From NCBI GenBank assembly GCA_002419005.1, contig DIFF01000012.1, positions 17,436-81,435 on the forward strand: a stretch of 64,000 nt of DNA, given 5' to 3'. The position numbers and the translations under genes are program-made. Source of the stretch: Peptococcaceae bacterium UBA5755 (GTDB taxonomy: Bacteria; Bacillota; Dehalobacteriia; UBA4068; UBA5755). Shown here piece after piece: positions 1-64,000 of this stretch. Every line of letters starts with the position of its first letter. Within the stretch, counting starts at the first letter, position 1. The notes beneath the pieces are model-generated. The model was given only the letters and a program-made list of their open reading frames with translations, had not been told where the DNA came from and made no database searches.

Positions 1-277
1 CAAACAAAATCTTCGCCATTTGCTTGGCGAAATAATAGAAAAACAACCCAAACACCATGGCAATGCCCGTTTGGTTAGAAACATAGTAGAAGCCAGCCTT
101 CGCCAACAAGCCGTCCGCCTGGTAGAACAAACAAGCGTCACAAAAGAAGAGCTGCAAATTATAAAAATTTCAGACCTGCCACAAAGCCAGGTAGTGTTTA
201 GCCGTCCGCAAAACCAGCTTACAAAACAAATAAATCAGCACCTAAATAACTGCGTACCGCTTTTTGCCACCTCATAA
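1..277 (+). CDS. AAA+ ATPase, SpoVK/CbbX family (C-terminal fragment; gene starts upstream of the window)
   Basis: Translation ...GNARLVRNIVEASLRQQAVRLVEQ... matches the C-terminal helical lid of SpoVK-type AAA ATPases. The ORF is open to the window edge. Confidence 0.5.
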   Translation, partial: KQNLRHLLGEIIEKQPKHHGNARLVRNIVEASLRQQAVRLVEQTSVTKEELQIIKISDLPQSQVVFSRPQNQLTKQINQHLNNCVPLFATS

Positions 278-309
278 ATTTCAAGCTAATACCTACAAAA
301 CATCTTTTA

Positions 310-1806
310 TTAAAGAAATGCCTTTGTAGAAATACCTTCATAAACTTTTCTGAAATGGAACCCGTAAATTGTAAACCGCACTGCCGCCGGAAACAGCTTC
401 GGATGCCTGAACATCGACCAGAAAAAAAGCTTCCAGTAATACCAGCGCTCCTTCCCCAGAATGCCGAGCCGAAACATGGACCTTATAAACGCCAAAATAT
501 TGGTTACATTCATATTAATACTGATCGGTTTATCGGCATCAAATTCTTTCAAGAAATTACCGACGCGTTCATAATAAAATTTGGGGGAATAAATGGTGGA
601 AACAATGCTTTGATATCCCTCCACCAGCAAATTCTTATCCATTTTAGGGGTAAAATTCATAGTCAAATTTGTATTGTCGCCCGAAAACTCATCTGTCATT
701 CTGCCTTCTTTCAAGAGCCGCTGATACAGCTTTGTACCTTTGGGGGCATTCAGAAGACCAACCATCGCCGTAACAATCCCGCTGTCCTGAATAAATTTGA
801 CCATCCGGCTGAAAATAGTTTCATTGTCGTTATCAAACCCAACAATAAATCCGCCCTGAACCTCCAGCCCAAACCGCTGAATTTTTTTGATGCACGCAAT
901 CAGGTCGCGGCCTTTGTTTTGTATTTTTTTACACTCTAAAAGGCTGTCTTCATCGGGAGTCTCAATTCCGATAAAAACGGAATTAAACCCGGCTTTGACC
1001 ATCATTTTCATCAGATTTTCATCGTCCGAAAGGTTGATAGATGCTTCCGTAAGAAACTGAAAAGGATAATTATGTCGTTCCATCCAGCCTATAATGGCGG
1101 GCAGAACTGCTTCCGTCAACTTTTTTTTATTTCCAATAAAATTATCGTCAACAAAAAAGACGGTGCCTCTCCAGCCGGCTTCATAAATGGCGTCCATCTC
1201 GTTAAGCAGCTGAACGGCATCCTTTGTTCGCGGAATATTACCGTAAAGCGATGTAATGTTGCAGAATTCACAGTTGAAAGGGCAGCCGCGGGAATATTGG
1301 ATGTTCAATGACGCGTATTTTTTAACATTGATTAGATCCCATTGTGGGACAGGGACCGTATCAAGTGCCGGCCATTCCTCCGATGTATATAAATGTTTCG
1401 CATTATTATGCTCCAGATCTTCTATAAAAGGCGGAATCGTAAGTTCGCCCTCGTTTAAAACAAGGTGATCAATGTCGTCGTACAGTTCATATTCGGATGT
1501 AAATAAAGGTCCACCCGCAACCGTTTTGATGCCAAGTTTCCTGCAGCGATCAATCACTTCCCTGACGGAATCCTTCTGGACAACCATGGCGCTTAAAAAA
1601 ACATAATCGGCCCATAAAAGATCATGGTCCGTAAGCTTAGCCACATTCATATCGACAAGTTTTTTCTCATAATGCTTTGGGAGGATCGCCGCAACAGTTA
1701 GAAGCCCAAGGGGCGGAAACGCGGCCTTTTTGGAAATAAAATTCAGAGCATACTGGAATCCCCAGTAAGTAACAGGATTTTCGGGATAGACAAGCAAAAT
1801 TTTCAT
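310..1806 (-). CDS. B12-binding radical SAM protein with a DUF4070-like C-terminal domain
   Basis: N-terminal cobalamin-binding-like segment (MKILLVYPEN...GLL). CxxxCxxC radical SAM motif RGCPFNCEFC. Start placed at the internal ATG (MKIL), which follows a GGAGGA RBS, rather than at the upstream ORF-track start. Confidence 0.8.
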   Translation of the reverse strand: MKILLVYPENPVTYWGFQYALNFISKKAAFPPLGLLTVAAILPKHYEKKLVDMNVAKLTDHDLLWADYVFLSAMVVQKDSVREVIDRCRKLGIKTVAGGPLFTSEYELYDDIDHLVLNEGELTIPPFIEDLEHNNAKHLYTSEEWPALDTVPVPQWDLINVKKYASLNIQYSRGCPFNCEFCNITSLYGNIPRTKDAVQLLNEMDAIYEAGWRGTVFFVDDNFIGNKKKLTEAVLPAIIGWMERHNYPFQFLTEASINLSDDENLMKMMVKAGFNSVFIGIETPDEDSLLECKKIQNKGRDLIACIKKIQRFGLEVQGGFIVGFDNDNETIFSRMVKFIQDSGIVTAMVGLLNAPKGTKLYQRLLKEGRMTDEFSGDNTNLTMNFTPKMDKNLLVEGYQSIVSTIYSPKFYYERVGNFLKEFDADKPISINMNVTNILAFIRSMFRLGILGKERWYYWKLFFWSMFRHPKLFPAAVRFTIYGFHFRKVYEGISTKAFL

Positions 1807-2208
1807 AGTTTCCTCCATTAATTTTAATTTGGGAATATTTTTATAGTCTATCCCGGTTTTGGAGGATCTATCCTTAAACACAAACCCAAAAAACCGCAAT
1901 AAAATATTTACTTTTGTCTTCAGAGTATTTTCATTGTAACACGTATGCGGCCAAATTTATATGAAAATAAAATTTTATTTATGTAAACCAGGCAGGATCG
2001 TCATTATTATATTGAGAAATTTTTTTTCTTCCTTAAAGTACATTTAGCATTTATCCACATATTTATGTTGCATATGCAAATAAATTATGTTAAACTCTAT
2101 ATATTGACAAAAAACAAATAGAATTTTCTTAACTCAAATCTCTTTTTAATGATTTTGGGAAATTTGTTCGAAAATTTGTCCAAAATTTTAATAAGGAGGT
2201 TTTTTGTT

Positions 2209-2334
2209 ATGTTGCAGAATAAAACATTAAAATGCAAAGATTGTGGCATAAATAATGAACCCATCCGTTGCCCTGACTGCCGCAGGACAAAAAAACTAAA
2301 GAAACAGCTAAACAATACTACGTACCGCAGATAA
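2209..2334 (+). CDS. small zinc-ribbon protein (41 aa; CxxC...CxxC)
   Basis: ATG preceded by AAGGAGG (2194-2200) at 8 nt. Translation MLQNKTLKCKDCGINNEPIRCPDCRRTKKLKKQ. It sits just upstream of the DEAD-box helicase leader hairpin. Confidence 0.4.
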   Translation: MLQNKTLKCKDCGINNEPIRCPDCRRTKKLKKQLNNTTYRR

Positions 2335-2341
2335 ATAAAAA

Positions 2342-2384
2342 GAACAGACAGGAGAAAGCTTTTTATGCTTTCTCCTGTCTGTTC
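2342..2384 (+). promoter_or_regulatory. perfect 18-bp stem hairpin in the helicase leader (attenuator/terminator-like)
   Basis: gaacagacaggagaaagc-tttttat-gctttctcctgtctgttc. Not followed by a clear U-tract. Lies between the small ORF and the helicase RBS. Confidence 0.45.
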
Positions 2385-2406
2385 GTCAAACAGTAAAGAG
2401 GAGAAA

Positions 2407-3567
2407 ATGAGAATAATAGAATTTAATCAAATGAATTTATCCCCCGCAATTTTAGGCGCAGTCCAAAAAAAAGGCTATCAGACCTGCACCCCAGTGCAGT
2501 CCAAGTCGATCCCGCCTTTGATGGAATATAAGGATCTGATCGCCAAGGCGCCGACTGGCACAGGAAAAACGCTTGCTTTTGGCATACCGATTATTGAGCA
2601 TATTGACACCCAAAACGAACAGATCCAGGCATTGATTCTTGCGCCGACCCGTGAACTTGCAATCCAGATATGTACCGAGCTTAAGGACCTCGCTAAATTC
2701 AAACAAGGCGTCAGGTCTTTGTGCATCTATGGCGGGCAGTCGTTCGACCGGCAGCTCATGCTGCTGAAGAAACACCCGCAGATCATTGTCGCGACGCCTG
2801 GCAGATTAAAGGACCATCTGAACCGGAGAACAATCCGGCTCACGGGCGTGCAGACGGTGGTGCTTGACGAGGCCGACCGAATGCTCGACATGGGCTTTTA
2901 CAAAGAGGTTACCAGCATTCTCGATTTGATGCCGGGCCGGAAAAATTTGGCGCTTTTGTCGGCAACCATATCACGCAAAGTGATGACAATCGGCTGGATG
3001 TATCAGCGCGACCCTGTTGAAGTGACTGTTTTGGAAGATACCGGCAACAAGCCGGACATCCGCCAATACAGCTTAAAAGCGTCCGAATCGGAAAAAACAG
3101 GGCTGCTTTCCTGTATCATAAATGCGGAGGGCTATAAACGCACGCTCGTGTTTTGCAATACAAAACGCAAAGTCGAAAGGGTTTCAAAATCGTTAAAGAG
3201 CAAAGGATTCGCGGTGGATTGTATCCATGGCGACATCAAGCAAAACATTCGCGAAAAAGTTTTGCAAACATTTCGAAAGGGCGCTCTTGATATCTTGGTC
3301 GCAACAGATGTGGCGGCTCGCGGAATCGACGTGGAAGGAATCGATACCGTGTTTAATTACGATATCCCTGAAGAAAACGAATATTACATACACCGAATCG
3401 GAAGGACGGGACGTGCAAAAAGTCATGGGGCTTCATACACGTTTGTATCAAGCCACGCTGATATGGCACGTCTGAAAGATATTATCAAATACACAAAATC
3501 GCAGATTAACCAGATTCCTGCGGAAAGTATTGCCCAAAAGCTGCCCGGCAAAGTATTAGGCTTATAG
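2407..3567 (+). CDS. DEAD-box ATP-dependent RNA helicase (core only, no C-terminal extension)
   Basis: Motifs AKAPTGTGKT (Walker A), VLDEADRMLDMGF (DEAD), LLSAT (SAT), HRIGRTGRAG. Start at ATG 2407 after AAAGAGGAGAAA. The ORF-track start at 2365 lies inside the leader hairpin. Confidence 0.85.
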   Translation: MRIIEFNQMNLSPAILGAVQKKGYQTCTPVQSKSIPPLMEYKDLIAKAPTGTGKTLAFGIPIIEHIDTQNEQIQALILAPTRELAIQICTELKDLAKFKQGVRSLCIYGGQSFDRQLMLLKKHPQIIVATPGRLKDHLNRRTIRLTGVQTVVLDEADRMLDMGFYKEVTSILDLMPGRKNLALLSATISRKVMTIGWMYQRDPVEVTVLEDTGNKPDIRQYSLKASESEKTGLLSCIINAEGYKRTLVFCNTKRKVERVSKSLKSKGFAVDCIHGDIKQNIREKVLQTFRKGALDILVATDVAARGIDVEGIDTVFNYDIPEENEYYIHRIGRTGRAKSHGASYTFVSSHADMARLKDIIKYTKSQINQIPAESIAQKLPGKVLGL

Positions 3568-3588
3568 TTAAATATTTTATGGCTTTAA

Positions 3589-3618
3589 GGCTCTGGTTTT
3601 ACAACCAGAGCCTTTTTT
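3589..3618 (+). terminator. rho-independent terminator
   Basis: ggctctggtt-ttac-aaccagagcc followed by TTTTTT. Confidence 0.7.
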
Positions 3619-3832
3619 ATGGATGATTCAACTCCTCGTTACGTTATTAGCGCTTACATTATTTCCAGTAATAATATTAATTGATAACTAATATTATCAA
3701 AGTGTAGTTACCCTTTTTGTTATACAAATATTCAAATAAATGGAAACAAAAACTACTTTATAATAGTCTTATTATTTGTAATATGTTAAAATTGGGGTAA
3801 TTAAAAAATAATTAAGATAGGTGGTTATTATT

Positions 3833-6800
3833 ATGGGTCAAGGAAAAGCAAAAAGCAAATATGTTGTATCCATTATCATAGGTTTGTTAGTAGTTTTGGC
3901 CGTGGCCTTCGTAGCCTTCATACAAAACAAAAATGATGCAGAGTCAGCTCTTGCGGCTAATATTTCCATCACGGCAGCGGCAGAAAACGAAAACGGTATC
4001 GACCCATCCCAAGGTTTCATAATCACCAGCTCAGAAGAGCTAAGCCACAAGCTGATTAGCCAATACTTAAAAACCCAGCCGGCCTTCGAATACACAATAG
4101 AAGATATGCCGGAGGGCTATTCTTATTTAATTTTGCCTAATGCCCAATTAAAACCCAACAGTATCTATCAGCTAATTTTTGATCCTTCCGGAGGTGAAAG
4201 ATCGGAATATCAATGGGCTTTCCAAACCAACAAAACTTTTGGCGTCAAACAAACCCTGCCAAGCGACCAATCTTCTCAAGTACCCACCAACACCGGCATA
4301 GAAATTACCTTCAACCAATCCGGCTTTACCTTAGAAGATGCCGAAGCAGCTTTTTCAATTGAGCCGGCAGTCAATGGTACTTTTGAAAAGAATGATGCTA
4401 CTCTCATCTTCATTCCCAAAGAAGAACTGCAGGAAGATACCATATACACTGTAACAATCAGCAAATCTTTTGGCCTGGCTGATTCTAGCAGCACCTTGCC
4501 GAGCGATCTTACCTTTAAATTTGCTACTAATTCCACTAGTGCCTACACAGACTACGACTCTATATATATAGATCAGGCTAATCAAAACACCTCATTTTCT
4601 TTAACTCAAGCCCCCATATTTAATTTCTACATCTGGAGCAACATAAGCTTAACCAGCGATGTAACGATATATAAATATTCAGAAACCGAAAACTATGTAA
4701 CAGATTTGCAAAAATCAACAGAAAACTACTGGAGCAATGTTTATAACGAATTAGATAAAACAAATTTAAACAAAGCAGCAAATTTTTCAGCAGATTTAAT
4801 AAAAGTTGATTATAATGCCTACCTGCAATTTCCTGATACTTTGGAAAAAGGTTATTATGTGGCCGAAATAGTATTTAAAGATAAGTCAAACCCTGATTCC
4901 GGCTACACCAAAACCGCCTGCATTTGGTTCCAAGTCACAAATCTGTCAGCCTATTTTGCCTATCAGTATAACGAAGGTATAGTTTGGTTGCATAATATAG
5001 AAACAGGCCAAACCGCGAGCAATGCCAGCCTCACTTTAAGCTGGAAGGACGAAAAACTAGCAGCAGATGCCGACGGAGTAGCATATTTTGAAACAAATTT
5101 TGATTCAGACACTGTCTCTGCTTATGAATACAACTGGTATTACAATTATCCATCATACAACAGCTGGTGGGGGCAAGGTAAATATATTTTGGCTCAATCA
5201 GGTGATTATGAGCTTGTTCTCTGTCCTACCGATTACTACTATTCTCATTATTACACTGCCAGCCAAAACTACTGGAAATATTTTTACCTGGATAGAAACA
5301 TCTACCGGCCAGGTGACACTGTCAATTTCTGGGGTCTTGTGCAAGGTCGCACCCAAACAACAGAAAACCCAAGCAAAGTAACCATTAAGCTTTCTGGTGG
5401 CAACATCAGCTCCAACAGTAGTTTTGAAACCGAGGTAAATGTAACAAACGGCATGTTTGAGGGCAGCTACACCTTGCCGCAGTTGCAAAACGGCTACTAT
5501 TATTTAACCATTTTTGTAGATGACCAAGTAATAGACACCAACTACTTAACTGTAGAGCAATATGAAAAACCGGCCTACAGCATCAGCCTAGAGACCGACA
5601 AAAAAGCCGTCTTTGTGGGGGATACAATTAACTGGACGGCCACTGCAACTTATTTTGAAGGTACCCCGCTGGCAAATTTAGGCTTAACTTTTGGCTACTC
5701 CTGGGAAGAAAACAATCAAAAGAAAACCACCAATGCTCAGGGTCAAGCAACTTTCCAAACCACCGGAACAACCTATTCAGATAATTATATAAACACCAAC
5801 TACAACATGATTTATGCCACCCTGCCAGAAAGCGGGGAAATAACCGGGGAAACCAGCATAATGGTCTTTCCAAGTGCCATTGATGTAGAAAGTAAAACAG
5901 TAAAAGAGGAGGATAAACTGGATATCTCCCTCACAGCCTACAATATAGATCTTTCTATCATTAACAACAGCACAGACACCATAAACATTTATGATGAAGA
6001 CCACATTTACCGCAACGGCATAGCTAGTGGAACAAAACTAAATGTAGAACTCCTTAAAGATACCTGGAAAAAGGTAGAATCCGGTTCTTATTATGATTAT
6101 TACACCAAAACCATACAAAAATCATATTCCTACGAATACAAGCAAGTTAAAGAAAATACCTGGCAAATAACTACCGATGCCAATGGTAAAGCTAATATAT
6201 CTTACACCCTGTCTGACCCAAACACTTCATACAGCCTTAAGATCACCGGTCAAGATAAACAAGGACGTACCTTTACCTATTGGTGCTATGTGTCAAATCC
6301 TTACTCTAATTACAGAAGCTGGTCCGACTATATTTACATGACCTTGGGCGAAAAGGAATCCTTCAAAGTAGGGGAAACCGTATCAGCCACCCTTATTCAA
6401 AATGACGGCACCAGCCTAAAAGTGGCAGATAAAGGCAGCATATTATATACCCGCACCAGAGACCATCTGTTGGATTACACAGTTTCCGATTCGCCTAATT
6501 TTAGCTTTGAATTTAAAGAAGAAGAAATACCAAATGTCAACCTAAATGCCGTATACTTCGACGGCAGAAACTATAAAACCATATCTTCTCAAGTAATGGC
6601 GTATTTTAACCCGGAAGAAAAGGCCTTAACCACCGAAATAACAACAGATAAAACAGAATATAAACCTGGCGACACAGTGACACTGTCTGTAACTTTAAAA
6701 GATTATACCGGCAAACCAATTGCCGGTCGTATCAACCTAAACCTGGTAGACGAAGCAATCTATGCCATGATGGACCAAAATGTCGACTTCTTAAATCAGC

Positions 6801-8875
6801 TGTATAGTGACACTTTCCACAATTATTATACCGAAAGCATAACCCACAAGGCCGATGCCACCGCACAAGATGCTAGGGGCGGTGCGGAAGGCGGTGGGGA
6901 AGGAGAGTCCTCCATACGAACCGAATTTTTAGACACAGTGCTTTTTAAAACTATAGAAGTCGGTTCAAACGGCAAAGGGGAAGTTAGCTTTGAGCTGCCA
7001 GACAATCTAACCTCCTGGCGGGTAACCTGGCATGCTTTAGCCAACAACTTGCAGGTAGGGAGTGGTACCAGTGCTATCGTAGTGCGGCAAGATTTCTTCG
7101 CTGAAATTCGGGTAAATAGCACTTACCTTGCCGGTGACAAAGTAATAGTTGGGCTGCGTTCTGCCGGCCTCAACCTCTCCAGTGCCATGGTAGAATATAC
7201 CCTTAGTCTGCAACAAACCGATGCCGCAGGCAATACCCAACTGTTGTGGCAAAACACCTCCACTGGTACTCCCAACACTTGGGTGGACAATCAGCTGCCG
7301 GAGATTGAAGCCGGTACTTACACCATAGAAGTGGCCGCAAAACAAGGCACATATTCCGATGCTCTGCGTAAAACCTTTACGGTAATAGAATCCTACCATA
7401 TGCAGAATATAGCCCAAAAGGTCACTCTGACAGATAGCCTAAGGCCTGTTGGCAGCACTACCGGCCTTACCAACCTGGTTTTTGCCAACTATAATCAATG
7501 CACAACCTTACAAGGTCTTTACCAATTGTGGTGTGCCGGCAAAACTAGAGTAGAGCAGCAAATAGCATCTAACCAAGCCGCCTTGCTTCTTGCCGAATAT
7601 TTCGAAATGGATACTAATGCAGAAAAACTTAATCTTTCCGATTATCAAAAATCTGATGGCGGCATTGCATATCTCTCATACAGCGATTCAAGTATTAGCA
7701 CCAGTGCTTTGGTAGCAGCCATTGCTCCAGAATATTTTGATACAAACGCCCTAGCAAATTATTTTAACAACTTGCTGGAGAGCGAGGATATTTGTGATCA
7801 AATAAATACTAAAACAACTAGTGAAACAGCTGAAAGAGCAAATACAACCCTCTTGGATGCCTCAAATTCCGTAGAAATATCCGAAGCATTGCTTGGTCTT
7901 GCTGCTTTAAATGAACCCATTTTATATCAAGTCCGCAATTTAGCTGCTGAAAAAGAGCTTCCGGTCTTAACCAAAATCAACCTGGCTTTGGCTCTGTATT
8001 ATCTGGGCGACCATGCCAATGCTAAAGCCATGTATGATACACTGATAGCAAGCTACGGAGAAGACTTAGGCGATACAATGCGGATGCGCGTTTCTTCAGA
8101 TGAAATGGATGATATTTACATTGCAACAGCCAGAATGAGTCTTTTAGCCAGCCTTTTTAACACTGAAGAAGCCGACAAGCTTTATCAGTACATCCTTCAG
8201 AATACCGGTGAAAAAGACCGTTGCATCTTAGAACAGCTTGGCATTTTGCAAGCTCGCCTGACTAACGATAAAAACTACACAGACGTCTCTTTCACATATA
8301 CAGTAAACGATAAAACAGAAACCGTAAAATTAGAAAAAGGTCAGCAATATGCTTTAACGCTAACCGCTGAAGAACTCACCGAAATCAAGTTTAAAAACAT
8401 CGAAGGCAATGTGGGAATTGTATCATATTATCAAAAACCTGGCCTGCCAACGGCAAGCCAAGGTAGCGGCACCGATGGCATAAAAATCAGTCGCACTTAC
8501 AGTGCGGGTGGTAAAACCGGCACCGAGTTTAGCCAAAACAGCCTAATCAAAATAGAAATAAATTATACCAGAGCTAAACCGGCCTCCAATGGGCTTTATA
8601 AGGTAGTAGATATTCTACCGGCCGGGCTCAAGCTGGTATCAACAGGAGAAAGCACTTATCTATCACACGAGGAAGGCCAACGCCTCACATTCTCTGTTTA
8701 TGTAAATGACGACGCCATTAAGTACGGCGGCAAAGATAATCGGCAAGGCACCCTAACATATTATGCCAGGGTATCTTCACCAGGCACTTTTACGGCAGAG
8801 GCTCCATATATTTCCCTGGATTCTTTAGATGCTCTCTATACTCTGGGTGAACCCGCCACAATCAGCATAAAATAA
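3833..8875 (+). CDS. membrane-anchored alpha-2-macroglobulin (A2M)/MG-domain family protein, about 1680 aa, apparently lacking a canonical CxEQ thioester
   Basis: N-terminal TM helix (IIGLLVVLAVAFVAFI). Repeated Ig/MG-like beta domains. A2M-type motifs LNLVDEAIYAM and PDNLTSWRVTWHALA. TED-like YQKSDGGIAYLSY. No CGEQ/CLEQ spacing found (only C-I-L-E-Q). AGGTGG RBS lies 9 nt before ATG 3833. Confidence 0.6.
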   Translation: MGQGKAKSKYVVSIIIGLLVVLAVAFVAFIQNKNDAESALAANISITAAAENENGIDPSQGFIITSSEELSHKLISQYLKTQPAFEYTIEDMPEGYSYLILPNAQLKPNSIYQLIFDPSGGERSEYQWAFQTNKTFGVKQTLPSDQSSQVPTNTGIEITFNQSGFTLEDAEAAFSIEPAVNGTFEKNDATLIFIPKEELQEDTIYTVTISKSFGLADSSSTLPSDLTFKFATNSTSAYTDYDSIYIDQANQNTSFSLTQAPIFNFYIWSNISLTSDVTIYKYSETENYVTDLQKSTENYWSNVYNELDKTNLNKAANFSADLIKVDYNAYLQFPDTLEKGYYVAEIVFKDKSNPDSGYTKTACIWFQVTNLSAYFAYQYNEGIVWLHNIETGQTASNASLTLSWKDEKLAADADGVAYFETNFDSDTVSAYEYNWYYNYPSYNSWWGQGKYILAQSGDYELVLCPTDYYYSHYYTASQNYWKYFYLDRNIYRPGDTVNFWGLVQGRTQTTENPSKVTIKLSGGNISSNSSFETEVNVTNGMFEGSYTLPQLQNGYYYLTIFVDDQVIDTNYLTVEQYEKPAYSISLETDKKAVFVGDTINWTATATYFEGTPLANLGLTFGYSWEENNQKKTTNAQGQATFQTTGTTYSDNYINTNYNMIYATLPESGEITGETSIMVFPSAIDVESKTVKEEDKLDISLTAYNIDLSIINNSTDTINIYDEDHIYRNGIASGTKLNVELLKDTWKKVESGSYYDYYTKTIQKSYSYEYKQVKENTWQITTDANGKANISYTLSDPNTSYSLKITGQDKQGRTFTYWCYVSNPYSNYRSWSDYIYMTLGEKESFKVGETVSATLIQNDGTSLKVADKGSILYTRTRDHLLDYTVSDSPNFSFEFKEEEIPNVNLNAVYFDGRNYKTISSQVMAYFNPEEKALTTEITTDKTEYKPGDTVTLSVTLKDYTGKPIAGRINLNLVDEAIYAMMDQNVDFLNQLYSDTFHNYYTESITHKADATAQDARGGAEGGGEGESSIRTEFLDTVLFKTIEVGSNGKGEVSFELPDNLTSWRVTWHALANNLQVGSGTSAIVVRQDFFAEIRVNSTYLAGDKVIVGLRSAGLNLSSAMVEYTLSLQQTDAAGNTQLLWQNTSTGTPNTWVDNQLPEIEAGTYTIEVAAKQGTYSDALRKTFTVIESYHMQNIAQKVTLTDSLRPVGSTTGLTNLVFANYNQCTTLQGLYQLWCAGKTRVEQQIASNQAALLLAEYFEMDTNAEKLNLSDYQKSDGGIAYLSYSDSSISTSALVAAIAPEYFDTNALANYFNNLLESEDICDQINTKTTSETAERANTTLLDASNSVEISEALLGLAALNEPILYQVRNLAAEKELPVLTKINLALALYYLGDHANAKAMYDTLIASYGEDLGDTMRMRVSSDEMDDIYIATARMSLLASLFNTEEADKLYQYILQNTGEKDRCILEQLGILQARLTNDKNYTDVSFTYTVNDKTETVKLEKGQQYALTLTAEELTEIKFKNIEGNVGIVSYYQKPGLPTASQGSGTDGIKISRTYSAGGKTGTEFSQNSLIKIEINYTRAKPASNGLYKVVDILPAGLKLVSTGESTYLSHEEGQRLTFSVYVNDDAIKYGGKDNRQGTLTYYARVSSPGTFTAEAPYISLDSLDALYTLGEPATISIK

Positions 8876-8886
8876 AATACAATACA

Positions 8887-9837
8887 ATGATCAACCTATC
8901 CGCAAACAAATTACAAACAAAGGCCAAGGGTAGCTTTAAGCTACCCTTGGCTCTATTTATTTTGCTTTTAACTGCAACCCTGCTTTTTTTGTCTGCCTGC
9001 AACCACACAAAAGAAATAACCCAGCAAAATGCAGGTAAAAGTAACCAAATAGCAAATAATATAATAGTGAATACCGACTCTTTTTTAAGTCAAGATCAAT
9101 TCACCAAAAGCATCTATAATGTAAAAATTAACGACCAAACAACCAATTATTTGGGCATTGTGGTGCCGCATCACAATGTGGCAAGCAACCTAATTGCTGA
9201 AGCCGTAGAAATATTGAGCAGGCAACAGCCAAAAATCGTGTTCATAGTGGGCCCCAACCACAAAAATGTCGGTTCCCCCATAACAACAGATTTCATTCAA
9301 TGGCAGACCACAAGCGGCACCAGTTATCCGGCCACACAAACAATAACAGAGCTGATAAACAGCAAAATAGCAGTAAAAGATGAAAACAACATTTTTGCCA
9401 CCGAGCATTCCATCGGCACAATAATGCCTTTTGTAAACTATTACATACCAAAAGCCGAGATAATACCTATCGTTTTGCACTACCAAATATCTTTAGAACA
9501 AATAAAAGAGTTGGCAGAATTTTTGAAACCCCATCTAGAGGAGGGGGCAGTTCTAATTGCCTCCATAGATTTTTCCCACGGTCTGGATATGGCAAAAGCA
9601 GTCGAAAGAGATGCAATAACACAAAAACTAATGGAAAAATACGCCATTAAGGAACTAATGCAGCTTGATAACACCTATTTGGATGCCCCGGGGGTGCTGG
9701 CCCTCATCCTTACCCTTTCTCAAGGGGTGGGAGATGCAAACTTTACAATCCTTGCCAACACTAATGCCGGCAAAATTTTAAACATCACAAACCAAGAGGT
9801 CACAAGCTATTTTACCTTGCTTTTTACCAACAAATAG
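8887..9837 (+). CDS. Memo-like (AmmeMemoRadiSam system protein B family) lipoprotein
   Basis: Lipobox LFLSAC. Memo-like motifs GIVVPHHNVAS, IVGPNH, EHSIGTIMPF, SIDFSHG, ANTNAG. Confidence 0.5.
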   Translation: MINLSANKLQTKAKGSFKLPLALFILLLTATLLFLSACNHTKEITQQNAGKSNQIANNIIVNTDSFLSQDQFTKSIYNVKINDQTTNYLGIVVPHHNVASNLIAEAVEILSRQQPKIVFIVGPNHKNVGSPITTDFIQWQTTSGTSYPATQTITELINSKIAVKDENNIFATEHSIGTIMPFVNYYIPKAEIIPIVLHYQISLEQIKELAEFLKPHLEEGAVLIASIDFSHGLDMAKAVERDAITQKLMEKYAIKELMQLDNTYLDAPGVLALILTLSQGVGDANFTILANTNAGKILNITNQEVTSYFTLLFTNK

Positions 9838-9877
9838 TTTTTATATAATTACACATAATATCAAATGAGGTGCACAA

Positions 9878-11086
9878 ATGAACTTACAAAAAGCCATAGA
9901 AAAAGCAACCGAGGCCATGGCTCTCTACGGCAAACAAAGAGAAGAATTAGACGAAGCCAATTTTAACAAAGTATTGGCCGCCATGCGAAAAAGCAAAATA
10001 ACCGACGCCCACTTAAAAAGCAGCTCCGGCTACGGTTACAACGACCGGGGCCGCGATGCTCTAGAAGAGGTGTGGGCAGAAGTGTTTAAAGCAGAAGCTG
10101 TCCTGGTACGCCAGCAAATAGTCTCCGGTACCCATGCCATATACTTGGCCCTTGCTGGCAATCTTTTACCGGGAGATGAGCTTTTAGCCCTTGGTACACC
10201 ATATGATACTCTACAAACCATTATCGGTCACAAAAAACATGTACCAGGTTCTTTAAGCGAACTCGGTATAAAATACCGGGAAATCCCTTTCAACTCATCC
10301 CCAGATGACATAGTAGCCAGCATCAAGCCACAAACCAAAATTTTTTCTATCCAACGCTCCAAAGGTTATACCTGGCGAGAATCTTTAAGCATTGCAAAAA
10401 TCGGCGAAATTACTAAGGCCATAAAAAAACACCACCCAGAGGTGATAGTTTTTGTGGATAATTGCTATGGTGAATTTGTGGAAAAAGAAGAACCAATCGA
10501 AGCTGGAGCTGATTTGTGTGCCGGTTCTCTCATCAAAAATGCCGGTGGGGGTTTAACCCCTTGTGGAGGCTATATTGCGGGCAAAAAAACTTTAATTGAA
10601 CGCTCTGCCGCCAAACTCACCACCCCTGGAGCCGGGCAAGAGGTTGGCCCCAGCCTAATGGATCAACGCATCTATTATCAGGGCCTTTTTATGGCCCCGC
10701 AGGTAGTGGGGGAGGCAATCCGGGGTAGTGTTTATGCCGCAACTTTAATGCAAGAGCTGGGCTTCAAGGTTCTCCCAACACCCCAAGCTCACCGCACCGA
10801 TATCGTCCAAGCTATTTGCCTGGAAACCAAAGAGCGTCTTTTAGCTTTTTGCCAAGGCATTCAAAAATATGGTCCGGTCGATTCCTTTGTTCTGCCAGTA
10901 CCAAACCTAATGCCGGGCTATAACCACCCTATAGTCATGGCGGCAGGTACCTTCATCCAGGGATCTTCCATAGAACTTTCTGCCGACGGGCCAATCACCC
11001 CACCATATAACGTGTTTTTGCAGGGCGGCCTAAACCGCTATCACACAAAAACCGCCTTAAACAACACCCTGCGGGAAATAATGTAA
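9878..11086 (+). CDS. ynbB: PLP-dependent Cys/Met-metabolism family protein (YnbB / aluminium-resistance-protein type)
   Basis: N-terminal region LYGKQREELDEANFNKVLAAMRKSKITDAHL...GYGYNDRGRDALEEVWAEVF and overall length are typical of the YnbB family. Confidence 0.65.
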   Translation: MNLQKAIEKATEAMALYGKQREELDEANFNKVLAAMRKSKITDAHLKSSSGYGYNDRGRDALEEVWAEVFKAEAVLVRQQIVSGTHAIYLALAGNLLPGDELLALGTPYDTLQTIIGHKKHVPGSLSELGIKYREIPFNSSPDDIVASIKPQTKIFSIQRSKGYTWRESLSIAKIGEITKAIKKHHPEVIVFVDNCYGEFVEKEEPIEAGADLCAGSLIKNAGGGLTPCGGYIAGKKTLIERSAAKLTTPGAGQEVGPSLMDQRIYYQGLFMAPQVVGEAIRGSVYAATLMQELGFKVLPTPQAHRTDIVQAICLETKERLLAFCQGIQKYGPVDSFVLPVPNLMPGYNHPIVMAAGTFIQGSSIELSADGPITPPYNVFLQGGLNRYHTKTALNNTLREIM

Positions 11087-11105
11087 ATTCAACATCTAAA
11101 ATAAA

Positions 11106-11145
11106 GTTAAGGCTCTGGACGAAAAATCCAGGGCCTTAACTTTAA
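11106..11145. terminator. bidirectional rho-independent terminator between ynbB (+) and the GGDEF sensor (-)
   Basis: gttaaggctctgga-cgaaaaa-tccagggccttaac, flanked by T-runs on both strands. Confidence 0.6.
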
Positions 11146-11164
11146 TGCTTTTTAACATGTGAAT

Positions 11165-13486
11165 TTATAATAGGACATGTCCGAGATTATCCTCATTTTT
11201 ATCTTCGTTATTTGATATCACTGGAGCAATGACAACCCTGTTTTTGCCCTTGTTTTTTGCCTGGTATAAAGCTTTATCGGCAGCTCTCAAGAGCTCTTTC
11301 CCGGTAAGTCCGTGCTGTGGATAAGCAGCAACGCCGAGGGAAATCGTACATTCCCTCAAGGGCTGCCCCATGTGGTAAACCAAAAGCTTTCTTATGCCAA
11401 GCCGTAGTTTTTCAGCAAAACGTCCTGTATCTTCTAGTGTTGAGTTTGGAAATACTGCCACAAATTCCTCACCGCCGTAACGGGTTACAATATCTTCGAC
11501 ACGGGTCCCCTTTAATAAAAATTCCCCCAGTTCGTGAAGCAAGGCATCGCCGCCGTCATGTCCAAAAGTATCATTAAACTCCTTAAAGTGGTCGATATCA
11601 AACATAATAATTCCTACCGATTTTTTTTCCCGTTCCGCACGATGGAGTTCTCTTGTCAAAGATTCCTCCATATATCTTCGGTTAAAAAGCCCGGTAAGTG
11701 GGTCACGGATGGACTGCTGTCGTATTGTCTCCCACATTTTTAAGTTAGACAGAGCAAGGGCAACATGATTAGCAATGGTCATGATCAACTGAATTGTACA
11801 CTCCTTGTTTTGTATTGTCTGTTGATCCTGGGAAATCAAAGCCTGATCTACCTGATTTAAATGAAGTACCCCTATGGTCTCCCCATGCGCGATCATAGGT
11901 ACACAAAGATATCGTCTGTCTTGTGGGCCATTAATATGTCCACAGCGTAGTTCTGGATGAGAGTGGTCAATTATATGCGGCTGGCCTCGCCTTATCGCCC
12001 AGCAATCAAGCGGCGCAAATATTTTTTCTGAAAAGGTATAATTGCCCCACATTCCGCCCTCTTCAGCCAAATCCTTATTGGGATTAATCATATATAGGTT
12101 GCCACAGCTGTTCGGACAGATCATTTTAATATACTGAGCACTGATGGAACAAGCCTCCTCAACTGTCTGACAATTTTGAAGCTGTTCGCTCATTTCCCTC
12201 ATTTGGTTCAATTCCTCTGTTCTTGTCTCAAGTTCCTTAATCCAGACAGTAAGCTGTTGGTTTACTTCCTCAACTTCTTTTTCTGCCTGTCTCTGTTCCG
12301 TAATATCAATGCCAGTAGCAACAACATATTCTACTTTATCTTTTTTGTCATTAAGAAGTACGGTATTAATCCAGCTTATTAGCCGCTTTTCCCCGCTCCG
12401 GGTAACCCATAGACTTTCAAAACAGGTGGGATATTGTCCGCTGAACAGCTTCCGAAGCTCCTGCTCAACAAACACAGGATTGGCAGAGATAATATCTTCA
12501 AGTTTCCTGCCTATAGCCTCCTGCGAAGAATAACCTGATAATTTCTCGCAACTCCGGTTAAATACGCTAACTACACCTTCCCGATTAAGAACCAATACCA
12601 GCGATGCAGTCGTATCAAGTATGGCATTTGTAAAGTCGCGTTCTTTTTTAACTTTTTCTTCCACCTGTTTTTGACTAGTAATATCACGTATCGAGGTTAG
12701 TAGTAGGCCATCCTGACCTTTGTAACTTATAATGTCAGTGTTAATAAGAACAGTTCTGATCCTGCCGTCTTTTCTTTTATATTTCGCTTCAAAATCACGC
12801 ACTACGCCGGTTTCCTTCGTTAAATCCAAGAGTCGTTTTCTATCAAAGGAATTATAGTAAAAGTCAAAAGTCTTTATAATTTTTAGCTCATCTTCTGTAT
12901 ACTCCAGAAGTTCCTGCATTGCCTGGTTGCTGGCAAATATTTTTCCTTGAAAATCCGTTACGGTTATGCCAACCGGAGCACTATTAAACAAAAAATAATA
13001 TCGTTCTTCCGAATCCTGAAGCTCCTCCTGCATTTTTTTTAACGAAGTAATATCCTGTATTGAAGTTAAGGTTATTTTTTCATCATCAAAAATTATTTCG
13101 TCAGAATTTATAAGTACCGTTATTAAAGTCCCATTTTTATTTTTTAATTTTGCCTCAATATTACGCAAATGGCTATTATTGCTCATAGCTTGCCTGATCT
13201 TTTCGTCCGCATCAGGATCGACAAATACGTCAGATACACTCATGGATGCCAATTCTTCTTGGGTATATCCCAGTAAATCCTGCAACATTTTATTTGTATT
13301 TAAGATATTTCCCTGAATGCTAGTTATGCCAAGACCTATAGGCACAGCGTTAAAAAAACGCTGATAATCACTGCCAGGTTTTTCTAAAGCTACAGCCAAA
13401 TCTCTATGTTTGTATTCAGTTTCATCCAATTCCTTTTTTTGATTACTCAATATGTTGGATTGGCCACTCATATTGTCCTTTTTCAT
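11165..13486 (-). CDS. multi-PAS/GAF sensor diguanylate cyclase (GGDEF)
   Basis: Several PAS-like repeats (coiled-coil linkers, ...ITERK/ITSQK...). A GAF-like segment. C-terminal GGDEF domain with RYGGEEF and the upstream DxLT. Confidence 0.8.
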   Translation of the reverse strand: MKKDNMSGQSNILSNQKKELDETEYKHRDLAVALEKPGSDYQRFFNAVPIGLGITSIQGNILNTNKMLQDLLGYTQEELASMSVSDVFVDPDADEKIRQAMSNNSHLRNIEAKLKNKNGTLITVLINSDEIIFDDEKITLTSIQDITSLKKMQEELQDSEERYYFLFNSAPVGITVTDFQGKIFASNQAMQELLEYTEDELKIIKTFDFYYNSFDRKRLLDLTKETGVVRDFEAKYKRKDGRIRTVLINTDIISYKGQDGLLLTSIRDITSQKQVEEKVKKERDFTNAILDTTASLVLVLNREGVVSVFNRSCEKLSGYSSQEAIGRKLEDIISANPVFVEQELRKLFSGQYPTCFESLWVTRSGEKRLISWINTVLLNDKKDKVEYVVATGIDITEQRQAEKEVEEVNQQLTVWIKELETRTEELNQMREMSEQLQNCQTVEEACSISAQYIKMICPNSCGNLYMINPNKDLAEEGGMWGNYTFSEKIFAPLDCWAIRRGQPHIIDHSHPELRCGHINGPQDRRYLCVPMIAHGETIGVLHLNQVDQALISQDQQTIQNKECTIQLIMTIANHVALALSNLKMWETIRQQSIRDPLTGLFNRRYMEESLTRELHRAEREKKSVGIIMFDIDHFKEFNDTFGHDGGDALLHELGEFLLKGTRVEDIVTRYGGEEFVAVFPNSTLEDTGRFAEKLRLGIRKLLVYHMGQPLRECTISLGVAAYPQHGLTGKELLRAADKALYQAKNKGKNRVVIAPVISNNEDKNEDNLGHVLL

Positions 13487-13709
13487 ATATAACCCCCAAC
13501 AAATTTAATTAAAAATCAAATGCCCATTATATGTTTTTATAAAGGGTTTTTACCTTATTTAACACAAATTTAAGAATAATACATTTTCTCCCATTTGGCA
13601 ATTGTTAAAATATAAAAAGGCCTTAATTATATATTTCTTATTTTTGTTTTTAATAACTATCTAAATTTTTTATCCAGAGTCTTAGTTTAATGCTTCAATA
13701 GTCTCGATT

Positions 13710-14180
13710 TTATATTTCTCCTGATAAGATGGCTCTGACCGCATTGCCAATTTCCTCATAGCTTGTGCACCGGCAAATATTGCTTTGCAGCCACTCGTCA
13801 ATCACGATATCGGGCGGATAAGGGTGAATAGTAGCAAGAGCGTGGCAGACCAGTAAAAAACCGGAGGTGCAGTAGCCGCATTGAAAAGCAAATTTTTCAA
13901 TAAACGCTTTCTGGATCGGCACATTTTTAAGCCCCTCAACCGTAGTAATTTTTTTACCTAATGCTTCCACCGTTAGCATAAGACAGGATTTTACCGGCCA
14001 GCCGTCAATAAGCACAGTGCAGGCCCCACAGTCCCCGTTTTCACATCCCGGTTTCGCACCCGTTAAGCCTAGCTGATCCCGAAGCGTGTTTAAAAGAACA
14101 TCCGACGGACGGATAACGACGTCGTGGATTTCCTTGTTGACATTAAGTTGAACAATATTTTTCCCCTTTAAACTATACAT
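13710..14180 (-). CDS. (2Fe-2S)-binding small subunit of a xanthine-dehydrogenase/CO-dehydrogenase-family molybdoenzyme (CoxS-like)
   Basis: CENGDCGACTV and CGYCTSG cysteine clusters. Confidence 0.85.
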   Translation of the reverse strand: MYSLKGKNIVQLNVNKEIHDVVIRPSDVLLNTLRDQLGLTGAKPGCENGDCGACTVLIDGWPVKSCLMLTVEALGKKITTVEGLKNVPIQKAFIEKFAFQCGYCTSGFLLVCHALATIHPYPPDIVIDEWLQSNICRCTSYEEIGNAVRAILSGEI

Positions 14181-14182
14181 AA

Positions 14183-15016
14183 TTACTGATCCTTTAATGT
14201 TTCTAAAATATTTACTATGGTGTTTTTCAGAACGTATTTCCGGTATTCCGCTGAGCCGTATAAGTCGCTTGTTATTACACCTGATAATGCCTGAACAATT
14301 TTATCCGCTCTTTGTGAAAATTCGAGACTGGAATCGTTTAACATGTTTTCAATATTTGCCTCTCTGAAGGGGTATGAGGCAAGCCCGCTGAAGGCAATCC
14401 GGACATAACCGTCCAATTTTAATCCTTCTGCTGTAATCAAAGGATAGTCAATTTTTTCGTTTTTTGTTTTTTTCACATGAAAGTAGGGGGCTATTAAAAA
14501 TTTTTTGTCTATGGTTGCTTTTACAAGAAATTCTCCTTTTTGAAGCCTAAGCCGTTCCTTAAATACTTGGCCGATTTCCACTTCAGCAAGACCGTTTTTG
14601 CCGGCAACCGTCAGCCTGGCATTTGTTAGTAAAAGCGGCAAAACGGTTTCCCGATAAATAATCGTCGATGCAAGGTTCCCTCCAAATGTAATTTTACCCT
14701 GCATCGTATGGTCTGCAATACGGCCGGCAGTTTTGCTGAGTAGGGGAAAATAATTTGCTTCAGTTATATCAGATAAAGTAATTGCGCTTCCCAAACAAAG
14801 GGTATCCGCATTAAACCCTAAAACTTTACATTCGGGAATATTTTTAATATCCACGACCGCACCAAAGGATTGGCTTCCGACTCGAGCCATACTAATAAGT
14901 TCGGTGCCACCGCCATAATATACCGGAGACTTGCCTTCCTTATCAAGTTTTAAAAAAATATCAACTGCTTCTTTGAGTGTGTCCGGTCTATAATATTCAA
15001 AATCAAATGAAATCAT
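14183..15016 (-). CDS. FAD-binding medium subunit (CoxM-like)
   Basis: FAD-binding PCMH-type fold motifs (YYGGGTEL). Start ATG overlaps the large-subunit stop (ATGA), indicating translational coupling. Confidence 0.75.
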   Translation of the reverse strand: MISFDFEYYRPDTLKEAVDIFLKLDKEGKSPVYYGGGTELISMARVGSQSFGAVVDIKNIPECKVLGFNADTLCLGSAITLSDITEANYFPLLSKTAGRIADHTMQGKITFGGNLASTIIYRETVLPLLLTNARLTVAGKNGLAEVEIGQVFKERLRLQKGEFLVKATIDKKFLIAPYFHVKKTKNEKIDYPLITAEGLKLDGYVRIAFSGLASYPFREANIENMLNDSSLEFSQRADKIVQALSGVITSDLYGSAEYRKYVLKNTIVNILETLKDQ

Positions 15017-17355
15017 AAAACTCCTCCGGTTTTTATTCTCCATATGGTTTCCGGAACAAGCGGAAGTTCATCCAATTCGGCCTGCACAGCAACAGAAAGC
15101 GCATTTCCAAGGGCTGCCGGTATCCCGATGATCCCATGCTCTGCAATTCCCCTTGCCTCATACGGGGAATCCAGCTGAGGAGTTTCAACAAATTCAACCA
15201 AATACTGCGGCGTTTCCCCAAAATGCATAACCTTATAACTTCGGAGACTCGTATCCAAAACCTCCCCCTCTGGCCCGTAATTAAAACATTCCCGGCTGCC
15301 AAGCCCAAGACCCATACACATACCACCCTTCACCAGGGATTCCGCCATGGACGGATTCAATAAATTCCCCGCGTCCATTACAGTCGCCGCTTTGATAAAC
15401 CTGTAGGTATACTCTTTTTTATCAAATTCAATCTCCACCGCTTGAGCTCCAACCGTCCAGTAGGGGCCTGCCTTACCTTTGCCGGTTTCTTTGTCCAAAA
15501 CGTTAATATCGCTCATAATAAAGCTGCCGCGTCCCAGAATTTGCCCTTCAACCGAATTACCGTTATTATACTTATAACCGTGCACAAGGTCTTTAAAATT
15601 AAGAAAAATGGCAGGATCGCTTTTCACATATATCTTTTCGTCCTCCACCTCAAGATTTTCCGGCGGGCATCTCAAAACAACCGCAGCAAGGCTTTTTAAT
15701 TGTCTTATTACATCTTCAGCTGCCCGTAAAACGGCACGCCCCAGCATAAAAGTAGTCATGCTGGCTACTGTTTTCCAATGTTTCGGACTGTATTTTGTAT
15801 TAACATCCATATTAACGTAAATTCGGTTGATATCCATCTTCAGTTTTTCCGATAAAATTTGCGCAGCAGTCGTTTTCATGGCCGGACCATATTCAACACA
15901 GCCACAATTTAAGTTGATGCTGCCATCTTCATTAAAAGTCAAAAAAACACCAGAAACCTCATCCGGTGGCGAATTGGAGGTCTTCCATAAGCATGCCATT
16001 CCTTTGGCTTTGATTTTATCGTTGCCGATTTCCAATCGATCGCCTTCCTCCCAGTTAATCAGGGTTTTCAGCTTATCAATGCAAGCCACAAGATTACCAA
16101 AATTACTTTCGGTTACCTTAACCTGTGTCGGTGTCGTATGATTCGGCAGCAACGAATTTATTTTCCGGAACTCGGCGGGATCCATTTGAAGCCTACGGGC
16201 GAGTTTATCTATCATCCGTTCGATACAGAACGTATAAGAAGCATGACCAAATCCACGGAAGGCGGTGACATAAGGATGGTTTGTATAAACACACAAAACA
16301 TCGCACCAAACGTTATCAATGTTGTATGGGCCTGTACAGTCCACTGCTATTGCTCTAGCAAGACGCGGACCGGTATCAGAATATGCCCCTGTGTCAACAA
16401 GATAGGTCATTTGTATAGCTTTAAGCTTCCCATCTTTGGAAGCACCAAGCTTAATTATTGCCTCCAGCCCCATTCGGCAGGGAGAGGTGACAATATCGTT
16501 TTCGCGGGAATTTATAATCTTTATTTCTCTTCCTCCAACCGCTTTTGAGGCCATATAGGCCAAAAGTTCAAGCTGAATTGAGGCTTTACCGCCAAATCCG
16601 CCGCCAACAAATGGAACTTCGACGATCACCTTGCCCTCTTCCAAGCCAAAAACCTTACTAATTTCTTTTTTGATACCATGCGGAGCCTGGGAGGCCGAGC
16701 GAATGAAAACAGTGCCATCCGCATTGATCTTTGCCTGCGCCGTTCTGGTTTCCATGGCAATATGATCCGATTGAGGAAGAATAAAACGGGCTTCCTCAAT
16801 AATATCGCTTTCAAAAAATCCCTTTTGAATGTCGCCTTTCCGTATCTGTTTTTGGTCACAAATATTTGTTCCCGGTTTAGGATAGACATCTTCCACAACT
16901 GTTTTGTAACTGCCCAGGTTTTCATGCAAAATTACGGCTCCTTGCCGAATTGCTTCTGAAGGGGAATTAACAACGGGCAGTGGTTCATATTCAACTTTAA
17001 TCAAAAAAACTGCCTGTGACGCAATAAATTCGTTATCAGCGACAACAAGCGCAATCGGTTCCCCGTAATACCGCACTTTTTTATGAGCCAACGGAGGCCT
17101 GTCCTCAAGTAACGGGCCGTATATAACGGAACAATTGTCTCCGGTTATGATTGCTCTAACCCCCGGCAGAGAAGAGGCCTGGGCTATATCAATTTTCTTG
17201 ATTGCTGCATGCGCGCATGTACTCGTTACCATTTTTGCCGTTAAAATACCAACGGAAATAAAATCATTGGTATATTTTGCATCCCCGGTTACCTTATTGC
17301 ATGCTTCCTTACGGATGACCGTTACGCCAATCCCTGTTTTGGGCATAGATATCAC
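15013..17355 (-). CDS. molybdopterin-binding large subunit of an XDH/CODH-family enzyme (CoxL-like), substrate unassigned
   Basis: About 780 aa. Typical aldehyde oxidase/xanthine dehydrogenase a/b hammerhead and MoCo-binding segments (GGGFGGK, etc.). Confidence 0.8.
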   Translation of the reverse strand: MISMPKTGIGVTVIRKEACNKVTGDAKYTNDFISVGILTAKMVTSTCAHAAIKKIDIAQASSLPGVRAIITGDNCSVIYGPLLEDRPPLAHKKVRYYGEPIALVVADNEFIASQAVFLIKVEYEPLPVVNSPSEAIRQGAVILHENLGSYKTVVEDVYPKPGTNICDQKQIRKGDIQKGFFESDIIEEARFILPQSDHIAMETRTAQAKINADGTVFIRSASQAPHGIKKEISKVFGLEEGKVIVEVPFVGGGFGGKASIQLELLAYMASKAVGGREIKIINSRENDIVTSPCRMGLEAIIKLGASKDGKLKAIQMTYLVDTGAYSDTGPRLARAIAVDCTGPYNIDNVWCDVLCVYTNHPYVTAFRGFGHASYTFCIERMIDKLARRLQMDPAEFRKINSLLPNHTTPTQVKVTESNFGNLVACIDKLKTLINWEEGDRLEIGNDKIKAKGMACLWKTSNSPPDEVSGVFLTFNEDGSINLNCGCVEYGPAMKTTAAQILSEKLKMDINRIYVNMDVNTKYSPKHWKTVASMTTFMLGRAVLRAAEDVIRQLKSLAAVVLRCPPENLEVEDEKIYVKSDPAIFLNFKDLVHGYKYNNGNSVEGQILGRGSFIMSDINVLDKETGKGKAGPYWTVGAQAVEIEFDKKEYTYRFIKAATVMDAGNLLNPSMAESLVKGGMCMGLGLGSRECFNYGPEGEVLDTSLRSYKVMHFGETPQYLVEFVETPQLDSPYEARGIAEHGIIGIPAALGNALSVAVQAELDELPLVPETIWRIKTGGVL

Positions 17356-17438
17356 CTCTTAATTATTTAATTATTATTCACATACCTGTAAAATAATATA
17401 CCAGCAGAAATAAGTCTTGATATTTTTAGGATAATTTG

Positions 17439-17504
17439 TTGATTTTTAAGCCTATCTGTGGTAAAATAGATTATGTCGTTATGCTTTGTAAAGTATAACG
17501 ACAT
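17439..17504 (+). promoter_or_regulatory. modA promoter (TTGATT-17-TGgTAAAAT) with a downstream 10-bp-arm palindromic operator
   Basis: -35 at 17439-17444 and -10 at 17462-17467. Palindrome atgtcgttat-N12-ataacgacat at 17473-17504, with a half-site resembling ModE-type TATAACGA. Confidence 0.45.
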
Positions 17505-17538
17505 AAAGACATAACGAAAAAGGAGATTAAAATCTAAA

Positions 17539-18333
17539 ATGAAGAAAAAATTTTATTTGTTGTTGCTTATTGTTACTATGATATGCCTGGTTTTTGCAGG
17601 CTGCTCTAATTCTACTAATACAGGAAGCACAACTTCTCAAAACGAACCTCCGGTAAATCTATTAGTTTATGCAGGCGCTGGATTGAAAATGCCCTTAGAG
17701 GAAATCAAAACCGCCTTCGAAGCGGAAAACAATGTCATCATAGAATACGTTTACGCTGGTTCCGCCCAACTGTTGTCTCAAATTGAAACATCCGGCAAGG
17801 GAGATGTTTTTATCGTAGGTTCCGAGAATACATACAATAAAGCAATAGAAAAGGATTTAGCCAACGAAAGCAAATTAGTAGCTCATCACACTCCGGCAAT
17901 CATGGTAGCCAAGGGGAACCCCAAAAATATTCAAACCCTGGAAGATCTGACCCAAGAAGGTATTAAAGTTGTCCTGGGCGACCCACAAGCAAATGCCATT
18001 GGTGCCACCGCTCAAAAATTGATCGAAAAAAATAATCTGCAAGATATAAATAACAACGTCGTTGCGCAAACCTCCACCATTAACGAGATTGTTACCGCTA
18101 TCACTGCCGGGAATGCCGATGCAGGAATAGTAACTACAGACTCTGCATACGGCAACAACGCGGTGGAGCTAATTGCCATCCCCGATGCTCAAAATATAGA
18201 TCAGCTGATCCCCATTGGTTCTCTAAAGATTTCTACCAATCCGGAAATAGTGGCTACTTTTGTTGATTTTGTGGCTTCAGAATCAGGTAAAGCTATATTT
18301 GAAAAATACGGGTTTGCTCCTGTAACAGAATAG
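17539..18333 (+). CDS. modA: molybdate/tungstate ABC transporter substrate-binding lipoprotein
   Basis: Lipobox FAGCS. ModA/TupA-type periplasmic binding fold (...VYAGSAQL...). Confidence 0.75.
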   Translation: MKKKFYLLLLIVTMICLVFAGCSNSTNTGSTTSQNEPPVNLLVYAGAGLKMPLEEIKTAFEAENNVIIEYVYAGSAQLLSQIETSGKGDVFIVGSENTYNKAIEKDLANESKLVAHHTPAIMVAKGNPKNIQTLEDLTQEGIKVVLGDPQANAIGATAQKLIEKNNLQDINNNVVAQTSTINEIVTAITAGNADAGIVTTDSAYGNNAVELIAIPDAQNIDQLIPIGSLKISTNPEIVATFVDFVASESGKAIFEKYGFAPVTE

Positions 18334-18351
18334 TGAGATAAAATAACCAAG

Positions 18352-19137
18352 ATGCCAAATAAGCTTTTCGCCGGTTTGTTAAAATCAGTGCTTATTTTTG
18401 CTGCAGTATTTTTGTTAACTCCGCTGGCGGTCCTGATCATCAAAGGCCTAAACTATATCATTCCCAGCCTGATGTCGCCGGAAGTAATTTTTTCCCTCAA
18501 ACTCAGCCTAGAAACATCCACTATTTCCACGGCAATCTGTATGCTAATAGCAATACCAGCCAGTTATGCCTTGTACAAATATACTTCCAGATATAGGCAC
18601 TTAATCGAAAATATTTTATATACCCCAATGTCTCTTCCTCATCTGGTTTCCGGGGTAGCTTTGTTGTTGCTTTTTGGCAGAAACGGCATCGGAGATTTTT
18701 TGTATAATCATTTTCATATCGATTTTGTTTTTACGGCCTATGGGATAACATTGGCCCAACTATTCGTCCATCTTCCCTTTGCCATCAAAATAACCCTGAC
18801 CTCCTTAGAAGAGATCAACCAAAAAATGATCTTTACCGCTAGGACTCTGGGGTGTAATGAATTTCAATCTTTTATCCATATCATTCTGCCTTCTCTTAGA
18901 AGAAGCATTCTCTCAAATATTATCATGACTTGGTCGAGAGCACTGGGTGAGTTTGGCGCGGTAATGATGCTGGCGGGTACTACCAGGATGAAAACCGAGG
19001 TATTACCCACCAGTATCTTTCTTAATATGGCAACCGGAGACCTTGATCTGGCAATCGGAACAGCCGCTATCCTGATCATTTTGTCATTGGCTTGTATGCT
19101 TATATTCAATTCTTTACTTTCCCCAAAAAGAAGGTGA
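18352..19137 (+). CDS. modB: molybdate ABC transporter permease
   Basis: Multi-TM permease with the EAA-like loop (...SRALGEFGAVMMLAG...). Confidence 0.75.
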   Translation: MPNKLFAGLLKSVLIFAAVFLLTPLAVLIIKGLNYIIPSLMSPEVIFSLKLSLETSTISTAICMLIAIPASYALYKYTSRYRHLIENILYTPMSLPHLVSGVALLLLFGRNGIGDFLYNHFHIDFVFTAYGITLAQLFVHLPFAIKITLTSLEEINQKMIFTARTLGCNEFQSFIHIILPSLRRSILSNIIMTWSRALGEFGAVMMLAGTTRMKTEVLPTSIFLNMATGDLDLAIGTAAILIILSLACMLIFNSLLSPKRR

Positions 19138-19141
19138 CTGT

Positions 19142-19837
19142 ATGCTGGATATTACAGATTTTTATGTCAAAGTCGAAGAGTTTTTTCTTAAAGAAATCAA
19201 TCTTAAACTTAATCAAGGAGAATATTTTGTTGTCTGGGGCGAAAGTGGTGCCGGCAAAACGGTATTTTTGGAGAGTATTGTCGGCAGATACAAATTACAA
19301 ACCGGTGCAATCAGCTTGTCGGGCAGACGCATCAGCGATTTACCACCCGAAAAACGTCACATTGGTTTTGTTTATCAAGATTACGAATTGTTTCCGCATC
19401 TTAAAGTCAAAGATAATATCATGTTTCCTCTGCGTCTGCAAAAGGTACCCAAAAAAGATTATCAAAAAAAATGCAATGAAATGATGGAAATATTGAACAT
19501 CAGTCATCTAAAAGGTCGCTATCCCAATGATCTAAGCGGAGGAGAAAAACAAAGAGTAGCCATCGGGCGGGCCTTGATCATGTCTCCCAAGCTTTTACTT
19601 TTAGATGAGCCTTTCAGCTCGCTTGACTATACCAACAAACAGAATATCAAACAGCTATTGAAAGATATTCATCATAAATTTAAGCCGACAGTGATTCATG
19701 TCACGCATGATATTAAAGAAGCCTTTTATTTTGCCGACCGAATTGGTATAATTAGAAATAACACATTGGATAAGATCATTAATAACGGTGAACTGAAAAA
19801 AATGGTAAAAGAGGAGGACTTCTATGAATATATATGA
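19142..19837 (+). CDS. modC: ABC transporter ATP-binding protein (molybdate-type)
   Basis: Walker A GESGAGKT. Signature LSGGEKQRVAIGRAL. Walker B LLLDEPFSSLD. Confidence 0.8.
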   Translation: MLDITDFYVKVEEFFLKEINLKLNQGEYFVVWGESGAGKTVFLESIVGRYKLQTGAISLSGRRISDLPPEKRHIGFVYQDYELFPHLKVKDNIMFPLRLQKVPKKDYQKKCNEMMEILNISHLKGRYPNDLSGGEKQRVAIGRALIMSPKLLLLDEPFSSLDYTNKQNIKQLLKDIHHKFKPTVIHVTHDIKEAFYFADRIGIIRNNTLDKIINNGELKKMVKEEDFYEYI

Positions 19838-20555
19838 TAAATTAAAGGATCACTTAAAAAATATCATCAGCGAATATGGTCTATCCGCAGAGGAAATAAT
19901 TATTAGCTCCAAATCACTTTCTCCCGAGGAAGCTATAGGTGTAACCCAAAGAAAGGATTTTCCTATACTGACTGGGCAGGAAATTATGCTGGAAGCGTAT
20001 TTTAAAGATGCGGTAGGGCAGGCTTTCACCGATTCGCCAGCAGCTTTTAACGGCAGGCTCTCAGATATACTAGAGCTGGATATAGAAAACGACCCTTATG
20101 CCAAAGGTTTATTTATTGCCTCCCTAAATGCAATAATGAAATACCTTGGTCTAGCAGAAGGAACTATTCATTGTAAAAATCAAGAAGTAGAGAAGTGTGC
20201 TCAGAAATTTATTACCTTTATAAAAGAGCATTACGGTAATCCCAAAATTGCGTTGATAGGCTTTCAGCCGGCTCTTCTTGACAACCTTTCCAAGGTCTAC
20301 AAATTAAGAGTCCTGGATCTGAATCCAGATAATATTGGTAAAGAAAAATATGGCGTTCTCGTAGAAAACGGCATCACCGCTTATCAGGATGCAATTAACT
20401 GGGCAGATCTTATACTCTGCACGGGTAGTACCATCTGTAACGGTTCCGTAGTCAATTTTATTGATATCGGCAAACCGGTAATCTTTTATGGTACAACGAT
20501 AGCCGGAGCAGCAAAAATGTTGGGTCTAAAAAGAGCCTGTTTTTGTTCCGGATAA
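19824..20555 (+). CDS. DUF364/DUF4213-type Rossmann-like protein (putative metal-chelation protein linked to Mo/W uptake)
   Basis: Overlaps the modC stop. Overall similarity to the DUF364 family that co-occurs with tungstate/molybdate transporters. Confidence 0.5.
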   Translation: MNIYDKLKDHLKNIISEYGLSAEEIIISSKSLSPEEAIGVTQRKDFPILTGQEIMLEAYFKDAVGQAFTDSPAAFNGRLSDILELDIENDPYAKGLFIASLNAIMKYLGLAEGTIHCKNQEVEKCAQKFITFIKEHYGNPKIALIGFQPALLDNLSKVYKLRVLDLNPDNIGKEKYGVLVENGITAYQDAINWADLILCTGSTICNGSVVNFIDIGKPVIFYGTTIAGAAKMLGLKRACFCSG

Positions 20556-20589
20556 TCTGGTTTAAATCCCTTTATTCCCACCAACTTTT

Positions 20590-20666
20590 GGAGGCATAGC
20601 TCAGTTGGTTAGAGTGCCTGCTTCACATGCAGGAGGTCGCTGGTTCGAGCCCAGCTGTCTCCACCA
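20590..20666 (+). tRNA. tRNA-Val (anticodon CAC)
   Basis: Hand-folded cloverleaf: acceptor GGAGGCA/TGTCTCC, D-arm, anticodon loop tTCACAt, T-loop TTCGAGC, encoded CCA. Confidence 0.85.
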
Positions 20667-20674
20667 AATCAATC

Positions 20675-20714
20675 AAATCCGAACCTTGTACCAATCGGTG
20701 AAGGATTCGGATTT
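20675..20714 (+). terminator. hairpin downstream of tRNA-Val (terminator-like)
   Basis: aatccgaacctt...aaggattcggatt, a roughly 12-bp stem with one bulge. Confidence 0.4.
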
Positions 20715-20740
20715 GTGCTTTATCTGAAAGATATATAACA

Positions 20741-20779
20741 AACAATGAGGACGGCACATTTCATGCCGTCCTCATTGTT
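20741..20779. repeat. perfect 16-bp-stem inverted repeat
   Basis: aacaatgaggacggca-cattt ca-tgccgtcctcattgtt. Confidence 0.6.
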
Positions 20780-21039
20780 ATGTCTGTTGAATTTATTTTG
20801 TACCTGTGCTACTTTTATCCTTCTTTGCCATGCCAAGCCTTTCTCCATATTCGGTTGCCAAGGTACAATTTTTTCTGTATCAGCGGGCGTTTTTGCCGCT
20901 GTACCGTTGCTGCGTTCGTTTACGCTCCCGCGCTTCCCTCGATTGCTGAAAGATGTCCAAAAACAACCACTTTTTGTGGTTGGCAGTAAAACTCTATTTT
21001 TTGTTCAAGCTATCGGCTGATAAAAAATACATAGAAACA

Positions 21040-21516
21040 CTAAAAGTTAAATTTATTCTCCCAATTGAAGTTCCCGGATTGTTCTAAACTTGTAGGCCAA
21101 TGATTGCACCATTCCGGCACACCGGGAGTCTCAACTCTGTCAAGGCTCGGTGTATATGGCTTTATATCAAGTATTGGCATACCGTCGTTAGCGTCAATAT
21201 AGTAAATTTGAATAATGCCTTTTTTATAGTCTATATGAACGACCTGCACCGCAGTTAAAGCGATAGGATTTGGGCGAACAGGGGACCTTGTTGCAAAGAT
21301 ACCCATTATAGCCGGAACCTTTTTATACGGTTGCAGTGATTCAAGGGTATTCCTCGCTTCTTTATTATCAAAGTCTCTAAACCACCAAATAACATTAAGG
21401 TGACTAAATCCACCTAATGCTTGCAAAGCTGGAATATACTTCGGTTCAACTTCAATAAACATTCCTTCCTCGTTAACGCTGATTTTACCAATGGGGGTTA
21501 CATAAAAATTTTGCAT
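21040..21516 (-). CDS. TsaA/TrmO-family (YaeB, UPF0066) tRNA methyltransferase-like protein
   Basis: Motif TRSPVRPNPIALT typical of TsaA/TrmO. Start at ATG (MQNF) after GGAGGA. Confidence 0.6.
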   Translation of the reverse strand: MQNFYVTPIGKISVNEEGMFIEVEPKYIPALQALGGFSHLNVIWWFRDFDNKEARNTLESLQPYKKVPAIMGIFATRSPVRPNPIALTAVQVVHIDYKKGIIQIYYIDANDGMPILDIKPYTPSLDRVETPGVPEWCNHWPTSLEQSGNFNWENKFNF

Positions 21517-21543
21517 ATTGCATTCCTCCACATGATTTTTATT

Positions 21544-22446
21544 TTATCTGTAAATCCAGTGTAGACCCTGACACCATGTGAGAGTCAATATCAAAAAAGC
21601 GTTTTGCAAAAAATCTGCAAAACGCTTTTTTGATATTTTTTCCAGTGGGATTTGTATTTCAGTTAAGTATTTATCAGGACTTTCTTCATTCCATGGCCCT
21701 CGGTGAACAATTTGCCTGCTTTGCCCGGTCATTTTATACTGATTGTGTTCCTGCAACCAATTTGCATAAGCAAGATATGCGCCTGCTATGTTCTCAAATT
21801 TCCCATATACCATTGTGCAAGCCATCATCGGTACAGGCTCCGTATTACGATATACAAAGCCATTCATATTTTCACCCATTTTGGCTACGGGCGCACATAT
21901 TTCAATATCAACATCTTTTTCTCTATAATCTGTATCGTGATATATGGTAAAGGTATTGCTTGAAACAGGAATATCATTTTCATCTGCAAAGGCCGACATT
22001 TCTTTCCATAATTGACCTTCGGCATAATAATCAGGAACAGTCCGTCTTAAAGAAAACACTTGATAACTGGGAATAGATTTGATTAAAACGTTATAGTTTA
22101 TCGCTATCTTTTCCTGTCGAATATCCTTTTTTGCCAGTTCGATTTTAGATAGTTTATCTTGTTCGGCCTTAATCGTATTCTCAATTTCCAGGCGTTTATT
22201 TTCAATCTGATTTGTAATAAATTCATCATCCCAATTATTAAGGGAAACTGCAATTTCAGAAACATTAAAGCCTAAATCCCGCAAGAATATAATCTTGTTC
22301 AAAGTGGAAATCTGCTCCGTGGAATACAGTCTATAATTTGTAAATTTATCAATTTCCGCAGGTTTTAACAAGCCTGTTTCATTATAATATCTTAACATTC
22401 GGATTGATACTTGTGTTAATTTGGAAAACTCACCTATTTTGAACAT
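21544..22446 (-). CDS. MerR-family transcriptional regulator with GyrI-like effector-binding domain (BmrR-type)
   Basis: N-terminal MerR HTH (MFKIGEFSKLTQVSIRMLRYYNETGLL), a coiled-coil linker, and a C-terminal GyrI-like region. The ORF reads through a perfect bidirectional terminator hairpin at its 3' end. Confidence 0.7.
   Translation of the reverse strand: MFKIGEFSKLTQVSIRMLRYYNETGLLKPAEIDKFTNYRLYSTEQISTLNKIIFLRDLGFNVSEIAVSLNNWDDEFITNQIENKRLEIENTIKAEQDKLSKIELAKKDIRQEKIAINYNVLIKSIPSYQVFSLRRTVPDYYAEGQLWKEMSAFADENDIPVSSNTFTIYHDTDYREKDVDIEICAPVAKMGENMNGFVYRNTEPVPMMACTMVYGKFENIAGAYLAYANWLQEHNQYKMTGQSRQIVHRGPWNEESPDKYLTEIQIPLEKISKKRFADFLQNAFLILTLTWCQGLHWIYR
21593..21631. terminator. perfect bidirectional terminator hairpin (inside the 3' end of the MerR ORF)
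   Basis: aaaaaagcgttttgca-aaaaatc-tgcaaaacgctttttt. Confidence 0.6.
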
Positions 22447-22469
22447 TCGCACCACCTCTATATTAAAAT

Positions 22470-22498
22470 ATTATATCGTGAGTATTCTGAAACTGCAA
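22470..22498 (-). promoter_or_regulatory. candidate sigma-A promoter of the MerR gene (TTGCAG-17-TATAAT)
   Basis: Minus strand: -35 at 22498-22493 and -10 at 22475-22470. Confidence 0.4.
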
Positions 22499-22596
22499 AT
22501 AAAATACATTACCCATCTATTAGCTGTCTATCTTATTTTCATTCGCATTTGGTAGTTGCTTCCTTATGCACCATTCTCCGATGAATGACTGGCTGA

Positions 22597-23419
22597 AACA
22601 TCGGCACATATATTGATCGCGCATTATTTGCTAAGTTAGACCGCCTCTCCCGTAACCGTTATAATTCCGCTTTAAACAAGGCGGCGCTTCGTAAAAACAG
22701 CGTTAAGGTTGTATCAGCAAAAGAAAACATATCTGATGGGCCGGATGGTATCATTCTTGAATCCATGCTGGAGGGCTACGCTGAATACTATTTCGCGCAA
22801 AACAAGCCCTATACCATGGGCAGCTTTAACGCCCTGCTGAAAAACAGAAAATACATTAGGGAATACAAATATCAGGCTGTGATTATTCCCAACGGCGTAC
22901 CAGCCATCCTGTCCGAAGAACTGTTTTATCGTGTGCAGGAGCACATGGAGAAAAACAAGCGTGCTCCCGCGAGGACAAAGGCTGAGGAAGAATATTTGCT
23001 GACCACCAAGATTTTTTGCGGGAAATGCGGCAGCAGCTTGCCGAAACGGAAAAAGGGCTTGATAATCTGCTCAACGCCATCCAGCAGGGACTTTTGACCT
23101 CATCTACAAAAAAGCGGCTGAACGATTTGGAAGCGCAAAAAGAGGATTTAGAAATCAGCATTCTACAAGCTGAAATGCAAAAACCGAAATATACCAAAGA
23201 GCAGATGGTATTCTGGATAAGTCAATTCAAATACGGCGATATGGACAGTGTGGACTATCAGAAAAAATTATAGATACGTTCGTCAACTCCATCTATCTTT
23301 TTGATGACAAAATCGTGTTTACTTACAACTACAAAGATGGTACGAAAATTATCTCCCTCAAGGATATTGAGGGAGATAATTTGATGAGTGAGTCTTCACC
23401 AAATTGTTCAATACTCTGA
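22597..23419 (+). pseudogene. degraded serine recombinase (N-terminally truncated, at least two frameshifts)
   Basis: Frame opens directly after a stop with ...IDRALFAKLDRLSRN... (the catalytic-domain DRLSR motif), then a zinc-ribbon IFCGKCG and C-terminal coiled-coil. Translation is split over three frames (22597-23097, 23016-23273, about 23270-23419). No start codon or catalytic-Ser region. Confidence 0.6.
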
Positions 23420-23726
23420 TTATTATAATTAGCAGTATTATCCAAATTATAGTATTATTAGATCAGCAGCTAATTTTAAACAGTTTAAACCAACTATATT
23501 TGGTAATGTATTAACCGTTGTTGCTGTGTGTATAATAGGCATGTTTGGATTTTGTCAAATATTTAAAAGTATCAAACGTGCAAAAGTCAAAAAGGGTTTT
23601 TTACACTAGTTACCATTCTAACATGGATTATTATCATCTATCTGTCGTGGATTATGAGTGATGACTTTTTTACTACAATATATTTTATTGGAGCTGGGGG
23701 AGATTGATTATAAATTGGCCAAACAA

Positions 23727-23755
23727 TTGACGATATTGGTTCCCTGGGTTATGAT
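23727..23755 (+). promoter_or_regulatory. candidate sigma-A promoter of the esterase operon (TTGACG-17-TATGAT)
   Basis: -35 at 23727-23732 and -10 at 23750-23755. Confidence 0.45.
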
Positions 23756-23787
23756 GAAGATGTTTCATGAAAAGGTGGATCAATCTT

Positions 23788-24720
23788 ATGAATCTTCTGG
23801 AAAAAACAGCTTCAAAAGCAATATCCCACTTATATATTAATGTAAAAAAACATTATAAGATCTATCGTAAAATGTTAAATGCCGTAACCCTATATATTAA
23901 ACCACTTTACAACGCACTGGATCGTAAGATAATGGTTAATGATAGGGAAATTCCGGTACGCGTTTTTCGACCTAAAAAGAATAGCGTTTCAAAAGTCTTG
24001 ATTTTTTTTCATGGTGGAGGCTGGGTTACGGGCAATATCGATTCTTACACAAAAATATGCACTCATATGGCAGAACAAACGAAGCATACTGTTGTGTCGG
24101 TAGATTATCGATTAGCTCCGGAAAATCCCTTTCCGGCGGGTCTTGAAGATTGCTATTATGCAACCAGGGAATTTTTTTTAAATCGAGATCTCTCGAATTG
24201 TAATAGGGAGGATATAACATTAATCGGCGATAGTGCCGGGGCCACTTTAGTTGCGGCGGTTTCGCAGATGGCAAGGGATAATGGTGAATTTCTGCCTTGC
24301 AAGCAGATTCTATTATACCCTGCTACATATGGTGACTATAGTGAAAATTCTCCATTTCCTTCCGTACAAGAAAATGGATATGATTATATTCTTACCTCAA
24401 AACGAATGCGGGAGTACATGGAGCTGTATGTTAGAGACAAAAAGGATAGATATAGTCCTTATGTAGCTCCTATATTGGCACCGGATCTCTCCAACCAGCC
24501 AAAAACATTAATCATCACAGCTGAATATGATTTGCTGCGTGATGAAGGTGAGGCGTATGGAATCAAGCTTAAGGAATTTCATAATGATACCAGGATATAT
24601 CAAATGAAGGATGCCCTCCATGGTTTTCTTACCTTGCCGTGGAAATCGGAAGCTGTGGTAAAATGTTATAAAATAATCAATGATTTTCTAGGGTATAAAG
24701 AGAATTCGGGTGAGTGTTGA
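23788..24720 (+). CDS. alpha/beta-hydrolase fold-3 (HSL-like) esterase/lipase
   Basis: Oxyanion-hole motif FFHGGGW and nucleophile elbow GDSAG. Catalytic D/H candidates in the C-terminal part. AAGGTGG RBS lies 9 nt before the ATG. Confidence 0.75.
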   Translation: MNLLEKTASKAISHLYINVKKHYKIYRKMLNAVTLYIKPLYNALDRKIMVNDREIPVRVFRPKKNSVSKVLIFFHGGGWVTGNIDSYTKICTHMAEQTKHTVVSVDYRLAPENPFPAGLEDCYYATREFFLNRDLSNCNREDITLIGDSAGATLVAAVSQMARDNGEFLPCKQILLYPATYGDYSENSPFPSVQENGYDYILTSKRMREYMELYVRDKKDRYSPYVAPILAPDLSNQPKTLIITAEYDLLRDEGEAYGIKLKEFHNDTRIYQMKDALHGFLTLPWKSEAVVKCYKIINDFLGYKENSGEC

Positions 24721-24722
24721 AT

Positions 24723-26000
24723 ATGAAACACAAAAAGAAAATTGAGTGGAACAGACTTGATAATGCTTCGAAAATTTTTCCGGCAACTTACAGTGAAAAA
24801 GATACCAAGGTATTCCGAATTGCCTGTGAGTTGTATGAAAAAATAGAACCGGAAATTTTACAGGAGGCATTAAGTATAACGATTGAAGATTTTCCCTTCT
24901 ATAAGTCTGTATTACGGAGGGGGATGTTTTGGTATTATTTTGAGTCAAGTGATATTCAGCCGATAGTCCAGGTAGAGTCGAATTCAGTATGTGCTCCTAT
25001 ATATGTAGGACATAGATATAACTTGCTATTTAGGGTATTTTATTATAATAAAAGGATAAATTTTGAAGTATTCCATGCTCTTTCTGACGGTACAGGCGCA
25101 GTTTGGTTCATGCAGTCTCTTGTATATAACTATTTAAATCTGAAGCATAAAGGGACTTTTGCAAATACAGTTCTCCCGAACGATATTTCTTCTATAAATG
25201 GGAAAATGGATGATAGTTTTAAAAAGTATTTTGCCAGCAGCAATATTTTTGTTCGAAGAGTAAAGTACAAGGGAAAACAAAGAAGCCCCAAAGCATATCG
25301 TATTGGTGGAACCAAATTGGAAGAAAACAGAACAAATCTGGTAGAAGGTTCAATGTCTACTAAGGCTATTTTGAATTATGTCAATGAATACAATACGACC
25401 GTGACGATATTTATCGCATCCTTATTAATTTATTCGATCTATAAAGAAATGCCAATCCGTAAAAAAAAATATCCTGTTGTTTTGTCCATTCCAATAAATT
25501 TGCGTCCTTTTTTTAAGTCAGAAACAGGAAGAAACTTCTTTACCACCATGAATGTAGGTTACCCTTTTGATAAAGGTGCACATGATTTGGCAGATGTAAT
25601 TCGCGTGGTAAGTGAGAGCTTTAAAAGAAATTTGACAGAGGAACAGCTGGAAGATCAATTAAATCAATTTATGTTTTGGGAACGAAACCCTTTTACAAGA
25701 GTGAGTCCTTTGCAAATAAAGGATTTTGTCCTTCGTATCATCTCTAAAGTAAATGACAGAAAAATAACTTCAAACATATCCAACCTGGGACAAATCTCCA
25801 TGCCTTTAGAATTTAGTTCATATATTCGGCAGTTCAGCTTCTGTACGGGAGCCAAAAGACCTCAGATAAGTATGTGTTCTTATAATGATGTGATGGTTAT
25901 AAGTTTTACCTCGCCATTTCGAGAGACCAGTATACAAAGAATCTTTTTTCAGATGCTTTCAGAACATGGAATTGAAATTGAGATTTCATCCAATTTATAA
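24723..26000 (+). CDS. condensation / WS-DGAT-like acyltransferase (HxxxDG active-site motif, first His replaced by Phe)
   Basis: FHALSDGTG in the position of HHxxxDG. About 425 aa. Start 2 nt after the esterase stop, indicating an operon. Confidence 0.5.
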   Translation: MKHKKKIEWNRLDNASKIFPATYSEKDTKVFRIACELYEKIEPEILQEALSITIEDFPFYKSVLRRGMFWYYFESSDIQPIVQVESNSVCAPIYVGHRYNLLFRVFYYNKRINFEVFHALSDGTGAVWFMQSLVYNYLNLKHKGTFANTVLPNDISSINGKMDDSFKKYFASSNIFVRRVKYKGKQRSPKAYRIGGTKLEENRTNLVEGSMSTKAILNYVNEYNTTVTIFIASLLIYSIYKEMPIRKKKYPVVLSIPINLRPFFKSETGRNFFTTMNVGYPFDKGAHDLADVIRVVSESFKRNLTEEQLEDQLNQFMFWERNPFTRVSPLQIKDFVLRIISKVNDRKITSNISNLGQISMPLEFSSYIRQFSFCTGAKRPQISMCSYNDVMVISFTSPFRETSIQRIFFQMLSEHGIEIEISSNL

Positions 26001-26017
26001 CGTAGAGGAAGAGACTA

Positions 26018-26686
26018 ATGCAATATTGTAATCGCTGTCATGTTAATATACGGAGTGAAAAAAACAAGTGTGTTTTGTGCGGGGACACCCTATCAATTAT
26101 AGATTCCATCAATAAATATGAAGAAATATTCCCAGAAATACCCCCCATATATAATAGCCATTTGGCAATCCAAATCATGCTTTTTATTTCCTTTGCAGCT
26201 ATGGTGATAAGTTTCGGTATACGTATGATGCTTCCGACAAGCATTAATTGGCCCATTTTTGTCGTATTTGGGGTTCTTAGTATGTGGCTGAGTTTAATTT
26301 TTATTGTGCGAAAAAAGAACAATATACCTAGGACTATAATTTTTCAGGTTACCATTGCATCGTTGCTTGCTGTTTTTTGGGATTGGCAGACAGGTTGGAG
26401 GGGCTGGTCTTTGGATTATCTGATTCCGATTTTATATGTGGCAGCTGTAATAGTAATGTATATAACAGCCAGGATCACGAAGCTCAGTATTAGGGAGTAT
26501 ATTACATATGCCTTTATAGATTGTCTGTTCGGCACCATTCCCGTCTTGTTTATCTTATTTAAATGGGTCAACACCCCTTATCCTTCCATAATATGTGTGG
26601 TCATCAGTATTATCTTTTTATCAGCAATATTCATATTTCAAGGAGAGAATATCAAAATGGAATTAAACAAAAGGATGCATATATAG
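26018..26686 (+). CDS. zinc-ribbon domain protein fused to a roughly 6-TM membrane domain
   Basis: N-terminal CNRCH...CVLCG (CxxC-N13-CxxC) followed by six hydrophobic helices. Confidence 0.55.
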   Translation: MQYCNRCHVNIRSEKNKCVLCGDTLSIIDSINKYEEIFPEIPPIYNSHLAIQIMLFISFAAMVISFGIRMMLPTSINWPIFVVFGVLSMWLSLIFIVRKKNNIPRTIIFQVTIASLLAVFWDWQTGWRGWSLDYLIPILYVAAVIVMYITARITKLSIREYITYAFIDCLFGTIPVLFILFKWVNTPYPSIICVVISIIFLSAIFIFQGENIKMELNKRMHI

Positions 26687-26750
26687 TAATGTTTTTTGTT
26701 GGATATTTGTGATTTGCTCCTATTGATAAAAATAAAGAACGCAGTCTTGA

Positions 26751-26788
26751 AAGCCTTGGAAATGAAGTGTTTCCCAGGCTTTTTTTAT
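26751..26788 (+). terminator. rho-independent terminator of the three-gene operon
   Basis: aagccttgg-loop-ccaggctt followed by TTTTTT. Confidence 0.5.
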
Positions 26789-26900
26789 ATATCAGATTCC
26801 TTCTAGGTTAAACCATTTATAACAAAAAATGAGAATTATAACAAATTAGATTTAATATAATTTTAGTAAAAATTTTTTGTTTTTAGATGGAGCTGAAACT

Positions 26901-28163
26901 ATGATAAAAAAATTATCTATTTTTATAATGAGAAAAAAAACCATTGCTTTCGTGGTAGTTTGCTTTTTAATGTGTATCGGGCTGCTCGCCTTGTTTATGA
27001 ACATATTTTCCAAGAGTGTTATAACTTCACTGCCAAACAACTCAGAATATGTGATTCTGGCGGCAAACGAGCAGGGAATGCATTGTATTCAACACGATTA
27101 TGCCAGTTTTTTGATTCTTCCTCCGGGCAACAACCTGAAGGTTCAGGTATTTTACAATGATGGAAAAACAGCCAAGTTAATTTCTTCTGGCATTAAAGTT
27201 AGTTATCAAATCATAAACAATACTACTTCATCTGATAAAATTAACTTCTGGCAGTACGCCAAAGATTACGGATATGACGTTGCACCCAACATAGGCATCA
27301 CCGGTAACGGCTTGTCGGGTGAAATGAAAATTTCCGATGACGGAAATTATTATGAGGCCACAGCCATACCTGTGACGCCCTATAATGATGAAAGCACAGA
27401 ACTAAATCCCTATCAGCTTGCTTATATTCAAGTTTATGATGCTACCACTGGTGAAATACTTGCTACAATCGACGATGTTGTAGTACCGGTTTCCGATGAA
27501 ATGGACTGCGGAGTATGTCACGGTACAGTCGATACGGATTTAAATATTTTAAAAACCCATGACCAACTGTCAAAAACCAAATTGGCGGAAGAGCTGGCGC
27601 TTGGCAAACGATACAAATGCTCTGATTGCCATCAGGACAATGCTCTTGATATGCCTGGAAACTCTGGTGTTTTACCGATGTCAAAAGCGATGCACGGTTT
27701 TCACGCAGACAAAATGGGGCAAAGCAATATCAAACCCGAATGTTATAGCTGCCATCCCGGTCCGGTAAGCCAATGCTATCGGGGCGCCATGTCAAGCAAG
27801 GTCAGCTGCACTGATTCAGAATGCCATGGCGACATGCAAAACATTGCCCAAACGCAAGCACAGGGCAGGCAGGCATGGCTACAGGAACCAGACTGTGGCG
27901 TTTGTCACGGAGCAAAATATGGGGTCAATCCAGGCCTCCTTTATCAAGATTCCTATCTGATCAATAATGCTAGCTCTGAAATGAATGGCATTATTCAATG
28001 TGAATCCTGTCATAACAGTTCACATGCCGAATGGAAATCAACCAATCCGGCGGATAATCTTCTGCCCATAAGGTTATTAGGATATGCAAGTTTTATCAAC
28101 AAATGTACAGTCTGCCATGAAGGCAAGGGGGTAATACACAGTGAATTAATGGATGAACAATAG
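26901..28163 (+). CDS. membrane-anchored multiheme c-type cytochrome (six CxxCH plus one CX4CH motif)
   Basis: N-terminal TM anchor. Heme-binding motifs CGVCH, CSDCH, CYSCH, CTDSECH (CX4CH), CGVCH, CESCH, CTVCH. Confidence 0.65.
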   Translation: MIKKLSIFIMRKKTIAFVVVCFLMCIGLLALFMNIFSKSVITSLPNNSEYVILAANEQGMHCIQHDYASFLILPPGNNLKVQVFYNDGKTAKLISSGIKVSYQIINNTTSSDKINFWQYAKDYGYDVAPNIGITGNGLSGEMKISDDGNYYEATAIPVTPYNDESTELNPYQLAYIQVYDATTGEILATIDDVVVPVSDEMDCGVCHGTVDTDLNILKTHDQLSKTKLAEELALGKRYKCSDCHQDNALDMPGNSGVLPMSKAMHGFHADKMGQSNIKPECYSCHPGPVSQCYRGAMSSKVSCTDSECHGDMQNIAQTQAQGRQAWLQEPDCGVCHGAKYGVNPGLLYQDSYLINNASSEMNGIIQCESCHNSSHAEWKSTNPADNLLPIRLLGYASFINKCTVCHEGKGVIHSELMDEQ

Positions 28164-28180
28164 AGGGGTGTGGTAACGGA

Positions 28181-29839
28181 ATGGGAAACCAAATTTTGCT
28201 ATTTGCGGCTATTCTTAGTGGTGCTTGTTCCATTTTATCCTTTATGCCCACATCTTTCAAACCAATTAAAAAGACAATACCTATATTGTGGTGCTTATCT
28301 GCTATTATGATCATTTTTGCCGTCGTGCTGATGATTGCTCTCCAAATTTTATGTAAATTTCAATATCAGTATGTTTATGACCATATAAGCAAAGATATGG
28401 GCCTAATTTATAAAGTTTCAGCTCTTTGGTCAGGGCAGGAAGGTTCATTTTTACTATGGGCGCTCATTATGGGCATAATGAGTTTTTTTGTGCTACGAAT
28501 GAAAGGAGACAACACATATAAGGCATTTGGCATTTATTCTGCAATTAGTTCTTGCGTATATATAATGTGCTTTAATGTTCATCCCTTTAATAGAATGAAC
28601 ATTATTCCCCTTGATGGTCTTGGGATAACGGAAGCGCTGAAAAATCCATGGATGGTTATTCATCCGCCCCTGGTATTTATTGCTTACAGTGCAATGGCAG
28701 TCCTGTTCTCCCTTTCTGCAATAATTTCTAAAAAAAATTTTATTGGTTATAACAACCGGATTGCCACATGGCTTCGTATAAGCTGGATATTCCTGGGGTT
28801 AGGAATCCTATCTGGCAGCATTTGGGCCTATCGTGCCTTGGGATGGGGTGGATACTGGGCATGGGATCCAATTGAAAACGCAGCTCTTGTACCATGGCTT
28901 ATAATTTGTGGATTTCTGCACTACCAAGCATGCAGCCAAAACCTAATATGCGTTTTACCGTTTTCCATTTCTTGTTTTGGCGTATTTTTAGCCCGTAGTG
29001 GAATATTAAAAGATCAGTCGGCCCATGCCTATTCAGAAGGGAATGTAATTGTTACGGGGATGGTTATTTGTTTTATGCTTGGAACTTTACTGTTTTATAT
29101 TTTAAAAATTTGTAAACGAAAAAGAAAAGAACATACAGGCAGGCCCTCTTTAAGTAATATGAAAAAATTAATTTTCTATTTTATGAGCGGATATGCCGTG
29201 CTGATTTTCATAGGAACCATAGCTCCAATAATACTGAATATGGAAACACCAATTACATATTATACTGCGATTAGTGCGGTTTTTGCCTTGGCATACAGCA
29301 TCCTACTGCTGTTACGTGATATTGAGTGGTTAAAAAAACGAAGTGTATTAATGGTTTTCATCAGTACAATACTTGTTATCGGTATTATGGCCCTTACCGG
29401 TTCCAATAAATTCATATGGCTTATGCTCATATGGATCTGTTTGATGCCACTTTCCTTATGGTTGGCTTCCGGTTTCCCCAAAAGCTGGAAATTCTACTTA
29501 CCTCATTTGGGAGTTTTACTCCTGATTGTTGGGGCCATCGGTTCGTCGTCACTATGCGGTAAAGCTGTGGCTGTTACAACACTGGATAGCAGTCAAGTCA
29601 TTGTTGCAGGAATCGAGATCCCTTTATCAGAGCTTTCAAAAAAGGATATTTTAATTAAGTCTCTCCCTACGCAGGATTTAATTATCCAATGTTCCCAAAT
29701 TTCCACCTTACCTCAGGGCGGTTTTCTGATACCTTATGAAATAAAACCCTTGATTATTTTGTTTTGGATCGGCGGGATTGCCGTTATTTCCACCTCTTTG
29801 AGTTTCATCATCTGGGATCGGTTTACGATAAGACAATAA
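28181..29839 (+). CDS. CcmF/NrfE-family cytochrome c heme lyase-like polytopic membrane protein
   Basis: SALWSGQEGSFLLW (CcmF N-terminal motif). NPW..IHPPLVFIAYS. WWD domain GWGGYWAWDPIENAALVPWL. About 13 TM helices. No other ccm genes lie adjacent. Confidence 0.7.
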   Translation: MGNQILLFAAILSGACSILSFMPTSFKPIKKTIPILWCLSAIMIIFAVVLMIALQILCKFQYQYVYDHISKDMGLIYKVSALWSGQEGSFLLWALIMGIMSFFVLRMKGDNTYKAFGIYSAISSCVYIMCFNVHPFNRMNIIPLDGLGITEALKNPWMVIHPPLVFIAYSAMAVLFSLSAIISKKNFIGYNNRIATWLRISWIFLGLGILSGSIWAYRALGWGGYWAWDPIENAALVPWLIICGFLHYQACSQNLICVLPFSISCFGVFLARSGILKDQSAHAYSEGNVIVTGMVICFMLGTLLFYILKICKRKRKEHTGRPSLSNMKKLIFYFMSGYAVLIFIGTIAPIILNMETPITYYTAISAVFALAYSILLLLRDIEWLKKRSVLMVFISTILVIGIMALTGSNKFIWLMLIWICLMPLSLWLASGFPKSWKFYLPHLGVLLLIVGAIGSSSLCGKAVAVTTLDSSQVIVAGIEIPLSELSKKDILIKSLPTQDLIIQCSQISTLPQGGFLIPYEIKPLIILFWIGGIAVISTSLSFIIWDRFTIRQ

Positions 29840-29905
29840 AATTAAGTATTGTTAATTAAGTATTTATAGAATATAATTATATCCGCGTCATTGACAAACA
29901 TGTTA

Positions 29906-29934
29906 TTGACAAAGTAGGGGAATGGTGTTAAAAT
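29906..29934 (+). promoter_or_regulatory. sigma-A promoter of the second DEAD-box helicase (TTGACA-17-TGtTAAAAT)
   Basis: -35 at 29906-29911 and extended -10 at 29926-29934. Confidence 0.55.
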
Positions 29935-29971
29935 AAAAAATTGTAACTGCAAAAATAATGGTTAGACATTA

Positions 29972-29998
29972 AACGAGGAGTACATTCCTCGTTTTTTA
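29972..29998 (+). promoter_or_regulatory. leader hairpin plus U-tract (attenuator-like) in the 5' UTR of the CshA-like helicase
   Basis: aacgagga-gtacat-tcctcgtt followed by TTTTTTATTTATT. Lies between the promoter and the RBS. Confidence 0.5.
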
Positions 29999-30020
29999 TT
30001 TATTAGAATTGAGGAAACAA

Positions 30021-31775
30021 ATGACAAAAATGACAAAAATTTTATTCTCCCAACTTAACCTAACACCTAAAATCGAAGAAGCTATTGACAGAATGGGCTT
30101 CGATTTTGCAACCCCTATCCAGTCGGAGGCAATACCACTGATTAGGTCAGGTGCAGACGTTATTGCCCGTTCACAGACCGGTACCGGCAAGACTATTGCG
30201 TTTGCGATACCTGCGATCGAGAAAGTAGATACCAGCGAGGGGAAAACCACCATTCAGGTGCTTATACTTTGCCCCACAAGAGAGCTGGTACAGCAGGCAA
30301 CAGAGGAAATCAGGAAGCTTGCCAGATTTAGGGCTGATATCCATCCTGTGGAGATATATGGTGGTGCCGCCATCGACAAGCAGTGCATCCGCCTCCGTAG
30401 CGCCAACATAGTTGTTGGGACGCCCGGGCGGGTGATGGATCATATGCGTCGCAAGAATATCAGACTCTCAAACTTGAAGATGATAGTTTTGGATGAGGCC
30501 GACGAGATGCTGAGCATGGGTTTTAAGGAGGATATCGAGACTATCCTGACGGACACTCCGGCAGACCGGCAAACAGTGCTTTTTTCCGCTACCATGTCGC
30601 GGGCTATACTAACGCTGACAAACGAGTTCCAAAAAGACCCGCAACTGATCGATATTAATAAGAGCCAGGCCACCATAACAGATATCGAGCAGAGCTACAT
30701 CGAGGTTCCCCGCGGCAGAAAAAAAGACGCGCTAGGCATGCTGCTGCAACATCATCAACCAAACCGGGCTATAATTTTCTGTAATACTAAAAAAATGGTA
30801 GACGAGCTGACCGAGTTTCTCAGTTGCTTCGATTTTAAAACGGAGAGCATCCACAGCGATATAAAGCAGGCTCAAAGAACTGCAGTCATGCAAGGCTTTA
30901 AGCAGGGGAAAACAGCGTTACTGATTGCATCCGATATTGCCGCTCGCGGTATAGATGTGAATGATGTTGACTTTGTCATCAACTATGACATCCCGACAAG
31001 TACGGAATACTATATACATCGTATTGGCAGAACGGGACGAGCTGGTAAATCGGGGCGCTCTGTCACTCTTTGCAGCGGCAGGCGCGAAGTCAACACCATG
31101 CGCGGTATTGCTTCTGAGATAAAAGCGCAAATAACCCCAATGTCGCTGTCCTCTTTAAGCGATATCCAAAAAGCTAACGGTAGCAAGGCAATAAGTGCTA
31201 TGGAAAAAACTTTACAAGTTGAGATTCAGACATCATTTTTAGAAATGGTAGACCAATTGGCAGAAAAAGGTTATTCTCTAAAAAACATTGCGGCAGCGGC
31301 AATGCAGCTGCAATTTGCTAAGGTTGCTCTGCCGGCCATAGTCACCCCTATTGAACCGTGGGAGTTGGAAGCAATAGCCCCGGTAAAAAAAAGAGCCGAC
31401 AATAGTAAGGTCAGCTCTGCTTCGTATGAGGCTGTGCTTATCGATATAGGCCGCACTCACCATGTCGCCGCCAAACACATCGTTGGCGCGATTACAGAGC
31501 GAACAGACTTGGTTGGCAGCGACATCGGCAAGATAGATATTTTGCCCGGGCAAACTATTGTCAATATTCCCACCGGATACAGTGAGGAATTTTTAGAGGC
31601 AATGGCAGGCTGCAAGATCTGTGGCAGGCCGGTCAATACGGTAAAGCTGGCCAATACTTCAAAAAATAGAAAGAGTGCGCTAGGGTCAATCATTAACTCA
31701 CATGATGGCAAAAAAAACAATCGTACTCAGGGCGCCTCATTAAATAAAAAAGAATCGTATCGGTCATGCGGGTAA
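30021..31775 (+). CDS. cshA: DEAD-box ATP-dependent RNA helicase with DbpA-type C-terminal RNA-binding extension (CshA-like)
   Basis: Motifs SQTGTGKT, VLDEADEMLSMGF, FSAT, HRIGRTGRAG, plus an extra roughly 200-aa C-terminal region. Confidence 0.8.
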   Translation: MTKMTKILFSQLNLTPKIEEAIDRMGFDFATPIQSEAIPLIRSGADVIARSQTGTGKTIAFAIPAIEKVDTSEGKTTIQVLILCPTRELVQQATEEIRKLARFRADIHPVEIYGGAAIDKQCIRLRSANIVVGTPGRVMDHMRRKNIRLSNLKMIVLDEADEMLSMGFKEDIETILTDTPADRQTVLFSATMSRAILTLTNEFQKDPQLIDINKSQATITDIEQSYIEVPRGRKKDALGMLLQHHQPNRAIIFCNTKKMVDELTEFLSCFDFKTESIHSDIKQAQRTAVMQGFKQGKTALLIASDIAARGIDVNDVDFVINYDIPTSTEYYIHRIGRTGRAGKSGRSVTLCSGRREVNTMRGIASEIKAQITPMSLSSLSDIQKANGSKAISAMEKTLQVEIQTSFLEMVDQLAEKGYSLKNIAAAAMQLQFAKVALPAIVTPIEPWELEAIAPVKKRADNSKVSSASYEAVLIDIGRTHHVAAKHIVGAITERTDLVGSDIGKIDILPGQTIVNIPTGYSEEFLEAMAGCKICGRPVNTVKLANTSKNRKSALGSIINSHDGKKNNRTQGASLNKKESYRSCG

Positions 31776-31878
31776 GGGGATAGATCAATACTACCACCTA
31801 TGCTATCATGCAGCAGCTTTATTATCTTCCTTTTATCCGGACGATATACGGACAAGGGAAAAAGAAGTTTTAATAAAA

Positions 31879-32505
31879 TTATACCTTGAATAATGTTATC
31901 AGTTCACGCGTAGCGGCAGTAATATCTTTTTGTGCCACTATTGCTGATATAACCGCAAATCCGTCTATACCTGAACCTTTAAAATTACATATTGTATTTT
32001 TGCTTATCCCGCCGATGACAACAATGGGAATATCCACTGCTTTGCGTATTTTTTTTAGCTCATCCATAGTAACAATTTCTGTGTCTTTTTTGGTTGTAGT
32101 GGAATACATTGCTCCAACCCCCAAATAATCAGCGCCGTCATTTTGCGCTTTGACCGCTTCCTTAAGGTTAGATGCTGAAACACCAAGGATCTTATCCTTG
32201 CCGATTAGCTTTCTTACGACCGCCGCTGGTAGATCATTTTGACCAATGTGAACACCGGCAGCGTCGATCGCCATAGCTACATCAACACGGTCATTGATAA
32301 TCAGCGGAACATTGTATCTGTCTGTAATATCTTTTATGCGAAGTGCAAGCTGATAAAATTTAAGAGATGAACAGCACTTTTCTCTTAACTGAACAATTGT
32401 ACATCCGCCTAGAATAGCAAGCTCAACCGATTCTTCTATGGTATCGGTTGACATTAGTTTTCTGTCCGTACAAAGATAGAGGGTATAATCAATTTTATTC
32501 TTCAT
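31879..32505 (-). CDS. thiE: thiamine-phosphate synthase
   Basis: LYLCTDRKL...TIVQLREK and C-terminal GGI..N motifs. Start at MKNKIDY overlaps the thiM end. Confidence 0.8.
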
Positions 32506-33313
32506 TAAGTTTCGCTCTTTCTGCAATAATATCGCCGTTAAGATAACCAAGCGCATCTATAATTGCAACATGAAAATTGCCTATACCAAGACTGCCTGCT
32601 TTTTCAAATGCCATTTCACCTGCTATACCCATCAAGGCAACACCACCAACGGCTGCAGAAAAATAGTCTTTGCCAATACCTGCAAAGGCTCCAACCAGTG
32701 CTGTTGTCATGCAGCCTGTTCCTGTTACCTTGGAAAGCATTTTGTGGCCGTTAAAGATTTTAACAACCCTTTTACCATCCGAAACAACATCAATGGCACC
32801 GGTTAGGGCAACCACACAGTTAAGTTTATTTGCAACTGTTATTGCAACGGTTGCACTGTCATTTTTTTCATCAGCGGTAGAGGAATCCACTCCTTTTGTA
32901 GAAGCTCCCATCCCTGCTAAAAACGAAATCTCGGACAAATTACCCCGCAGTATGGTAATTTTAATCTGTTCTATTATTTCTTTTGTTGTGTCGTTTCTGA
33001 GTTTGGATGCGCCAGCTCCAACCGGATCAAAAACAACAGGAATACCGAGAGCATTTGCTTTTTTACCCGACTCAATCATTGAAGCGATAGTACGCTTATT
33101 GAGTGTTCCAATGTTTATGACAAGAGCCGCAGAAATTGCGGTAATATCTGCTGCCTCAGCAATATCATCAGCCATAATAGGGGAGGCGCCAATAGCAAGC
33201 AGGGCATTGGCAACATCGTTTACTGTAACATAGTTAGTTATATTGTGAACAAGAGGAACTTTATTTTTAAGTTCTTGTATTAACTTTGAAATATCTTTTG
33301 TTATTGTGTTTAT
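32495..33313 (-). CDS. thiM: hydroxyethylthiazole kinase (N-terminus has no canonical start codon in frame)
   Basis: The ThiM-like N-terminus [36 protein letters not shown] is in frame upstream of the ORF-track ATG. The frame opens right after a stop with ATA AAC..., preceded by AAAGGGG at 9 nt. The first in-frame ATG is internal, at 33175. Confidence 0.6.
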
Positions 33314-33330
33314 TTAAATCAGCCCCTTTA

Positions 33331-34644
33331 TTATTTTTCTGAACAAAACTCAACCTTTTTGCCTTCTAAAATCATATTTGTGGTTCTGACAGCACACATT
33401 TTCCCACACATGGAGCAGGTATGCCGGTCGGCAGGAGGCGTGCTTTCAAAATATGCTTTTGCCTTATCACCGTCTATGGCAATTTTGAACATTTCCTCCC
33501 AATCCATATTGTGCCGTGCTTCCGCCATTTTGTTGTCAACATCTCTTGCGCCAGGCAACCCTTTTGCAATATCCGCAGCATGGGCGGCAATCTTGCTGGC
33601 AACAATGCCCTCCTTAACGTCGTTCAAATCCGGCAGCCGAAGATGCTCAGCCGGTGTAACATAGCACAAAAAATCGGCGCCCGAGGCTGCAGCAATTGCT
33701 CCTCCAATAGCAGAGGTTATATGGTCGTATCCGGGAGCAATGTCGGTAACAAGCGGACCTAAAACATAAAACGGCGCATTATGACAGATACGTTTCTGCA
33801 TTATCATGTTTGCGGCAATCTCATTCATCGCCATATGACCAGGGCCTTCAACCATAACCTGAACATCCTTATCCCAGGCTCGTTTGGTAAGATCTCCGAG
33901 TTCAATCAGTTCACTTATCTGACCTGCATCGGAGCTGTCATCAATACACCCCGGCCGGAGAGCGTCACCAAGGCTGATCGTAACATCAAATTCACGCAGA
34001 ATTTCAAGCACATCATCATAATACTCATAAAAAGGGTTCTCGTTTCCCGTCATCTCCATCCATGCAAACAAAAGAGAGCCCCCGCGAGAAACGATATTCA
34101 TTTTTCTGCCCTCGCGTCTAAATGCCTTAACAGCTCTCTTATTGATACCTGCATGAATGGTCATAAAATCCACCCCATCCTCGGCATGAGCGCGGATAAC
34201 CTTCAGAAAATCCTGTGCGGTTATTTCTAGCAAATCCTTTTCAAGATACCCCACCGCGTCATACATAGGGACCGTGCCTATCATAGCTGGAGATTTTGCA
34301 ATAAGCTCTTTACGGAAGATATTTGTTTTTCCGTAGTTGCTTAAATCCATAATGGCTTCCGCACCAAATTTTAATGCCAAGTCAACCTTCTGCATTTCTC
34401 TATCGTAATTATTGCAATCGCCTGATATCCCCAGGTTGACATTAATTTTTGTTTTAAGTCCGGCACCAATCCCCTCAGGCGAAAGGGAAGTGTGCCTAAT
34501 ATTTGCAGGAATGGCAACGCTGCCACAAGCAACAAGTTCCATAAGCTTATGTGTATCCATATTTTCTTTTTTGGCCACGGTTTCCATTTGGGGAGTAGGG
34601 ATGCCTTCTTTAGCAGCCTCCATTTGTGTTTTGTAGCTTCTCAT
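33331..34644 (-). CDS. thiC: phosphomethylpyrimidine synthase
   Basis: Highly conserved ThiC core and C-terminal CSMCGKMCA cluster. The ATG lies 1 nt after the thiD stop (TAAAATG). Confidence 0.85.
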
Positions 34645-34645
34645 T

Positions 34646-35446
34646 TTATATGATTCCTTTCGTTTTATATAGTTCATAAAAGTGGTTTGTCGGGCCATGT
34701 CCCTTACCAATGTTAAGCGAATATTTTATTGCCAGGGTCACATATTTTTTTGCTTCTTCCACCGCTTTGGCTAATTCCATTCCGTTTGCAAGATTTGCGG
34801 TAATCGCAGAGGAAAGAGTACAGCCAGTACCATGCGTGTTTTTTGTATTGATTCGTTCATTTGAAAAAGAATCAACTTTTTTACCGTCAAACAAAATGTC
34901 AACGGCATCGCCGCTTAAATGGCCGCCTTTTACTAAGACATTTTTGGCTCCCAGCTGGTAAATTATTTTAGCAGCTGCTTTCATATCACTTACCGTTTTA
35001 ATATCCATTCCCGTGATTGTTTCGGCTTCCGGTATATTGGGAGTAATTAAAAAACTAAACGGTAGAATTTCCTTTTTTAGAGTATCCAAAGCATCCAACT
35101 GCATCAATAAAGAGCCGTCCTTTGCAATAATTACAGGATCAAACACGGTAATCTTCGGCTTATATTCTCTCAATTTCTCTGCTACCGCTTTCATAGTTTC
35201 AATACCGGATAACATGCCAATCTTAACCGCATCAACTTCAATATCCTCAAAAACCGCGTCAATCTGGTCTTTAATAACTTTTTGCGTTACATTTTGAATT
35301 GAAATGACTCTGGATGTGTTTTCCGCAACAACCGCAACAATAACACTCATACCAAAACAGCCGAGGGCGGAAAAGGTTTTTATATCAGCCTGTATTCCCG
35401 CACCGCCGCTGCAATCGGAACCGGCAATAGACAAACAGTTTTTCAT
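34646..35446 (-). CDS. thiD: hydroxymethylpyrimidine/phosphomethylpyrimidine kinase
   Basis: [19 protein letters not shown]-terminal motif. AAAGGAG RBS. Confidence 0.8.
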
Positions 35447-35482
35447 ATAAATACTCCTTTAACATAACAAATTTAACATAAC

Positions 35483-35625
35483 AAAAAAGGAAGCACCGTA
35501 AGGCACTTCCTGTAAATTATTTTTTCAGTGACTCCCTACGTTGGCATTACCCAAATCAGGTAAAAGGGTCAAAGTTGATTACTTCCTCTCAGCCTGCACA
35601 CAAGCTCCCCTGTTTATTTAATTAT
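35483..35625 (-). ncRNA. TPP riboswitch (THI element) with terminator expression platform, leader of thiD-C-M-E
   Basis: Minus strand reads ...ggggagc...gcaggCTGAGAggaag...ACCC...ACCTGATttGGgTAATGCCAaCGtAGGGA..., then ggaagtgcc-ttac-ggtgcttcc plus TTTTTT (35483-35510). Confidence 0.8.
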
Positions 35626-35666
35626 AATGTAACTTAATTAAGTATAGCATTTCAATATATAGTTTG

Positions 35667-37157
35667 TCAACTCAACCACCCCAGCGTCCTTTCCACGGCT
35701 TTCTGCCAGGCACAATGCTTAGCAGATCTTTCCTCTGCCGGCATGTGTGGCAAAAAACGGCGGTCTAATTGCCACAAATCAGCAATTTCAGCTACATTTT
35801 GCCACACCTCGCAAGCTAAACCAGCCAAAAAGGCGGCGCCAAGGGCTGTGGTTTCTGTTATTTTTGGGCGTTCCACCGGTATATTCAACATATCTGCCTC
35901 AAACTGCATTAAAAAGTTGTTGGCACTAGCCCCGCCATCGGCCTTAACTTGTGCCAAAGCCTCGCCAATATCCATTTGCATAGCATCAATAACATCTTTA
36001 ACCTGTAGGGCAATTGCCTCCAAAGCTGCCCGGGCAACATGCCCGCGGTTGGTCCCACGGTTAATGCCAATCAGCATACCTCGGCTATAACTATCCCAAT
36101 ACGGTGCCCCAAGCCCGGTAAAGGAGGGCACAAGCACAACACCACCCGTATCCGGCACCGAAAGAGCCAAAACCTCGCTTTCCGCGGCTGTCTCAATTAT
36201 CTTTAGCTCATCCCTTAGCCACTGAATAACCGCACCACCCACAAAAACACTGCCTTCCAAGGCATATTGCGGCTTGCCATTGGCGCTGCAGGCCATGGTA
36301 GTAAGAAGCCGATGTTCAGATGCAACAGGCAAATCTCCGGTGTGCATTAAAAGAAAACAACCTGTACCATAGGTTACTTTGGCCATACCCGAGCAAAAAC
36401 ACCCCTGACCAAAAAGAGCAGCCTGCTGGTCGCCGGCCAGGCCAGCAATAGGAATACTTTTACCCAAAATAGCCGGGTCCAGCTCGCCAACCACACCGCA
36501 AGAACTAACAACTTTTGGCAGCATAGAGTAGGGGATAGCGAGCTCACGCAAAATATCATCATCCCAGCAGCACCTGTGAATATCATACATCATGGTACGA
36601 GAAGCATTAGTGTAATCAGTAACATACACCTTGCCGCCGGTCAACCGCCAAATAAGCCACGTATCCACCGTACCAAAAAGTAAATCACCAGCAGCGGCTT
36701 TTTCTTTTGCTCCATGCACATTCTCCAAAATCCATTTCAGCTTGGTAGCAGAAAAGTAGGAGTCAAGCAAAAGTCCTGTCCTTTTTCTAATTAGCTCTTC
36801 CAGACCTCTGTCCTTCAATTTCTGACACATGGCAGCAGTCCGCCGGCATTGCCAAACAATGGCATTATAAATTGGCTTACCCGTGTTTTTATCCCAAACA
36901 ATGGTCGTTTCCCTCTGATTGGTAATACCAACGCCAATTATATCCGTAATATTTATCTTTGCAGCTATTATGGCTTCCCGTAAAGAATCTAGCTGGCTTT
37001 TGTAAATAGCCTCTGGGTTATGCTCAACCCAGCCCGGTTGCGGATATATCTGAGGGAGATCCTTATTTCCCTGAGCCACAATTTGTCCGGCCGTATCAAA
37101 AATAATTGTCCTAGAACTGGTGGTTCCTTGATCAAAAGCCAGCAAATAACCTTCCAC
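35667..37157 (-). CDS. glpK: glycerol kinase
   Basis: FGGY family, YLLAFDQGTTSSR N-terminal motif. Start reassigned to GTG, 7 nt after AAGGAGG (the ORF-track start lies 11 codons upstream, inside the RBS region). Confidence 0.8.
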   Translation of the reverse strand: MEGYLLAFDQGTTSSRTIIFDTAGQIVAQGNKDLPQIYPQPGWVEHNPEAIYKSQLDSLREAIIAAKINITDIIGVGITNQRETTIVWDKNTGKPIYNAIVWQCRRTAAMCQKLKDRGLEELIRKRTGLLLDSYFSATKLKWILENVHGAKEKAAAGDLLFGTVDTWLIWRLTGGKVYVTDYTNASRTMMYDIHRCCWDDDILRELAIPYSMLPKVVSSCGVVGELDPAILGKSIPIAGLAGDQQAALFGQGCFCSGMAKVTYGTGCFLLMHTGDLPVASEHRLLTTMACSANGKPQYALEGSVFVGGAVIQWLRDELKIIETAAESEVLALSVPDTGGVVLVPSFTGLGAPYWDSYSRGMLIGINRGTNRGHVARAALEAIALQVKDVIDAMQMDIGEALAQVKADGGASANNFLMQFEADMLNIPVERPKITETTALGAAFLAGLACEVWQNVAEIADLWQLDRRFLPHMPAEERSAKHCAWQKAVERTLGWLS

Positions 37158-37349
37158 AAAAAGCACCTCCTTAGCCTGTGTTAATAACATTTTTATTTAT
37201 ACAAATATCTTACCCTTAATCATTCACCTTGTCCAGATTGGTCTAAATATAAAAGAAACAGTAAAAATAAAAAAGGCAAAACACATCATACCGCCGAATT
37301 ATAAAATTATAGAAAATGCCATAAAATAAATACCAAGGAGGGGAAAGTA

Positions 37350-37790
37350 GTGAAAAAAGACTTAAACATAGAAGAACTAAAAGCAGATACGGCAAAAATA
37401 TTCAACCATGGTTTTGGCTGCTCGGAAACGATGGTATATTCCATCGGAAAACACTTTGATCTAGATATGCCAGACGAAGCAATAGCCATGGCATCCGGAT
37501 TTCTTTGGGGTGTAGGCAGTGGCTGTGCTTGCGGAGCCTTGGCCGGCGGCACCATGTGTCTGGGCTATTTATTTGGCCGCACAACTCCGGATGATCAAAA
37601 GGTTTATCATTGCCTGGATTTAGCAAAAGAATTTCATGATACCTTTAAAGAAACCTGCGGTAGCCCTTGCTGCCGGGTTTTAGTAAAAGGCTTTGAACCA
37701 TACAGCCCGGAAAGAAAAGCTCACTGCACAAAAATTGTGGTAGCAGCCGTGGAAAAATTGGCAGAGATCATCATTAGAGAGACAAAGTAG
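37350..37790 (+). CDS. C_GCAxxG_C_C family redox protein
   Basis: GFGCSETM... and GSGCACGALAGG motifs. GTG start after AAGGAGGGG. Confidence 0.65.
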   Translation: MKKDLNIEELKADTAKIFNHGFGCSETMVYSIGKHFDLDMPDEAIAMASGFLWGVGSGCACGALAGGTMCLGYLFGRTTPDDQKVYHCLDLAKEFHDTFKETCGSPCCRVLVKGFEPYSPERKAHCTKIVVAAVEKLAEIIIRETK

Positions 37791-38140
37791 GGAAGAAAAA
37801 ATGCCGCTTGCCCCAATGGTAAGTGGTTATTTTCTCTATAAACCTACACAACTAAAACCTTAAATTACATTATAAATTATAATAGTTACATAGTTATATA
37901 TCTAGTCATAATCTTAATAACATATTTAATTATGGTCATAATTGCCTAGGTTGTTACCCAGTTTTGCAGTTCTTTAGTTTTAACTCGTTTAACCCGCCAA
38001 TTTACCCATTCAACTTTACATAATATATATTATCGGAAGTAATAAAAAGGCAACGCATAAATAAATAAACAAATAAAATAAACAATATGATGGGCAGGCA
38101 AGGCCATCATATTGTTTATTACTATATATTAAATTAAATA

Positions 38141-38449
38141 TCATATATCTAACGGTATATACAGAACCTGTCCTGGTGTCAAACTCACGGTAGCCAATTG
38201 ATTAAATTGCTTAATTTCATAAACTGCCTTATCCATACTGCCTTTATAATCCGGCATATATTCTTTAATCAAATACCATAAATTATCACCTGGCTGCACA
38301 ATAACCTCTGCCACGGGCCTTTTTTTAGCCTCTTTATCATTACCCAGGGCTTGGCATGTAAACACCAAAACCATGCTAACAAGCAAAAATAAAACTACAA
38401 AAGGGACGTAACGCAGGCGTTTTTTCTTTTTCTTATTAATATTCCGCAT
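38141..38449 (-). CDS. yneA: YneA-like SOS cell-division inhibitor (TM plus LysM domain)
   Basis: 102 aa: a basic N-terminus, one TM helix, then a LysM domain (VQPGDNLWYLIKEY...GQVLYIPL). Divergent from lexA with shared Cheo boxes. Start at ATG after GGAGGT. Confidence 0.65.
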   Translation of the reverse strand: MRNINKKKKKRLRYVPFVVLFLLVSMVLVFTCQALGNDKEAKKRPVAEVIVQPGDNLWYLIKEYMPDYKGSMDKAVYEIKQFNQLATVSLTPGQVLYIPLDI

Positions 38450-38484
38450 AATCACATACCTCCAATAAAAATATAACAAAATGT

Positions 38485-38581
38485 CGAACGTTTGTTCTGT
38501 TTTTATTTTATCGAACATATGTTCATTTGTCAATACTTTTTCGAACATTTGTTTGCTTTTTTGCAAAAAGCGTGCTATAAT
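38485..38581. promoter_or_regulatory. lexA/yneA divergent control region: three LexA (Cheo) boxes plus the lexA promoter
   Basis: CGAACGTTTGTTC (38485-38497), CGAACATATGTTC (38512-38524), CGAACATTTGTTT (38542-38554). -35 TTGCTT (38553-38558), 17-nt spacer, -10 TATAAT (38576-38581). Confidence 0.7.
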
Positions 38582-38624
38582 AGGCATAAAAAGATAAACT
38601 TTTAAAGATTTAGGAGTTGATTTT

Positions 38625-39248
38625 ATGAATTATATAGATCTTTCTCCGCGCCAGGCAGCCATTCTTGACTACATTAAAGAAGTGGTCGCCGTCAAGGGCT
38701 ATCCACCAACCGTGCGAGAAATCGGGTCCGCTATCGGGCTTAATTCGCCTTCCACCGTGCATGGGCATCTGAACCTTTTAGAACAAAAGGGCTATATTAA
38801 GCGAGATCCTGCCAAGCCACGTGCTTTAGAAGTTGTAGATTTTTCCCCCTACTCCTCTTCTTCAGATAAAGAAATGGTTAATGTTCCAATATTAGGTACC
38901 ATAACTGCTGGGAAACCAATTTTGGCGGTGGAAAACATGGATGATTTTTTCCCTTTGCCAATTGATTTTATCCGTTCCAACAAAGACATCTTTATTTTGC
39001 AGGTTTCTGGAGAAAGTATGATCGAAGCAGGAATTTTAGATGGAGACCACATCATAGTGGAAGAAACACCGGTAGTAAACAATGGGGAAATTGCCGCTGT
39101 TTTAATTGAAGATGAGGCAACGGTCAAGCGTTTTTATAAAGAAAATGACCATATTCGTTTGCAGCCGGAAAACAGTTTAATGGAGCCTATCATCGTTGAT
39201 GAGGTAAAAATTTTAGGAAGAGTAATTGGCCTTTTTAGACGTTTCTAA
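38625..39248 (+). CDS. lexA: LexA repressor
   Basis: N-terminal winged HTH ([12 protein letters not shown]...[10 protein letters not shown]). C-terminal S24 peptidase with an AGKP-like cleavage region and VSGESM...KRF catalytic Ser/Lys. Confidence 0.9.
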
Positions 39249-39273
39249 TCTAATTTTTAATTTAAATATTTTA

Positions 39274-39313
39274 AAGGGGTATGTTTTCTTTTAAGAAAAC
39301 ATACCCCTTTTTG
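39274..39313. terminator. bidirectional terminator (lexA + / ligA -)
   Basis: Perfect 16-bp stem aaggggtatgttttct-ttta-agaaaacatacccctt, flanked by T/A runs. Confidence 0.7.
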
Positions 39314-39328
39314 TATACTTTATTAATA

Positions 39329-43584
<4,256 letters not shown>

Positions 43585-43619
43585 TTAAATTTTATACTCC
43601 TGTTCTGATCTGGCATCTT

Positions 43620-43916
43620 TTACTTGCCGTTTAAACGTTCCAAAATTAATTTGTAGCCATTAGCTCCATAGTTTAAGTAACGTTTAACTCGACTAATGGT
43701 GGCTGTGCTAGCCCCCGTACAAGAAGCAATATCAGAATATGTATTTTCTTTCATCAGCATTTTTGCCACAGCAAAACGCTGTGCCAAAGACTTTAGCTCT
43801 CCTACTGTGCAAATATCCTCAAAAAAGCGGTAACACTCTTCTGAATCCTTTAAGGCTAGAATTGCCCCAAAAAGATCATTAGTAAAATCATCTTCTAGTT
43901 TGCTTTGATATGCCAT
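43620..43916 (-). CDS. yerC: YerC/YecD-family TrpR-like protein
   Basis: 98 aa. Start after GGAGGG. Conserved YerC-type helix-turn-helix fold region (...ATISRVKRYL...). Confidence 0.6.
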   Translation of the reverse strand: MAYQSKLEDDFTNDLFGAILALKDSEECYRFFEDICTVGELKSLAQRFAVAKMLMKENTYSDIASCTGASTATISRVKRYLNYGANGYKLILERLNGK

Positions 43917-44024
43917 GTTTTCCCTCCTAACCAAACACGCGTTACTGTTATTCTTTAAAATTTTAATACATCACAGTATTAAATATATTCAATACCTAAC
44001 TGCCGTTTCCTGCTGCTCTTGAAG

Positions 44025-44228
44025 TTATAAAAATTTGTAAAACCAAAGGTTGAATATATTTATTCCTTTCCAACCAGCAAATTTAAAAGCTAATAAAACA
44101 AGCGCAATGGCAAAAACCAAAAAATAACAAACTATTTCTTTTTTGTTACCCTCTTGTAAAAGACCTGGCAACTGACGTTTTAAAAAAAATGCCAATACTG
44201 GCACAAAAATAAGCCACCCTACAATCAT
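44025..44228 (-). CDS. small 2-TM membrane protein overlapping the gerB-like stop
   Basis: 67 aa with two hydrophobic helices. 4-nt overlap with the upstream gene suggests co-translation with the ger operon. Confidence 0.35.
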   Translation of the reverse strand: MIVGWLIFVPVLAFFLKRQLPGLLQEGNKKEIVCYFLVFAIALVLLAFKFAGWKGINIFNLWFYKFL

Positions 44229-45316
44229 GCCGGTTTCCTCCTTTTACGCAAAACACCTAATATAAGCGTTAAAAGCGGAATTAAAATATAAAAAACCCCA
44301 TCAAAATAAGGCAAAACATATAAAATAGTTTGAAATATTTCCCCAATAAATATAAACAGGTTTTCGCAGAGACAAGTAATTATTATGAAAAGGAGCGGAA
44401 AAACAAAACTGTACTTTGCCAAACCAAAAAGCTGGCCAAAGGCGTAACCTGCCAAAAAAACCAAAATACCAATCCGTAAAAAAGCAATTGAGAGAATGGC
44501 AACAACCCCAAAAACCTCTATGCGAACAAATGAATCATTTATAGTTATCATTTTTAGTGACTCCGTAAGAGGAAAAGTTTCTCGAATTATGCCATCTCCC
44601 AATACAAATGTGTTAATAAGGGTGATAAGAATAAAAGAAAAACCTGCAATTAAAACTCCTTTACAAATAGAAGCCCCTGCTTTTTGAGGTTCAATAAAAT
44701 GAGGCAAAAGCAAAATAAACAATGATATAGCCCCAAAAGGAATAAAGGTTAAGCTGGCTGAAACTTTTGTAAAATCTACCCAATCTGTTCTCGCAACCGG
44801 CAGCAAATTGTTAAAATCCATTTGATTAAACAATAGAAAAAAATAAAATATTATCATTAAAATGAAACCATATACAAGAAATTTAGCAAAACGGCCCAAG
44901 ACTATTAAGCCTTTGCTAGCTATAAAGCAGGAAAAAGCCGCAATTAACGTTATATAAATTATTTTAGGGGTTCTTCTCATATATACACTTATCCAAAAGT
45001 ACTCTAAGCTTTTGGTATCTGTACAAATCAAAAACAACAACAAAAGTATATATAAAATTATTATTATTTTAGCCAAAACCTTGCCATAAGCAAGGGTAAG
45101 AACATCGCCCCAGGTTTTTCCGGCAAAGGCTTTAAACCACATACCACAAATAGCACATAAAATTAAGTTTACCAAAATAGCTATAACTATGCCAAGCCAG
45201 CTATCTCTGCCAAGCACAGATTCGGCCGGGGATATGAGTATTTCACCCCCCAGAATTAGCACGCTTGCCAAAAAAACCAGCATTTTGTTGTTTATTTTAA
45301 ATTCTTTTATATTCAT
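44225..45316 (-). CDS. spore germination protein, GerAB/GerKB family (amino-acid-permease-like)
   Basis: About 10-TM APC-like profile. N-terminus MNIKEFKINNKMLVFLASVLILGGE. Start choice (internal ATG after GGGAGAG) is uncertain. Confidence 0.7.
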   Translation of the reverse strand: MNIKEFKINNKMLVFLASVLILGGEILISPAESVLGRDSWLGIVIAILVNLILCAICGMWFKAFAGKTWGDVLTLAYGKVLAKIIIILYILLLLFLICTDTKSLEYFWISVYMRRTPKIIYITLIAAFSCFIASKGLIVLGRFAKFLVYGFILMIIFYFFLLFNQMDFNNLLPVARTDWVDFTKVSASLTFIPFGAISLFILLLPHFIEPQKAGASICKGVLIAGFSFILITLINTFVLGDGIIRETFPLTESLKMITINDSFVRIEVFGVVAILSIAFLRIGILVFLAGYAFGQLFGLAKYSFVFPLLFIIITCLCENLFIFIGEIFQTILYVLPYFDGVFYILIPLLTLILGVLRKRRKPA

Positions 45317-45390
45317 ATACTCTCCCAAACCTAAGCTTTTTAAATTAATATCCAAAAATTAATATTCAAATGCTGTTTTAAAACTTAGAC

Positions 45391-46530
45391 TTAGTTTTTA
45401 TACTGTATGGGATAGTTTATATCTCCCTGGAAAAGGATTTGAGTTTTCACCTCTATGGATAGGGTTATTTTTTGGATGTTCTCCGGCCAATCTTCTCTTA
45501 ACTTTTGCCATATCTTTGGTTTATAACGATTTATTTGTTGACCAAGATGGAGCACATCTGCTTTTAGCTCTTTTTCTTTTTCCCAGGTTGTTAATATTTC
45601 TGCTTTTATTAATTCAGCAAGCGCTTGATTTAGCCAGTCTATCTGCTCCTTTTGCAGTATATCTTCGTAACCTATTTGTTCTCTTATGGCGCTTTTGACT
45701 TCCAGTTTGATTATTATTTCTACCTTACCATCTTTTTCTTTTACCTGGTATTTTTGCTTTAACCCTAAAAGATTCAGGACGACCAAATTTGTCTCGGTTT
45801 TATCTTTTACCAAAAATACACTGCTTTGTAGCAGGCCGCGGGCCAAAAGCAAGCCTCTTGTTTCTGTAGAATCTAGCTCTCCCACAACCGTGTTATCTTT
45901 AAAAACAGCTAAACCTGCTAATTCCACTTCTTTTTTTTCATTTAATTCAATTATGGGAAGAATTGCAGCTGCTCCTTCAGTCATCATATCGCTAAAAAGA
46001 TCTTTTTGCAGGATGGTATAAGAAAAACCATTGCCCCTTGAGATTTGCCCTTTCATAAGGTTTGCTATTTCTTTGGCCTGACTATTTAAACTATCTTTGT
46101 TTTCTACGTTTAAAATATCCTTTGCCGGACCTTTGCTTATCGTAATATAAACATCCGGACGTATATAATGGCTACGGTTCCAGGAATCTATATATATATT
46201 TGTTGGTTGTTTTGATAACTCTTCCCCTATTATTAAAACCTGGTCATAGGCCCAAGTAAACTGATTGTTAGTCACTTTGCTTAAATTTTGTACTGCTTCT
46301 ATTACTGTTGCGCCTTTTACAGTTATTGTTTTTGTTTCAACGCTATAACCCTGTTCCTGCTTTGAGGGCATTAAAATTTCCACCGTTAATTCTATTTGCC
46401 CATCCTCTGTAAAATCATATGCGGTTCCGATTCCTATGATCATATCACTGATTTCCACACTGTCCCAGCAGCCTACTAAAGCAAACAAAAGCAAAAAAAC
46501 CAAGAGAGCAAAAATTACATGTTTTTTCAT
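45391..46530 (-). CDS. spore germination lipoprotein, GerAC family
   Basis: Lipobox LVGCW. GerAC-like length and composition. Confidence 0.7.
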   Translation of the reverse strand: MKKHVIFALLVFLLLFALVGCWDSVEISDMIIGIGTAYDFTEDGQIELTVEILMPSKQEQGYSVETKTITVKGATVIEAVQNLSKVTNNQFTWAYDQVLIIGEELSKQPTNIYIDSWNRSHYIRPDVYITISKGPAKDILNVENKDSLNSQAKEIANLMKGQISRGNGFSYTILQKDLFSDMMTEGAAAILPIIELNEKKEVELAGLAVFKDNTVVGELDSTETRGLLLARGLLQSSVFLVKDKTETNLVVLNLLGLKQKYQVKEKDGKVEIIIKLEVKSAIREQIGYEDILQKEQIDWLNQALAELIKAEILTTWEKEKELKADVLHLGQQINRYKPKIWQKLREDWPENIQKITLSIEVKTQILFQGDINYPIQYKN

Positions 46531-48038
46531 GTTTTTGCCTCCTTGGCGGGTTTTTGGTTTTTGGCCTGTCTGTGTTTGCTGCCGGATGTTGCCAAATAAG
46601 TTGGTCTTTTATCCAGCATCCAAAGAGGAAAACGCACAATTGTATCACGCAAGCTGTAGGTCGGTAAAATGGGGGCCAGATACGGCACGCCAAATGATTT
46701 TAAGGATAAAAGGTGTCCGAAAAAAAACATGCTACCAATGAGTATGCCAAAACCTCCTAAAACACCAGCTAAAATAAGAAAAATTATGCGATACATGGTA
46801 CCAGAATCGGTTAAAGGATTTGTTACGAAAGAAGCAATAGCGGTGCCGGCCACCACTATTACTACGGGAGCACTAATGATGCCGGCCGCAACTGCCGTTT
46901 GGCCGATTACCAAAGCACCCACAATGCTAACAGCCTCACCAGCCGGGCGGGGTAAACGAACACCGGCCTCCCGCAATATTTCATAAATTATGCCCAGAAT
47001 GAAAATCCCTAATACTGCATTGAAAGGGGTGTTTATGTCTGCCGTGGAAATCGTTAAAGACAGTTCATATGGCAAAAGCTCCTGGTGAAAACAGATAATT
47101 GCCACATAAATACCCGGACCCCAAACACTTACAAACAAAGATATATATCTTATTAATCTTACAAAGGCAGCATAATAAGGCCTTGAATAGTAATCTTCAG
47201 AACTTTGCATGGTCTCCACAAACAAAAGCGGCACTGTAAGCACAATGGGACTGCCATCCACCATAATGGCCACCCTGCCCTCCAGCATTTTTGCCGCAAC
47301 CTTGTCCGGTTTTTCGCTGTTGCCAACTGTAGCAAAAACAGAATAAGGATTGTCTTCTATCAGCTGTTCTATATACCCCGACTCAAAAATGCCATCTATA
47401 TCTATTTTTTCTATTCTTTTTTTTACTTCTTTTACCACATTTGGGTCCGCCAAGCTTCTTAAATACACTACAGCCACATTTGTTTGAGTGTATCGGCCAA
47501 CTACAAATCTTTCCAGCGTAAAATCTGGGTGTTTTAGTTTACGGCGCAGCAGCGCAATGTTGGTTTGCAAATTTTCTACAAAGCCTTCTCGCGGACCACG
47601 CACCACCACCTCTGTGCTGGGCTCGGTTATGCTCCTTTTTTCCCATCCTCTGGTTTCTATCAAAAGGGCTTCTGCGTTTCCTTCCAAAAGCAACACGGTA
47701 AACCCGTTAATAAGCCTGTTAATAATAACTTTTAGTTCCGCTGCTTCTTCTATTTCTACGGTTGAAATAAAAGATTTGCTTATATTTTCTAGGGTTATCT
47801 TTTCCTCATCTACAGCAATATTTTGCAGCGGTTTTAAAATAAAATCGCTGATAGTTCTTTTATCTATAAGTCCATCCAAATACAAAAAACAAGCTGTCTG
47901 GCCATATTTGCCACCTATAATAATTTCCCTTTGTATCATTTCGTTGTTTTTACCCATTATTGCATTAATTTTGGCCAGGTTTTCGGCCAAATCTTCTGTT
48001 AAGGTGCCTGTTATATCCAAACTGTGTGTGTTACCCAT
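46527..48038 (-). CDS. spore germination protein, GerAA family
   Basis: Soluble N-domain plus C-terminal multi-TM domain typical of the GerAA/GerKA A subunit. Overlaps the C-subunit start. Confidence 0.75.
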   Translation of the reverse strand: MGNTHSLDITGTLTEDLAENLAKINAIMGKNNEMIQREIIIGGKYGQTACFLYLDGLIDKRTISDFILKPLQNIAVDEEKITLENISKSFISTVEIEEAAELKVIINRLINGFTVLLLEGNAEALLIETRGWEKRSITEPSTEVVVRGPREGFVENLQTNIALLRRKLKHPDFTLERFVVGRYTQTNVAVVYLRSLADPNVVKEVKKRIEKIDIDGIFESGYIEQLIEDNPYSVFATVGNSEKPDKVAAKMLEGRVAIMVDGSPIVLTVPLLFVETMQSSEDYYSRPYYAAFVRLIRYISLFVSVWGPGIYVAIICFHQELLPYELSLTISTADINTPFNAVLGIFILGIIYEILREAGVRLPRPAGEAVSIVGALVIGQTAVAAGIISAPVVIVVAGTAIASFVTNPLTDSGTMYRIIFLILAGVLGGFGILIGSMFFFGHLLSLKSFGVPYLAPILPTYSLRDTIVRFPLWMLDKRPTYLATSGSKHRQAKNQKPAKEAKT

Positions 48039-48073
48039 GTTTTGCCTCCCTAAGCAGACTTTTTTATTTTACT

Positions 48074-48103
48074 TATTATGGCAAAAATGGCAAAAATCTA
48101 TGC
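48074..48103 (-). promoter_or_regulatory. forespore sigma-G/F-type promoter upstream of the ger operon (GCATA-18-CATAATA)
   Basis: Minus strand: gcATAgatttttgccatttttgcCATAATA. The spacer contains a tandem GCCATTTTT x2. Confidence 0.5.
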
Positions 48104-48149
48104 ATACAGGGATTTTATAGAATCAATTAAAGTTGCTCTTACATAAAAA

Positions 48150-48180
48150 AGTGCCCCCAGAAGGGGCACTTTTTTATTTT
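48150..48180 (-). terminator. rho-independent terminator downstream of purD
   Basis: agtgcccc-cagaa-ggggcact plus TTTTTTATTTTTT (read on the minus strand as A-rich, then hairpin). Usable in both directions. Confidence 0.6.
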
Positions 48181-48197
48181 TTACATATTATAAAATT

Positions 48198-49466
48198 TTA
48201 TTTTTTAGCCAGGGCCCTGTGACCTATATCTTTACGGTAGAAAGCACCCTGAAAACTGATTTTTGCGGTAGCGGCATAAGCATTATCTATGGCTTTTTGA
48301 ATGTCATCACCCAAAGCTGTTACGCCCAAAACCCGGCCACCGCTCGTTAAAATTGCCTGATCTTTTTGCTTGGTACCGGCATGAAAAACAGTCGCGATTT
48401 TTGCTGCTTCGACCAGGCCAAAAATCGGCATGCCTTTTTTGTAGGCCCCCGGGTAGCCATCCGAAGCTACAACCACACAAACTGCCGGCTGAGAAAGCCA
48501 CTCTATTTTTTGGTTTTGCAGGGTACCCGACAAAATGGCCTCTATTATATCGACTAAATCGGTAGCCAAGCGCAAAAGAACTGGTTGGGTTTCCGGGTCG
48601 CCAAAGCGAGCATTATATTCCAGCACTTTTGGACCATTGGCGGTAAGCATAAGGCCGGCATAGATAACACCCTGGTACAAACGGCCTTCCTGACGCAAAC
48701 CGTCTATGGTGGGCTGCAAAATACTTTTTTGGACAACTTTGGCAATGGCCGGGGTGTAAACAGGTGCCGGGGAATAGGCCCCCATGCCGCCTGTGTTGGG
48801 GCCTTGGTCGCCATCAAATACCCTTTTATGGTCTTGAGCAGATTCCATAGGCACCACTGTGTAGCCATCAGTAAAAGCCAGAATGCTCACTTCTTCGCCC
48901 TCCAAATATTCCTCTATGACTATTTGGTTGCCAGCTTCGCCAAAAACTTTGCTTTGCATCATATCTTCAACTGCCTGTAAAGCGGTTTGTTTATCCATGG
49001 CCACAATCACACCTTTGCCGGCAGCCAGACCATCCGCCTTTACCACCAAAGGAGCACCTAGCTCTTCAACATAGGCTTTGGCGGCCGCAGCATCTGTAAA
49101 AGCCGCATATTTGGCGGTAGAGATATTATACTTTGCCATTAGCTCTTTAGCCAAAATTTTTGAACCTTCAACAGCTGCCGCCGCTTTTTTGGCCCCAAAA
49201 ACTTTTAAACCAGCTGCCTCAAACTCATCAGCCAAGCCAGCCATCAAAGGAGCCTCGGGGCCAACCACTGTCAAATCTATTTTGTTGGTTTGGGCAAATG
49301 CCAAAAGGCCTGATACATCATCCACAGCGATATCCACACATTGGGCCAACTGACCAATTCCGGCATTGCCGGGCGCTGCATATATTTTGCTTACTTTGGG
49401 GCTTTGAGCCAGCTTCCACACCAAAGCATGCTCTCTACCGCCACCGCCAACTACCAATATTTTCAT
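48198..49466 (-). CDS. purD: phosphoribosylamine--glycine ligase
   Basis: MKILVVGGGGREHAL N-terminus, ATP-grasp. Confidence 0.9.
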   Translation of the reverse strand: MKILVVGGGGREHALVWKLAQSPKVSKIYAAPGNAGIGQLAQCVDIAVDDVSGLLAFAQTNKIDLTVVGPEAPLMAGLADEFEAAGLKVFGAKKAAAAVEGSKILAKELMAKYNISTAKYAAFTDAAAAKAYVEELGAPLVVKADGLAAGKGVIVAMDKQTALQAVEDMMQSKVFGEAGNQIVIEEYLEGEEVSILAFTDGYTVVPMESAQDHKRVFDGDQGPNTGGMGAYSPAPVYTPAIAKVVQKSILQPTIDGLRQEGRLYQGVIYAGLMLTANGPKVLEYNARFGDPETQPVLLRLATDLVDIIEAILSGTLQNQKIEWLSQPAVCVVVASDGYPGAYKKGMPIFGLVEAAKIATVFHAGTKQKDQAILTSGGRVLGVTALGDDIQKAIDNAYAATAKISFQGAFYRKDIGHRALAKK

Positions 49467-49483
49467 ATTTTGCCTCCTGGTTT

Positions 49484-51031
49484 TTAGTGTTTAAAATGAC
49501 GCATGCCGGTAAATACCATGGCAATACCTGCTTCATCACAGGCCTGGATAGATTCTTCATCTCTTATGGAGCCACCCGGCTGAATAATTGCCTTGATACC
49601 TTTGGCAACAGCCTGATCTACCGTATCCCGGAAGGGGAAAAAAGCTTCGGAGGCCAAAACTGCTCCATGGCTTAAACTGCCAGCCTGAGTAAAAGCCACA
49701 TTGGCAGCACCAACTCGATTAGTGTGGCCTGCCCCTACTCCCACCACTTGTTTATCCTTGCTTAGCACTATAGCATTAGATTTTACATGTTTTACTACCC
49801 GCCAGGCAAAAAGCAACTCTTCAATTTCTGCCGGGGTAGGCTGTTTTTTGGTAACTACCTTCAAATCGGCTGCTTCCACATGGCCGCTATCAGCATCTTG
49901 TAGCAAAAAGCCACCATTTACATTTTTCATCATCAGTTTGTGTTCATTTTCAGCAAAAGCTCCGGTGGCAAGCAAACGAAGATTAATCTTTTTACTTAAA
50001 ATCTCCAAGGCTTCCGGCAAAAAACCCGGTGCTACGATAGCTTCCAAAAAGAGCTGGCTCATATCTTTAGCTACGGCTGCGTCCACCGTGCCATTTAAGC
50101 CCACAATGCCGCCATAAGCAGAAATAGGGTCAGCAGCCAGGGCCCGGCCATAAGCCTCTTGTAAATCTTGGCCCAGGGAAACACCGCAGGGGTTGGTGTG
50201 TTTGATGATAACTACTGCCGGGCCATCGTTGTTAAATTCTTTAACCAGTTCCAGGGCTGCATCTATATCCACAATATTGTTATAAGATAGCTCTTTACCT
50301 TGCAGCTGTTTAGCAGTAGCCACAGAAGATATTTGCGCATTTAGAGAGCGGTAGAAAGCCGCCTTTTGGTGCGGATTTTCTCCATAACGCATGGATTGGA
50401 GCTTTTCCCCCACTATTAAAGCGGTCTCCGGAAAATCTTCTTTCCAACCGCAAACCCTTTTTAGGTAGTTGGAAATGTAAGCATCATATTCTGCTGTGTG
50501 GGTAAAAGCCTCGGTAGCAAGTTCCAGCCTTGTTGCTTCGTTTATTTTGCCATCTTTTTTTAGCATATCCACAATTTGCGGATAGCGAGCCGGGTTTACC
50601 ACCACTGCTACAGCTTTATAGTTTTTGGCGGCTGCGCGCACCATGGTTGGACCACCAATATCTATATTTTCTATGGCATCAGCAAGCTCCACATTGGGTT
50701 TAGCAATGGTGACCTTAAAAGGGTACAGGTTTACTACGACCAAATCGACTGGGGTAATATTATGCTCTTTTAATTGGACTAAATGCTCTGGTGTCCGCAT
50801 AGCCAAAATGCCAGCATGCACAAAAGGATGTAACGTTTTTACTCTGCCATCCAAAATTTCCGGAAAACCGGTAACTTCCGTTACATAGGTGGCAGGTATA
50901 CCCTTTTCTGTTATGGCTTTATAAGTTCCACCTGTAGAAACTATTTCAAAACCTAAAGCTACTAATTGTTCTGCCAACTCCAGCACCCCGGTTTTGTCAG
51001 AAACACTAATAATAGCCCTTTTTTTCATCAT
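49484..51031 (-). CDS. purH: bifunctional AICAR transformylase / IMP cyclohydrolase
   Basis: MGS-like N-domain (ALISVSDKTG) and AICARFT C-domain. Confidence 0.9.
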   Translation of the reverse strand: MMKKRAIISVSDKTGVLELAEQLVALGFEIVSTGGTYKAITEKGIPATYVTEVTGFPEILDGRVKTLHPFVHAGILAMRTPEHLVQLKEHNITPVDLVVVNLYPFKVTIAKPNVELADAIENIDIGGPTMVRAAAKNYKAVAVVVNPARYPQIVDMLKKDGKINEATRLELATEAFTHTAEYDAYISNYLKRVCGWKEDFPETALIVGEKLQSMRYGENPHQKAAFYRSLNAQISSVATAKQLQGKELSYNNIVDIDAALELVKEFNNDGPAVVIIKHTNPCGVSLGQDLQEAYGRALAADPISAYGGIVGLNGTVDAAVAKDMSQLFLEAIVAPGFLPEALEILSKKINLRLLATGAFAENEHKLMMKNVNGGFLLQDADSGHVEAADLKVVTKKQPTPAEIEELLFAWRVVKHVKSNAIVLSKDKQVVGVGAGHTNRVGAANVAFTQAGSLSHGAVLASEAFFPFRDTVDQAVAKGIKAIIQPGGSIRDEESIQACDEAGIAMVFTGMRHFKH

Positions 51032-51050
51032 TTACATCCCCTTTTGTTTT

Positions 51051-51674
51051 TTAATCTATATATACTTTGCGGCCAACAAGCCGTAATTTATCATTTTTGA
51101 TCAGGCCAATTACCTGAGAAAGTAAAATATGTTCTTCTTTTAAAATGCGAGCCGCCAAATCTTCCTCTGAATCATCAGCAAAAGCTTCTACCGTTTTTTG
51201 GGCTATAATCGGGCCGGTATCTGCTCCGGCATCCACAAAATGTACCGTGCAGCCAGATACCTTTACGCCATATTCCCAGGCTTGTTTTTGGGCATGCAAA
51301 CCAGGAAAAGAAGGCAAAAGTGCCGGGTGGATATTGATGACCCTTTGGGGGAACTGGCTTAAAAAATCTTCGGTAAGCAAACGCATAAAACCAGCCAAAA
51401 CCACGAGCTCAGCCCCACTCTTTTTAACCAAGTGAGCCAATGCCCCGTTATATTCTTTTTGGCCAGAAAAATTTGCCGGGTTGGCCACAAAACATGGTAT
51501 CCCTGCCTCTTTGGCAATAGTCAGGGCATAAGCATCAGGCTTATCGGAAAGCACCATTGTTATTTCTACACCGGGCAAAGTGCCGTTTTCGATATTTTGT
51601 ATAATGGCTTTTAAGTTTGAACCACGGCCAGAAACAAAAACCGCTATGGGAAAATTTTTCATATTTTTCACCAA
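51051..51674 (-). CDS. purN: phosphoribosylglycinamide formyltransferase
   Basis: IAVFVSGRGSNL and formyltransferase HPSLLP motif. Start may be the GTG or the ATG 4 codons later. Confidence 0.85.
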   Translation of the reverse strand: MVKNMKNFPIAVFVSGRGSNLKAIIQNIENGTLPGVEITMVLSDKPDAYALTIAKEAGIPCFVANPANFSGQKEYNGALAHLVKKSGAELVVLAGFMRLLTEDFLSQFPQRVINIHPALLPSFPGLHAQKQAWEYGVKVSGCTVHFVDAGADTGPIIAQKTVEAFADDSEEDLAARILKEEHILLSQVIGLIKNDKLRLVGRKVYID

Positions 51675-51701
51675 TTTCCTTTTATGATTTCCTATTTCTA
51701 T

Positions 51702-52730
51702 TTATTTTAATAAAACAAATTTTTGACCTGCTTCTGTTTTTTGCATTTCACCCATAACAAAAGAACCAGGGATAAGGCTTAATACCAGGTTTGCCTGATT
51801 GGCAGGAACAATGACTACCATTCCGACCCCCATGTTGAAAACCCGAAACATTTCTTCCTTTGCAATATTGCCGGTTTTTTGTAAAAGGCCAAAAATAGGC
51901 GCAGGAGACCAAGCAAAGGTATCTATAACCGCTTTTAAGCCTTTTGGGAAAACCCTTGGCAAGTTTTCTACAAGGCCACCGCCGGTAATATGGGCCAAGG
52001 CCTTCACATCAACTTTATCCAAGAGTGGCAAAATATCTTTTACATAGATGCGGGTAGGGGTAAGCATGGCTTCTCCAATTGTCATCCCCAGCTCATCAAT
52101 ATTGGTATCAATTTTATAGCCAACCGAACCGTCCAAAAGCACCTTTCTTGCCAGGGAATATCCGTTGGAGTGCAACCCCGTGGAAGAGAGACCAATCAGT
52201 ACCTCCCCAGCCTTTACGGAATTGCCGCTGATTATTTTACTTTTATCCACCACGCCAACAGCAAAGCCTGCTATATCATATTCATCTTCGCCGTAAAAAC
52301 CAGGCATTTCGGCGGTTTCGCCACCAATTAAGGAACAGCCAGCCTGAAGGCAGCCAGCGGCAACCCCTTTTACTATATTTGCCACTTTATCGGGGTTCAA
52401 TTTACCCACGGCTATATAATCCAAAAAGAAGAGAGGTTCTGCACCCTGAGCCAAAATGTCATTCACACACATGGCAACAGCATCTATGCCAATTGTGCTA
52501 TGCTGGTTCATCAACATAGCCACTTTTAACTTGGTACCTACCCCATCTGTACCAGAAACCAAAACAGGCTCTTTGTACTTTTTGATATTCAGGGCAAAAA
52601 GACCGCTAAAACCGCCCAGCTCCGTTAAAACCTCTTTTCTGAAGGTAGCCTGAACATAATTTTTCATTTTTTTTACTGCTTCGTTGCCGGCATCAATATC
52701 CACTCCGGCATCTTTGTAAGTAAAAGCCAT
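51702..52730 (-). CDS. purM: phosphoribosylformylglycinamidine cyclo-ligase
   Basis: [13 protein letters not shown] motif. Start at ATG after AAAGGAG (the ORF-track start lies 22 codons upstream). Confidence 0.9.
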
Positions 52731-52743
52731 TAGTTTTTCTCCT

Positions 52744-54180
52744 TTATTTTTCTTCTGGTACTGGTACGGTATATTTGCCGTTAAAGCAAGCCACACAGAA
52801 ATTTTCCGGGCTTTTACCCAAAGAATCCAGCATGCCCTCCATACTCAGGTAATAAAGGCTATCTACACCAATAAATTTTCTTGTTTGTTCTACAGAATTT
52901 TTTACAGCAATAAGTTGGTCTTTTTTTGTATCCACGCCATAATAACAGCCAAAAAGTACCGGGGGTGAACTTACAACCATGTGAACCTCGGTTGCTCCTG
53001 CATCGCGCAACATTTGAACAATCTGCCTGCTGGTAGTGCCCCGCACAATAGAGTCGTCCACCATTATTACTCTTTTACCTTGCAGTTCTTCTTTAATTGG
53101 AGAAAGTTTCAGTTGCACGCTCAGATCCCTCATTTTTTGACTAGGCTGCAAAAAAGTGCGGCCTATATAACGGTTCTTTAACATGCCAATGGTATAAGGA
53201 ATGCCTGATTCTTCTGCGTAACCCAAAGCACAAAAGGCTCCAGAATCTGGCACTGGAATTACAATATCGGCTTCAATAGGAAATTCTTTAGCCAGGTGAT
53301 GGCCCATATTACGGCGTGCCTGCCCTACCCCAATATTATCAATAAAAGAATCCGGCCGAGCAATATACACATGTTCAAAAACGCAGTGCTTCGGGCAAAC
53401 ATTACCTACTTTTATACTCTTCATGCCATTAGCATCAATGATAATAATTTCCCCTGCTTCCACTTCCCGTATAAATTCTGCCCCAATAATGTGGAAAGCA
53501 CAGCTCTCGGAGGAAAGCACATAATGGCCATTCATTTTGCCCAGGCAAAGCGGACGAATGCCATGCGGATCCCTTAAGCCAATAAGCTTGTCCTTAGTAA
53601 GAATAACCGTGCTGTATGAGCCTTTGGCATCTTTTTGCATTTTTACCAAAGCATCTTCTATATTATCTAAAGCATAGCTAGCTATTAGATGAGCCAATAC
53701 CTCACTATCTGTATTGGTTTGAAAAATAGCTCCCTTTTTGGCTAACTTATTGCACAGCTCTTCTTTATTAACCAAACAACCATTGTTGCCAATGGCTAAA
53801 CGTCCCCATAAATGATGATAAGCCAATGGTTGAGCATTTGCTGCAATGTCTTCTTTGCTATTGGCAGAATATACATGCCCTATGGCAGCATGACCAGTAA
53901 ATTTAGCAAAAGAAAATTTGTTAAAAACTTCGGCGGCCAGGCCAACCCCTTTATAAAGTCGGAAAGTGTCGCCATCAAAAACTGCTATGCCTGCACTATC
54001 TTGGCCACGATGTTGAACGCCGTATAAGGCCAAATAGGTAAGATAAGCCACTTCTTCCCCGGGAGCATAAATACCAAATAAGCCGCACTCGTCTTTAACC
54101 TTATCCATTTCATGTATAGGGATCAGAGGTTCTGGCTCATTCATACCCCTCACCTCATTATGGTTATATGCTCCCATCAT
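52744..54180 (-). CDS. purF: amidophosphoribosyltransferase (with N-terminal propeptide before the catalytic Cys)
   Basis: ECGLFGIY catalytic N-terminus after a propeptide. PRTase DDSIVRGTT. Fe-S cysteines near the C-terminus. Strong GAGGAGGG RBS at the first ATG. Confidence 0.85.
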
Positions 54181-54228
54181 TAAAAACCCTCCTCAAGATA
54201 TAAAACAAAATTTATATATCAGCTCAGC

Positions 54229-55524
54229 TTATTGCAAGCCTGCTCTTTTAAAAATGTAATCTATTTTGTTGGTATAATATTCATAGTTAAAAAGGTCATC
54301 CAACTCTTCTTTTGTCAATACCCCCATTACATCCTTATCCTGCAAGAGCAAATATTCATAATCTATTTGATTGTTCCAGGCATTCATAGCATTGCGTTGC
54401 ACCCACTCATAGGCCGTCTCCCGTAAAACACCTTTATCAATAATAGCTAAAAGCACTCTTTGAGAAAATACCAAACCCAAAGTGCGGCCCAAATTAACTT
54501 GCATTTGATCTTCATTCACGTTCAGGTTTTCCATAACGCCAATAAATAAATGCAGCATATAATCCAACAAGATGCAGCTATCCGGAACTATTACCCGCTC
54601 GACAGAGGAATGGGTAATATCCCTTTCATGCCAAAGGGATACGTTTTCCATGGCAGCTAAAGCATTACCCCTTAACACCCGTGCAAGACCAGCCACACGC
54701 TCCGAAGTAATTGGATTCTTTTTATGGGGCATGGCGGAAGAACCCTTTTGCCCTTTACTAAAAGCTTCCTCTGCCTCTCTGATGTCGGTTCTTTGCAAGT
54801 TGCGGATCTCAGTAGCAAATTTTTCCAAAGAGGCTCCTATAATAGCCAAAGTAGACATAAATTGGGCATGGCGGTCTCTTTGAATTACTTGAGTAGAAAC
54901 TAAGGCCGGCTTCAAATCCAACCGGCGGCAAACATGCTCTTCTACGGCCGGGTAAAGGCTAGCATAAGTACCAACAGCACCGGAGATCATGCCAACGGAA
55001 ATCATTTCTTTTGCAGCTATCAAACGCTCAATATCGCGGTCTATTTCCATGGTCCAAAGGGCCATTTTTAAGCCAAAAGTAATCGGTTCGGCATGAATAC
55101 CATGGGTCCGCCCTACCATTAAAGTGTATTTATATTCTAAAGCCATTTTAGAAAGAATATCCCGTAGGGTGTGTAATTTGCCCAAAAGCAGATCTGCTGC
55201 CTGCTTCATTTGCACGGAAAGTGCCGTATCCAGCACATCGGAGGAGGTCATGCCCATGTGGATATACTTTGAGGCATCGCCCACATTTTCTCCCACCGCA
55301 GTCAAAAAAGCTATGACATCGTGCTTGGTCACTTCTTCTATTTCTTCTATTCTTTTTATGTCGAAACGAGCTTTCGTCTTAATTTCCTGATATGCCTCTT
55401 TGGGTATTTGCCCCATATCAGCCATGGCTTCGCAAGCATATATTTCAACATCCAGCATGCGTTGAAAGCGGTTTTCCGCTGCCCAAATCTTTTCCATTTC
55501 TGGCAAAGTATAGCGATGAATCAT
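54229..55524 (-). CDS. purB: adenylosuccinate lyase
   Basis: Fumarate-lyase signature GSSAMPHKKNP. Confidence 0.9.
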   Translation of the reverse strand: MIHRYTLPEMEKIWAAENRFQRMLDVEIYACEAMADMGQIPKEAYQEIKTKARFDIKRIEEIEEVTKHDVIAFLTAVGENVGDASKYIHMGMTSSDVLDTALSVQMKQAADLLLGKLHTLRDILSKMALEYKYTLMVGRTHGIHAEPITFGLKMALWTMEIDRDIERLIAAKEMISVGMISGAVGTYASLYPAVEEHVCRRLDLKPALVSTQVIQRDRHAQFMSTLAIIGASLEKFATEIRNLQRTDIREAEEAFSKGQKGSSAMPHKKNPITSERVAGLARVLRGNALAAMENVSLWHERDITHSSVERVIVPDSCILLDYMLHLFIGVMENLNVNEDQMQVNLGRTLGLVFSQRVLLAIIDKGVLRETAYEWVQRNAMNAWNNQIDYEYLLLQDKDVMGVLTKEELDDLFNYEYYTNKIDYIFKRAGLQ

Positions 55525-55586
55525 AATATTACACTCCCCATTCAGTTACATAATATAATAAAAATTCGTTTTTTTATTTATTTGGC

Positions 55587-56108
55587 TTATTTTTTCTCGG
55601 CCAAATAGGCCATCGCACCTAATTTTTGCAGCTTGGTGTCTTTGGCTTCTACCTCTTGAACCAATTGCTTTTTGTATGCTTTTAGTTTTTCTTTGATAGC
55701 AGTATCCGAAAGAGCAAGTATTTCTGCAGCTAATATGGCCGCATTTTTTGCTCCGTCTATGCCCACTGTGGCAACCGGTATACCGGGAGGCATTTGCACG
55801 ATGGCATATAAAGCATCCACACCGGTTAAAGCACCGGATTTGATTGGTACACCAATGACCGGCAAGCTGGTTTGAGCAGCAATAACACCAGGTAAGTGGG
55901 CTGCTCCCCCTGCGGCGGCAATTATTACGCTAAAACCGTTTTCCTCTGCTTTTGCTGCCAATTCCTCTGTTTTGGCCGGTGCCCGGTGGGCAGAGGAAAT
56001 GTGCATCTCATGATTTATTTTCATTTCAGCCAAAAAATTACTGGCACCTTGCATAACCGGCAAATCGGAATCGCTACCCATGATGATCAATACTTTACTT
56101 GCAGCCAT
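55587..56108 (-). CDS. purE: 5-(carboxyamino)imidazole ribonucleotide mutase
   Basis: [14 protein letters not shown] and [10 protein letters not shown] motifs. Confidence 0.9.
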
Positions 56109-56184
56109 TTTTATACCCCCTTTTTACCCAAAAGTTTTTTATTCTGTATCAAATAAGTAAATCCTGCCCTTTTTGTAAAACTTT

Positions 56185-56916
56185 TTAAAAATTAGTTAAT
56201 GGAAAAAATACCAAAATGCTGACCGACCATAAAATGTGGGCAACAATGCACGGCCCCAGACTGCGGCGAAAAATATAAAGAGCCCCAAAACATAAGCTCA
56301 AAATGACCGCACCTATCATTAAAGCTATATTTAAGGTTGTTATGTATGTAGCTACATAAAACGCGGTAGCAAGCAAAAGCCCCTTAAAGCGGCCAAATTT
56401 TGTCATGGCCCAACGCTGCACAAAGCCACGCCAAAAAATTTCTGCAGCTGGAGCAATTATGATTATTAAAGTTATTAGTTTTAAAGCAAGGGGAGAACTT
56501 TGCCCCAAAGTATAAAAACTTTCTATCCCTTCTGTAAAAAAGGCGGGAAACAAGCTTGCAAGAAAATTGCCTAAAAGAAAAAGAAAAATAAAATATATTG
56601 CTGCCCCAACTGCTAAACCTATTATTATTTTGTCGAGATTAAAGTCTTTTTTTTCAATAAGCGGCTGACTTTCCAACAAAACCAGCAATACAAGCAAAAT
56701 AAGAGCTCCGCTTTGCATTAGCCAAAAATTGCCCACCTGAGCCACAAAAACTAACCAAGCAAAAAAAGCTGCCAACAAAAAAGAAAAAAGCACTACCCAA
56801 GTACGGACGGGCGGGCCTTGTATTTCTGGAACAGCATAATTGACACCGACGCCGATTGGAGCATCAATTATTTTAAAGTGGGGCTTTTTGTTTTTATAAA
56901 TATATTTTTTTGCCAT
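56185..56916 (-). CDS. CPBP-family intramembrane metalloprotease (CAAX protease-like)
   Basis: Multi-TM protein with the EIFWRGF motif. Confidence 0.6.
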   Translation of the reverse strand: MAKKYIYKNKKPHFKIIDAPIGVGVNYAVPEIQGPPVRTWVVLFSFLLAAFFAWLVFVAQVGNFWLMQSGALILLVLLVLLESQPLIEKKDFNLDKIIIGLAVGAAIYFIFLFLLGNFLASLFPAFFTEGIESFYTLGQSSPLALKLITLIIIIAPAAEIFWRGFVQRWAMTKFGRFKGLLLATAFYVATYITTLNIALMIGAVILSLCFGALYIFRRSLGPCIVAHILWSVSILVFFPLTNF

Positions 56917-57061
56917 TAGCTTCTCCTAAATTTCCCCTGTTCTATTTTTTATTTTTACTTTTTCTTTTAAATAAAACAAAATTAACTCATGTTATTATTC
57001 TACTATAAGATGACAATATATTGTAGCATTATTTAATATATTTTTTTAGATTGGCCATGCC

Positions 57062-57090
57062 TTGACAAAAGTAGCCAAAAAATCTATGAT
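57062..57090 (+). promoter_or_regulatory. sigma-A promoter of tyrS (TTGACA-17-TATGAT), short leader without a T-box
   Basis: -35 at 57062-57067 and -10 at 57085-57090. Only about 30 nt to the ATG. Confidence 0.5.
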
Positions 57091-57120
57091 TATTTTGTTA
57101 GTTAGGAAAGGAGCAATCTT

Positions 57121-58347
57121 ATGAATAATGTTTATGATATTTTGTTGGAACGTGGCTATATTGAGCAGGCAACCGATGAAGATAGCATAAGAGAAGTTTT
57201 GGCTAAAGAACCTGTGACTTTTTACATTGGTTTTGACCCCACTGCCGATAGCCTGCATGTGGGCCACTTTATTCAAATTATGGTTATGATACACATGCAA
57301 AAGGCCGGGCATAGGCCAATCGTTCTTTTTGGCGGCGGCACCGGCATGGTGGGAGATCCCTCCGGCCGTACTGATATGCGAAAGATGCTCACTTTGAAGC
57401 AAGTTGAACACAACATTGCAAGCTTTCAAAAACAAATGAGCCGTTTTATTGATTTTGGCGAAGAAAAAGCCATTATGGTAAACAATGGTGATTGGCTTCT
57501 TGGCCTAAATTATATCGATTTTATTAGGGATATTGGGCGGCACTTTTCCGTTAACCGTATGCTGACGGCTGATTGTTTTAAAAACCGCCTGGAAAAAGGC
57601 CTTTCTTTTTTGGAATTTAACTATATGCTAATGCAAAGTTTTGACTTTTTGGAGCTCTACAGAAGATATGGCTGCACCCTACAGCTGGGCGGCAATGACC
57701 AGTGGTCCAACATCATCAACGGGGTTGATTTGGTACGACGGGCAGATGCGGCTTTGGTTTATGGTCTTACTTTTAAGCTGCTTACCAACAGCAGCGGCAA
57801 AAAAATGGGCAAAACGGAAAGCGGTGCCTTGTGGTTAGATGCGGAAAAAACCTCGCCTTATGATTTTTATCAGTACTGGCGCAATGTTGATGATGCGGAT
57901 GTGGCAAATTGCCTGGCTCTTTTAACCTTTTTACCTATGGATGAAGTAAAACGCCTGGGCAACCTGCCGGGAGCAGAAATAAACAAAGCAAAAGAAGTTT
58001 TGGCCTTTGAAATAACCAAGCTGGTTCACGGAGAAAAAGAAGCTATTGCGGCTCAAGGTGCAGCCCAAGCTCTGTTTAGCCAAGGTAATGACACAGATAA
58101 TTTACCCAGCACTGCCCTTCCGGCCGCACTTTTTAAAAACGGCCTGGATATAATCTCACTTTTAAACAATGTCGGACTTATTGCTTCCAAAAGCGAGGGA
58201 CGGCGGTTGGTGAGTGAAGGCGGTGTTTACTTGAACGGCGAAAGAATTGACGACTTTACTTTTGTAGTTACCGCCAAGCACTTTGTCGAAGGCAAAATTT
58301 TGCTCAGAAAAGGTAAAAAAGTTTATCATCAAGTTACTCTAAGCTAA
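57121..58347 (+). CDS. tyrS: tyrosine--tRNA ligase
   Basis: HIGH-type SLHVGHF, KMSKS-type KMGKT, C-terminal S4 domain. Confidence 0.9.
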
Positions 58348-58363
58348 GATTTAATAAATTTAA

Positions 58364-58405
58364 AAAGAAGGCCCTGCAAAAGCAGAGGCCTTCTTTTGTT
58401 TTGTT
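58364..58405. terminator. bidirectional rho-independent terminator (tyrS + / ATPase -)
   Basis: aagaaggccctgc-aaaa-gcagaggccttctt plus TTTTGTTTTGTTTTT. Confidence 0.65.
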
Positions 58406-58406
58406 T

Positions 58407-59669
58407 TTACTCGGTTTTACCCAAAAGGCTGTTAATAAATTGCCGGGCTGTGCGGCCGGAGCGGGCATTATACCAAACTGCCCACTGCAAGGCTTGACGC
58501 CGCAGCTCTTCGGTTGGCATTTCTACACCCTCTTGCTCTGCTATACCCATTACGATATCCAAATATTGTTCTTGGTCGGGAGAAGCAAAGGTAATGGTGA
58601 CGCCAAAACGGTCAGCCAAGGAAAGTTTTTCTGACATATTGTCCTTCAAATGTACTTCTTGAGCACTGGTCGGTCTGTCTTCCCAGGTTTCCTGTACCAA
58701 ATGACGGCGGTTAGAGGTGGCATACATTAAAATATTTTTAGGCACATTGGCTACGCCGCCCTCCATTAGGGCCTTAAAGTGCTTATACTCTGTTTCATCT
58801 TTGTCAAAAGATAAGTCATCCATAAATATAATGTAATGCAGCGGCTCCCCTACCAGCTGAGCAACCAGCTGCGGAAATTCATCTATGTGTTGTCTTGGCA
58901 ATTCTACTATGCGGAGGCCCTGCTCGGCATATTTGTTGATTACAGCTTTGATGGTAGATGATTTACCAGTACCTCTTTCACCGTAAAGCAACAGGTTGTT
59001 GGCTATGCCGTGATTTAAAAACGCTTCTGTGTTTTCGCAAATAATTTGCTTTTGATATTCATAACCTATTAAAGTATCCAAAGTAACCGGGTCGGGCTGA
59101 GGAATACCCGTGAGGTGATTGGCCCAGCGATAAGCAGTAAAACAAACCTGTGAACCAAAGCCAAGCTTTTTATGGAAACCAGCCAGTCTTTCGGCAAGCT
59201 CCATTGGTGCCAAGGCGGTAAAATCATCGGCTATTTTTTCTCTCTCCCGAATATACAAAGCCCCAAATTGAGGCAAAACATCCGGCATTTTAAAATTTTC
59301 CAGTAGATCTAACACAGTTTGAGAGTATGCGGCACCATTTCGCGGCCAAATATTACGAGCTCCCCCCTGCAAAACAGCCAACTCTTCTATTGCTGCCGCT
59401 TTAATTTGGGAATTCAGTTGTTTCCAGTCCACATAAGCACTGGAACGGCTAAAAATGTTGTCATCGGTTAATATGATATCCAGTAAATAATCCGGCCAAA
59501 TTTTACCGCTCAAACCTGTTTTAGCAGCGGCACAACTTAATACAAAACTAAAATCGTAGGGGCCTTCGTTTTGATTTTGCCAAGCTTGTACAACTTTGTC
59601 CTTAGTAAGGTCCCTATAAATTACCAAATTCTTCATTTGTTCCAAGCTTTCCTCATAGTTTTTACTCAT
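58407..59669 (-). CDS. AAA-type ATPase, DUF815 family
   Basis: P-loop GERGTGKSS and Walker B region (IIFMDDLSF). About 420 aa. Confidence 0.5.
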   Translation of the reverse strand: MSKNYEESLEQMKNLVIYRDLTKDKVVQAWQNQNEGPYDFSFVLSCAAAKTGLSGKIWPDYLLDIILTDDNIFSRSSAYVDWKQLNSQIKAAAIEELAVLQGGARNIWPRNGAAYSQTVLDLLENFKMPDVLPQFGALYIREREKIADDFTALAPMELAERLAGFHKKLGFGSQVCFTAYRWANHLTGIPQPDPVTLDTLIGYEYQKQIICENTEAFLNHGIANNLLLYGERGTGKSSTIKAVINKYAEQGLRIVELPRQHIDEFPQLVAQLVGEPLHYIIFMDDLSFDKDETEYKHFKALMEGGVANVPKNILMYATSNRRHLVQETWEDRPTSAQEVHLKDNMSEKLSLADRFGVTITFASPDQEQYLDIVMGIAEQEGVEMPTEELRRQALQWAVWYNARSGRTARQFINSLLGKTE

Positions 59670-60580
59670 TTTACTATCCCTTCTTTTTCTCTTTTAGAAA
59701 TCAAGCCAGTATCTTTATCAAAAAGATTTGGCAGTATAATCGCAATTAAAAGAATTATTGCTCCAACAATTTGCCCCAAATGCCACACATCTTTAAAAGC
59801 AATATAGGCATAAAAAGCAGAGAGGGGTATTTCTACAGTAAACATAATAGCAGCCAGGGTCGGGCCAATCATTTTAATACCAATGGTGCTGAACAACATT
59901 GCTAAAGCCGTAGCGAATATGCCAAGAGCAAGAACACATAAATATACCTGGGGTGAATTTAGCCAAACCATGTTGTGGGTAAAAAAGCTTATCACAAAAT
60001 AAATAACGCTGGCCACAAAAAAAATGTTCACATTGAGTGTAATAACATTGATCTGGTGATTTTTAAAATAACGGCTGATATATACCATATAAAGAGCATA
60101 GCCCACAGCACTGCCAAAAGCAAGCAAAACACCCCAAAATGTAAGATTATCCAGCGAGGTGCCACAAAAAACAACCAACCCCGCCATCGCCAAGATCAAA
60201 CTAAACAGCTTTTCTTTAGTAATTTTTTCTTTGTTGATAAAATAAGCAAATATTGCCGTTAATATAGGGAAACTATAAAAAATAAGGACTGCGGTGCCCG
60301 CCGGCAAAAAATTAAGCGACTGATAAAAAAGAGCTATTTCTACTACATATAATGCAGCAAGCCAAAGAGCAGGTAAGCGGGCGCCTTTGGGCAAGAATAT
60401 CTTTTTTTTGGTAAATAGGGCCAATAAAAAAAATACCAAAAACCCTACTATAAAACGATACATTACAACAGTGGTGGCACTGAACCCATAACCATATAAA
60501 AGCTTAGCCAATATAGATTGGCTAGCTATCAATAAAGCGCTAAAAAAAATAAACAAAGTGCCTTTAAGTTGTTCTTTCAT
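59666..60580 (-). CDS. EamA/DMT-family transporter
   Basis: 10 TM helices in two EamA repeats. Overlaps the upstream gene by 4 nt. Confidence 0.7.
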   Translation of the reverse strand: MKEQLKGTLFIFFSALLIASQSILAKLLYGYGFSATTVVMYRFIVGFLVFFLLALFTKKKIFLPKGARLPALWLAALYVVEIALFYQSLNFLPAGTAVLIFYSFPILTAIFAYFINKEKITKEKLFSLILAMAGLVVFCGTSLDNLTFWGVLLAFGSAVGYALYMVYISRYFKNHQINVITLNVNIFFVASVIYFVISFFTHNMVWLNSPQVYLCVLALGIFATALAMLFSTIGIKMIGPTLAAIMFTVEIPLSAFYAYIAFKDVWHLGQIVGAIILLIAIILPNLFDKDTGLISKREKEGIVK

Positions 60581-60697
60581 TAAAAAATTTCCTATTTACA
60601 TAGCTCCTAAATAACTTATGTTTGTTTCTTATAAAACACCTCATATATTATATACTTTTTTCTTGATTATGGCAAATGTTCTTTTTATTTTTTTGTT

Positions 60698-61264
60698 TCA
60701 TTCATAAAGCTTTTGCATAACTTCCACCATATGAGAGGCAAAAACACGCAGATTTTCCATACCTTCAGTGTCTTTTTGTACTTCACCCACTGGTCCGGCA
60801 AAAAGCAAGTTCCAATATTTGCCGCCGGGCACTACCATGCCGTTTATGTAGAAAAACATGAGCATTTCTGACAAAGTCATGGTTTGGCCGCCCCGCCTTG
60901 CCACAGCCACCGGACCACCAACTTTGTTATAAAGCCAACCACCGCCGCAACGGGAAACCATGCCTAAGCGTTGCAACCCAGACATTACATCTCCCCTGGC
61001 AGTGCCAAAATACACAGGAGCCCCCACAACAAAACCTTCGGCTTCCCTTATCTTGTCTATTACTTCATTGAAACCATCATTGATGGCACAACGCCCAAGT
61101 TTGGCACAGGCCCGGCAATCTTTGCAGCTTTCTATTTTCATTTGCCCAAGCTGAATCAACTCAGTTTCGATGCCGGCTTCAGCAAAAACGCCCACGCATT
61201 CTTGCAATGCTTGATAGGTGTTTCCTTCTTTTCTGGGACTGCCGTTCCAAAGAATTACTTTCAT
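60698..61264 (-). CDS. flavodoxin-like NAD(P)H-dependent FMN reductase / iron-sulfur flavoprotein
   Basis: MKVILWNGSPRKEGNT FMN-binding N-terminus plus a cysteine cluster (CKDCRACAKLGRC). Confidence 0.6.
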   Translation of the reverse strand: MKVILWNGSPRKEGNTYQALQECVGVFAEAGIETELIQLGQMKIESCKDCRACAKLGRCAINDGFNEVIDKIREAEGFVVGAPVYFGTARGDVMSGLQRLGMVSRCGGGWLYNKVGGPVAVARRGGQTMTLSEMLMFFYINGMVVPGGKYWNLLFAGPVGEVQKDTEGMENLRVFASHMVEVMQKLYE

Positions 61265-61318
61265 TGTTTTTCCTCCTTTTTATCTATAAGGACACTTGAT
61301 TTTAAGGCTGTTTTGCTC

Positions 61319-62068
61319 TTATGGCAAAGTTATGATTATCGGTTTGTTTTCGGTGACTATCACGGTATGCTCAAACTGCACAGCCCTGGTTTTTTTGGGG
61401 GTACACAAAGTCCAGCCATCCCCTTTGTTCTCCACCACAAACTCTTCTTTTTCCGACACAAAAGGCTCAATGGCAAGCACCATGCCGTTTTTTATTACCC
61501 TGGTATCCTTGGGGTTATAATAATTTTCTATCAACTCGGGATCATCATGCAAAGTGTGGCCAACCCCATGGCCGCAAAGGTTTTTAATTACACGAAACCC
61601 GCTTCTTTTGGCTGTATTTTCCACTGCCCGGCCCACTGCACTTAGCCGTCGGCCGGCTACAGCTGCCGCAATAGCCTTTTCTAGGGCTATTTGACCGCAA
61701 TTTAAAAGTTTTTTGCCTAATCTGTCATCAGGTGGTAAAAGAAAACTAGCCCCCGTATCCGCATAATAGCCATTGTAAACCGCAGAAACATCTATATTCA
61801 CCATATCTCCCACTTTTAAAATGCGCGGGCCGGGAATCCCGTGGGCTATTTCCTCATTTATGCTTATACAGGTATAACCAGGGAAATTATACATACTGAT
61901 GGGAGCCGAACTAGCTCCATAAGATGCAAAAAGTTTGCCTGCTGTTTCATCCAGTTCTTTGGTGGTGATGCCGGGTTCTGCCATTTGCATAAGTTCTTTA
62001 AGCACCACAGCCACAATACGGCCCGATTCTTTTAATCCTTCGAGTTCTTTTTCGTTAGTTACAATCAT
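61319..62068 (-). CDS. map: type I methionyl aminopeptidase
   Basis: Pita-bread fold with metal ligands (D..D..H..E..E) and CGHGVG. Confidence 0.9.
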   Translation of the reverse strand: MIVTNEKELEGLKESGRIVAVVLKELMQMAEPGITTKELDETAGKLFASYGASSAPISMYNFPGYTCISINEEIAHGIPGPRILKVGDMVNIDVSAVYNGYYADTGASFLLPPDDRLGKKLLNCGQIALEKAIAAAVAGRRLSAVGRAVENTAKRSGFRVIKNLCGHGVGHTLHDDPELIENYYNPKDTRVIKNGMVLAIEPFVSEKEEFVVENKGDGWTLCTPKKTRAVQFEHTVIVTENKPIIITLP

Positions 62069-62198
62069 ATTTCTAGCCTCTTTTGCTTTACACTTATTTT
62101 TTATATTTTATCATAAAGTATTAATGTTGTGCACTTAATTTAAATAAAAACTGGGGGGCCTTGCGGCCGCCCAATTTTTTAACCCACTTTTTTTGATC

Positions 62199-62510
62199 TT
62201 AAACAAATTTTACGGCTGTGCCATAAGCAATAACTTCTGCCGCCCCTTGCATGATGGCGGATGAGGAATAACGGATATTTACTATTGCATCGGCACCAAG
62301 TTCTTTTGCTTCTTCTGCCATTCTTTTTGTGGCTAGAGCCCGGGCATCATTCATCATCTCATTATATGCCCTTAGCTCACCACCCACCAAAGTTTTAAAA
62401 GCTTGGGTAATATCTTTGCCTACATTTTTTGATTGGATAGTGCTGCCTTTTACCAGGCCAAGCATTTCAAAATTTTTGCCGGAAATATAATCAGTATTTA
62501 CTAAGATCAT
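62199..62510 (-). CDS. YbjQ/UPF0145-family protein
   Basis: Characteristic LVKGSTIQSKNVGKDI...GADAIVNIRY. Confidence 0.7.
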   Translation of the reverse strand: MILVNTDYISGKNFEMLGLVKGSTIQSKNVGKDITQAFKTLVGGELRAYNEMMNDARALATKRMAEEAKELGADAIVNIRYSSSAIMQGAAEVIAYGTAVKFV

Positions 62511-62712
62511 CTTCTTCTCCACTCCTTACCTCTTTTATTCTTTCTACCAAAACATAAATCGACAAACCGATGAGTGCTGCTAAAACAACTATTATGATTA
62601 TTTTGGCCGCCGGAAAAACTAAAATATAGATGCCAAAACCAAAATAAGCTATTAACACTAAAATCAGCAAAATTGTTATGATGATAGGGGCTATTATTTT
62701 TTTACTTTGCAT
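62491..62712 (-). CDS. small 2-TM membrane protein
   Basis: Start at ATG after AAAGGGAG. Two hydrophobic helices, then an acidic tail. Overlaps the YbjQ start. Confidence 0.45.
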   Translation of the reverse strand: MQSKKIIAPIIITILLILVLIAYFGFGIYILVFPAAKIIIIVVLAALIGLSIYVLVERIKEVRSGEEDDLSKY

Positions 62713-62793
62713 AAAAATCTCCCTTTTGTTTATCTTTTTGTTATACATTAGCTCGGATTTAAAGAGCAACCTACAGTAACAAAACAGTCTTTA

Positions 62794-62967
62794 TTAATCT
62801 TCATTCGTTTTGTTTGCTTTTGGCAAACGACCCGCCCTTTTCAAGGCATCCTTTAAAAGATATTCTATATGAGAGTTTACGCTTCTAATTTCGTCAGCAG
62901 ACCATTTTTCAATAGCTTCATATATTTTGGGGTCTAGCCGTAAAGGAAAGTTCTTTTTTTGAGCCAT
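62794..62967 (-). CDS. Arc/MetJ-type ribbon-helix-helix DNA-binding protein (57 aa; absent from the ORF track)
   Basis: MAQKKNFPLRLDPKIYEAIEKWSADEIRSVNSHIEYLLKDALKRAGRL.... Typical RHH beta-strand (NFPLRLD) plus two helices. ATG lies 1 nt after the SPFH stop (TGAtATG). Confidence 0.5.
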   Translation of the reverse strand: MAQKKNFPLRLDPKIYEAIEKWSADEIRSVNSHIEYLLKDALKRAGRLPKANKTNED

Positions 62968-62968
62968 A

Positions 62969-63826
62969 TCAATACAAGGTGCTTGTATTTATGATTGGCT
63001 GGGCCGAGCGGTCGGAAACTATGGCAACCATTAGATTGTTAGCCATGGCTGCTCTTCTTTCTTCATCCAGTTCAACGGTGCCATCCTTTTCCAACTGATT
63101 GATGGCTAATTGCACCATGCCAACCGCACCCTCCACAATTATTTGTCGGGCTGCCAATATTGCTGAAGCCTGCTGACGCTGCAGCATTGCACTGGCAATT
63201 TCTGTAGAATAGGCCAGGTGAGTTAACCGGGCCTCCATCACCTCTACTCCGGCTACTGCCAATCTTTCTTGTAATTCGTGGCCCAATTCGGCAGATACCT
63301 CATCCGCATTACTGCGCAAGGAATGCTGCCCCTCCACATCAAAGCTATCATATGGGTATTTTGCTGCTACATGCCGTAAAGCGGTTTCGCTTTGTATCTC
63401 AACAAATTTACTGTAATCATCTACCTCAAAAACTGCTCTGGCTGGGTCTACAACCTGAAAAACGACCACTGCGGCAATTTCTATGGGATTACCGCCCACA
63501 TCGTTAACTTTTAGTTTTTCACTGTTAAAATTACGTACCCGTAGGCTGACCATACGTCGAGTAGAAAAAGGCACCAGCATCCAAATCCCATTATCCGATA
63601 CTGTGCCGCAATAGCGGCCAAAAAATGTAACAACCGCCGCCTTATTGGGGGCTACAATGGAAAGCCCAGTACTTATGACGAAAAAAATTAAAAGGCCAAT
63701 TACCCCTAAAACAACAATCCCTTGAAAAATTGCCAGAATTGATAATACAAAAACAACAATCACAACCAGCAAAGCCAAAAAACCATTGATTTTTTTTGCT
63801 GGTCTTTCTTCCACTTTGTTTGTCAT
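62969..63826 (-). CDS. SPFH/band-7 (stomatin/prohibitin-like) membrane protein
   Basis: N-terminal TM helix, then the SPFH domain. Confidence 0.75.
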
Positions 63827-64000
63827 AATTTTCCCTCCCTACGTTTATATCAATATAATATCATTACAATATCACAAATGCAAGTATTTTTAGTATTTAC
63901 CCAAAAGGACTTTATTAAACTTGGTCTTAACAAAACCTTTTAATCATAATTGTCTGTAACCTAATAAACCCTTATCAGCACCATTTGGTTTAGAATAATC

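Follow-up and report, generated by a model that had tools for sequence, protein, structure and literature searches.

The locus raised the question of what a 1680-aa protein of the alpha-2-macroglobulin (A2M) family that lacks the thioester might do, and which of the genes downstream of it belong with it. The initial annotation had proposed a three-gene surface or cell-envelope module, formed with a Memo-family lipoprotein and a YnbB-type PLP enzyme. All positions are those of the window, the whole 64,000-nt stretch analysed, from contig DIFF01000012.1 of assembly GCA_002419005.1 (Peptococcaceae bacterium UBA5755). The three open reading frames were found on the same strand at the coordinates first assigned to them (3833-8875, 8887-9837 and 9878-11086, all +), and the locus contained the following features:

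3587..3614, + strand: terminator-like hairpin ending the upstream DEAD-box helicase gene (12-bp stem with 6 GC pairs, TTTTAT tail)
3833..8875, + strand: gene for the 1680-aa thioester-less A2M-family protein (ORF, Pfam, model, Foldseek)
8887..9837, + strand: gene for an exported Memo-family lipoprotein of 316 aa with lipobox LSAC (Pfam, NCBIfam, model)
8922..8952, + strand: 14-bp hairpin with a U-rich tail, within the 5' end of the Memo ORF (MFE -27.3 kcal/mol, z = -4.9)
9878..11086, + strand: gene for a YnbB-type PLP enzyme (Pfam, PDB match)
11102..11144, + strand: terminator-like hairpin with an 18-bp stem, between ynbB and a convergent PAS-GGDEF gene

The A2M-like gene started with an ATG at 3833, preceded by a GGTGG ribosome-binding site, and ended at 8875. 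The Memo-like ATG lay 11 nt past its stop codon, and a gap of 40 nt separated the Memo-like gene from ynbB. The hairpins at 3587..3614 and 11102..11144 mark the 5' and 3' boundaries of the transcription unit, within which ynbB may be co-transcribed with the pair. That no terminator appears until after ynbB was approximately right, but a strong U-tailed hairpin (8922-8952) lies inside the Memo ORF. This possible local attenuator was not conserved among relatives (median z = -0.6 over 60 related loci).

Domain annotation, structure prediction and structural matches all assigned the large protein to the A2M family. Four Pfam domains scored above their curated cut-offs, and the remaining parts were delimited from the model and from the alignments, as listed below:

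3860..3955, + strand: hydrophobic segment, aa 10-30, followed by A-L-A/A at aa 39-41 (Kyte-Doolittle, relatives)
4241..4528, + strand: Big_5 bacterial Ig-like domain, aa 137-232 (36.0 bits, cut-off 23.6)
5279..5512, + strand: MG2 macroglobulin domain, aa 483-560 (52.6 bits, cut-off 32.8)
6350..6769, + strand: A2M bait-region domain of MG6 type, aa 840-979, with LNLVDEAIYAM at its end (Pfam A2M_BRD, 48.1 bits, cut-off 22.7)
6770..6934, + strand: bait-position loop, aa 980-1034, predicted to be disordered, with a conserved motif
6935..7150, + strand: A2M domain (MG7), aa 1035-1106, containing PDNLTSWRVT (Pfam A2M, 48.3 bits, cut-off 21)
7151..7489, + strand: beta-sandwich in CUB-like position, aa ~1107-1219 (model strands; aligned with the part of ECAM from MG7 to the C-terminus)
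7490..8263, + strand: twelve-helix thioester-domain homologue without a thioester, aa 1220-1477 (model helices, hhalign)
8285..8872, + strand: C-terminal beta domains (CUB return and MG8/bMG10-like), aa 1485-1680 (model, Foldseek)

Weaker bMG3, MG3 and MG4 matches surrounded MG2 (aa 368-644), and bMG10 on the C-terminal domain reached 23.7 bits, under its cut-off of 26.2. The AlphaFold model of aa 1000-1680 (pLDDT 84.7) showed an A2M-type fold; its best Foldseek match was E. coli ECAM (5a42, E=8e-26), and the other top matches were 4ziu, Salmonella A2M, C3b, C5, CD109 and TEP1. The protein has the full A2M/C3 order of an Ig/MG array, bait-region domain, exposed disordered loop, MG7, CUB, thioester-domain homologue and C-terminal MG. 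The three motifs on which the family had first been recognised were all located, LNLVDEAIYAM at aa 969-979, PDNLTSWRVT at aa 1056-1065 and YQKSDGGIAY at aa 1271-1280. The first of these, described as bait-region-like, does fall within the bait-region domain (MG6), near its final strand, but it lies outside the bait itself.

The lack of a thioester was confirmed, with CxEQ absent from the whole 1680-aa protein. The sole look-alike, CILEQ at aa 1464, was rejected on account of its wrong spacing and a Cys that is not conserved. In place of C-x-E-Q stood R1239-V-E-Q (nt 7547-7558). When the helical domain of the clade was compared by hhalign with the thioester domains of CxEQ-bearing relatives (97.1% probability, E=5.3e-11), R1239 was placed on the thioester Cys and E-Q on E-Q. 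R1239 was invariant among homologues, and none of the 80 closest full-length homologues had CxEQ at the thioester position (2 had a stray CxEQ elsewhere), while most of the next tier of homologues had it there. No direct Pfam or PDB sequence match was found for the helical domain, which is identified as a true thioester-domain homologue by profile-profile alignment and by the model. The same alignment placed YQKSDGGIAY, earlier called TED-like, in a genuine thioester-domain homologue, and the invariant Arg at the thioester position together with the conserved QxxDGG points to selection on this domain.

The N-terminus began with a Lys-rich tail of 10 aa, after which came about 21 aa of hydrophobic sequence (Kyte-Doolittle 3.17). 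An A-x-A was kept in most close relatives, 5-14 aa past the hydrophobic segment, and from its sequence the A-L-A/A of the window protein could be a signal-peptidase site. The N-terminus is a signal anchor or, if cleaved, a long Sec signal peptide. A transmembrane anchor in place of a lipobox had been proposed; there is indeed no lipobox, but the anchor may not be permanent, as the conserved A-x-A may be cleaved.

The second gene encodes a Memo-family lipoprotein, as first described, with Pfam Memo at 83.2 bits (cut-off 27) and the lipobox L35-S36-A37-C38. Its model (pLDDT 90.3) matched MEMO1 best (7l5c and 3bcz, TM 0.68-0.73), with LigB-type dioxygenases next, while no PDB sequence match was found even with a profile search. 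Residues H95, N124, H125, D228, S230, H231, D242 and D266 were invariant among the homologues, and the partner keeps the His/His/Asp/His metal-site signature. It resembles the superfamily of MEMO1 and the LigB-type (class III extradiol) dioxygenases in fold (TM about 0.7) and in the conserved His/Asp at metal-site positions, and differs in being exported, as a lipoprotein or by a signal anchor. An oxygenase role is unlikely because many of the host lineages are strict anaerobes.

The proposed pairing of the two genes was upheld in related genomes, where their adjacency was strongly conserved. Of 80 related genome loci, from Bacillota, Chloroflexota and Patescibacteria, 61 had a Memo gene directly after the A2M-like gene and in the same orientation, and the commonest spacing was a 4-nt overlap. 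Approached from the Memo side, an A2M-like gene was directly upstream in 3 of 3 loci. The pairing of A2M-like and Memo genes has not been described before.

The bait-position loop provided a second link between the two proteins. The loop was of low model confidence (pLDDT below 50 for aa 1000-1026) and contained the motif GGAEGGGEGESS at aa 1016-1027 (nt 6878-6913). It was not hypervariable, and a GGAE-x-GGEG motif was conserved among relatives. Motif and Memo partner were both present in 56 loci and both absent in 12, with one exception of each kind (Fisher p=1.6e-11, a value that ignores shared ancestry and for which the motif pattern was set after the data were inspected). The 12 loci with neither may represent one or two subclades. 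At locus L032 the motif was present without a Memo gene, and a terminator lay directly 3' of the A2M gene. Since a conserved bait loop is atypical of a broad-spectrum protease trap, it argues against generic protease inhibition.

The window protein was compared with the two known types of bacterial A2M. MagD of Pseudomonas aeruginosa is a thioester-less bacterial A2M that traps protease non-covalently and depends on operon partners (PMC5764988). Its gene is one of six in the Gram-negative magABCDEF operon, and MagB holds it at the membrane. Like type II (MagD, E. coli YfaS), the protein is a large A2M with a bait region and no CxEQ, encoded with a partner and predicted to lie at the outer face of the cytoplasmic membrane. 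Unlike MagD and its Gram-negative setting, its sole conserved partner is a Memo-family protein, no mag-type neighbours recur, and the hosts belong to the three phyla given above. Proteins named YfaS aligned with only 20-52% of the window query (E about 1e-21 to 1e-26), and the conserved motif in the bait-position loop also sets it apart from type II. Its best structural matches (5a42, 4ziu, 4u48, 4ziq) were of type I (E. coli ECAM/YfhM, Salmonella Sa-A2M), with which it shares the domain order from the bait-region domain to the C-terminus and a homologous thioester domain. Type I proteins have a functional CxEQ, are anchored as lipoproteins and are encoded next to pbpC (PBP1c), whereas the window protein has Arg for Cys, no lipobox and a Memo neighbour. 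With an invariant Arg in the place of the thioester Cys, the protein could trap a target or switch its conformation only by non-covalent means, as has been reported for MagD.

On balance, it is probable that the A2M-like and Memo genes form a two-gene envelope module of a third type, so far undescribed among bacterial A2M systems, in which the Memo protein acts on the bait loop and switches the scaffold. The A2M-like protein would be exported by its N-terminal signal anchor or peptide and displayed on the outer face of the membrane. Its Memo partner would be translated off the shared mRNA, in most cases by way of a start codon that overlaps the stop codon of the first gene, and exported, here as a lipoprotein. 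The two may bind each other stoichiometrically at the surface of the membrane, where the partner would bind or process the acidic, Gly-rich GGAE-x-GGEG of the loop, and cleavage or remodelling of the loop would switch the A2M scaffold. We infer protease trapping or sensing as the task of the module.

In some relatives, an anti-sigma-like N-terminus and an ECF sigma factor would connect the same switch to transcription, and in others it may be autonomous through a self-cleaving Hint domain at the motif; the window copy would be the plain stand-alone version and ynbB a bystander. About 25 relatives carried such a Hint domain (PT-HINT, Hint_2, Vint and Intein_splicing models), with a Cys start, a T-x-x-H block and a His-Asn end, inserted exactly after AE-x-GG in the bait loop. 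Where canonical splicing would call for Cys, Ser or Thr past His-Asn, these domains had M, E, D or Q, and they are not expected to splice in that way. The domain resembles bacterial intein-like (BIL) and pretoxin-HINT domains and differs by its site, the bait loop of an A2M-like protein. Memo pairing was retained in 3 of 3 loci of Hint-bearing variants, and the insertion was absent from the window protein.

The sigma-coupled relatives allow another, rather unlikely explanation, that the protein is a signal-sensing receptor whose ectodomain would detect loop cleavage or binding and signal via regulated proteolysis of an anti-sigma N-terminus. Signal peptidase takes part in the regulated proteolysis of the anti-sigma factor RsiV, and it might possibly act in a similar way at the conserved A-x-A just outside the membrane. 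Of the 68 loci with enough upstream sequence, 15 had an ECF sigma gene (Sigma70_r2 and Sigma70_r4_2 domains) that overlapped the beginning of the A2M-like gene, and in 15 of 15 the protein had an N-terminal extension, its hydrophobic segment beginning at residue 59-128, versus 4-30 otherwise. A zf-HC2 anti-sigma domain was fused to the A2M-like protein in L066 and L081; the occurrence of fusions both of zf-HC2 and of non-zf-HC2 kind suggests that they arose independently. Two of the 3 loci reached from the Memo side also had an ECF sigma gene. These relatives resemble RsiV-type/zf-HC2 systems in their cytoplasmic N-terminal extension and in the A-x-A just outside the membrane. The window protein, however, has a cytoplasmic tail of just 10 aa and no anti-sigma domain, a search of the whole 64-kb window found no ECF sigma gene, and 53 of 68 loci were without one; the non-zf-HC2 extension showed no recognisable anti-sigma domain on domain search. 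The window copy would then have to be a derivative that lost the sigma coupling or signals otherwise. The literature searched contained no anti-sigma factor with an ectodomain of A2M type.

It is less probable still that the protein is a structural surface protein, an adhesin or S-layer-like scaffold built from co-opted MG/Ig domains and a dead thioester domain that neither traps nor switches, with Memo as an unrelated envelope enzyme sharing the operon. The N-terminal Big_5 domain is of a kind known from surface proteins, the thioester is lost, the bait loop is conserved instead of hypervariable, and the protein is covered by no NCBIfam model. A simple stalk would nevertheless not need the complete A2M architecture, which is kept in order, the thioester-domain homologue shows signs of selection, and the tight translational coupling and the co-variation of motif and partner favour a functional partnership.

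A module of all three genes acting together in the cell envelope is highly improbable. The shared strand, the short gaps in the window and the only strong terminator after ynbB had suggested it, but none of the 80 related loci had ynbB beside the pair and it was also absent from 7 further loci, which places it outside the conserved module as a chance neighbour. The enzyme itself had been correctly named (Met_gamma_lyase, PF06838, 537 bits against a cut-off of 24.2; PDB 3ht4, E=7.5e-121). It is a housekeeping-type PLP enzyme similar to solved cytoplasmic YnbB-type structures at about 1e-120, it showed no export signal (peak hydrophobicity 1.27), and its gene has its own Shine-Dalgarno sequence.

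That the Memo-like gene is an AmmeMemoRadiSam component next to the A2M-like gene by coincidence is equally hard to credit. TIGR04336 did score 94.7 bits (cut-off 26), and NCBI or JGI give several homologues the name 'AmmeMemoRadiSam system protein B', but ORF clustering over 79 loci found no recurrent neighbour beyond the A2M-like and ECF sigma genes, the radical-SAM gene at 310-1899 is of B12-binding/DUF4070 type, on the opposite strand and not conserved nearby in relatives, and, unlike the cytoplasmic MEMO1/TIGR04336 proteins and the likewise cytoplasmic AMMECR1 and radical-SAM partners of that system, the window Memo protein is exported beside an A2M-like partner, with an N-terminal hydrophobic export signal in 60 of 60 Memo partners examined.

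The three open reading frames (ORFs) that the initial annotation had assigned to one strand were found exactly where it had placed them, in a block with a terminator-like hairpin at either edge. The features of the block are as follows:

3587-3614, terminator-like hairpin 3' of the DEAD-box helicase gene, at the 5' edge of the block
3833-8875 (+), gene for the large alpha-2-macroglobulin (A2M)-like protein of 1680 aa, with its ATG at 3833
8887-9837 (+), Memo ORF of 316 aa, starting 11 nt past the stop of the large gene
8922-8952 (+), hairpin with a perfect 14-bp stem and a U-rich tail, inside codons 1-22 of the Memo ORF
9878-11086 (+), ynbB, encoding a PLP enzyme of 402 aa
11102-11144, terminator-like hairpin between ynbB and the convergent PAS-GGDEF gene, at the 3' edge

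The ATG of the large gene is preceded by a GGTGG ribosome-binding site, and ynbB, which follows an AT-rich gap of 40 nt, has the Shine-Dalgarno sequence GAGGTG; no obvious Shine-Dalgarno sequence was found for the Memo ORF. The hairpin at the start of the Memo ORF (MFE -27.3 kcal/mol, z = -4.9) resembles an intrinsic terminator or attenuator lying between the large gene and the Memo gene. As a family-wide attenuator it was rejected, the equivalent regions of 60 relatives having no general excess of structure.

A genome scan with one genome per species yielded 80 loci related to the large gene, from Peptococcaceae, Dehalobacter, Desulfitobacterium, Gracilibacter, Syntrophomonadales, Tepidanaerobacter, Brassicibacter, Oscillospiraceae, Chloroflexota and Patescibacteria. 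By tblastn, 61 of the 80 had a same-strand Memo homologue downstream of the A2M-like gene, and six of the loci without one were contigs that ended at or just past the A2M gene. ORF clustering showed that the two genes most often overlap by 4 nt and, across 79 loci, that a gene for an ECF sigma factor was the only recurrent neighbour besides Memo. The reciprocal search agreed, as all three Memo homologues on long contigs (one of them from Patescibacteria) had an A2M-like gene directly upstream, so the proposed adjacency of A2M and Memo genes holds from both sides. The proposal of a three-gene module including ynbB did not survive the same comparison, since no ynbB homologue lay near the pair in any of the 80 loci (tblastn). 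YnbB itself was clearly recognised (PF06838, 537 bits; PDB entries 3ht4, 3jzl and 3hvy, E=1e-112 to 1e-121); its gene is a bystander, which may be co-transcribed with the pair in the window. PADLOC returned no match for the large protein, Memo or YnbB, and the three are thus not linked to known defence systems.

Domain annotation and predicted fold both place the large protein in the A2M family, as had been claimed from three short motifs, all of which are present. Four Pfam models exceeded their curated cut-offs: MG2 (52.6 bits against a cut-off of 32.8), Big_5 (36 bits), A2M_BRD (48.1 bits, aa 840-979) and A2M, which is the MG7 domain (48.3 bits, aa 1035-1106). Weaker matches to bMG10, bMG3, MG3 and MG4 followed the expected order, with bMG10 below its cut-off (23.7 against 26.2 bits). 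A sequence search of the PDB gave only marginal matches to human A2M (E about 3e-3), the alignment covering aa 1027-1119, and NCBIfam had no model for the protein. The AlphaFold model of aa 1000-1680, built from 55 sequences (mean pLDDT 84.7), runs from a disordered stretch (aa 1000-1026) through beta domains and a domain of 12 helices (aa 1220-1477) to further beta domains. In Foldseek it matched Escherichia coli ECAM, a type I bacterial A2M (5a42, E=8e-26), and the part of ECAM from MG7 to the C-terminus (4ziu, E=2.8e-25), followed by Salmonella A2M, C3b, C5, CD109 and TEP1. The features of the A2M/C3 superfamily found in the protein were the array of MG domains, the bait-region domain followed by the MG7 domain and, from the model, Foldseek and hhalign together, a CUB domain, an alpha/alpha-toroid thioester domain and a C-terminal MG domain.

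The thioester motif CxEQ was absent from the large protein and from all 22 aligned members of its clade, the close thioester-less relatives, three of which had no cysteine at all. Among the 80 closest full-length homologues none carried CxEQ at the thioester position, and two had a stray copy elsewhere; in the next tier of relatives most carried it at that position, together with the Pfam thioester-domain model. Direct searches of Pfam and the PDB with the helical domain as a profile gave no thioester-domain match, only spurious TPR-like ones, so that the homology was found by profile-profile comparison alone: hhalign against the thioester domains of distant relatives gave 97.1% probability (E=5.3e-11). 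The alignment set R1239-V-E-Q on C-x-E-Q and YQKSDGG on Q-x-x-D-G-G-W. Since R1239 is invariant across the clade and the rest of the site is aligned, the clade has exchanged the thioester cysteine for arginine and otherwise kept the site. By these sequence comparisons the thioester is gone and the domain homologous, which bears out the initial description of the protein as thioester-less. A CILEQ sequence at aa 1464 was rejected as a cryptic thioester because it has the wrong spacing and an unconserved cysteine, and is located at the domain's far end.

The Memo partner exceeded the cut-offs of both Pfam Memo PF01875 (83.2 bits, cut-off 27) and TIGR04336 (94.7 bits, cut-off 26). A sequence search of the PDB found no match, with the protein alone or as a 20-sequence profile. 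Foldseek with the predicted model (pLDDT 90.3) gave MEMO1 as the best match (7l5c and 3bcz, TM 0.68-0.73) and LigB-type dioxygenases next. The His/Asp residues of the metal pocket, H95, H125, D228, H231 and D266, were invariant in 54 Memo-partner sequences, and we take their equivalents in MEMO1 to be H49, H81, D189, H192 and C244. An N-terminal hydrophobic export signal was present in all 60 partners examined and a lipobox in about half, that of the window being L-S-A-C38. In public databases these proteins are annotated as 'AmmeMemoRadiSam system protein B', and the partner does match the protein B profile of that system (TIGR04335-04337). Protein B of the system is cytoplasmic and acts together with AMMECR1 and a radical-SAM activase, whose genes are usually close by. 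The assignment is disfavoured by the export signals and by the neighbourhood, where neither AMMECR1 nor a radical-SAM gene recurred beside the pair in 79 loci; the label is probably a misnomer for an exported Memo subfamily. A literature search on AmmeMemoRadiSam, incomplete in coverage, found nothing relevant. To our knowledge, Memo proteins are widespread and have no known function in bacteria.

Between the bait-region domain and MG7 of the large protein lies the bait loop (aa 980-1034), which is predicted to be disordered and in most relatives carries the motif GGAE-x-GGEG(G/S)-x-ER. In 70 evaluable loci, the motif and the Memo partner were both present in 56 and both absent in 12, with one locus having the motif without Memo and one having Memo without the motif (Fisher's exact p=1.6e-11, for a pattern refined after inspection of the data and by a test that ignores shared ancestry). 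At the sole locus with the motif and no Memo gene, L032, a strong terminator hairpin directly follows the A2M-like gene (12845-12950 of that locus); its Memo protein may be encoded elsewhere in the genome, or may have been lost. The baits of broad-spectrum A2Ms are hypervariable, whereas the loop of this clade is conserved, and even with the caveats on the association this conservation points to a specific interaction.

Two variants of the pair were found among the relatives. At 15 of 68 loci the A2M-like gene overlaps, at its start, with an ECF sigma gene. Precisely these 15 encode an A2M-like protein whose N-terminus is extended by 60-130 aa of cytoplasmic sequence, a zf-HC2 anti-sigma domain in the case of L066 and L081. 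The proteins of such loci are putative anti-sigma factors with an A2M-type ectodomain. In about 25 homologues, a Hint/BIL-type domain of approximately 130-150 aa is inserted right after AE-x-GG in the bait loop; its first residue is Cys, its last three are VHN, and it contains a TPEH block. VHN is followed by M, E, D or Q, a sign of self-cleavage rather than of canonical splicing, and from its sequence the insert should cleave the bait, with a thioester forming briefly at the Gly in front of it. The Memo partner is kept in Hint-bearing loci and is fused to PGA_cap in two of three. The relatives concerned are:

Sigma-coupled loci: L003, L007-L011, L015, L016, L019, L022, L025, L060, L066, L069, L081, L083, L084
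Hint-bearing proteins: P0012, P0015, P0017, P0018, P0022, P0027, P0029, P0031-P0033, P0036, P0037, P0039, P0041, P0042, P0044, P0046, P0047, P0050, P0051, P0053, P0055, P0108
Hint-bearing loci: L086-L088

One homologue, P0105, combines a Hint domain with a CVEQ thioester. Fusions of Memo to the CapA-like domain PGA_cap (PF09587) were found in Patescibacteria-type loci (L087 11361-13124, L088 11335-13104) and in P0196. The large protein of the window has a 10-aa tail in place of an anti-sigma extension, no sigma gene was found in the 64-kb window, and no Hint domain was found in the protein. The window copy is the plain version of the module, with neither sigma gene nor Hint.

The initial annotation had described the large protein as anchored by a transmembrane helix. 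In most of the loci L002-L079, sigma-coupled ones included, A-x-A followed by A/G/S, E and I/V occurs 5-14 residues past the hydrophobic segment (3947-3955 in the window, aa 39-41), a possible signal peptidase I site judging by its sequence. If it is cleaved, the protein may be set free instead of being anchored by the helix; the window protein could either stay in the membrane or leave it and be retained by its lipoprotein partner. In the sigma-coupled relatives the motif could, by analogy, be an RsiV-like site-1.

Bacterial A2Ms have been divided into two types, both described from Gram-negative bacteria (PMC5764988). Type I (ECAM/YfhM, Sa-A2M) has a functional thioester, a lipoprotein anchor and an adjacent pbpC, all of which are missing here: the large protein has no lipobox, its gene lies between the helicase and Memo genes, and a transglycosylase cluster is not a recurrent neighbour in the 79 loci. 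Type II (MagD/YfaS), which traps a protease non-covalently once its bait has been cut, is closer, in that it also lacks CxEQ and keeps the bait region, and MagD depends on co-encoded partners (PMC5764988), as the large protein has a co-encoded Memo partner. The type II operon is a six-gene set of magABCDEF or yfaSTAPQ type from Gram-negative hosts (PMC5764988), whereas only Memo and, in some loci, the ECF sigma gene recur beside the large gene, and the clade occurs in Bacillota, Chloroflexota and Patescibacteria. The clade is set apart from type II by its partner, its anchor, its range of hosts and the conservation of its loop. The best-supported reading is that the pair forms a two-gene envelope module, which adds a third type to the bacterial A2M systems. 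With this clade the family reaches Gram-positive Bacillota, Chloroflexota and Patescibacteria, with another anchor, a Cys-to-Arg replacement at the thioester site and another obligatory partner. In the literature searched, which was incomplete in coverage, neither an A2M-Memo pair nor an A2M-type anti-sigma factor was described, nor were comparable Gram-positive A2Ms.

An exported Memo protein that is strictly co-encoded with the large protein, and whose occurrence follows that of a short motif within it, offers a concrete and testable substrate hypothesis for a bacterial Memo, and the sigma-coupled and Hint-bearing relatives are natural experiments which suggest that the bait loop is the working part of the scaffold. 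The Memo protein would bind or process the conserved loop, and cleavage or remodelling of the loop would switch the A2M scaffold, whether the output were protease capture, signalling or something else. A fuller proposal, to which we give only a small chance of being correct, is that the A2M proteins of the clade are cleavage-operated switches rather than broad protease traps, with the AE-x-GGEG loop as trigger, Memo as its dedicated reader or processor, and three kinds of wiring. The switch would stand alone, as in the window; or it would act on the ECF sigma factor through the anti-sigma N-terminus, perhaps freed by signal peptidase at A-x-A as in RsiV; or it would trigger itself through Hint, which would briefly form a thioester at the bait in place of the one that the thioester domain has lost. 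Should this proposal hold, the switch would provide the first defined substrate of a bacterial Memo protein and a new class of envelope sensor in monoderm and CPR bacteria.

Other genes close to the pair were a triple-PAS/GAF/GGDEF diguanylate cyclase gene convergent on ynbB (11165-13486, -), a three-subunit, xanthine-dehydrogenase-like molybdenum hydroxylase cluster (13710-17355, -) and, upstream of the pair, a B12-binding radical-SAM/DUF4070 gene (310-1899, -), and none of these is kept beside the A2M-Memo pair in the relatives. Rfam gave no RNA element near the locus. Elsewhere in the window, and unrelated to the pair, were a tRNA gene (20590-20663, +) and a TPP riboswitch (35516-35621, -; 68.7 bits).

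Follow-up and report, generated by a model that had tools for sequence, protein, structure and literature searches.

Immediately downstream of the relic of a serine recombinase, the window (the whole 64,000-nucleotide stretch of contig DIFF01000012.1 from Peptococcaceae bacterium UBA5755 analysed here) carries three real, tightly packed genes (Table 1), whose products are a family IV esterase, an HxxxD acyltransferase of 425 aa and a membrane protein of the DUF6320 family. This locus raises the question of what the three proteins do together, and of whether their genes are a unit in their own right or cargo of the neighbouring recombinase. We give an even chance to the reading that the trio is a native, conserved three-gene operon encoding a membrane-docked acyl-transfer module, with docking on a zinc ribbon and an opposing esterase. 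If so, two "hypothetical" families (an unnamed HxxxD acyltransferase and DUF6320) and a generic esterase would become one defined, testable unit.

Table 1. Features of the three-gene operon and of the adjoining island (positions in the window).
Feature	Position	Strand	Basis
tRNA-Val(cac), left boundary of the strain-specific island, outside the operon	20590..20666	+	ARAGORN; Rfam 68 bits
Strain-specific island remnant, outside the operon	20669..23402	.	Absent from sister-strain contigs L110, L111
TrmO-like gene, in the island	21040–21531	−	
MerR/GyrI-like gene, in the island	21544–22455	−	
Serine-recombinase relic, in the island	about 22597–23395	+	Domain fragments
Candidate sigma-70-type promoter TTGACG-17-TATGAT	23727..23755	+	10/12 positions match
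Esterase, 310 aa	23788..24720	+	Abhydrolase_3 (HSL-type) match; ORF and motif reading
Acyltransferase, 425 aa	24723..26000	+	ORF reading, AF2 fold match
DUF6320 membrane protein, 222 aa	26018..26686	+	PF19845 match
Intrinsic terminator, hairpin then U-run	26749..26787	+	RNA fold

The ORF coordinates agree with the tight packing described in the first-pass annotation, the esterase stop codon (TGA) and the acyltransferase ATG being 2 nt apart. The acyltransferase and DUF6320 genes are separated by 17 nt, inside which lies a ribosome-binding site, AGAGGAAGAG. An alternative in-frame ATG at 23767 would give a 317-aa esterase; the ATG at 23788 is most likely the true start, because the ribosome-binding site AAGGTGG (23772–23778) precedes it, public gene calls use the 310-aa protein and it leaves room after the −10 box. 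For the acyltransferase, translation from a GTG at 24714 would instead yield 428 aa. The trio had also been credited with its own promoter and terminator. The terminator is convincing as an RNA-folding prediction: its hairpin (26749–26783), missed by a simple scan because of one mismatch, is followed by a U-run and reaches −16.3 kcal/mol (z = −3.15; 1 of 200 shuffles folds equally well). The promoter sequence is identical in a sister strain and is kept as a candidate only, since shuffled sequences contain such sites about as often (18.8±5.7 vs 20 found in the real sequence). Rfam searches of the window and of 13 related loci revealed no riboswitch or leader upstream of the cassette.

The trio had been taken for horizontally acquired cargo of the adjacent recombinase, to which its position next to the relic and its somewhat low GC content would lend support. 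The recombinase is indeed dead, its remains lying in three reading frames. Its Recombinase domain starts at profile position 33 of 102; its Resolvase domain starts at position 65 of 145, so that the catalytic Ser region is lost. However, the sister strain, at 98.6 % nucleotide identity, retains the trio together with the 385 bp upstream of it and the same genes downstream, and lacks the recombinase-bearing segment (20669–23402), on both sides of which its contigs L110 and L111 align at 93–98.6 %. This segment, which also holds a small ORF, starts right after the tRNA-Val gene, ends with the recombinase relic and has the two copies of a 12/13 direct repeat at its borders (GTCTCCACCAAAT, 20655–20667; GTCTTCACCAAAT, 23393–23405). 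Thus, the recombinase is part of a separate, decayed island with MerR/TrmO cargo, whose limits exclude the trio; the trio begins after this strain-specific, repeat-bounded segment. In other genomes, no recombinase was found linked to the trio. The GC content of the trio is lower than that of the window (36.0 % vs 40.7 %; 5th percentile of 2.9-kb windows), as had been noticed, but the deviation is mild and other native-looking genes are equally low. Taken with the sister strain, these data make an origin of the trio as recombinase cargo almost certainly wrong: the relic belongs to a tRNA-Val island of its own and does not show where the operon came from. The sister-strain comparison yields 4 changed codons per gene, too few substitutions for inferring selection.

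That the three genes belong together is seen from their conservation. Among the 89 loci left after dereplication (31–69 % identity), 85 could be assessed for DUF6320, which lies next to the acyltransferase gene in 78 and is fused to it in 4, a total of 82; L080 was left out of these counts, the local-HMM match there being a Na/Pi cotransporter. The acyltransferase and DUF6320 genes lie a median of 0 nt apart. Of 76 assessable loci, 61 carry the esterase (upstream in 57, downstream in 4); it is not nearby in about 20 %, suggesting that an acylation/deacylation cycle is not obligatory. In five loci without Abhydrolase_3, a PAE-family serine hydrolase directly follows DUF6320. Natural fusions join both pairs of neighbours: Abhydrolase_3 to the acyltransferase in P0131, P0230, P0157 and P0169, and the acyltransferase to DUF6320 in P0152, P0177, P0192, P0211 and P0168, with uninterrupted acyltransferase::DUF6320 ORFs read in the DNA of five loci (L065, L083, L091, L105 and L107). 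The three proteins have correlated distance matrices (r = 0.75–0.89), as would also result from shared vertical descent. Clustering of flanking ORFs detected no further conserved neighbour; the genes seen sporadically are ABC ATPases (generic), TraX (6 loci), the PAE-like hydrolase (5 loci) and a DAG kinase. The self-contained operon of the first-pass annotation is therefore borne out, and the trio is conserved in many Clostridia-type bacteria. A literature search found nothing relevant on the trio or on DUF6320 and NCBIfam holds no model for the acyltransferase, in line with the earlier remark that this is not a described system. None of the three proteins matches the PADLOC-DB anti-phage defence models at E ≤ 0.01.

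The central protein had been described as a 425-aa condensation/WS-DGAT-like enzyme. Single-sequence searches with it returned nothing in Pfam (even at E ≤ 10), NCBIfam or the PDB, and profile searches against the PDB gave marginal matches only (E ≥ 0.0065). A direct family assignment was rejected, as the window protein falls below every curated family threshold. The description holds at the level of fold. In its AF2 model (pLDDT 74.7, pTM 0.79), the protein is predicted to adopt the two-lobed CAT-like fold of the condensation/CAT/PapA5/WS-DGAT/BAHD/AATase superfamily. Foldseek placed NRPS C domains, TRI3, PapA5, WS/DGAT and TRI101 at E 1e-12 to 1e-10, with probability 1.0 for the first four, and more than 200 PDB chains of the CoA-dependent acyltransferase superfamily match at E ≤ 1e-3. 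The catalytic HxxxD motif reads FHALSDG. Neither H118 nor D122 varies in 35 close and 108 diverse relatives, and HxxxDG is found in 145 of 150 cluster representatives. In profile-HMM classification, superfamily neighbours emerged among the relatives, and the window protein itself matched no family. Weak matches among the 108 diverse relatives are to PapA_C (62), AATase (43; E < 0.01, best 2e-14), PF00668 (9) and WS_DGAT_C (1), and a few relatives pass the Pfam cut-offs (P0157, AATase, 33.4 bits vs 22; P0177, PapA_C, 33.5 vs 30). The window protein gives no match to PF07247 (AATase, yeast Atf1/Atf2-like) even at E ≤ 10, nor to PF16911 (PapA_C, PapA5-type) or the WS/DGAT models PF03007 and PF06974. 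By these profile comparisons, the acyltransferase belongs to an unnamed family that forms about 3,700 clusters when grouped at 50 % identity and that neighbours AATase and PapA_C without being a member of AATase. Its nearest named relatives come from Peptococcaceae MAGs, at 62–63 % identity.

The best Foldseek E-values, those to NRPS C domains, the HHxxxDG-like FHALSDG motif, the PF00668 matches and the JGI label "NRPS condensation-like" on some family members would fit a stand-alone NRPS/PKS-type condensation enzyme, which forms an amide or ester with a carrier-bound substrate that the esterase edits or releases. In contrast to such enzymes, the module lacks adenylation and carrier-protein partners: more than 100 loci show no conserved adenylation, carrier-protein or PKS gene beside the cassette, and the sole PP-binding gene seen (L027) is 4.4 kb away in another cluster. 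The conserved partners are instead a membrane protein and an esterase, and we regard a condensation enzyme of this type as very unlikely.

The esterase was correctly read as a fold-3 enzyme with HGGGW and GDSAG motifs. It matches PF07859 (Abhydrolase_3; E 6e-63, 213 bits, profile positions 1–209 of 210), its translation contains the oxyanion motif HGGGW and the nucleophile elbow GDSAG, and the nearest solved structures are AFEST (1jji, 2e-48) and EST2. These matches assign it, at the level of sequence, to family IV/HSL (Abhydrolase_3) as a canonical member. By inspection, no signal peptide or TM segment was found in it. Against the NCBIfam LipP1 hormone-sensitive lipase equivalog (NF058653) it scores 267.3 bits, below the curated cut-off of 350; against Say1_Mug180, 26.1 bits, above the cut-off of 21. 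The latter score and the PAE-family replacement in five loci support the hydrolase being integral to the module; since the esterase is a generic Abhydrolase_3, however, the Say1_Mug180 score reflects no more than family overlap.

One alternative is the making and mobilising of neutral storage lipids, in which the acyltransferase would synthesize TAG or wax esters in the manner of WS/DGAT, DUF6320 would nucleate or anchor them and the HSL-type esterase would mobilise them. The acyltransferase shares with WS/DGAT (AtfA) the fold, the HxxxD motif and a structural match (6chj), and these enzymes likewise perform membrane-associated acyl-CoA:alcohol acyltransfer; one relative matches WS_DGAT_C, the esterase is akin to the hormone-sensitive lipases as a member of their family, and P0157 weakly matches the LipY triacylglycerol lipase model in its esterase part. 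On the Anaerotruncus plasmid, moreover, a DAG-kinase-family gene directly follows the cassette. However, this link was seen at that one locus only. No member reaches the WS/DGAT thresholds, the family lying off these Pfam models with a single weak match among the 108, and matches to PapA_C and AATase are far commoner. WS/DGAT enzymes also differ in having no obligate membrane partner or co-operonic esterase, and the solved esterases AFEST and EST2 are short- to medium-chain carboxylesterases, not true lipases. Neutral-lipid storage is not known as a trait of these anaerobes. Storage-lipid synthesis is thus an improbable function for the trio.

We find it similarly unlikely that the trio is a horizontally spread xenobiotic or antibiotic cassette, in which a toxic lipophilic compound would be O-acylated as by CAT or TRI101 and the esterase would act on related esters. 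In favour of this idea, the flanks of the cassette are patchy and non-syntenic between genomes, copies occur on B. cereus megaplasmids and one Anaerotruncus plasmid, the acyltransferase fold resembles TRI101 and TRI3, the esterase has a sub-threshold relation to a chloramphenicol hydrolase model (158 bits; cut-off 500), and the GC content is mildly low. Against it, homologues are rare in both plasmid (5 of 72,556) and phage (4 of 50,697) records, the cassette has no conserved resistance-type regulator or efflux gene nearby, and the MerR/GyrI gene beside the trio belongs to the separate island. A dedicated, co-evolving and often fused membrane partner would also be unusual for soluble drug-modifying enzymes.

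This partner matches PF19845 (DUF6320) over the full profile (1–186 of 186; E 3e-57, 194 bits vs a gathering threshold of 29.9). It had been described as a cytosolic CxxC-N13-CxxC zinc ribbon fused to six TM helices. Ribbon and helices are both present, and the spacing is to be corrected: the N-terminal ribbon (residues 4–21) reads CxxC-N10-CxxC. The AF2 model contains six TM helices (47–71, 78–99, 103–125, 130–154, 158–180 and 188–220). With K/R residues counted by eye as 15 inside and 2 outside, the predicted topology is N-in/C-in, with a cytosolic ribbon. Conserved in the family are the four Cys, a WDWxTGWxGW loop and the C-terminal tail. Neither a solved fold analogue nor a recognisable transporter or enzyme fold was found for the model, so that the role of the protein may be that of an anchor, a substrate presenter or an exporter. 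Of 87 unfused DUF6320 proteins, 86 keep the zinc ribbon, whereas all 17 fused ones lack it (Fisher p = 1e-18, without phylogenetic correction), so that the ribbon is probably the docking site of the acyltransferase. This is a concrete prediction.

On the preferred reading of a membrane-docked module, we infer a complex formed through the zinc ribbon, an acyl-CoA donor, O-acyl chemistry, a lipophilic acceptor and an opposing role for the esterase. The acyltransferase would be a cytoplasmic, acyl-thioester-dependent (probably acyl-CoA) O-acyltransferase with a CAT fold and HxxxD catalysis; as HxxxD enzymes form amides too, it may instead carry out N-acylation. It would work bound to DUF6320, most likely docked on the cytosolic ribbon, and so have its active site on the inner side of the membrane, where DUF6320 would either offer an acceptor that is lipophilic and bears a hydroxyl group or take the product away. 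The family IV esterase, also cytoplasmic, would hydrolyse the same ester class, and the three proteins could thereby run an acylation/deacylation cycle, for remodelling or proof-reading, on a membrane-resident or lipophilic compound. The DAG-kinase-family gene behind the Anaerotruncus cassette, noted at that locus only, would fit this reading as well. The functional class first suggested for the trio, the remodelling of acyl esters or the detoxification of something lipophilic, would be the most plausible one. More tentatively, and with a probability clearly below even, the acyltransferase and DUF6320 may form a two-component membrane acylation machine, in which the ribbon recruits the enzyme, the six-TM domain binds or translocates the lipid and a cognate esterase tunes the product. 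Such a machine would occur widely among Firmicutes, with gut Oscillospiraceae and the megaplasmids of B. cereus among its carriers, and would make an ester for export or an acylated membrane lipid, in either case undescribed so far. Should Clostridia, Tissierellia and gut Oscillospiraceae indeed make a new acylated lipid or ester in this way, a new envelope or lipid-modification pathway would be added, and DUF6320 would gain a function.

Among known systems, stand-alone HxxxD acyltransferases are coupled to membrane proteins in mycobacteria, where PapA5 works with MmpL7 for PDIM and PapA3 with Chp2 and MmpL10 for polyacyltrehalose. The module resembles these systems in having a stand-alone condensation-fold HxxxD enzyme that would be coupled to a membrane protein, and they perform lipid esterification at the cytoplasmic membrane, sometimes with an alpha/beta-hydrolase-fold enzyme like the esterase of the module. 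PapA5 (1q9j) is a structural match to the acyltransferase, and PapA_C is the commonest weak Pfam match of its relatives. Different from the PapA systems, the module is found in Firmicutes, not in mycolate bacteria, has no PKS, FadD or MmpL (RND) gene nearby, and has a small DUF6320 protein unrelated to MmpL; identity is about 11 %, only the fold being common.

By analogy, the closest counterpart of the module would be the yeast sterol acetylation–deacetylation cycle formed by Atf2 and Say1 (PMC8857485). This pair (PF07247 and PF10340) also combines an alcohol O-acyltransferase of the HxxxD type with a deacylase, an alpha/beta-hydrolase of HSL/AADAC type, and acts on a lipophilic alcohol at the membrane, as is proposed for the module. 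The AATase matches of 43 of the 108 acyltransferase relatives and the above-cut-off Say1_Mug180 score of the esterase add to the likeness. The module differs in being bacterial and operon-encoded, in that the window acyltransferase is below the AATase threshold, and in its six-TM zinc-ribbon DUF6320 protein, which has no yeast counterpart. Sterols are an unlikely substrate in these anaerobes.

The three genes of the cassette encode a family IV esterase, a 425-aa HxxxD acyltransferase and a DUF6320 membrane protein. The TGA of the esterase gene ends at 24720 and the ATG of the acyltransferase gene stands at 24723, leaving the 2-nt gap reported in the first-pass annotation, and the 17-nt spacer 5' of the DUF6320 gene contains a ribosome-binding site, AGAGGAAGAG. 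The terminator that had been proposed 3' of the trio was recovered by RNA folding as a hairpin (26749–26783) followed by a U-run (−16.3 kcal/mol, z = −3.15). The proposed promoter, TTGACG-17-TATGAT at 23727–23755, is present and matches 10/12 positions, but such sites are no commoner than in shuffled sequences (20 found versus 18.8±5.7), and it is thus a candidate only. Judged by position, the esterase start would work with this promoter geometry only if placed at ATG 23788, which is preceded by AAGGTGG at 23772–23778 and yields a 310-aa protein, the same as in public gene calls.

Coordinates of the cassette genes and of the neighbouring tRNA gene
Feature	Position	Strand	Remark	Basis
tRNA-Val(cac)	20590–20666		left edge of the putative island	
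Esterase ORF	23767/23788–24720	same strand as the other two ORFs		ORF reading
Acyltransferase ORF	24723–26000	same strand		ORF reading
DUF6320 ORF	26018–26686	same strand		ORF reading

By sequence, the esterase is assigned to the canonical family IV/HSL enzymes. It matched Abhydrolase_3 (E 6e-63), and its closest solved structures are the carboxylesterases AFEST (1jji, 2e-48) and EST2. None of the NCBIfam equivalog cut-offs was reached (LipP1, for instance, 267 bits versus 350), and inspection revealed neither a signal peptide nor a TM segment. The motifs listed in the first-pass annotation, HGGGW, GDSAG, FHALSDG and the CxxC pairs, were all found in the translations of the trio, although the spacer of the zinc ribbon has 10 residues instead of the 13 stated.

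The acyltransferase matched nothing in sequence searches of Pfam, NCBIfam or PDB, even at permissive thresholds. An AlphaFold model built from 35 homologues (pLDDT 74.7, pTM 0.79) resembles NRPS condensation and epimerisation domains, TRI3, PapA5, WS/DGAT and TRI101 (Foldseek E 1e-12 to 1e-10, probability 1.0), in agreement with the condensation/WS-DGAT-like fold expected for this protein. Across 108 relatives with 30–46 % identity to the window protein, His118 and Asp122 of FHALSDG are invariant, and weak Pfam matches are to PapA_C (62), AATase (43), Condensation (9), BAHD Transferase (6) and WS_DGAT_C (1). Together, the modelled fold, the invariant residues and these matches place the protein in the CoA-dependent acyltransferase superfamily, as a member of an unnamed family closest to AATase and PapA. 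Searching 1.84 billion cluster representatives with a profile retrieved 3,715 clusters of this family at E ≤ 1e-3, of which 1,156 reach E ≤ 1e-30. An NRPS-type condensation step would also be compatible with such a fold, but no carrier or adenylation partner was seen.

The third protein matched DUF6320 (PF19845, E 3e-57), and its model (pLDDT 69) has the zinc ribbon at the N-terminus and the six TM helices that had been described. Counted by eye, the two termini and the even-numbered loops together hold 15 K/R residues, against 2 in the odd-numbered loops, a distribution that argues for a predicted N-in/C-in topology. The zinc ribbon would accordingly be cytoplasmic, as would the C-terminal tail, conserved as FQGENIKxELNKRMHI, and the conserved WDWxTGWxGW loop would lie outside.

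We collected 104 loci, of which 21 come from GTDB species representatives, 80 from metagenomes and a few from elsewhere; they form 89 groups at 90 % identity, with acyltransferases 31–69 % identical to the window protein. The DUF6320 gene lies directly 3' of the acyltransferase gene in 78 of the 85 assessable groups and is fused to it in 4 more (82/85), with a median gap of 0 nt. An Abhydrolase_3 esterase is present in 61 of 76 assessable groups, upstream in 57 and downstream in 4. No further conserved neighbours were found around the collected loci. The trio is thus a conserved unit. Between the three proteins, pairwise distance matrices are correlated (r = 0.89, 0.77 and 0.75; Mantel p = 0.001), which fits co-inheritance, and plain vertical descent would yield the same. 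Carriers include Peptococcaceae, Clostridiaceae, Tissierella, Alkalibaculum, Oscillospiraceae, Anaerocolumna, Dehalobacter and Acetivibrio cellulolyticus, and the cassette was also found on one high-GC contig. At the high-GC loci L086 and L088, the acyltransferase and DUF6320 genes are ~790 nt apart, and a GNAT-family acetyltransferase gene lies between them in L088 (4942-5694). A TraX-family membrane protein (PF05857) is encoded beside or near the cassette at six loci (L037, 7069-7866; L019, 7007-7693; L010, L016, L017 and L091).

Megaplasmids of the B. cereus group carry only the acyltransferase–DUF6320 pair, at 30 % identity. On the B. cereus plasmid CP046512 (locus L028, 6248-6955), a 235-aa 'small multidrug resistance protein' is in fact a divergent DUF6320 protein (PF19845, E 5e-13); its gene overlaps the stop of an 'alcohol acetyltransferase' gene whose product is 30 % identical to the window enzyme, and the annotation is thus probably wrong. 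Acyltransferase homologues (29–37 % identity) also occur on the unannotated human-faecal 'Bacteriophage sp.' contigs MT835641, MT835472, MT836634 and MT835493, which may be prophage-adjacent or mis-binned bacterial DNA.

Gene fusions link the three proteins further. Abhydrolase_3::acyltransferase fusions occur in four independent cluster representatives (P0131, P0230, P0157 and P0169), and acyltransferase::DUF6320 fusions in P0152, P0177, P0192, P0211, P0168 and more; at the DNA level, five fused ORFs are uninterrupted. In the latter fusions the enzyme is attached at the N-terminus of DUF6320, the predicted cytoplasmic side, which is consistent with a cytoplasmic acyl donor. Of 87 unfused DUF6320 proteins, 86 have a complete CxxC…CxxC ribbon, but none of 17 fused ones does (Fisher p = 1e-18, phylogeny-uncorrected), and two of the latter retain only a degenerate half. 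The simplest reading of this pattern is that the zinc ribbon recruits the acyltransferase and may become dispensable after covalent linkage. Furthermore, five loci lacking Abhydrolase_3 (L063, L067, L069, L070 and L073) encode, directly 3' of DUF6320, a cytoplasmic PAE-family (PF03283) serine hydrolase of 396 aa that is pectin-acetylesterase/Notum-like (about 6940-8130 in L063). This looks like a non-orthologous replacement, arguing that the system genuinely includes an ester hydrolase, if not at every locus.

In the mechanism we consider most likely, the cytoplasmic HxxxD O-acyltransferase would dock on DUF6320 through the zinc ribbon and acylate a lipophilic compound with a hydroxyl group that DUF6320 holds or delivers. 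The family IV esterase would take off esters of the same kind, so that acylation would be reversible and run as a cycle for remodelling or proof-reading. We give this three-step scheme as a whole an even chance of being correct. The best-documented analogue, in which the same two enzyme classes are paired, is found in yeast, where Atf2 (AATase family) acetylates sterols, the Abhydrolase_3-like deacetylase Say1 reverses the reaction, and the acetylated form is exported (PMC8857485). The window esterase scores above the Say1_Mug180 cut-off (26.1 bits versus 21), which reflects family overlap only. A second analogue is provided by the mycobacterial PapA enzymes, which operate together with membrane transporters. 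Alternatively, the trio may make and mobilise TAG or wax ester, as the match of the acyltransferase model to the WS/DGAT fold, the placement of the esterase in the HSL family and a DAG-kinase neighbour in Anaerotruncus would favour. This DAGK_cat/YegS-type lipid kinase gene begins 23 nt after the DUF6320 gene on the Anaerotruncus colihominis plasmid NZ_CP094683 (locus L029, 6967-7866), the only locus at which such a lipid-related neighbour was noted. A further alternative is that the trio modifies xenobiotics. The first-pass annotation had not recognised the trio as a described system; likewise, we found no paper on DUF6320 or the cassette, no NCBIfam model for the acyltransferase or DUF6320, and no PADLOC match for the trio. 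The enzyme classes are known already, but there is no description of the dedicated DUF6320 partner, of the way the operon is organised or of the fusion-versus-ribbon pattern.

The trio had also been read as possible cargo of the dead serine recombinase on its 5' side. The recombinase is indeed a relic (about 22597–23395), split across three frames, with its Resolvase domain starting at profile position 65/145, so that the catalytic serine region is lost, and its Recombinase domain at 33/102. Its link to the trio did not hold: contigs of a sister strain (L110–L112) match window positions 23403–36695 at 98.6 % identity, a stretch that takes in the trio with the region upstream of the esterase, the genes for the cytochrome and haem lyase, a helicase and the thiamine genes, and match 19694–20668 (DUF364 and tRNA) at 93 %, but carry 144 unrelated bases in place of 20669–23402. 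This 2.7-kb strain-specific segment begins 2 nt past tRNA-Val(cac), is flanked by the direct repeat GTCTCCACCAAAT / GTCTTCACCAAAT (12/13 match), and contains a small ORF, a TrmO-like gene, a MerR/GyrI-like regulator and the relic. From its absence in the sister strain, its start at the tRNA and the bracketing repeat, it looks like a decayed tRNA-integrated island; the trio itself is not part of the segment. The trio is mildly AT-rich (36.0 % GC versus 40.7 % for the window; 5th percentile of equal-sized windows, ~1.9 SD under the mean), but other native-looking genes in the window are equally low. This, together with the rarity of homologues on plasmids (5/72,556 records) and in phage records (four, all unannotated faecal contigs), points against mobility of the trio. 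Flanks are non-syntenic between genera, making an ancient transfer possible, with no tie to this recombinase.

In three Dehalobacter genomes (L024, L025 and L026, from ~10.3 kb onward), the DNA just 3' of the DUF6320 gene is wholly different: the first genome has an HTH_38-domain gene that may encode a transposase, another a large serine recombinase that is intact, along with Fic/VbhA and a methylase, and the remaining one BlaI/BlaR-like genes. The cassette there also adjoins an integration hot spot. Within the window, a long hairpin or inverted repeat at 21568-21654 falls within the 3'-terminal part of the MerR-family ORF and gave only sub-threshold miRNA-precursor noise in Rfam. A segment with ABC-transporter permease and ATPase genes (17410-19693) is absent from sister contigs L110 and L111, with collinear blocks on either side. 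Directly past the trio terminator (26877-29839), a c-type multihaem cytochrome gene (about six CxxCH and one CxxxxCH by eye; TIGR01904 sub-threshold) and a CcmF/NrfE-like haem lyase gene (Cytochrom_C_asm, E 2.5e-27) appear to form a unit of their own that brings its dedicated maturation enzyme.

Follow-up and report, generated by a model that had tools for sequence, protein, structure and literature searches.

Cytochrome c maturation is thought to require either the multi-protein Ccm machinery (System I), in which CcmF is strictly CcmE-dependent, or ResBC/CcsBA (System II), and we know of no CcmF shown to work without holo-CcmE. Streamlined Ccm systems without CcmH and CcmD function in archaea and in bacteria possessing System I* (PMC9084895, PMC3601427), the latter being present in some Firmicutes (PMC3601427), and in Methanosarcina ccmABC, ccmE and ccmF occupy separate loci, with CcmE and CcmABC being essential (PMC9084895). 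Lyases dedicated to particular substrates have also been described, including NrfEFG, which serves the CXXCK site of NrfA, and Wolinella NrfI and CcsA1, which serve CXXCK and CX15CH (PMC3601427); in ANME, the lyase paralogue CcmF2 adjoins MHC-B (PMC9012536).

Here we describe a CcmF-type enzyme that accompanies a single cytochrome, always and exclusively, in bacterial hosts that are not noted for c-type cytochromes. The pairing points to either a new minimal route of maturation or a dispersed System I that has gone unrecognised in Clostridia. Both genes were identified in a 64-kb stretch of DNA (hereafter the window; Table 1) from Peptococcaceae bacterium UBA5755, taken to be a spore-forming anaerobe, for which a Gram-positive background, as presumed in an earlier reading made from the sequence alone, is backed by a GerA/GerAC/spore-permease operon at 44225-48038. 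We propose that the two genes form a portable bicistronic cassette, in which the lyase would mature all seven hemes of the cytochrome in hosts otherwise without cytochrome c biogenesis, a reading that we regard as evenly poised between right and wrong.

Table 1. Features of the cytochrome-lyase locus and its surroundings, in window coordinates.
Feature	Position (nt)	Residues (aa)	Strand	Basis or remark
Strain-specific insert 3' of tRNA-Val, 2.7 kb, with recombinase remnant	20669-23402			Absent from sister strain
Shine-Dalgarno GGAG	26889-26892		+	8 nt 5' of cytochrome ATG, read from sequence
Heptaheme c-type cytochrome gene	26901-28163		+	ORF, ATG start, 420 aa
Cytochrome N-terminal membrane anchor (predicted)	26934-27017	12-39	+	Helix in AF2 model
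Cytochrome beta-sandwich domain (predicted)	27048-27488	50-196	+	AF2 strands across 50-196
Cytochrome M60-H61-C62, beta-sandwich domain	27078-27086	60-62	+	Conserved in 81, 79 and 80 of 83
Cytochrome heme domain	27498-28139	200-413	+	Within 420-aa ORF product
Fourth heme site CTDSECH (CX4CH)	27807-27827	303-309	+	C303, C308, H309 invariant
CcmF-type holocytochrome c synthase (heme lyase) gene, divergent	28181-29839		+	PF01578; CcmF fold; 552 aa
Lyase N-terminal motif WSGQEGSFLLW	28427-28459	83-93	+	
Lyase H161	28661-28663	161	+	Aligns with E. coli CcmF P-His1
Lyase WWD domain GWGGYWAWDPIENA	28841-28882	221-234	+	
Lyase H247	28919-28921	247	+	Aligns with E. coli CcmF TM-His1
Lyase H282	29024-29026	282	+	Aligns with E. 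coli CcmF P-His2
Lyase H442	29504-29506	442	+	Aligns with E. coli CcmF TM-His2
Hairpin (10 pairs) then T-run	29971-30004		+	130 nt past lyase stop; pattern scan and sequence

A heptaheme cytochrome with a conserved CX4CH site

The cytochrome gene begins at an ATG with a ribosome-binding motif upstream, and its homologues likewise begin M-I/K-K-K at the same position; initiation at a TTG further 5' (26877) is unlikely. Upstream lies an AT-rich intergenic stretch of 214 nt (26687-26900), preceded by a DUF6320 gene. The product carries six CXXCH motifs (CGVCH203, CSDCH240, CYSCH281, CGVCH332, CESCH367 and CTVCH402) and, fourth in order, one CX4CH motif (CTDSECH303-309), in agreement with the anchored 420-aa protein first described from the sequence. 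These seven motifs, the N-terminal helix and a set of conserved additional candidate ligands mark it as a predicted multiheme c-type cytochrome, and Pfam Cytochrome_C7 and c3_2 also match. Following Sec export, the N-terminal helix would tether the protein to the cytoplasmic membrane on its outer side. A PDB fold search with the AF2 model, which is of low confidence (pLDDT 65), returned nothing significant, just generic Ig-like sandwiches, and a PDB sequence profile search returned chance-level matches alone, giving no structural assignment.

An alignment of 83 family members revealed further conserved positions, including five invariant histidines outside the motifs (H220, H265, H268, H375 and H413), an invariant G59, M60 and M297 (81/83 each) and H61 (79/83), the last a candidate distal heme ligand. 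C62 and C292 (nt 27774-27776) probably form a disulfide; three Firmicute sequences have Phe in place of C62 and three in place of C292, presumably the same three, and the cytochrome of locus L019 reads G-M-Y-F at positions 59-62. At the fourth site C303, C308 and H309 are retained in 83/83 members, and the order of motif spacings (2,2,2,4,2,2,2) is conserved in 116 of the 120 best homologues, so that the cysteine conservation on which the initial reading hinged holds. As judged from these alignments, the CX4CH site is real and selected, and a chance match is ruled out. The spacing at this site is four in the Firmicute and Actinomycetota-type loci, except for the CX3CH of Firmicute locus L008, and two in outgroups. 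The NCBIfam model of the CxxxxCH/CxxCH domain (TIGR01904) reached 24.8 bits (cut-off 27) over residues 298-339, and PF09698 matched one of 27 family members.

The cytochrome family is very broad, with 606 homologues and relatives in at least 534 species genomes; the finding flags a large, unnamed and phylum-spanning family of predicted surface multiheme cytochromes. Against PF22113 (MtrC/MtrF domain II/IV) the window cytochrome gave nothing at E<=0.01, and TIGR03507 scored 17 versus 209 bits; PF22113 nevertheless matched 7 of 27 close relatives, and three distant relatives pass at 41-52 bits (cut-off 30). The protein may accordingly be viewed as a beta-sandwich followed by a seven-heme domain, distantly akin to the heme domains of MtrC/MtrF, within what would be a very widely distributed family of multiheme cytochromes that stand alone at the surface or in the periplasm. 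These matches leave the previously suggested link to extracellular electron transfer plausible, and we infer that the cytochrome passes electrons to or from something extracellular. All heme Cys and His residues are retained in cytochromes at 50-70% identity from dozens of genomes, which argues that the holo-protein is made in these hosts. Clostridial members derive from MAGs, apparently of anaerobic reactors and the human gut as judged from isolate names, and from contigs of other metagenomes; they could matter for extracellular or interspecies electron transfer in these settings. Literature searches on the clostridial cytochrome-lyase pair, on CX4CH with a heme lyase and on heptaheme cytochromes of Lachnospiraceae found no paper.

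A shortened lyase outside the ordinary CcmF clades

The lyase ORF begins 17 nt past the cytochrome stop codon. Its assignment to the CcmF/NrfE family, proposed earlier from the WWD and N-terminal motifs, was confirmed by location of both motifs, by PF01578 (96.3 bits, cut-off 29.9, residues 83-270) and by the NCBIfam CcmF/NrfE match (E=5e-47), albeit at scores below the curated full-length cut-offs (TIGR00353, 161.2 versus 569 bits; TIGR03145 for NrfE, 162.6 versus 927). The best PDB sequence match was CcmF 6ZMQ (E=4.5e-36), and the AF2 model (pLDDT 86.6) adopts the CcmF fold over its full length, with a Foldseek match to 6ZMQ at E=1.7e-13 and a TM score of 0.71 (0.71/0.67) across 618 columns. 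In this model strands at 460-523, before the last helix, make up a C-terminal periplasmic beta domain; PF16327 was not detected in the window lyase but is present in five homologues. Similarity to the System II enzymes CcsA/ResC/CcsBA was confined to the WWD stretch (TIGR03144, 43.8 versus 187.6 bits), and a PDB sequence search yielded no CcsBA match at E<0.01.

Homologues of about 550 aa fall into about 23 clusters at 50% identity and score 277-628 bits, whereas canonical CcmFs of 650-850 aa reach at most 202 bits. On this score gap the lyase is a member of a distinct subfamily and not an ordinary CcmF, a placement that the sequence-only reading had left to be checked. The WWD motif and the four histidines of Table 1, whose E. 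coli CcmF counterparts we take to be numbered H173, H261, H303 and H491, are invariant among 45 family members; the isolate protein P0096 has K at the H282 position. By analogy with CcmF, the lyase would bind heme at an external WWD site set between two histidines and at a bis-His site within the membrane. The invariance of the TM-His pair (H247 and H442, heme b ligands in CcmF) could also suit a second or different job, in which a transmembrane b-heme serves as a membrane electron conduit to the cytochrome and the pair forms a respiratory or electron-export complex, particularly as clustering of neighbouring genes revealed neither a quinol dehydrogenase nor any other membrane partner conserved beside the cytochrome. 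We consider this very improbable, since equal invariance is seen at the WWD motif and the two periplasmic histidines, which serve heme handling only, and orthologous cytochromes of other phyla would function with no CcmF-like protein encoded in the flanks searched.

Obligate pairing and the distribution of biogenesis genes

In searches starting from the cytochrome, the lyase gene was found immediately 3' in 28/28 Firmicute loci, and in those starting from the lyase (homologues at 33-99% identity) the cytochrome gene was immediately 5' in 7/7. The two genes are therefore an obligately paired, co-inherited and conserved two-gene cassette, bearing out the self-contained module suggested initially. 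All-against-all clustering identified no third gene conserved with the pair, the neighbours varying by genome, and the 403 flanking genes contained no further multiheme ORF. Several candidate partners were considered and set aside: a NapH-like polyferredoxin with a thioredoxin-like gene (near the pair in L010, L013 and L014), thioredoxin-reductase-like genes (L021 and L022) and Zn/Mn-type ABC transporters (L019, L020 and L093). As each occurs in at most three genomes, none was counted in the system; DUF6320 was likewise set aside, as it recurs solely in L008, where it is distant and on the opposite strand. Downstream of the lyase, the hairpin with its T-run is probably the terminator of a two-gene operon; a promoter-like site just 5' of it (29906-29934) means that the hairpin could instead belong to the DEAD-box helicase gene, as part of its 5' leader.

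The pair had also been assigned to an accessory island after tRNA-Val, and this placement failed on comparison with a sister strain (~98.5% DNA identity), which lacks the 2.7-kb insert yet has the pair 3.5 kb further on; the pair thus lies outside a separate, strain-specific insert. Horizontal transfer of an island at the pair itself was likewise rejected, its GC content (0.38-0.41) being unremarkable within the window range of about 0.34-0.46 and the insert ending 3.5 kb earlier. Mobility of the cassette over longer times is supported by its variable neighbours.

Using phmmer with three Ccm protein sets, no CcmB, CcmC, CcmD, CcmE or CcmH was detected in the window, nor in 28 related loci with flanks of at most 10 kb per side. 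ResB, CcsA, CcdA and heme-synthesis genes were absent from the window ORFs, as judged by Pfam and by the annotation of the sister-strain contig (L001), and NrfF/NrfG-like genes were absent from the Pfam annotation of the window and the phmmer searches with the Ccm sets, in line with the lack of nearby Ccm and Res genes noted at the outset. The search space for biogenesis genes was the window and, in relatives, flanks of at most 10 kb per side, and CcmABC/CcmE or ResBC may lie elsewhere in genomes carrying the pair. Accordingly, the lyase might be the CcmF of an ordinary dispersed System I/I*, to which CcmABC(D) and CcmE encoded elsewhere deliver heme, with ccmF placed beside the gene for the cell's sole or principal cytochrome c. 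Such an arrangement would fit the CcmF fold with all four histidines, the scattered ccm loci of Methanosarcina with their essential CcmE and CcmABC (PMC9084895), the occurrence of System I* in some Firmicutes (PMC3601427) and the ANME CcmF2 paralogue, which adjoins its cytochrome while CcmABCE lie elsewhere (PMC9012536). It nonetheless appears unlikely: in 28 diverse genomes the flanks read, at most 10 kb long, are without ccmE, ccmC and ccmB, and co-encoding of CcmABC(D)/CcmE/CcmH was not seen at the lyase loci, whereas the two nearest canonical CcmF outgroups lie directly after ccmE in ccmABCDEF(H) operons. Moreover, the lyase family is a separate and shortened clade, and cassette neighbours differ per genome, as expected of a self-sufficient moving unit.

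The sequence-only reading had proposed a different division of labour, in which the six CXXCH sites are left to a general system (ResBC, System II) encoded elsewhere, with the CcmF-like protein devoted to CX4CH, as NrfE is to CXXCK and CcsA1 to CX15CH. The lyase does adjoin a cytochrome whose one non-standard site is strongly conserved; lyases for odd motifs have precedent (PMC3601427), and the same idea has been floated for CcmF2 and expanded motifs in ANME (PMC9012536). Across the loci examined, however, lyase presence does not correlate with the motif. Five Actinomycetota/Thermoleophilia-type orthologues (L028-L032, 50-52% identity, one labelled Planctomycetaceae), a small sample, keep CX4CH with no lyase in the flanks searched, which extend at most 10 kb and attain that length in both directions in just two loci, L030 and L032. 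Conversely, the CX3CH cytochrome of Firmicute L008 has an adjacent lyase gene, shortened by a contig artefact, and outgroup cytochromes with CXXCH at site 4 are without a lyase. The occurrence of CX4CH without lyase and of CX3CH with lyase indicates that the lyase tracks host phylum and not motif. Furthermore, the Geobacter-type CxxxxCH/CxxCH domain is already a named NCBIfam/Pfam family, showing that the motif is not unique to the cassette, and to our knowledge no dedicated lyase exists for it. A lyase specific for CX4CH would also combine a System I-type enzyme with a System II background, which is unprecedented, and no resB/resC lies in the 64-kb window. We consequently regard it as quite improbable, and the initial interpretation as a whole is partly supported.

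A possible one-protein synthase compared with known systems

As the pair always occurs together in Clostridia, the lyase looks like the cytochrome's own maturation factor and not a specialist for the odd site. Under the cassette proposal, the lyase gene would lie beside its substrate gene because clostridial hosts are otherwise without cytochrome c biogenesis, requiring that the cassette carry its own synthase. All seven sites of the cytochrome, we infer, are lyase substrates, to which the enzyme would covalently attach heme, CX4CH included, and the CX4CH spacing may be a trait of lineage, shared by the Gram-positive members of the cytochrome family, instead of the reason for the lyase. By analogy with CcsBA, the lyase may work without CcmE, CcmABC and CcmH, obtaining heme from the membrane or from its own transmembrane site. 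More generally, the clostridial proteins of 550 aa might represent a one-protein synthase derived from System I, independent of CcmABCD, CcmE and CcmH, handling heme in a CcsBA-like manner and travelling with a single substrate, a possibility to which we give a little less than even weight. If true, such an enzyme would be smaller than any System I derivative known, and the cassette could equip fermentative and otherwise cytochrome-c-free Firmicutes with a surface multiheme cytochrome, as well as provide a ready-made tool for producing multiheme cytochromes in Gram-positive hosts.

Among known cytochromes, the decaheme proteins MtrC/MtrF/OmcA resemble the window cytochrome in placing a multiheme domain after a beta-sandwich domain; the window protein differs in having seven hemes and not ten, a single beta-plus-heme unit and a TM-helix anchor, in a Gram-positive host and without an MtrAB-type porin partner. 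The Geobacter CxxxxCH...CxxCH domain (TIGR01904/PF09698) likewise has CX4CH followed by CXXCH, and the window cytochrome scores below the cut-offs of both the MtrC-type and the Geobacter-type domain models.

With CcmF/NrfE (E. coli CcmF; Thermus thermophilus 6ZMQ) the lyase shares the full-length fold, the WWD motif, W-x-x-x-EGS-x-LLW and the four histidines; its identity is 26% with E. coli CcmF and, over half the length, 31% with NrfE. It differs from CcmF in its size (552 aa and not about 650-850 aa), in a shortened C-terminal periplasmic domain, and in lying, at the loci examined, never beside ccmE, ccmH or ccmABC and always beside one particular cytochrome gene. NrfE, NrfI, CcsA1 and CcmF2 resemble the window lyase as divergent lyase genes beside a multiheme cytochrome with a non-standard motif, but their hosts also have a general lyase and the remaining pathway components, so that the paralogue attends to the odd site or protein; no general system was found for the window pair within the regions read. 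Unlike the NrfE-type arrangement, CX4CH orthologues of the window cytochrome occur without a lyase in the flanks searched, and NrfF/NrfG-like genes do not accompany the pair. Although the window lyase is without the CcsB/ResB domain and its structural match to CcsBA (7S9Y) is partial (Foldseek TM 0.39), CcsBA belongs to the same superfamily and, as one membrane protein, performs both heme delivery to an external WWD site and heme ligation. Of the known systems it offers the nearest functional parallel for an enzyme that would dispense with CcmE.

Genomic setting of the cytochrome-lyase pair

The heptaheme cytochrome and the CcmF-type lyase are encoded on the same strand, with 17 nt between their ORFs. 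The cytochrome start codon is preceded by GGAG at 26889-26892, and sequence reading and homologue comparison showed that homologues share this start position. CXXCH motifs occur at residues 203, 240, 281, 332, 367 and 402 of the cytochrome, and the fourth heme site is CTDSECH (CX4CH; residues 303-309). In the lyase, WSGQEGSFLLW (residues 83-93) and GWGGYWAWDPIENA (221-234) belong to a heme-handling domain, PF01578. The cytochrome motifs, the adjoining CcmF/NrfE-family ORF and the lyase motifs described in the sequence-only reading were confirmed in every detail.

Features of the cytochrome-lyase region and the strain-specific segments (L001, sister-strain contig)
Feature	Coordinates	Strand	Description
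Strain-specific segment	17410-19693		Absent from L001; ABC transporter (SBP_bac_11 binding protein, permease, ATPase)
tRNA-Val	20590-20666		2.7-kb strain-specific insert directly 3'
Strain-specific insert	20669-23402		Absent from L001; 2.7 kb; includes 91-aa ORF
TrmO-like gene	21040-21531	minus	In insert
MerR/GyrI-like regulator	21544-22455	minus	In insert
Recombinase fragments	22765-23273		In insert; two, out of frame
Three-gene unit	23767-26686		Upstream of pair; alpha/beta hydrolase (Abhydrolase_3), 428-aa protein, DUF6320
Heptaheme cytochrome gene	26901-28163	+	420-aa product; ATG start
CcmF-type lyase gene	28181-29839	+	552-aa polytopic membrane product

An imperfect hairpin with a T-run, read by eye, lies 3' of the upstream DUF6320 gene (~26752-26786); another hairpin, of 10 pairs and again with a T-run, is found beyond the lyase gene at 29971-30004. 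With hairpins on both sides, the pair appears to be a bicistronic operon of its own. The stretch 29906-30004 also holds a strong promoter-like site, in which TTGACA and TAAAAT stand 17 nt apart with a TG upstream; the terminator-like hairpin follows it, shortly before the start codon of a DEAD-box/DbpA helicase gene. This hairpin may end the cytochrome operon, or it may act in regulation as a leader to the helicase gene.

The host is a spore-forming Firmicute (GerA, GerAC and spore-permease genes), and the window also holds purine and thiamine operons and a TPP riboswitch. At 3821-8875 it encodes a 1684-aa alpha-2-macroglobulin-like protein with MG2, A2M, bMG10 and bait-region domains, a type not known to be common outside Gram-negative bacteria. 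Comparison with the sister strain (~98.5% DNA identity) revealed two strain-specific segments. The first has a molybdoenzyme operon of the xanthine-dehydrogenase family on one side and a DUF364 gene on the other, a position by which its transporter possibly serves molybdate or tungstate uptake. The second resembles what is left of a decayed integrative element. Both strains carry the hydrolase, acyltransferase-like and DUF6320 genes and the cytochrome-lyase pair, all outside this insert, and GC content at the pair is unremarkable; the earlier placement of the pair within an accessory stretch after tRNA-Val is thus not sustained. Among the upstream genes, the 428-aa protein has no Pfam match and carries a HALSDG (HxxxD acyltransferase-like) motif, and the DUF6320 protein has an N-terminal CxxC...CxxC ribbon. 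At one related locus, L008, a DUF6320 gene lies ~2 kb from the pair on the opposite strand.

Conservation and predicted role of the cytochrome

In the AF2 model of the cytochrome (mean pLDDT 65), an N-terminal hydrophobic helix (residues 12-39) precedes a beta-sandwich domain of moderate confidence (residues 50-196) and a heme-rich C-terminal half of low confidence. Pfam matches were confined to the generic multiheme families Cytochrome_C7 and c3_2, and the NCBIfam model for the Geobacter CxxxxCH/CxxCH domain scored just under its cut-off (24.8 versus 27 bits). Solved structures gave no sequence match, and a fold search found none either, a weak result given the low-confidence model.

A protein collection search returned 606 homologues, and the motif order 2,2,2,4,2,2,2 is kept in 116 of the 120 best. 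Scanning one genome per species identified relatives in at least 534 genomes, from which 80 loci were fetched. Clostridia-type relatives (51-71% identity to the query) have seven hemes, an N-terminal anchor and CX4CH at the fourth site, once replaced by CX3CH. Five Actinomycetota/Thermoleophilia-type loci (50-52% identity) also have seven hemes and CX4CH; one of these, labelled Planctomycetaceae (L028), carries an actinobacterial-type cytochrome, and a locus labelled Burkholderiales (L011) a typical clostridial pair, both labels probably being binning errors. Relatives from Nitrospirota, Campylobacterota, Hydrogenophilales/Thiobacillus, Acidobacteriota, Planctomycetota and Verrucomicrobiota (30-44% identity) have CXXCH at this site, usually nine hemes, and extra Ig-like or lipoprotein N-termini; a two-component regulator often adjoins them, and neighbor comparison found no conserved redox partner in this group. 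These Gram-negative relatives (L037-L085; e.g. L043 9323-11545, L064 9422-11593) are nine-heme proteins of 550-1100 aa, and the family appears uncharacterised. A Solibacter member has an added lineage-specific C-terminal domain, and in several Betaproteobacteria, Sulfuricurvum and one Nitrospirota MAG the adjoining genes encode a paired histidine kinase and response regulator. The window cytochrome represents a new and widespread family, large and unnamed, of multiheme cytochromes that stand alone at the surface or in the periplasm.

All seven heme motifs, including the CX4CH cysteines whose conservation had been in question, are invariant across 83 aligned sequences, as are H220, H265, H268, H375, H413 and R294 (83/83). 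M60 and M297 are kept in 81 of 83, and G-M-H-C (59-62) is nearly invariant. Since six extra conserved histidines serve seven hemes, this ligand count indicates that one heme is probably His/Met-ligated or open-coordinated; a heme without a distal histidine may have a catalytic role. The conserved non-heme domain likely supplies a candidate heme ligand. Further, Phe replaces C62 in three Firmicute sequences and C292 in three (window 27081-27086 for residues 61-62; 27774-27776 for 292). Co-occurrence in the same three is assumed, and on that proviso the pattern suggests a putative inter-domain C62-C292 disulfide. H61 is Tyr in three sequences and Lys in one, which suggests a His ligand given up by one sublineage. 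Such replacements were noted for loci L017, L019 and L020, with L019 reading G-M-Y-F at 59-62.

The Pfam MtrC/MtrF domain II/IV is matched by distant relatives at 41-52 bits (cut-off 30) and by 7 of 27 close relatives, suggesting that the family is distantly linked to extracellular electron-transfer cytochromes. The sequence data show an exported, anchored cytochrome with seven conserved heme sites and a weak relationship to MtrC/MtrF domains; at the membrane's outer face it would pass electrons to or from an external partner. Gene neighborhoods include no conserved partner gene that would point to its electron donor or acceptor. In a Thermoleophilia MAG (L030, 4153-7013), [NiFe]-hydrogenase-like small and large subunit genes lie ~3 kb upstream of a CX4CH orthologue. 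Identified by eye from N-terminal sequence, with a twin-arginine-like RRDFLK signal on the small subunit, they may be a hint of electron flow linked to hydrogen.

A distinct CcmF subfamily paired with the cytochrome

CcmF/NrfE models match the lyase at E ~1e-47, with 161 bits falling far under the curated cut-off of 569. Its best solved relative is Thermus CcmF (6ZMQ; E=4.5e-36), and CcsBA gave no sequence match among solved structures. The AF2 model, of good quality (pLDDT 86.6), superposes over its full length on CcmF (TM 0.71), versus only partially on CcsBA (TM 0.39). H161, H247, H282 and H442 align with P-His1, TM-His1, P-His2 and TM-His2 of E. coli CcmF, and the WWD motif and both histidine pairs are invariant across 45 members of the lyase family. 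These features fit a working heme-handling enzyme, as does the purifying selection seen at each of the cytochrome's heme ligands. One homologue, P0096 from a Lachnotalea glycerini isolate, is shorter (514 aa), with Lys at P-His2 and several WWD changes (GSGEYWSWHPIENA), and may be decaying or functionally altered.

In a search of 1.84 billion representatives, the ~550-aa lyases formed a compact group of ~23 clusters at 277-628 bits, separated by a score gap from canonical 650-850-aa CcmFs (<=202 bits); the lyase thus falls outside canonical CcmF clades. The two nearest canonical CcmFs sit directly after ccmE, in ccmABCDEF or ccmE-F-H-A-B-C operons. In 28 of 28 Firmicute loci the cytochrome gene has a CcmF-like gene as its immediate downstream neighbor; such a gene was absent from the flanks of all 52 other loci. 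Conversely, a ~415-432-aa cytochrome lies directly upstream of 7/7 lyase homologues (33-99% identity), whose other neighbors are unrelated, so the co-occurrence of the pair holds from both sides. Complete or near-complete genomes with the pair include ENA ERZ21862377 contig_1 (4.8 Mb), CAXXLG010000001.1, JAXGXY010000001.1, Lachnotalea glycerini and Vallitalea maricola AN17-2. Clustering of all flanking proteins revealed no third conserved gene, and no second multiheme ORF was found among 403 flanking genes. The clostridial lyase is a distinct CcmF subfamily existing solely as partner of this cytochrome. A CcmF-family enzyme in an obligate two-gene arrangement is without precedent, and a literature search found no paper describing the pair.

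Heme attachment and comparison with known systems

By sequence distribution, CX4CH arose where the Gram-positive branch of the cytochrome family begins, and lyase presence tracks host phylum. General systems for cytochrome c biogenesis exist in Actinomycetota and in the Gram-negative hosts, whereas fermentative Clostridia of these families are generally not known to have one. Read most simply, the cassette brings its own synthase, which would attach heme at all seven sites, CX4CH included. The sequence-only reading had instead proposed a lyase specific to the CX4CH heme, but the comparative data make this improbable: besides the origin of CX4CH noted above, Actinomycetota-type orthologues keep CX4CH with no lyase inside their flanks, and one Firmicute locus (L008) has CX3CH with an adjoining lyase gene. 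That gene is cut at 144 aa by a contig artefact; the contig is palindromic, with cytochrome and flanks duplicated inverted, probably through misassembly. That the lyase b-heme acts as an electron conduit is more improbable still.

As first noted, no other ccm or ResB/CcsB genes lie near the pair: the remaining window ORFs include no Ccm, Res/Ccs, CcdA or heme-synthesis genes, and phmmer searches of the 64-kb window, using E. coli Ccm proteins and two Ccm sets from the nearest canonical CcmF operons, recovered nothing beyond the lyase and generic ABC ATPases. In 28 related loci (flanks up to 10 kb each side) these searches found no CcmB, C, D, E or H. The lyase could nevertheless be the CcmF component of a dispersed System I. 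We consider this unlikely, but it stays a serious rival because streamlined Ccm systems still require CcmABC and CcmE, ccm genes can be dispersed (PMC9084895), and System I* is present in some Firmicutes (PMC3601427).

If no other System I component is present, a self-sufficient lyase must obtain heme without CcmE. CcmE-independent maturation, the most exciting reading of the pair, is proposed from ccm absence within these limited flanks. CcsBA offers the nearest working model: its transmembrane bis-His site hands heme on to an external WWD site, a route the lyase would follow. The closest published parallel is the cytochrome-adjacent CcmF2 of ANME archaea, whose genomes, unlike what was seen around the pair, retain CcmABCE alongside a general CcmF1 (PMC9012536).
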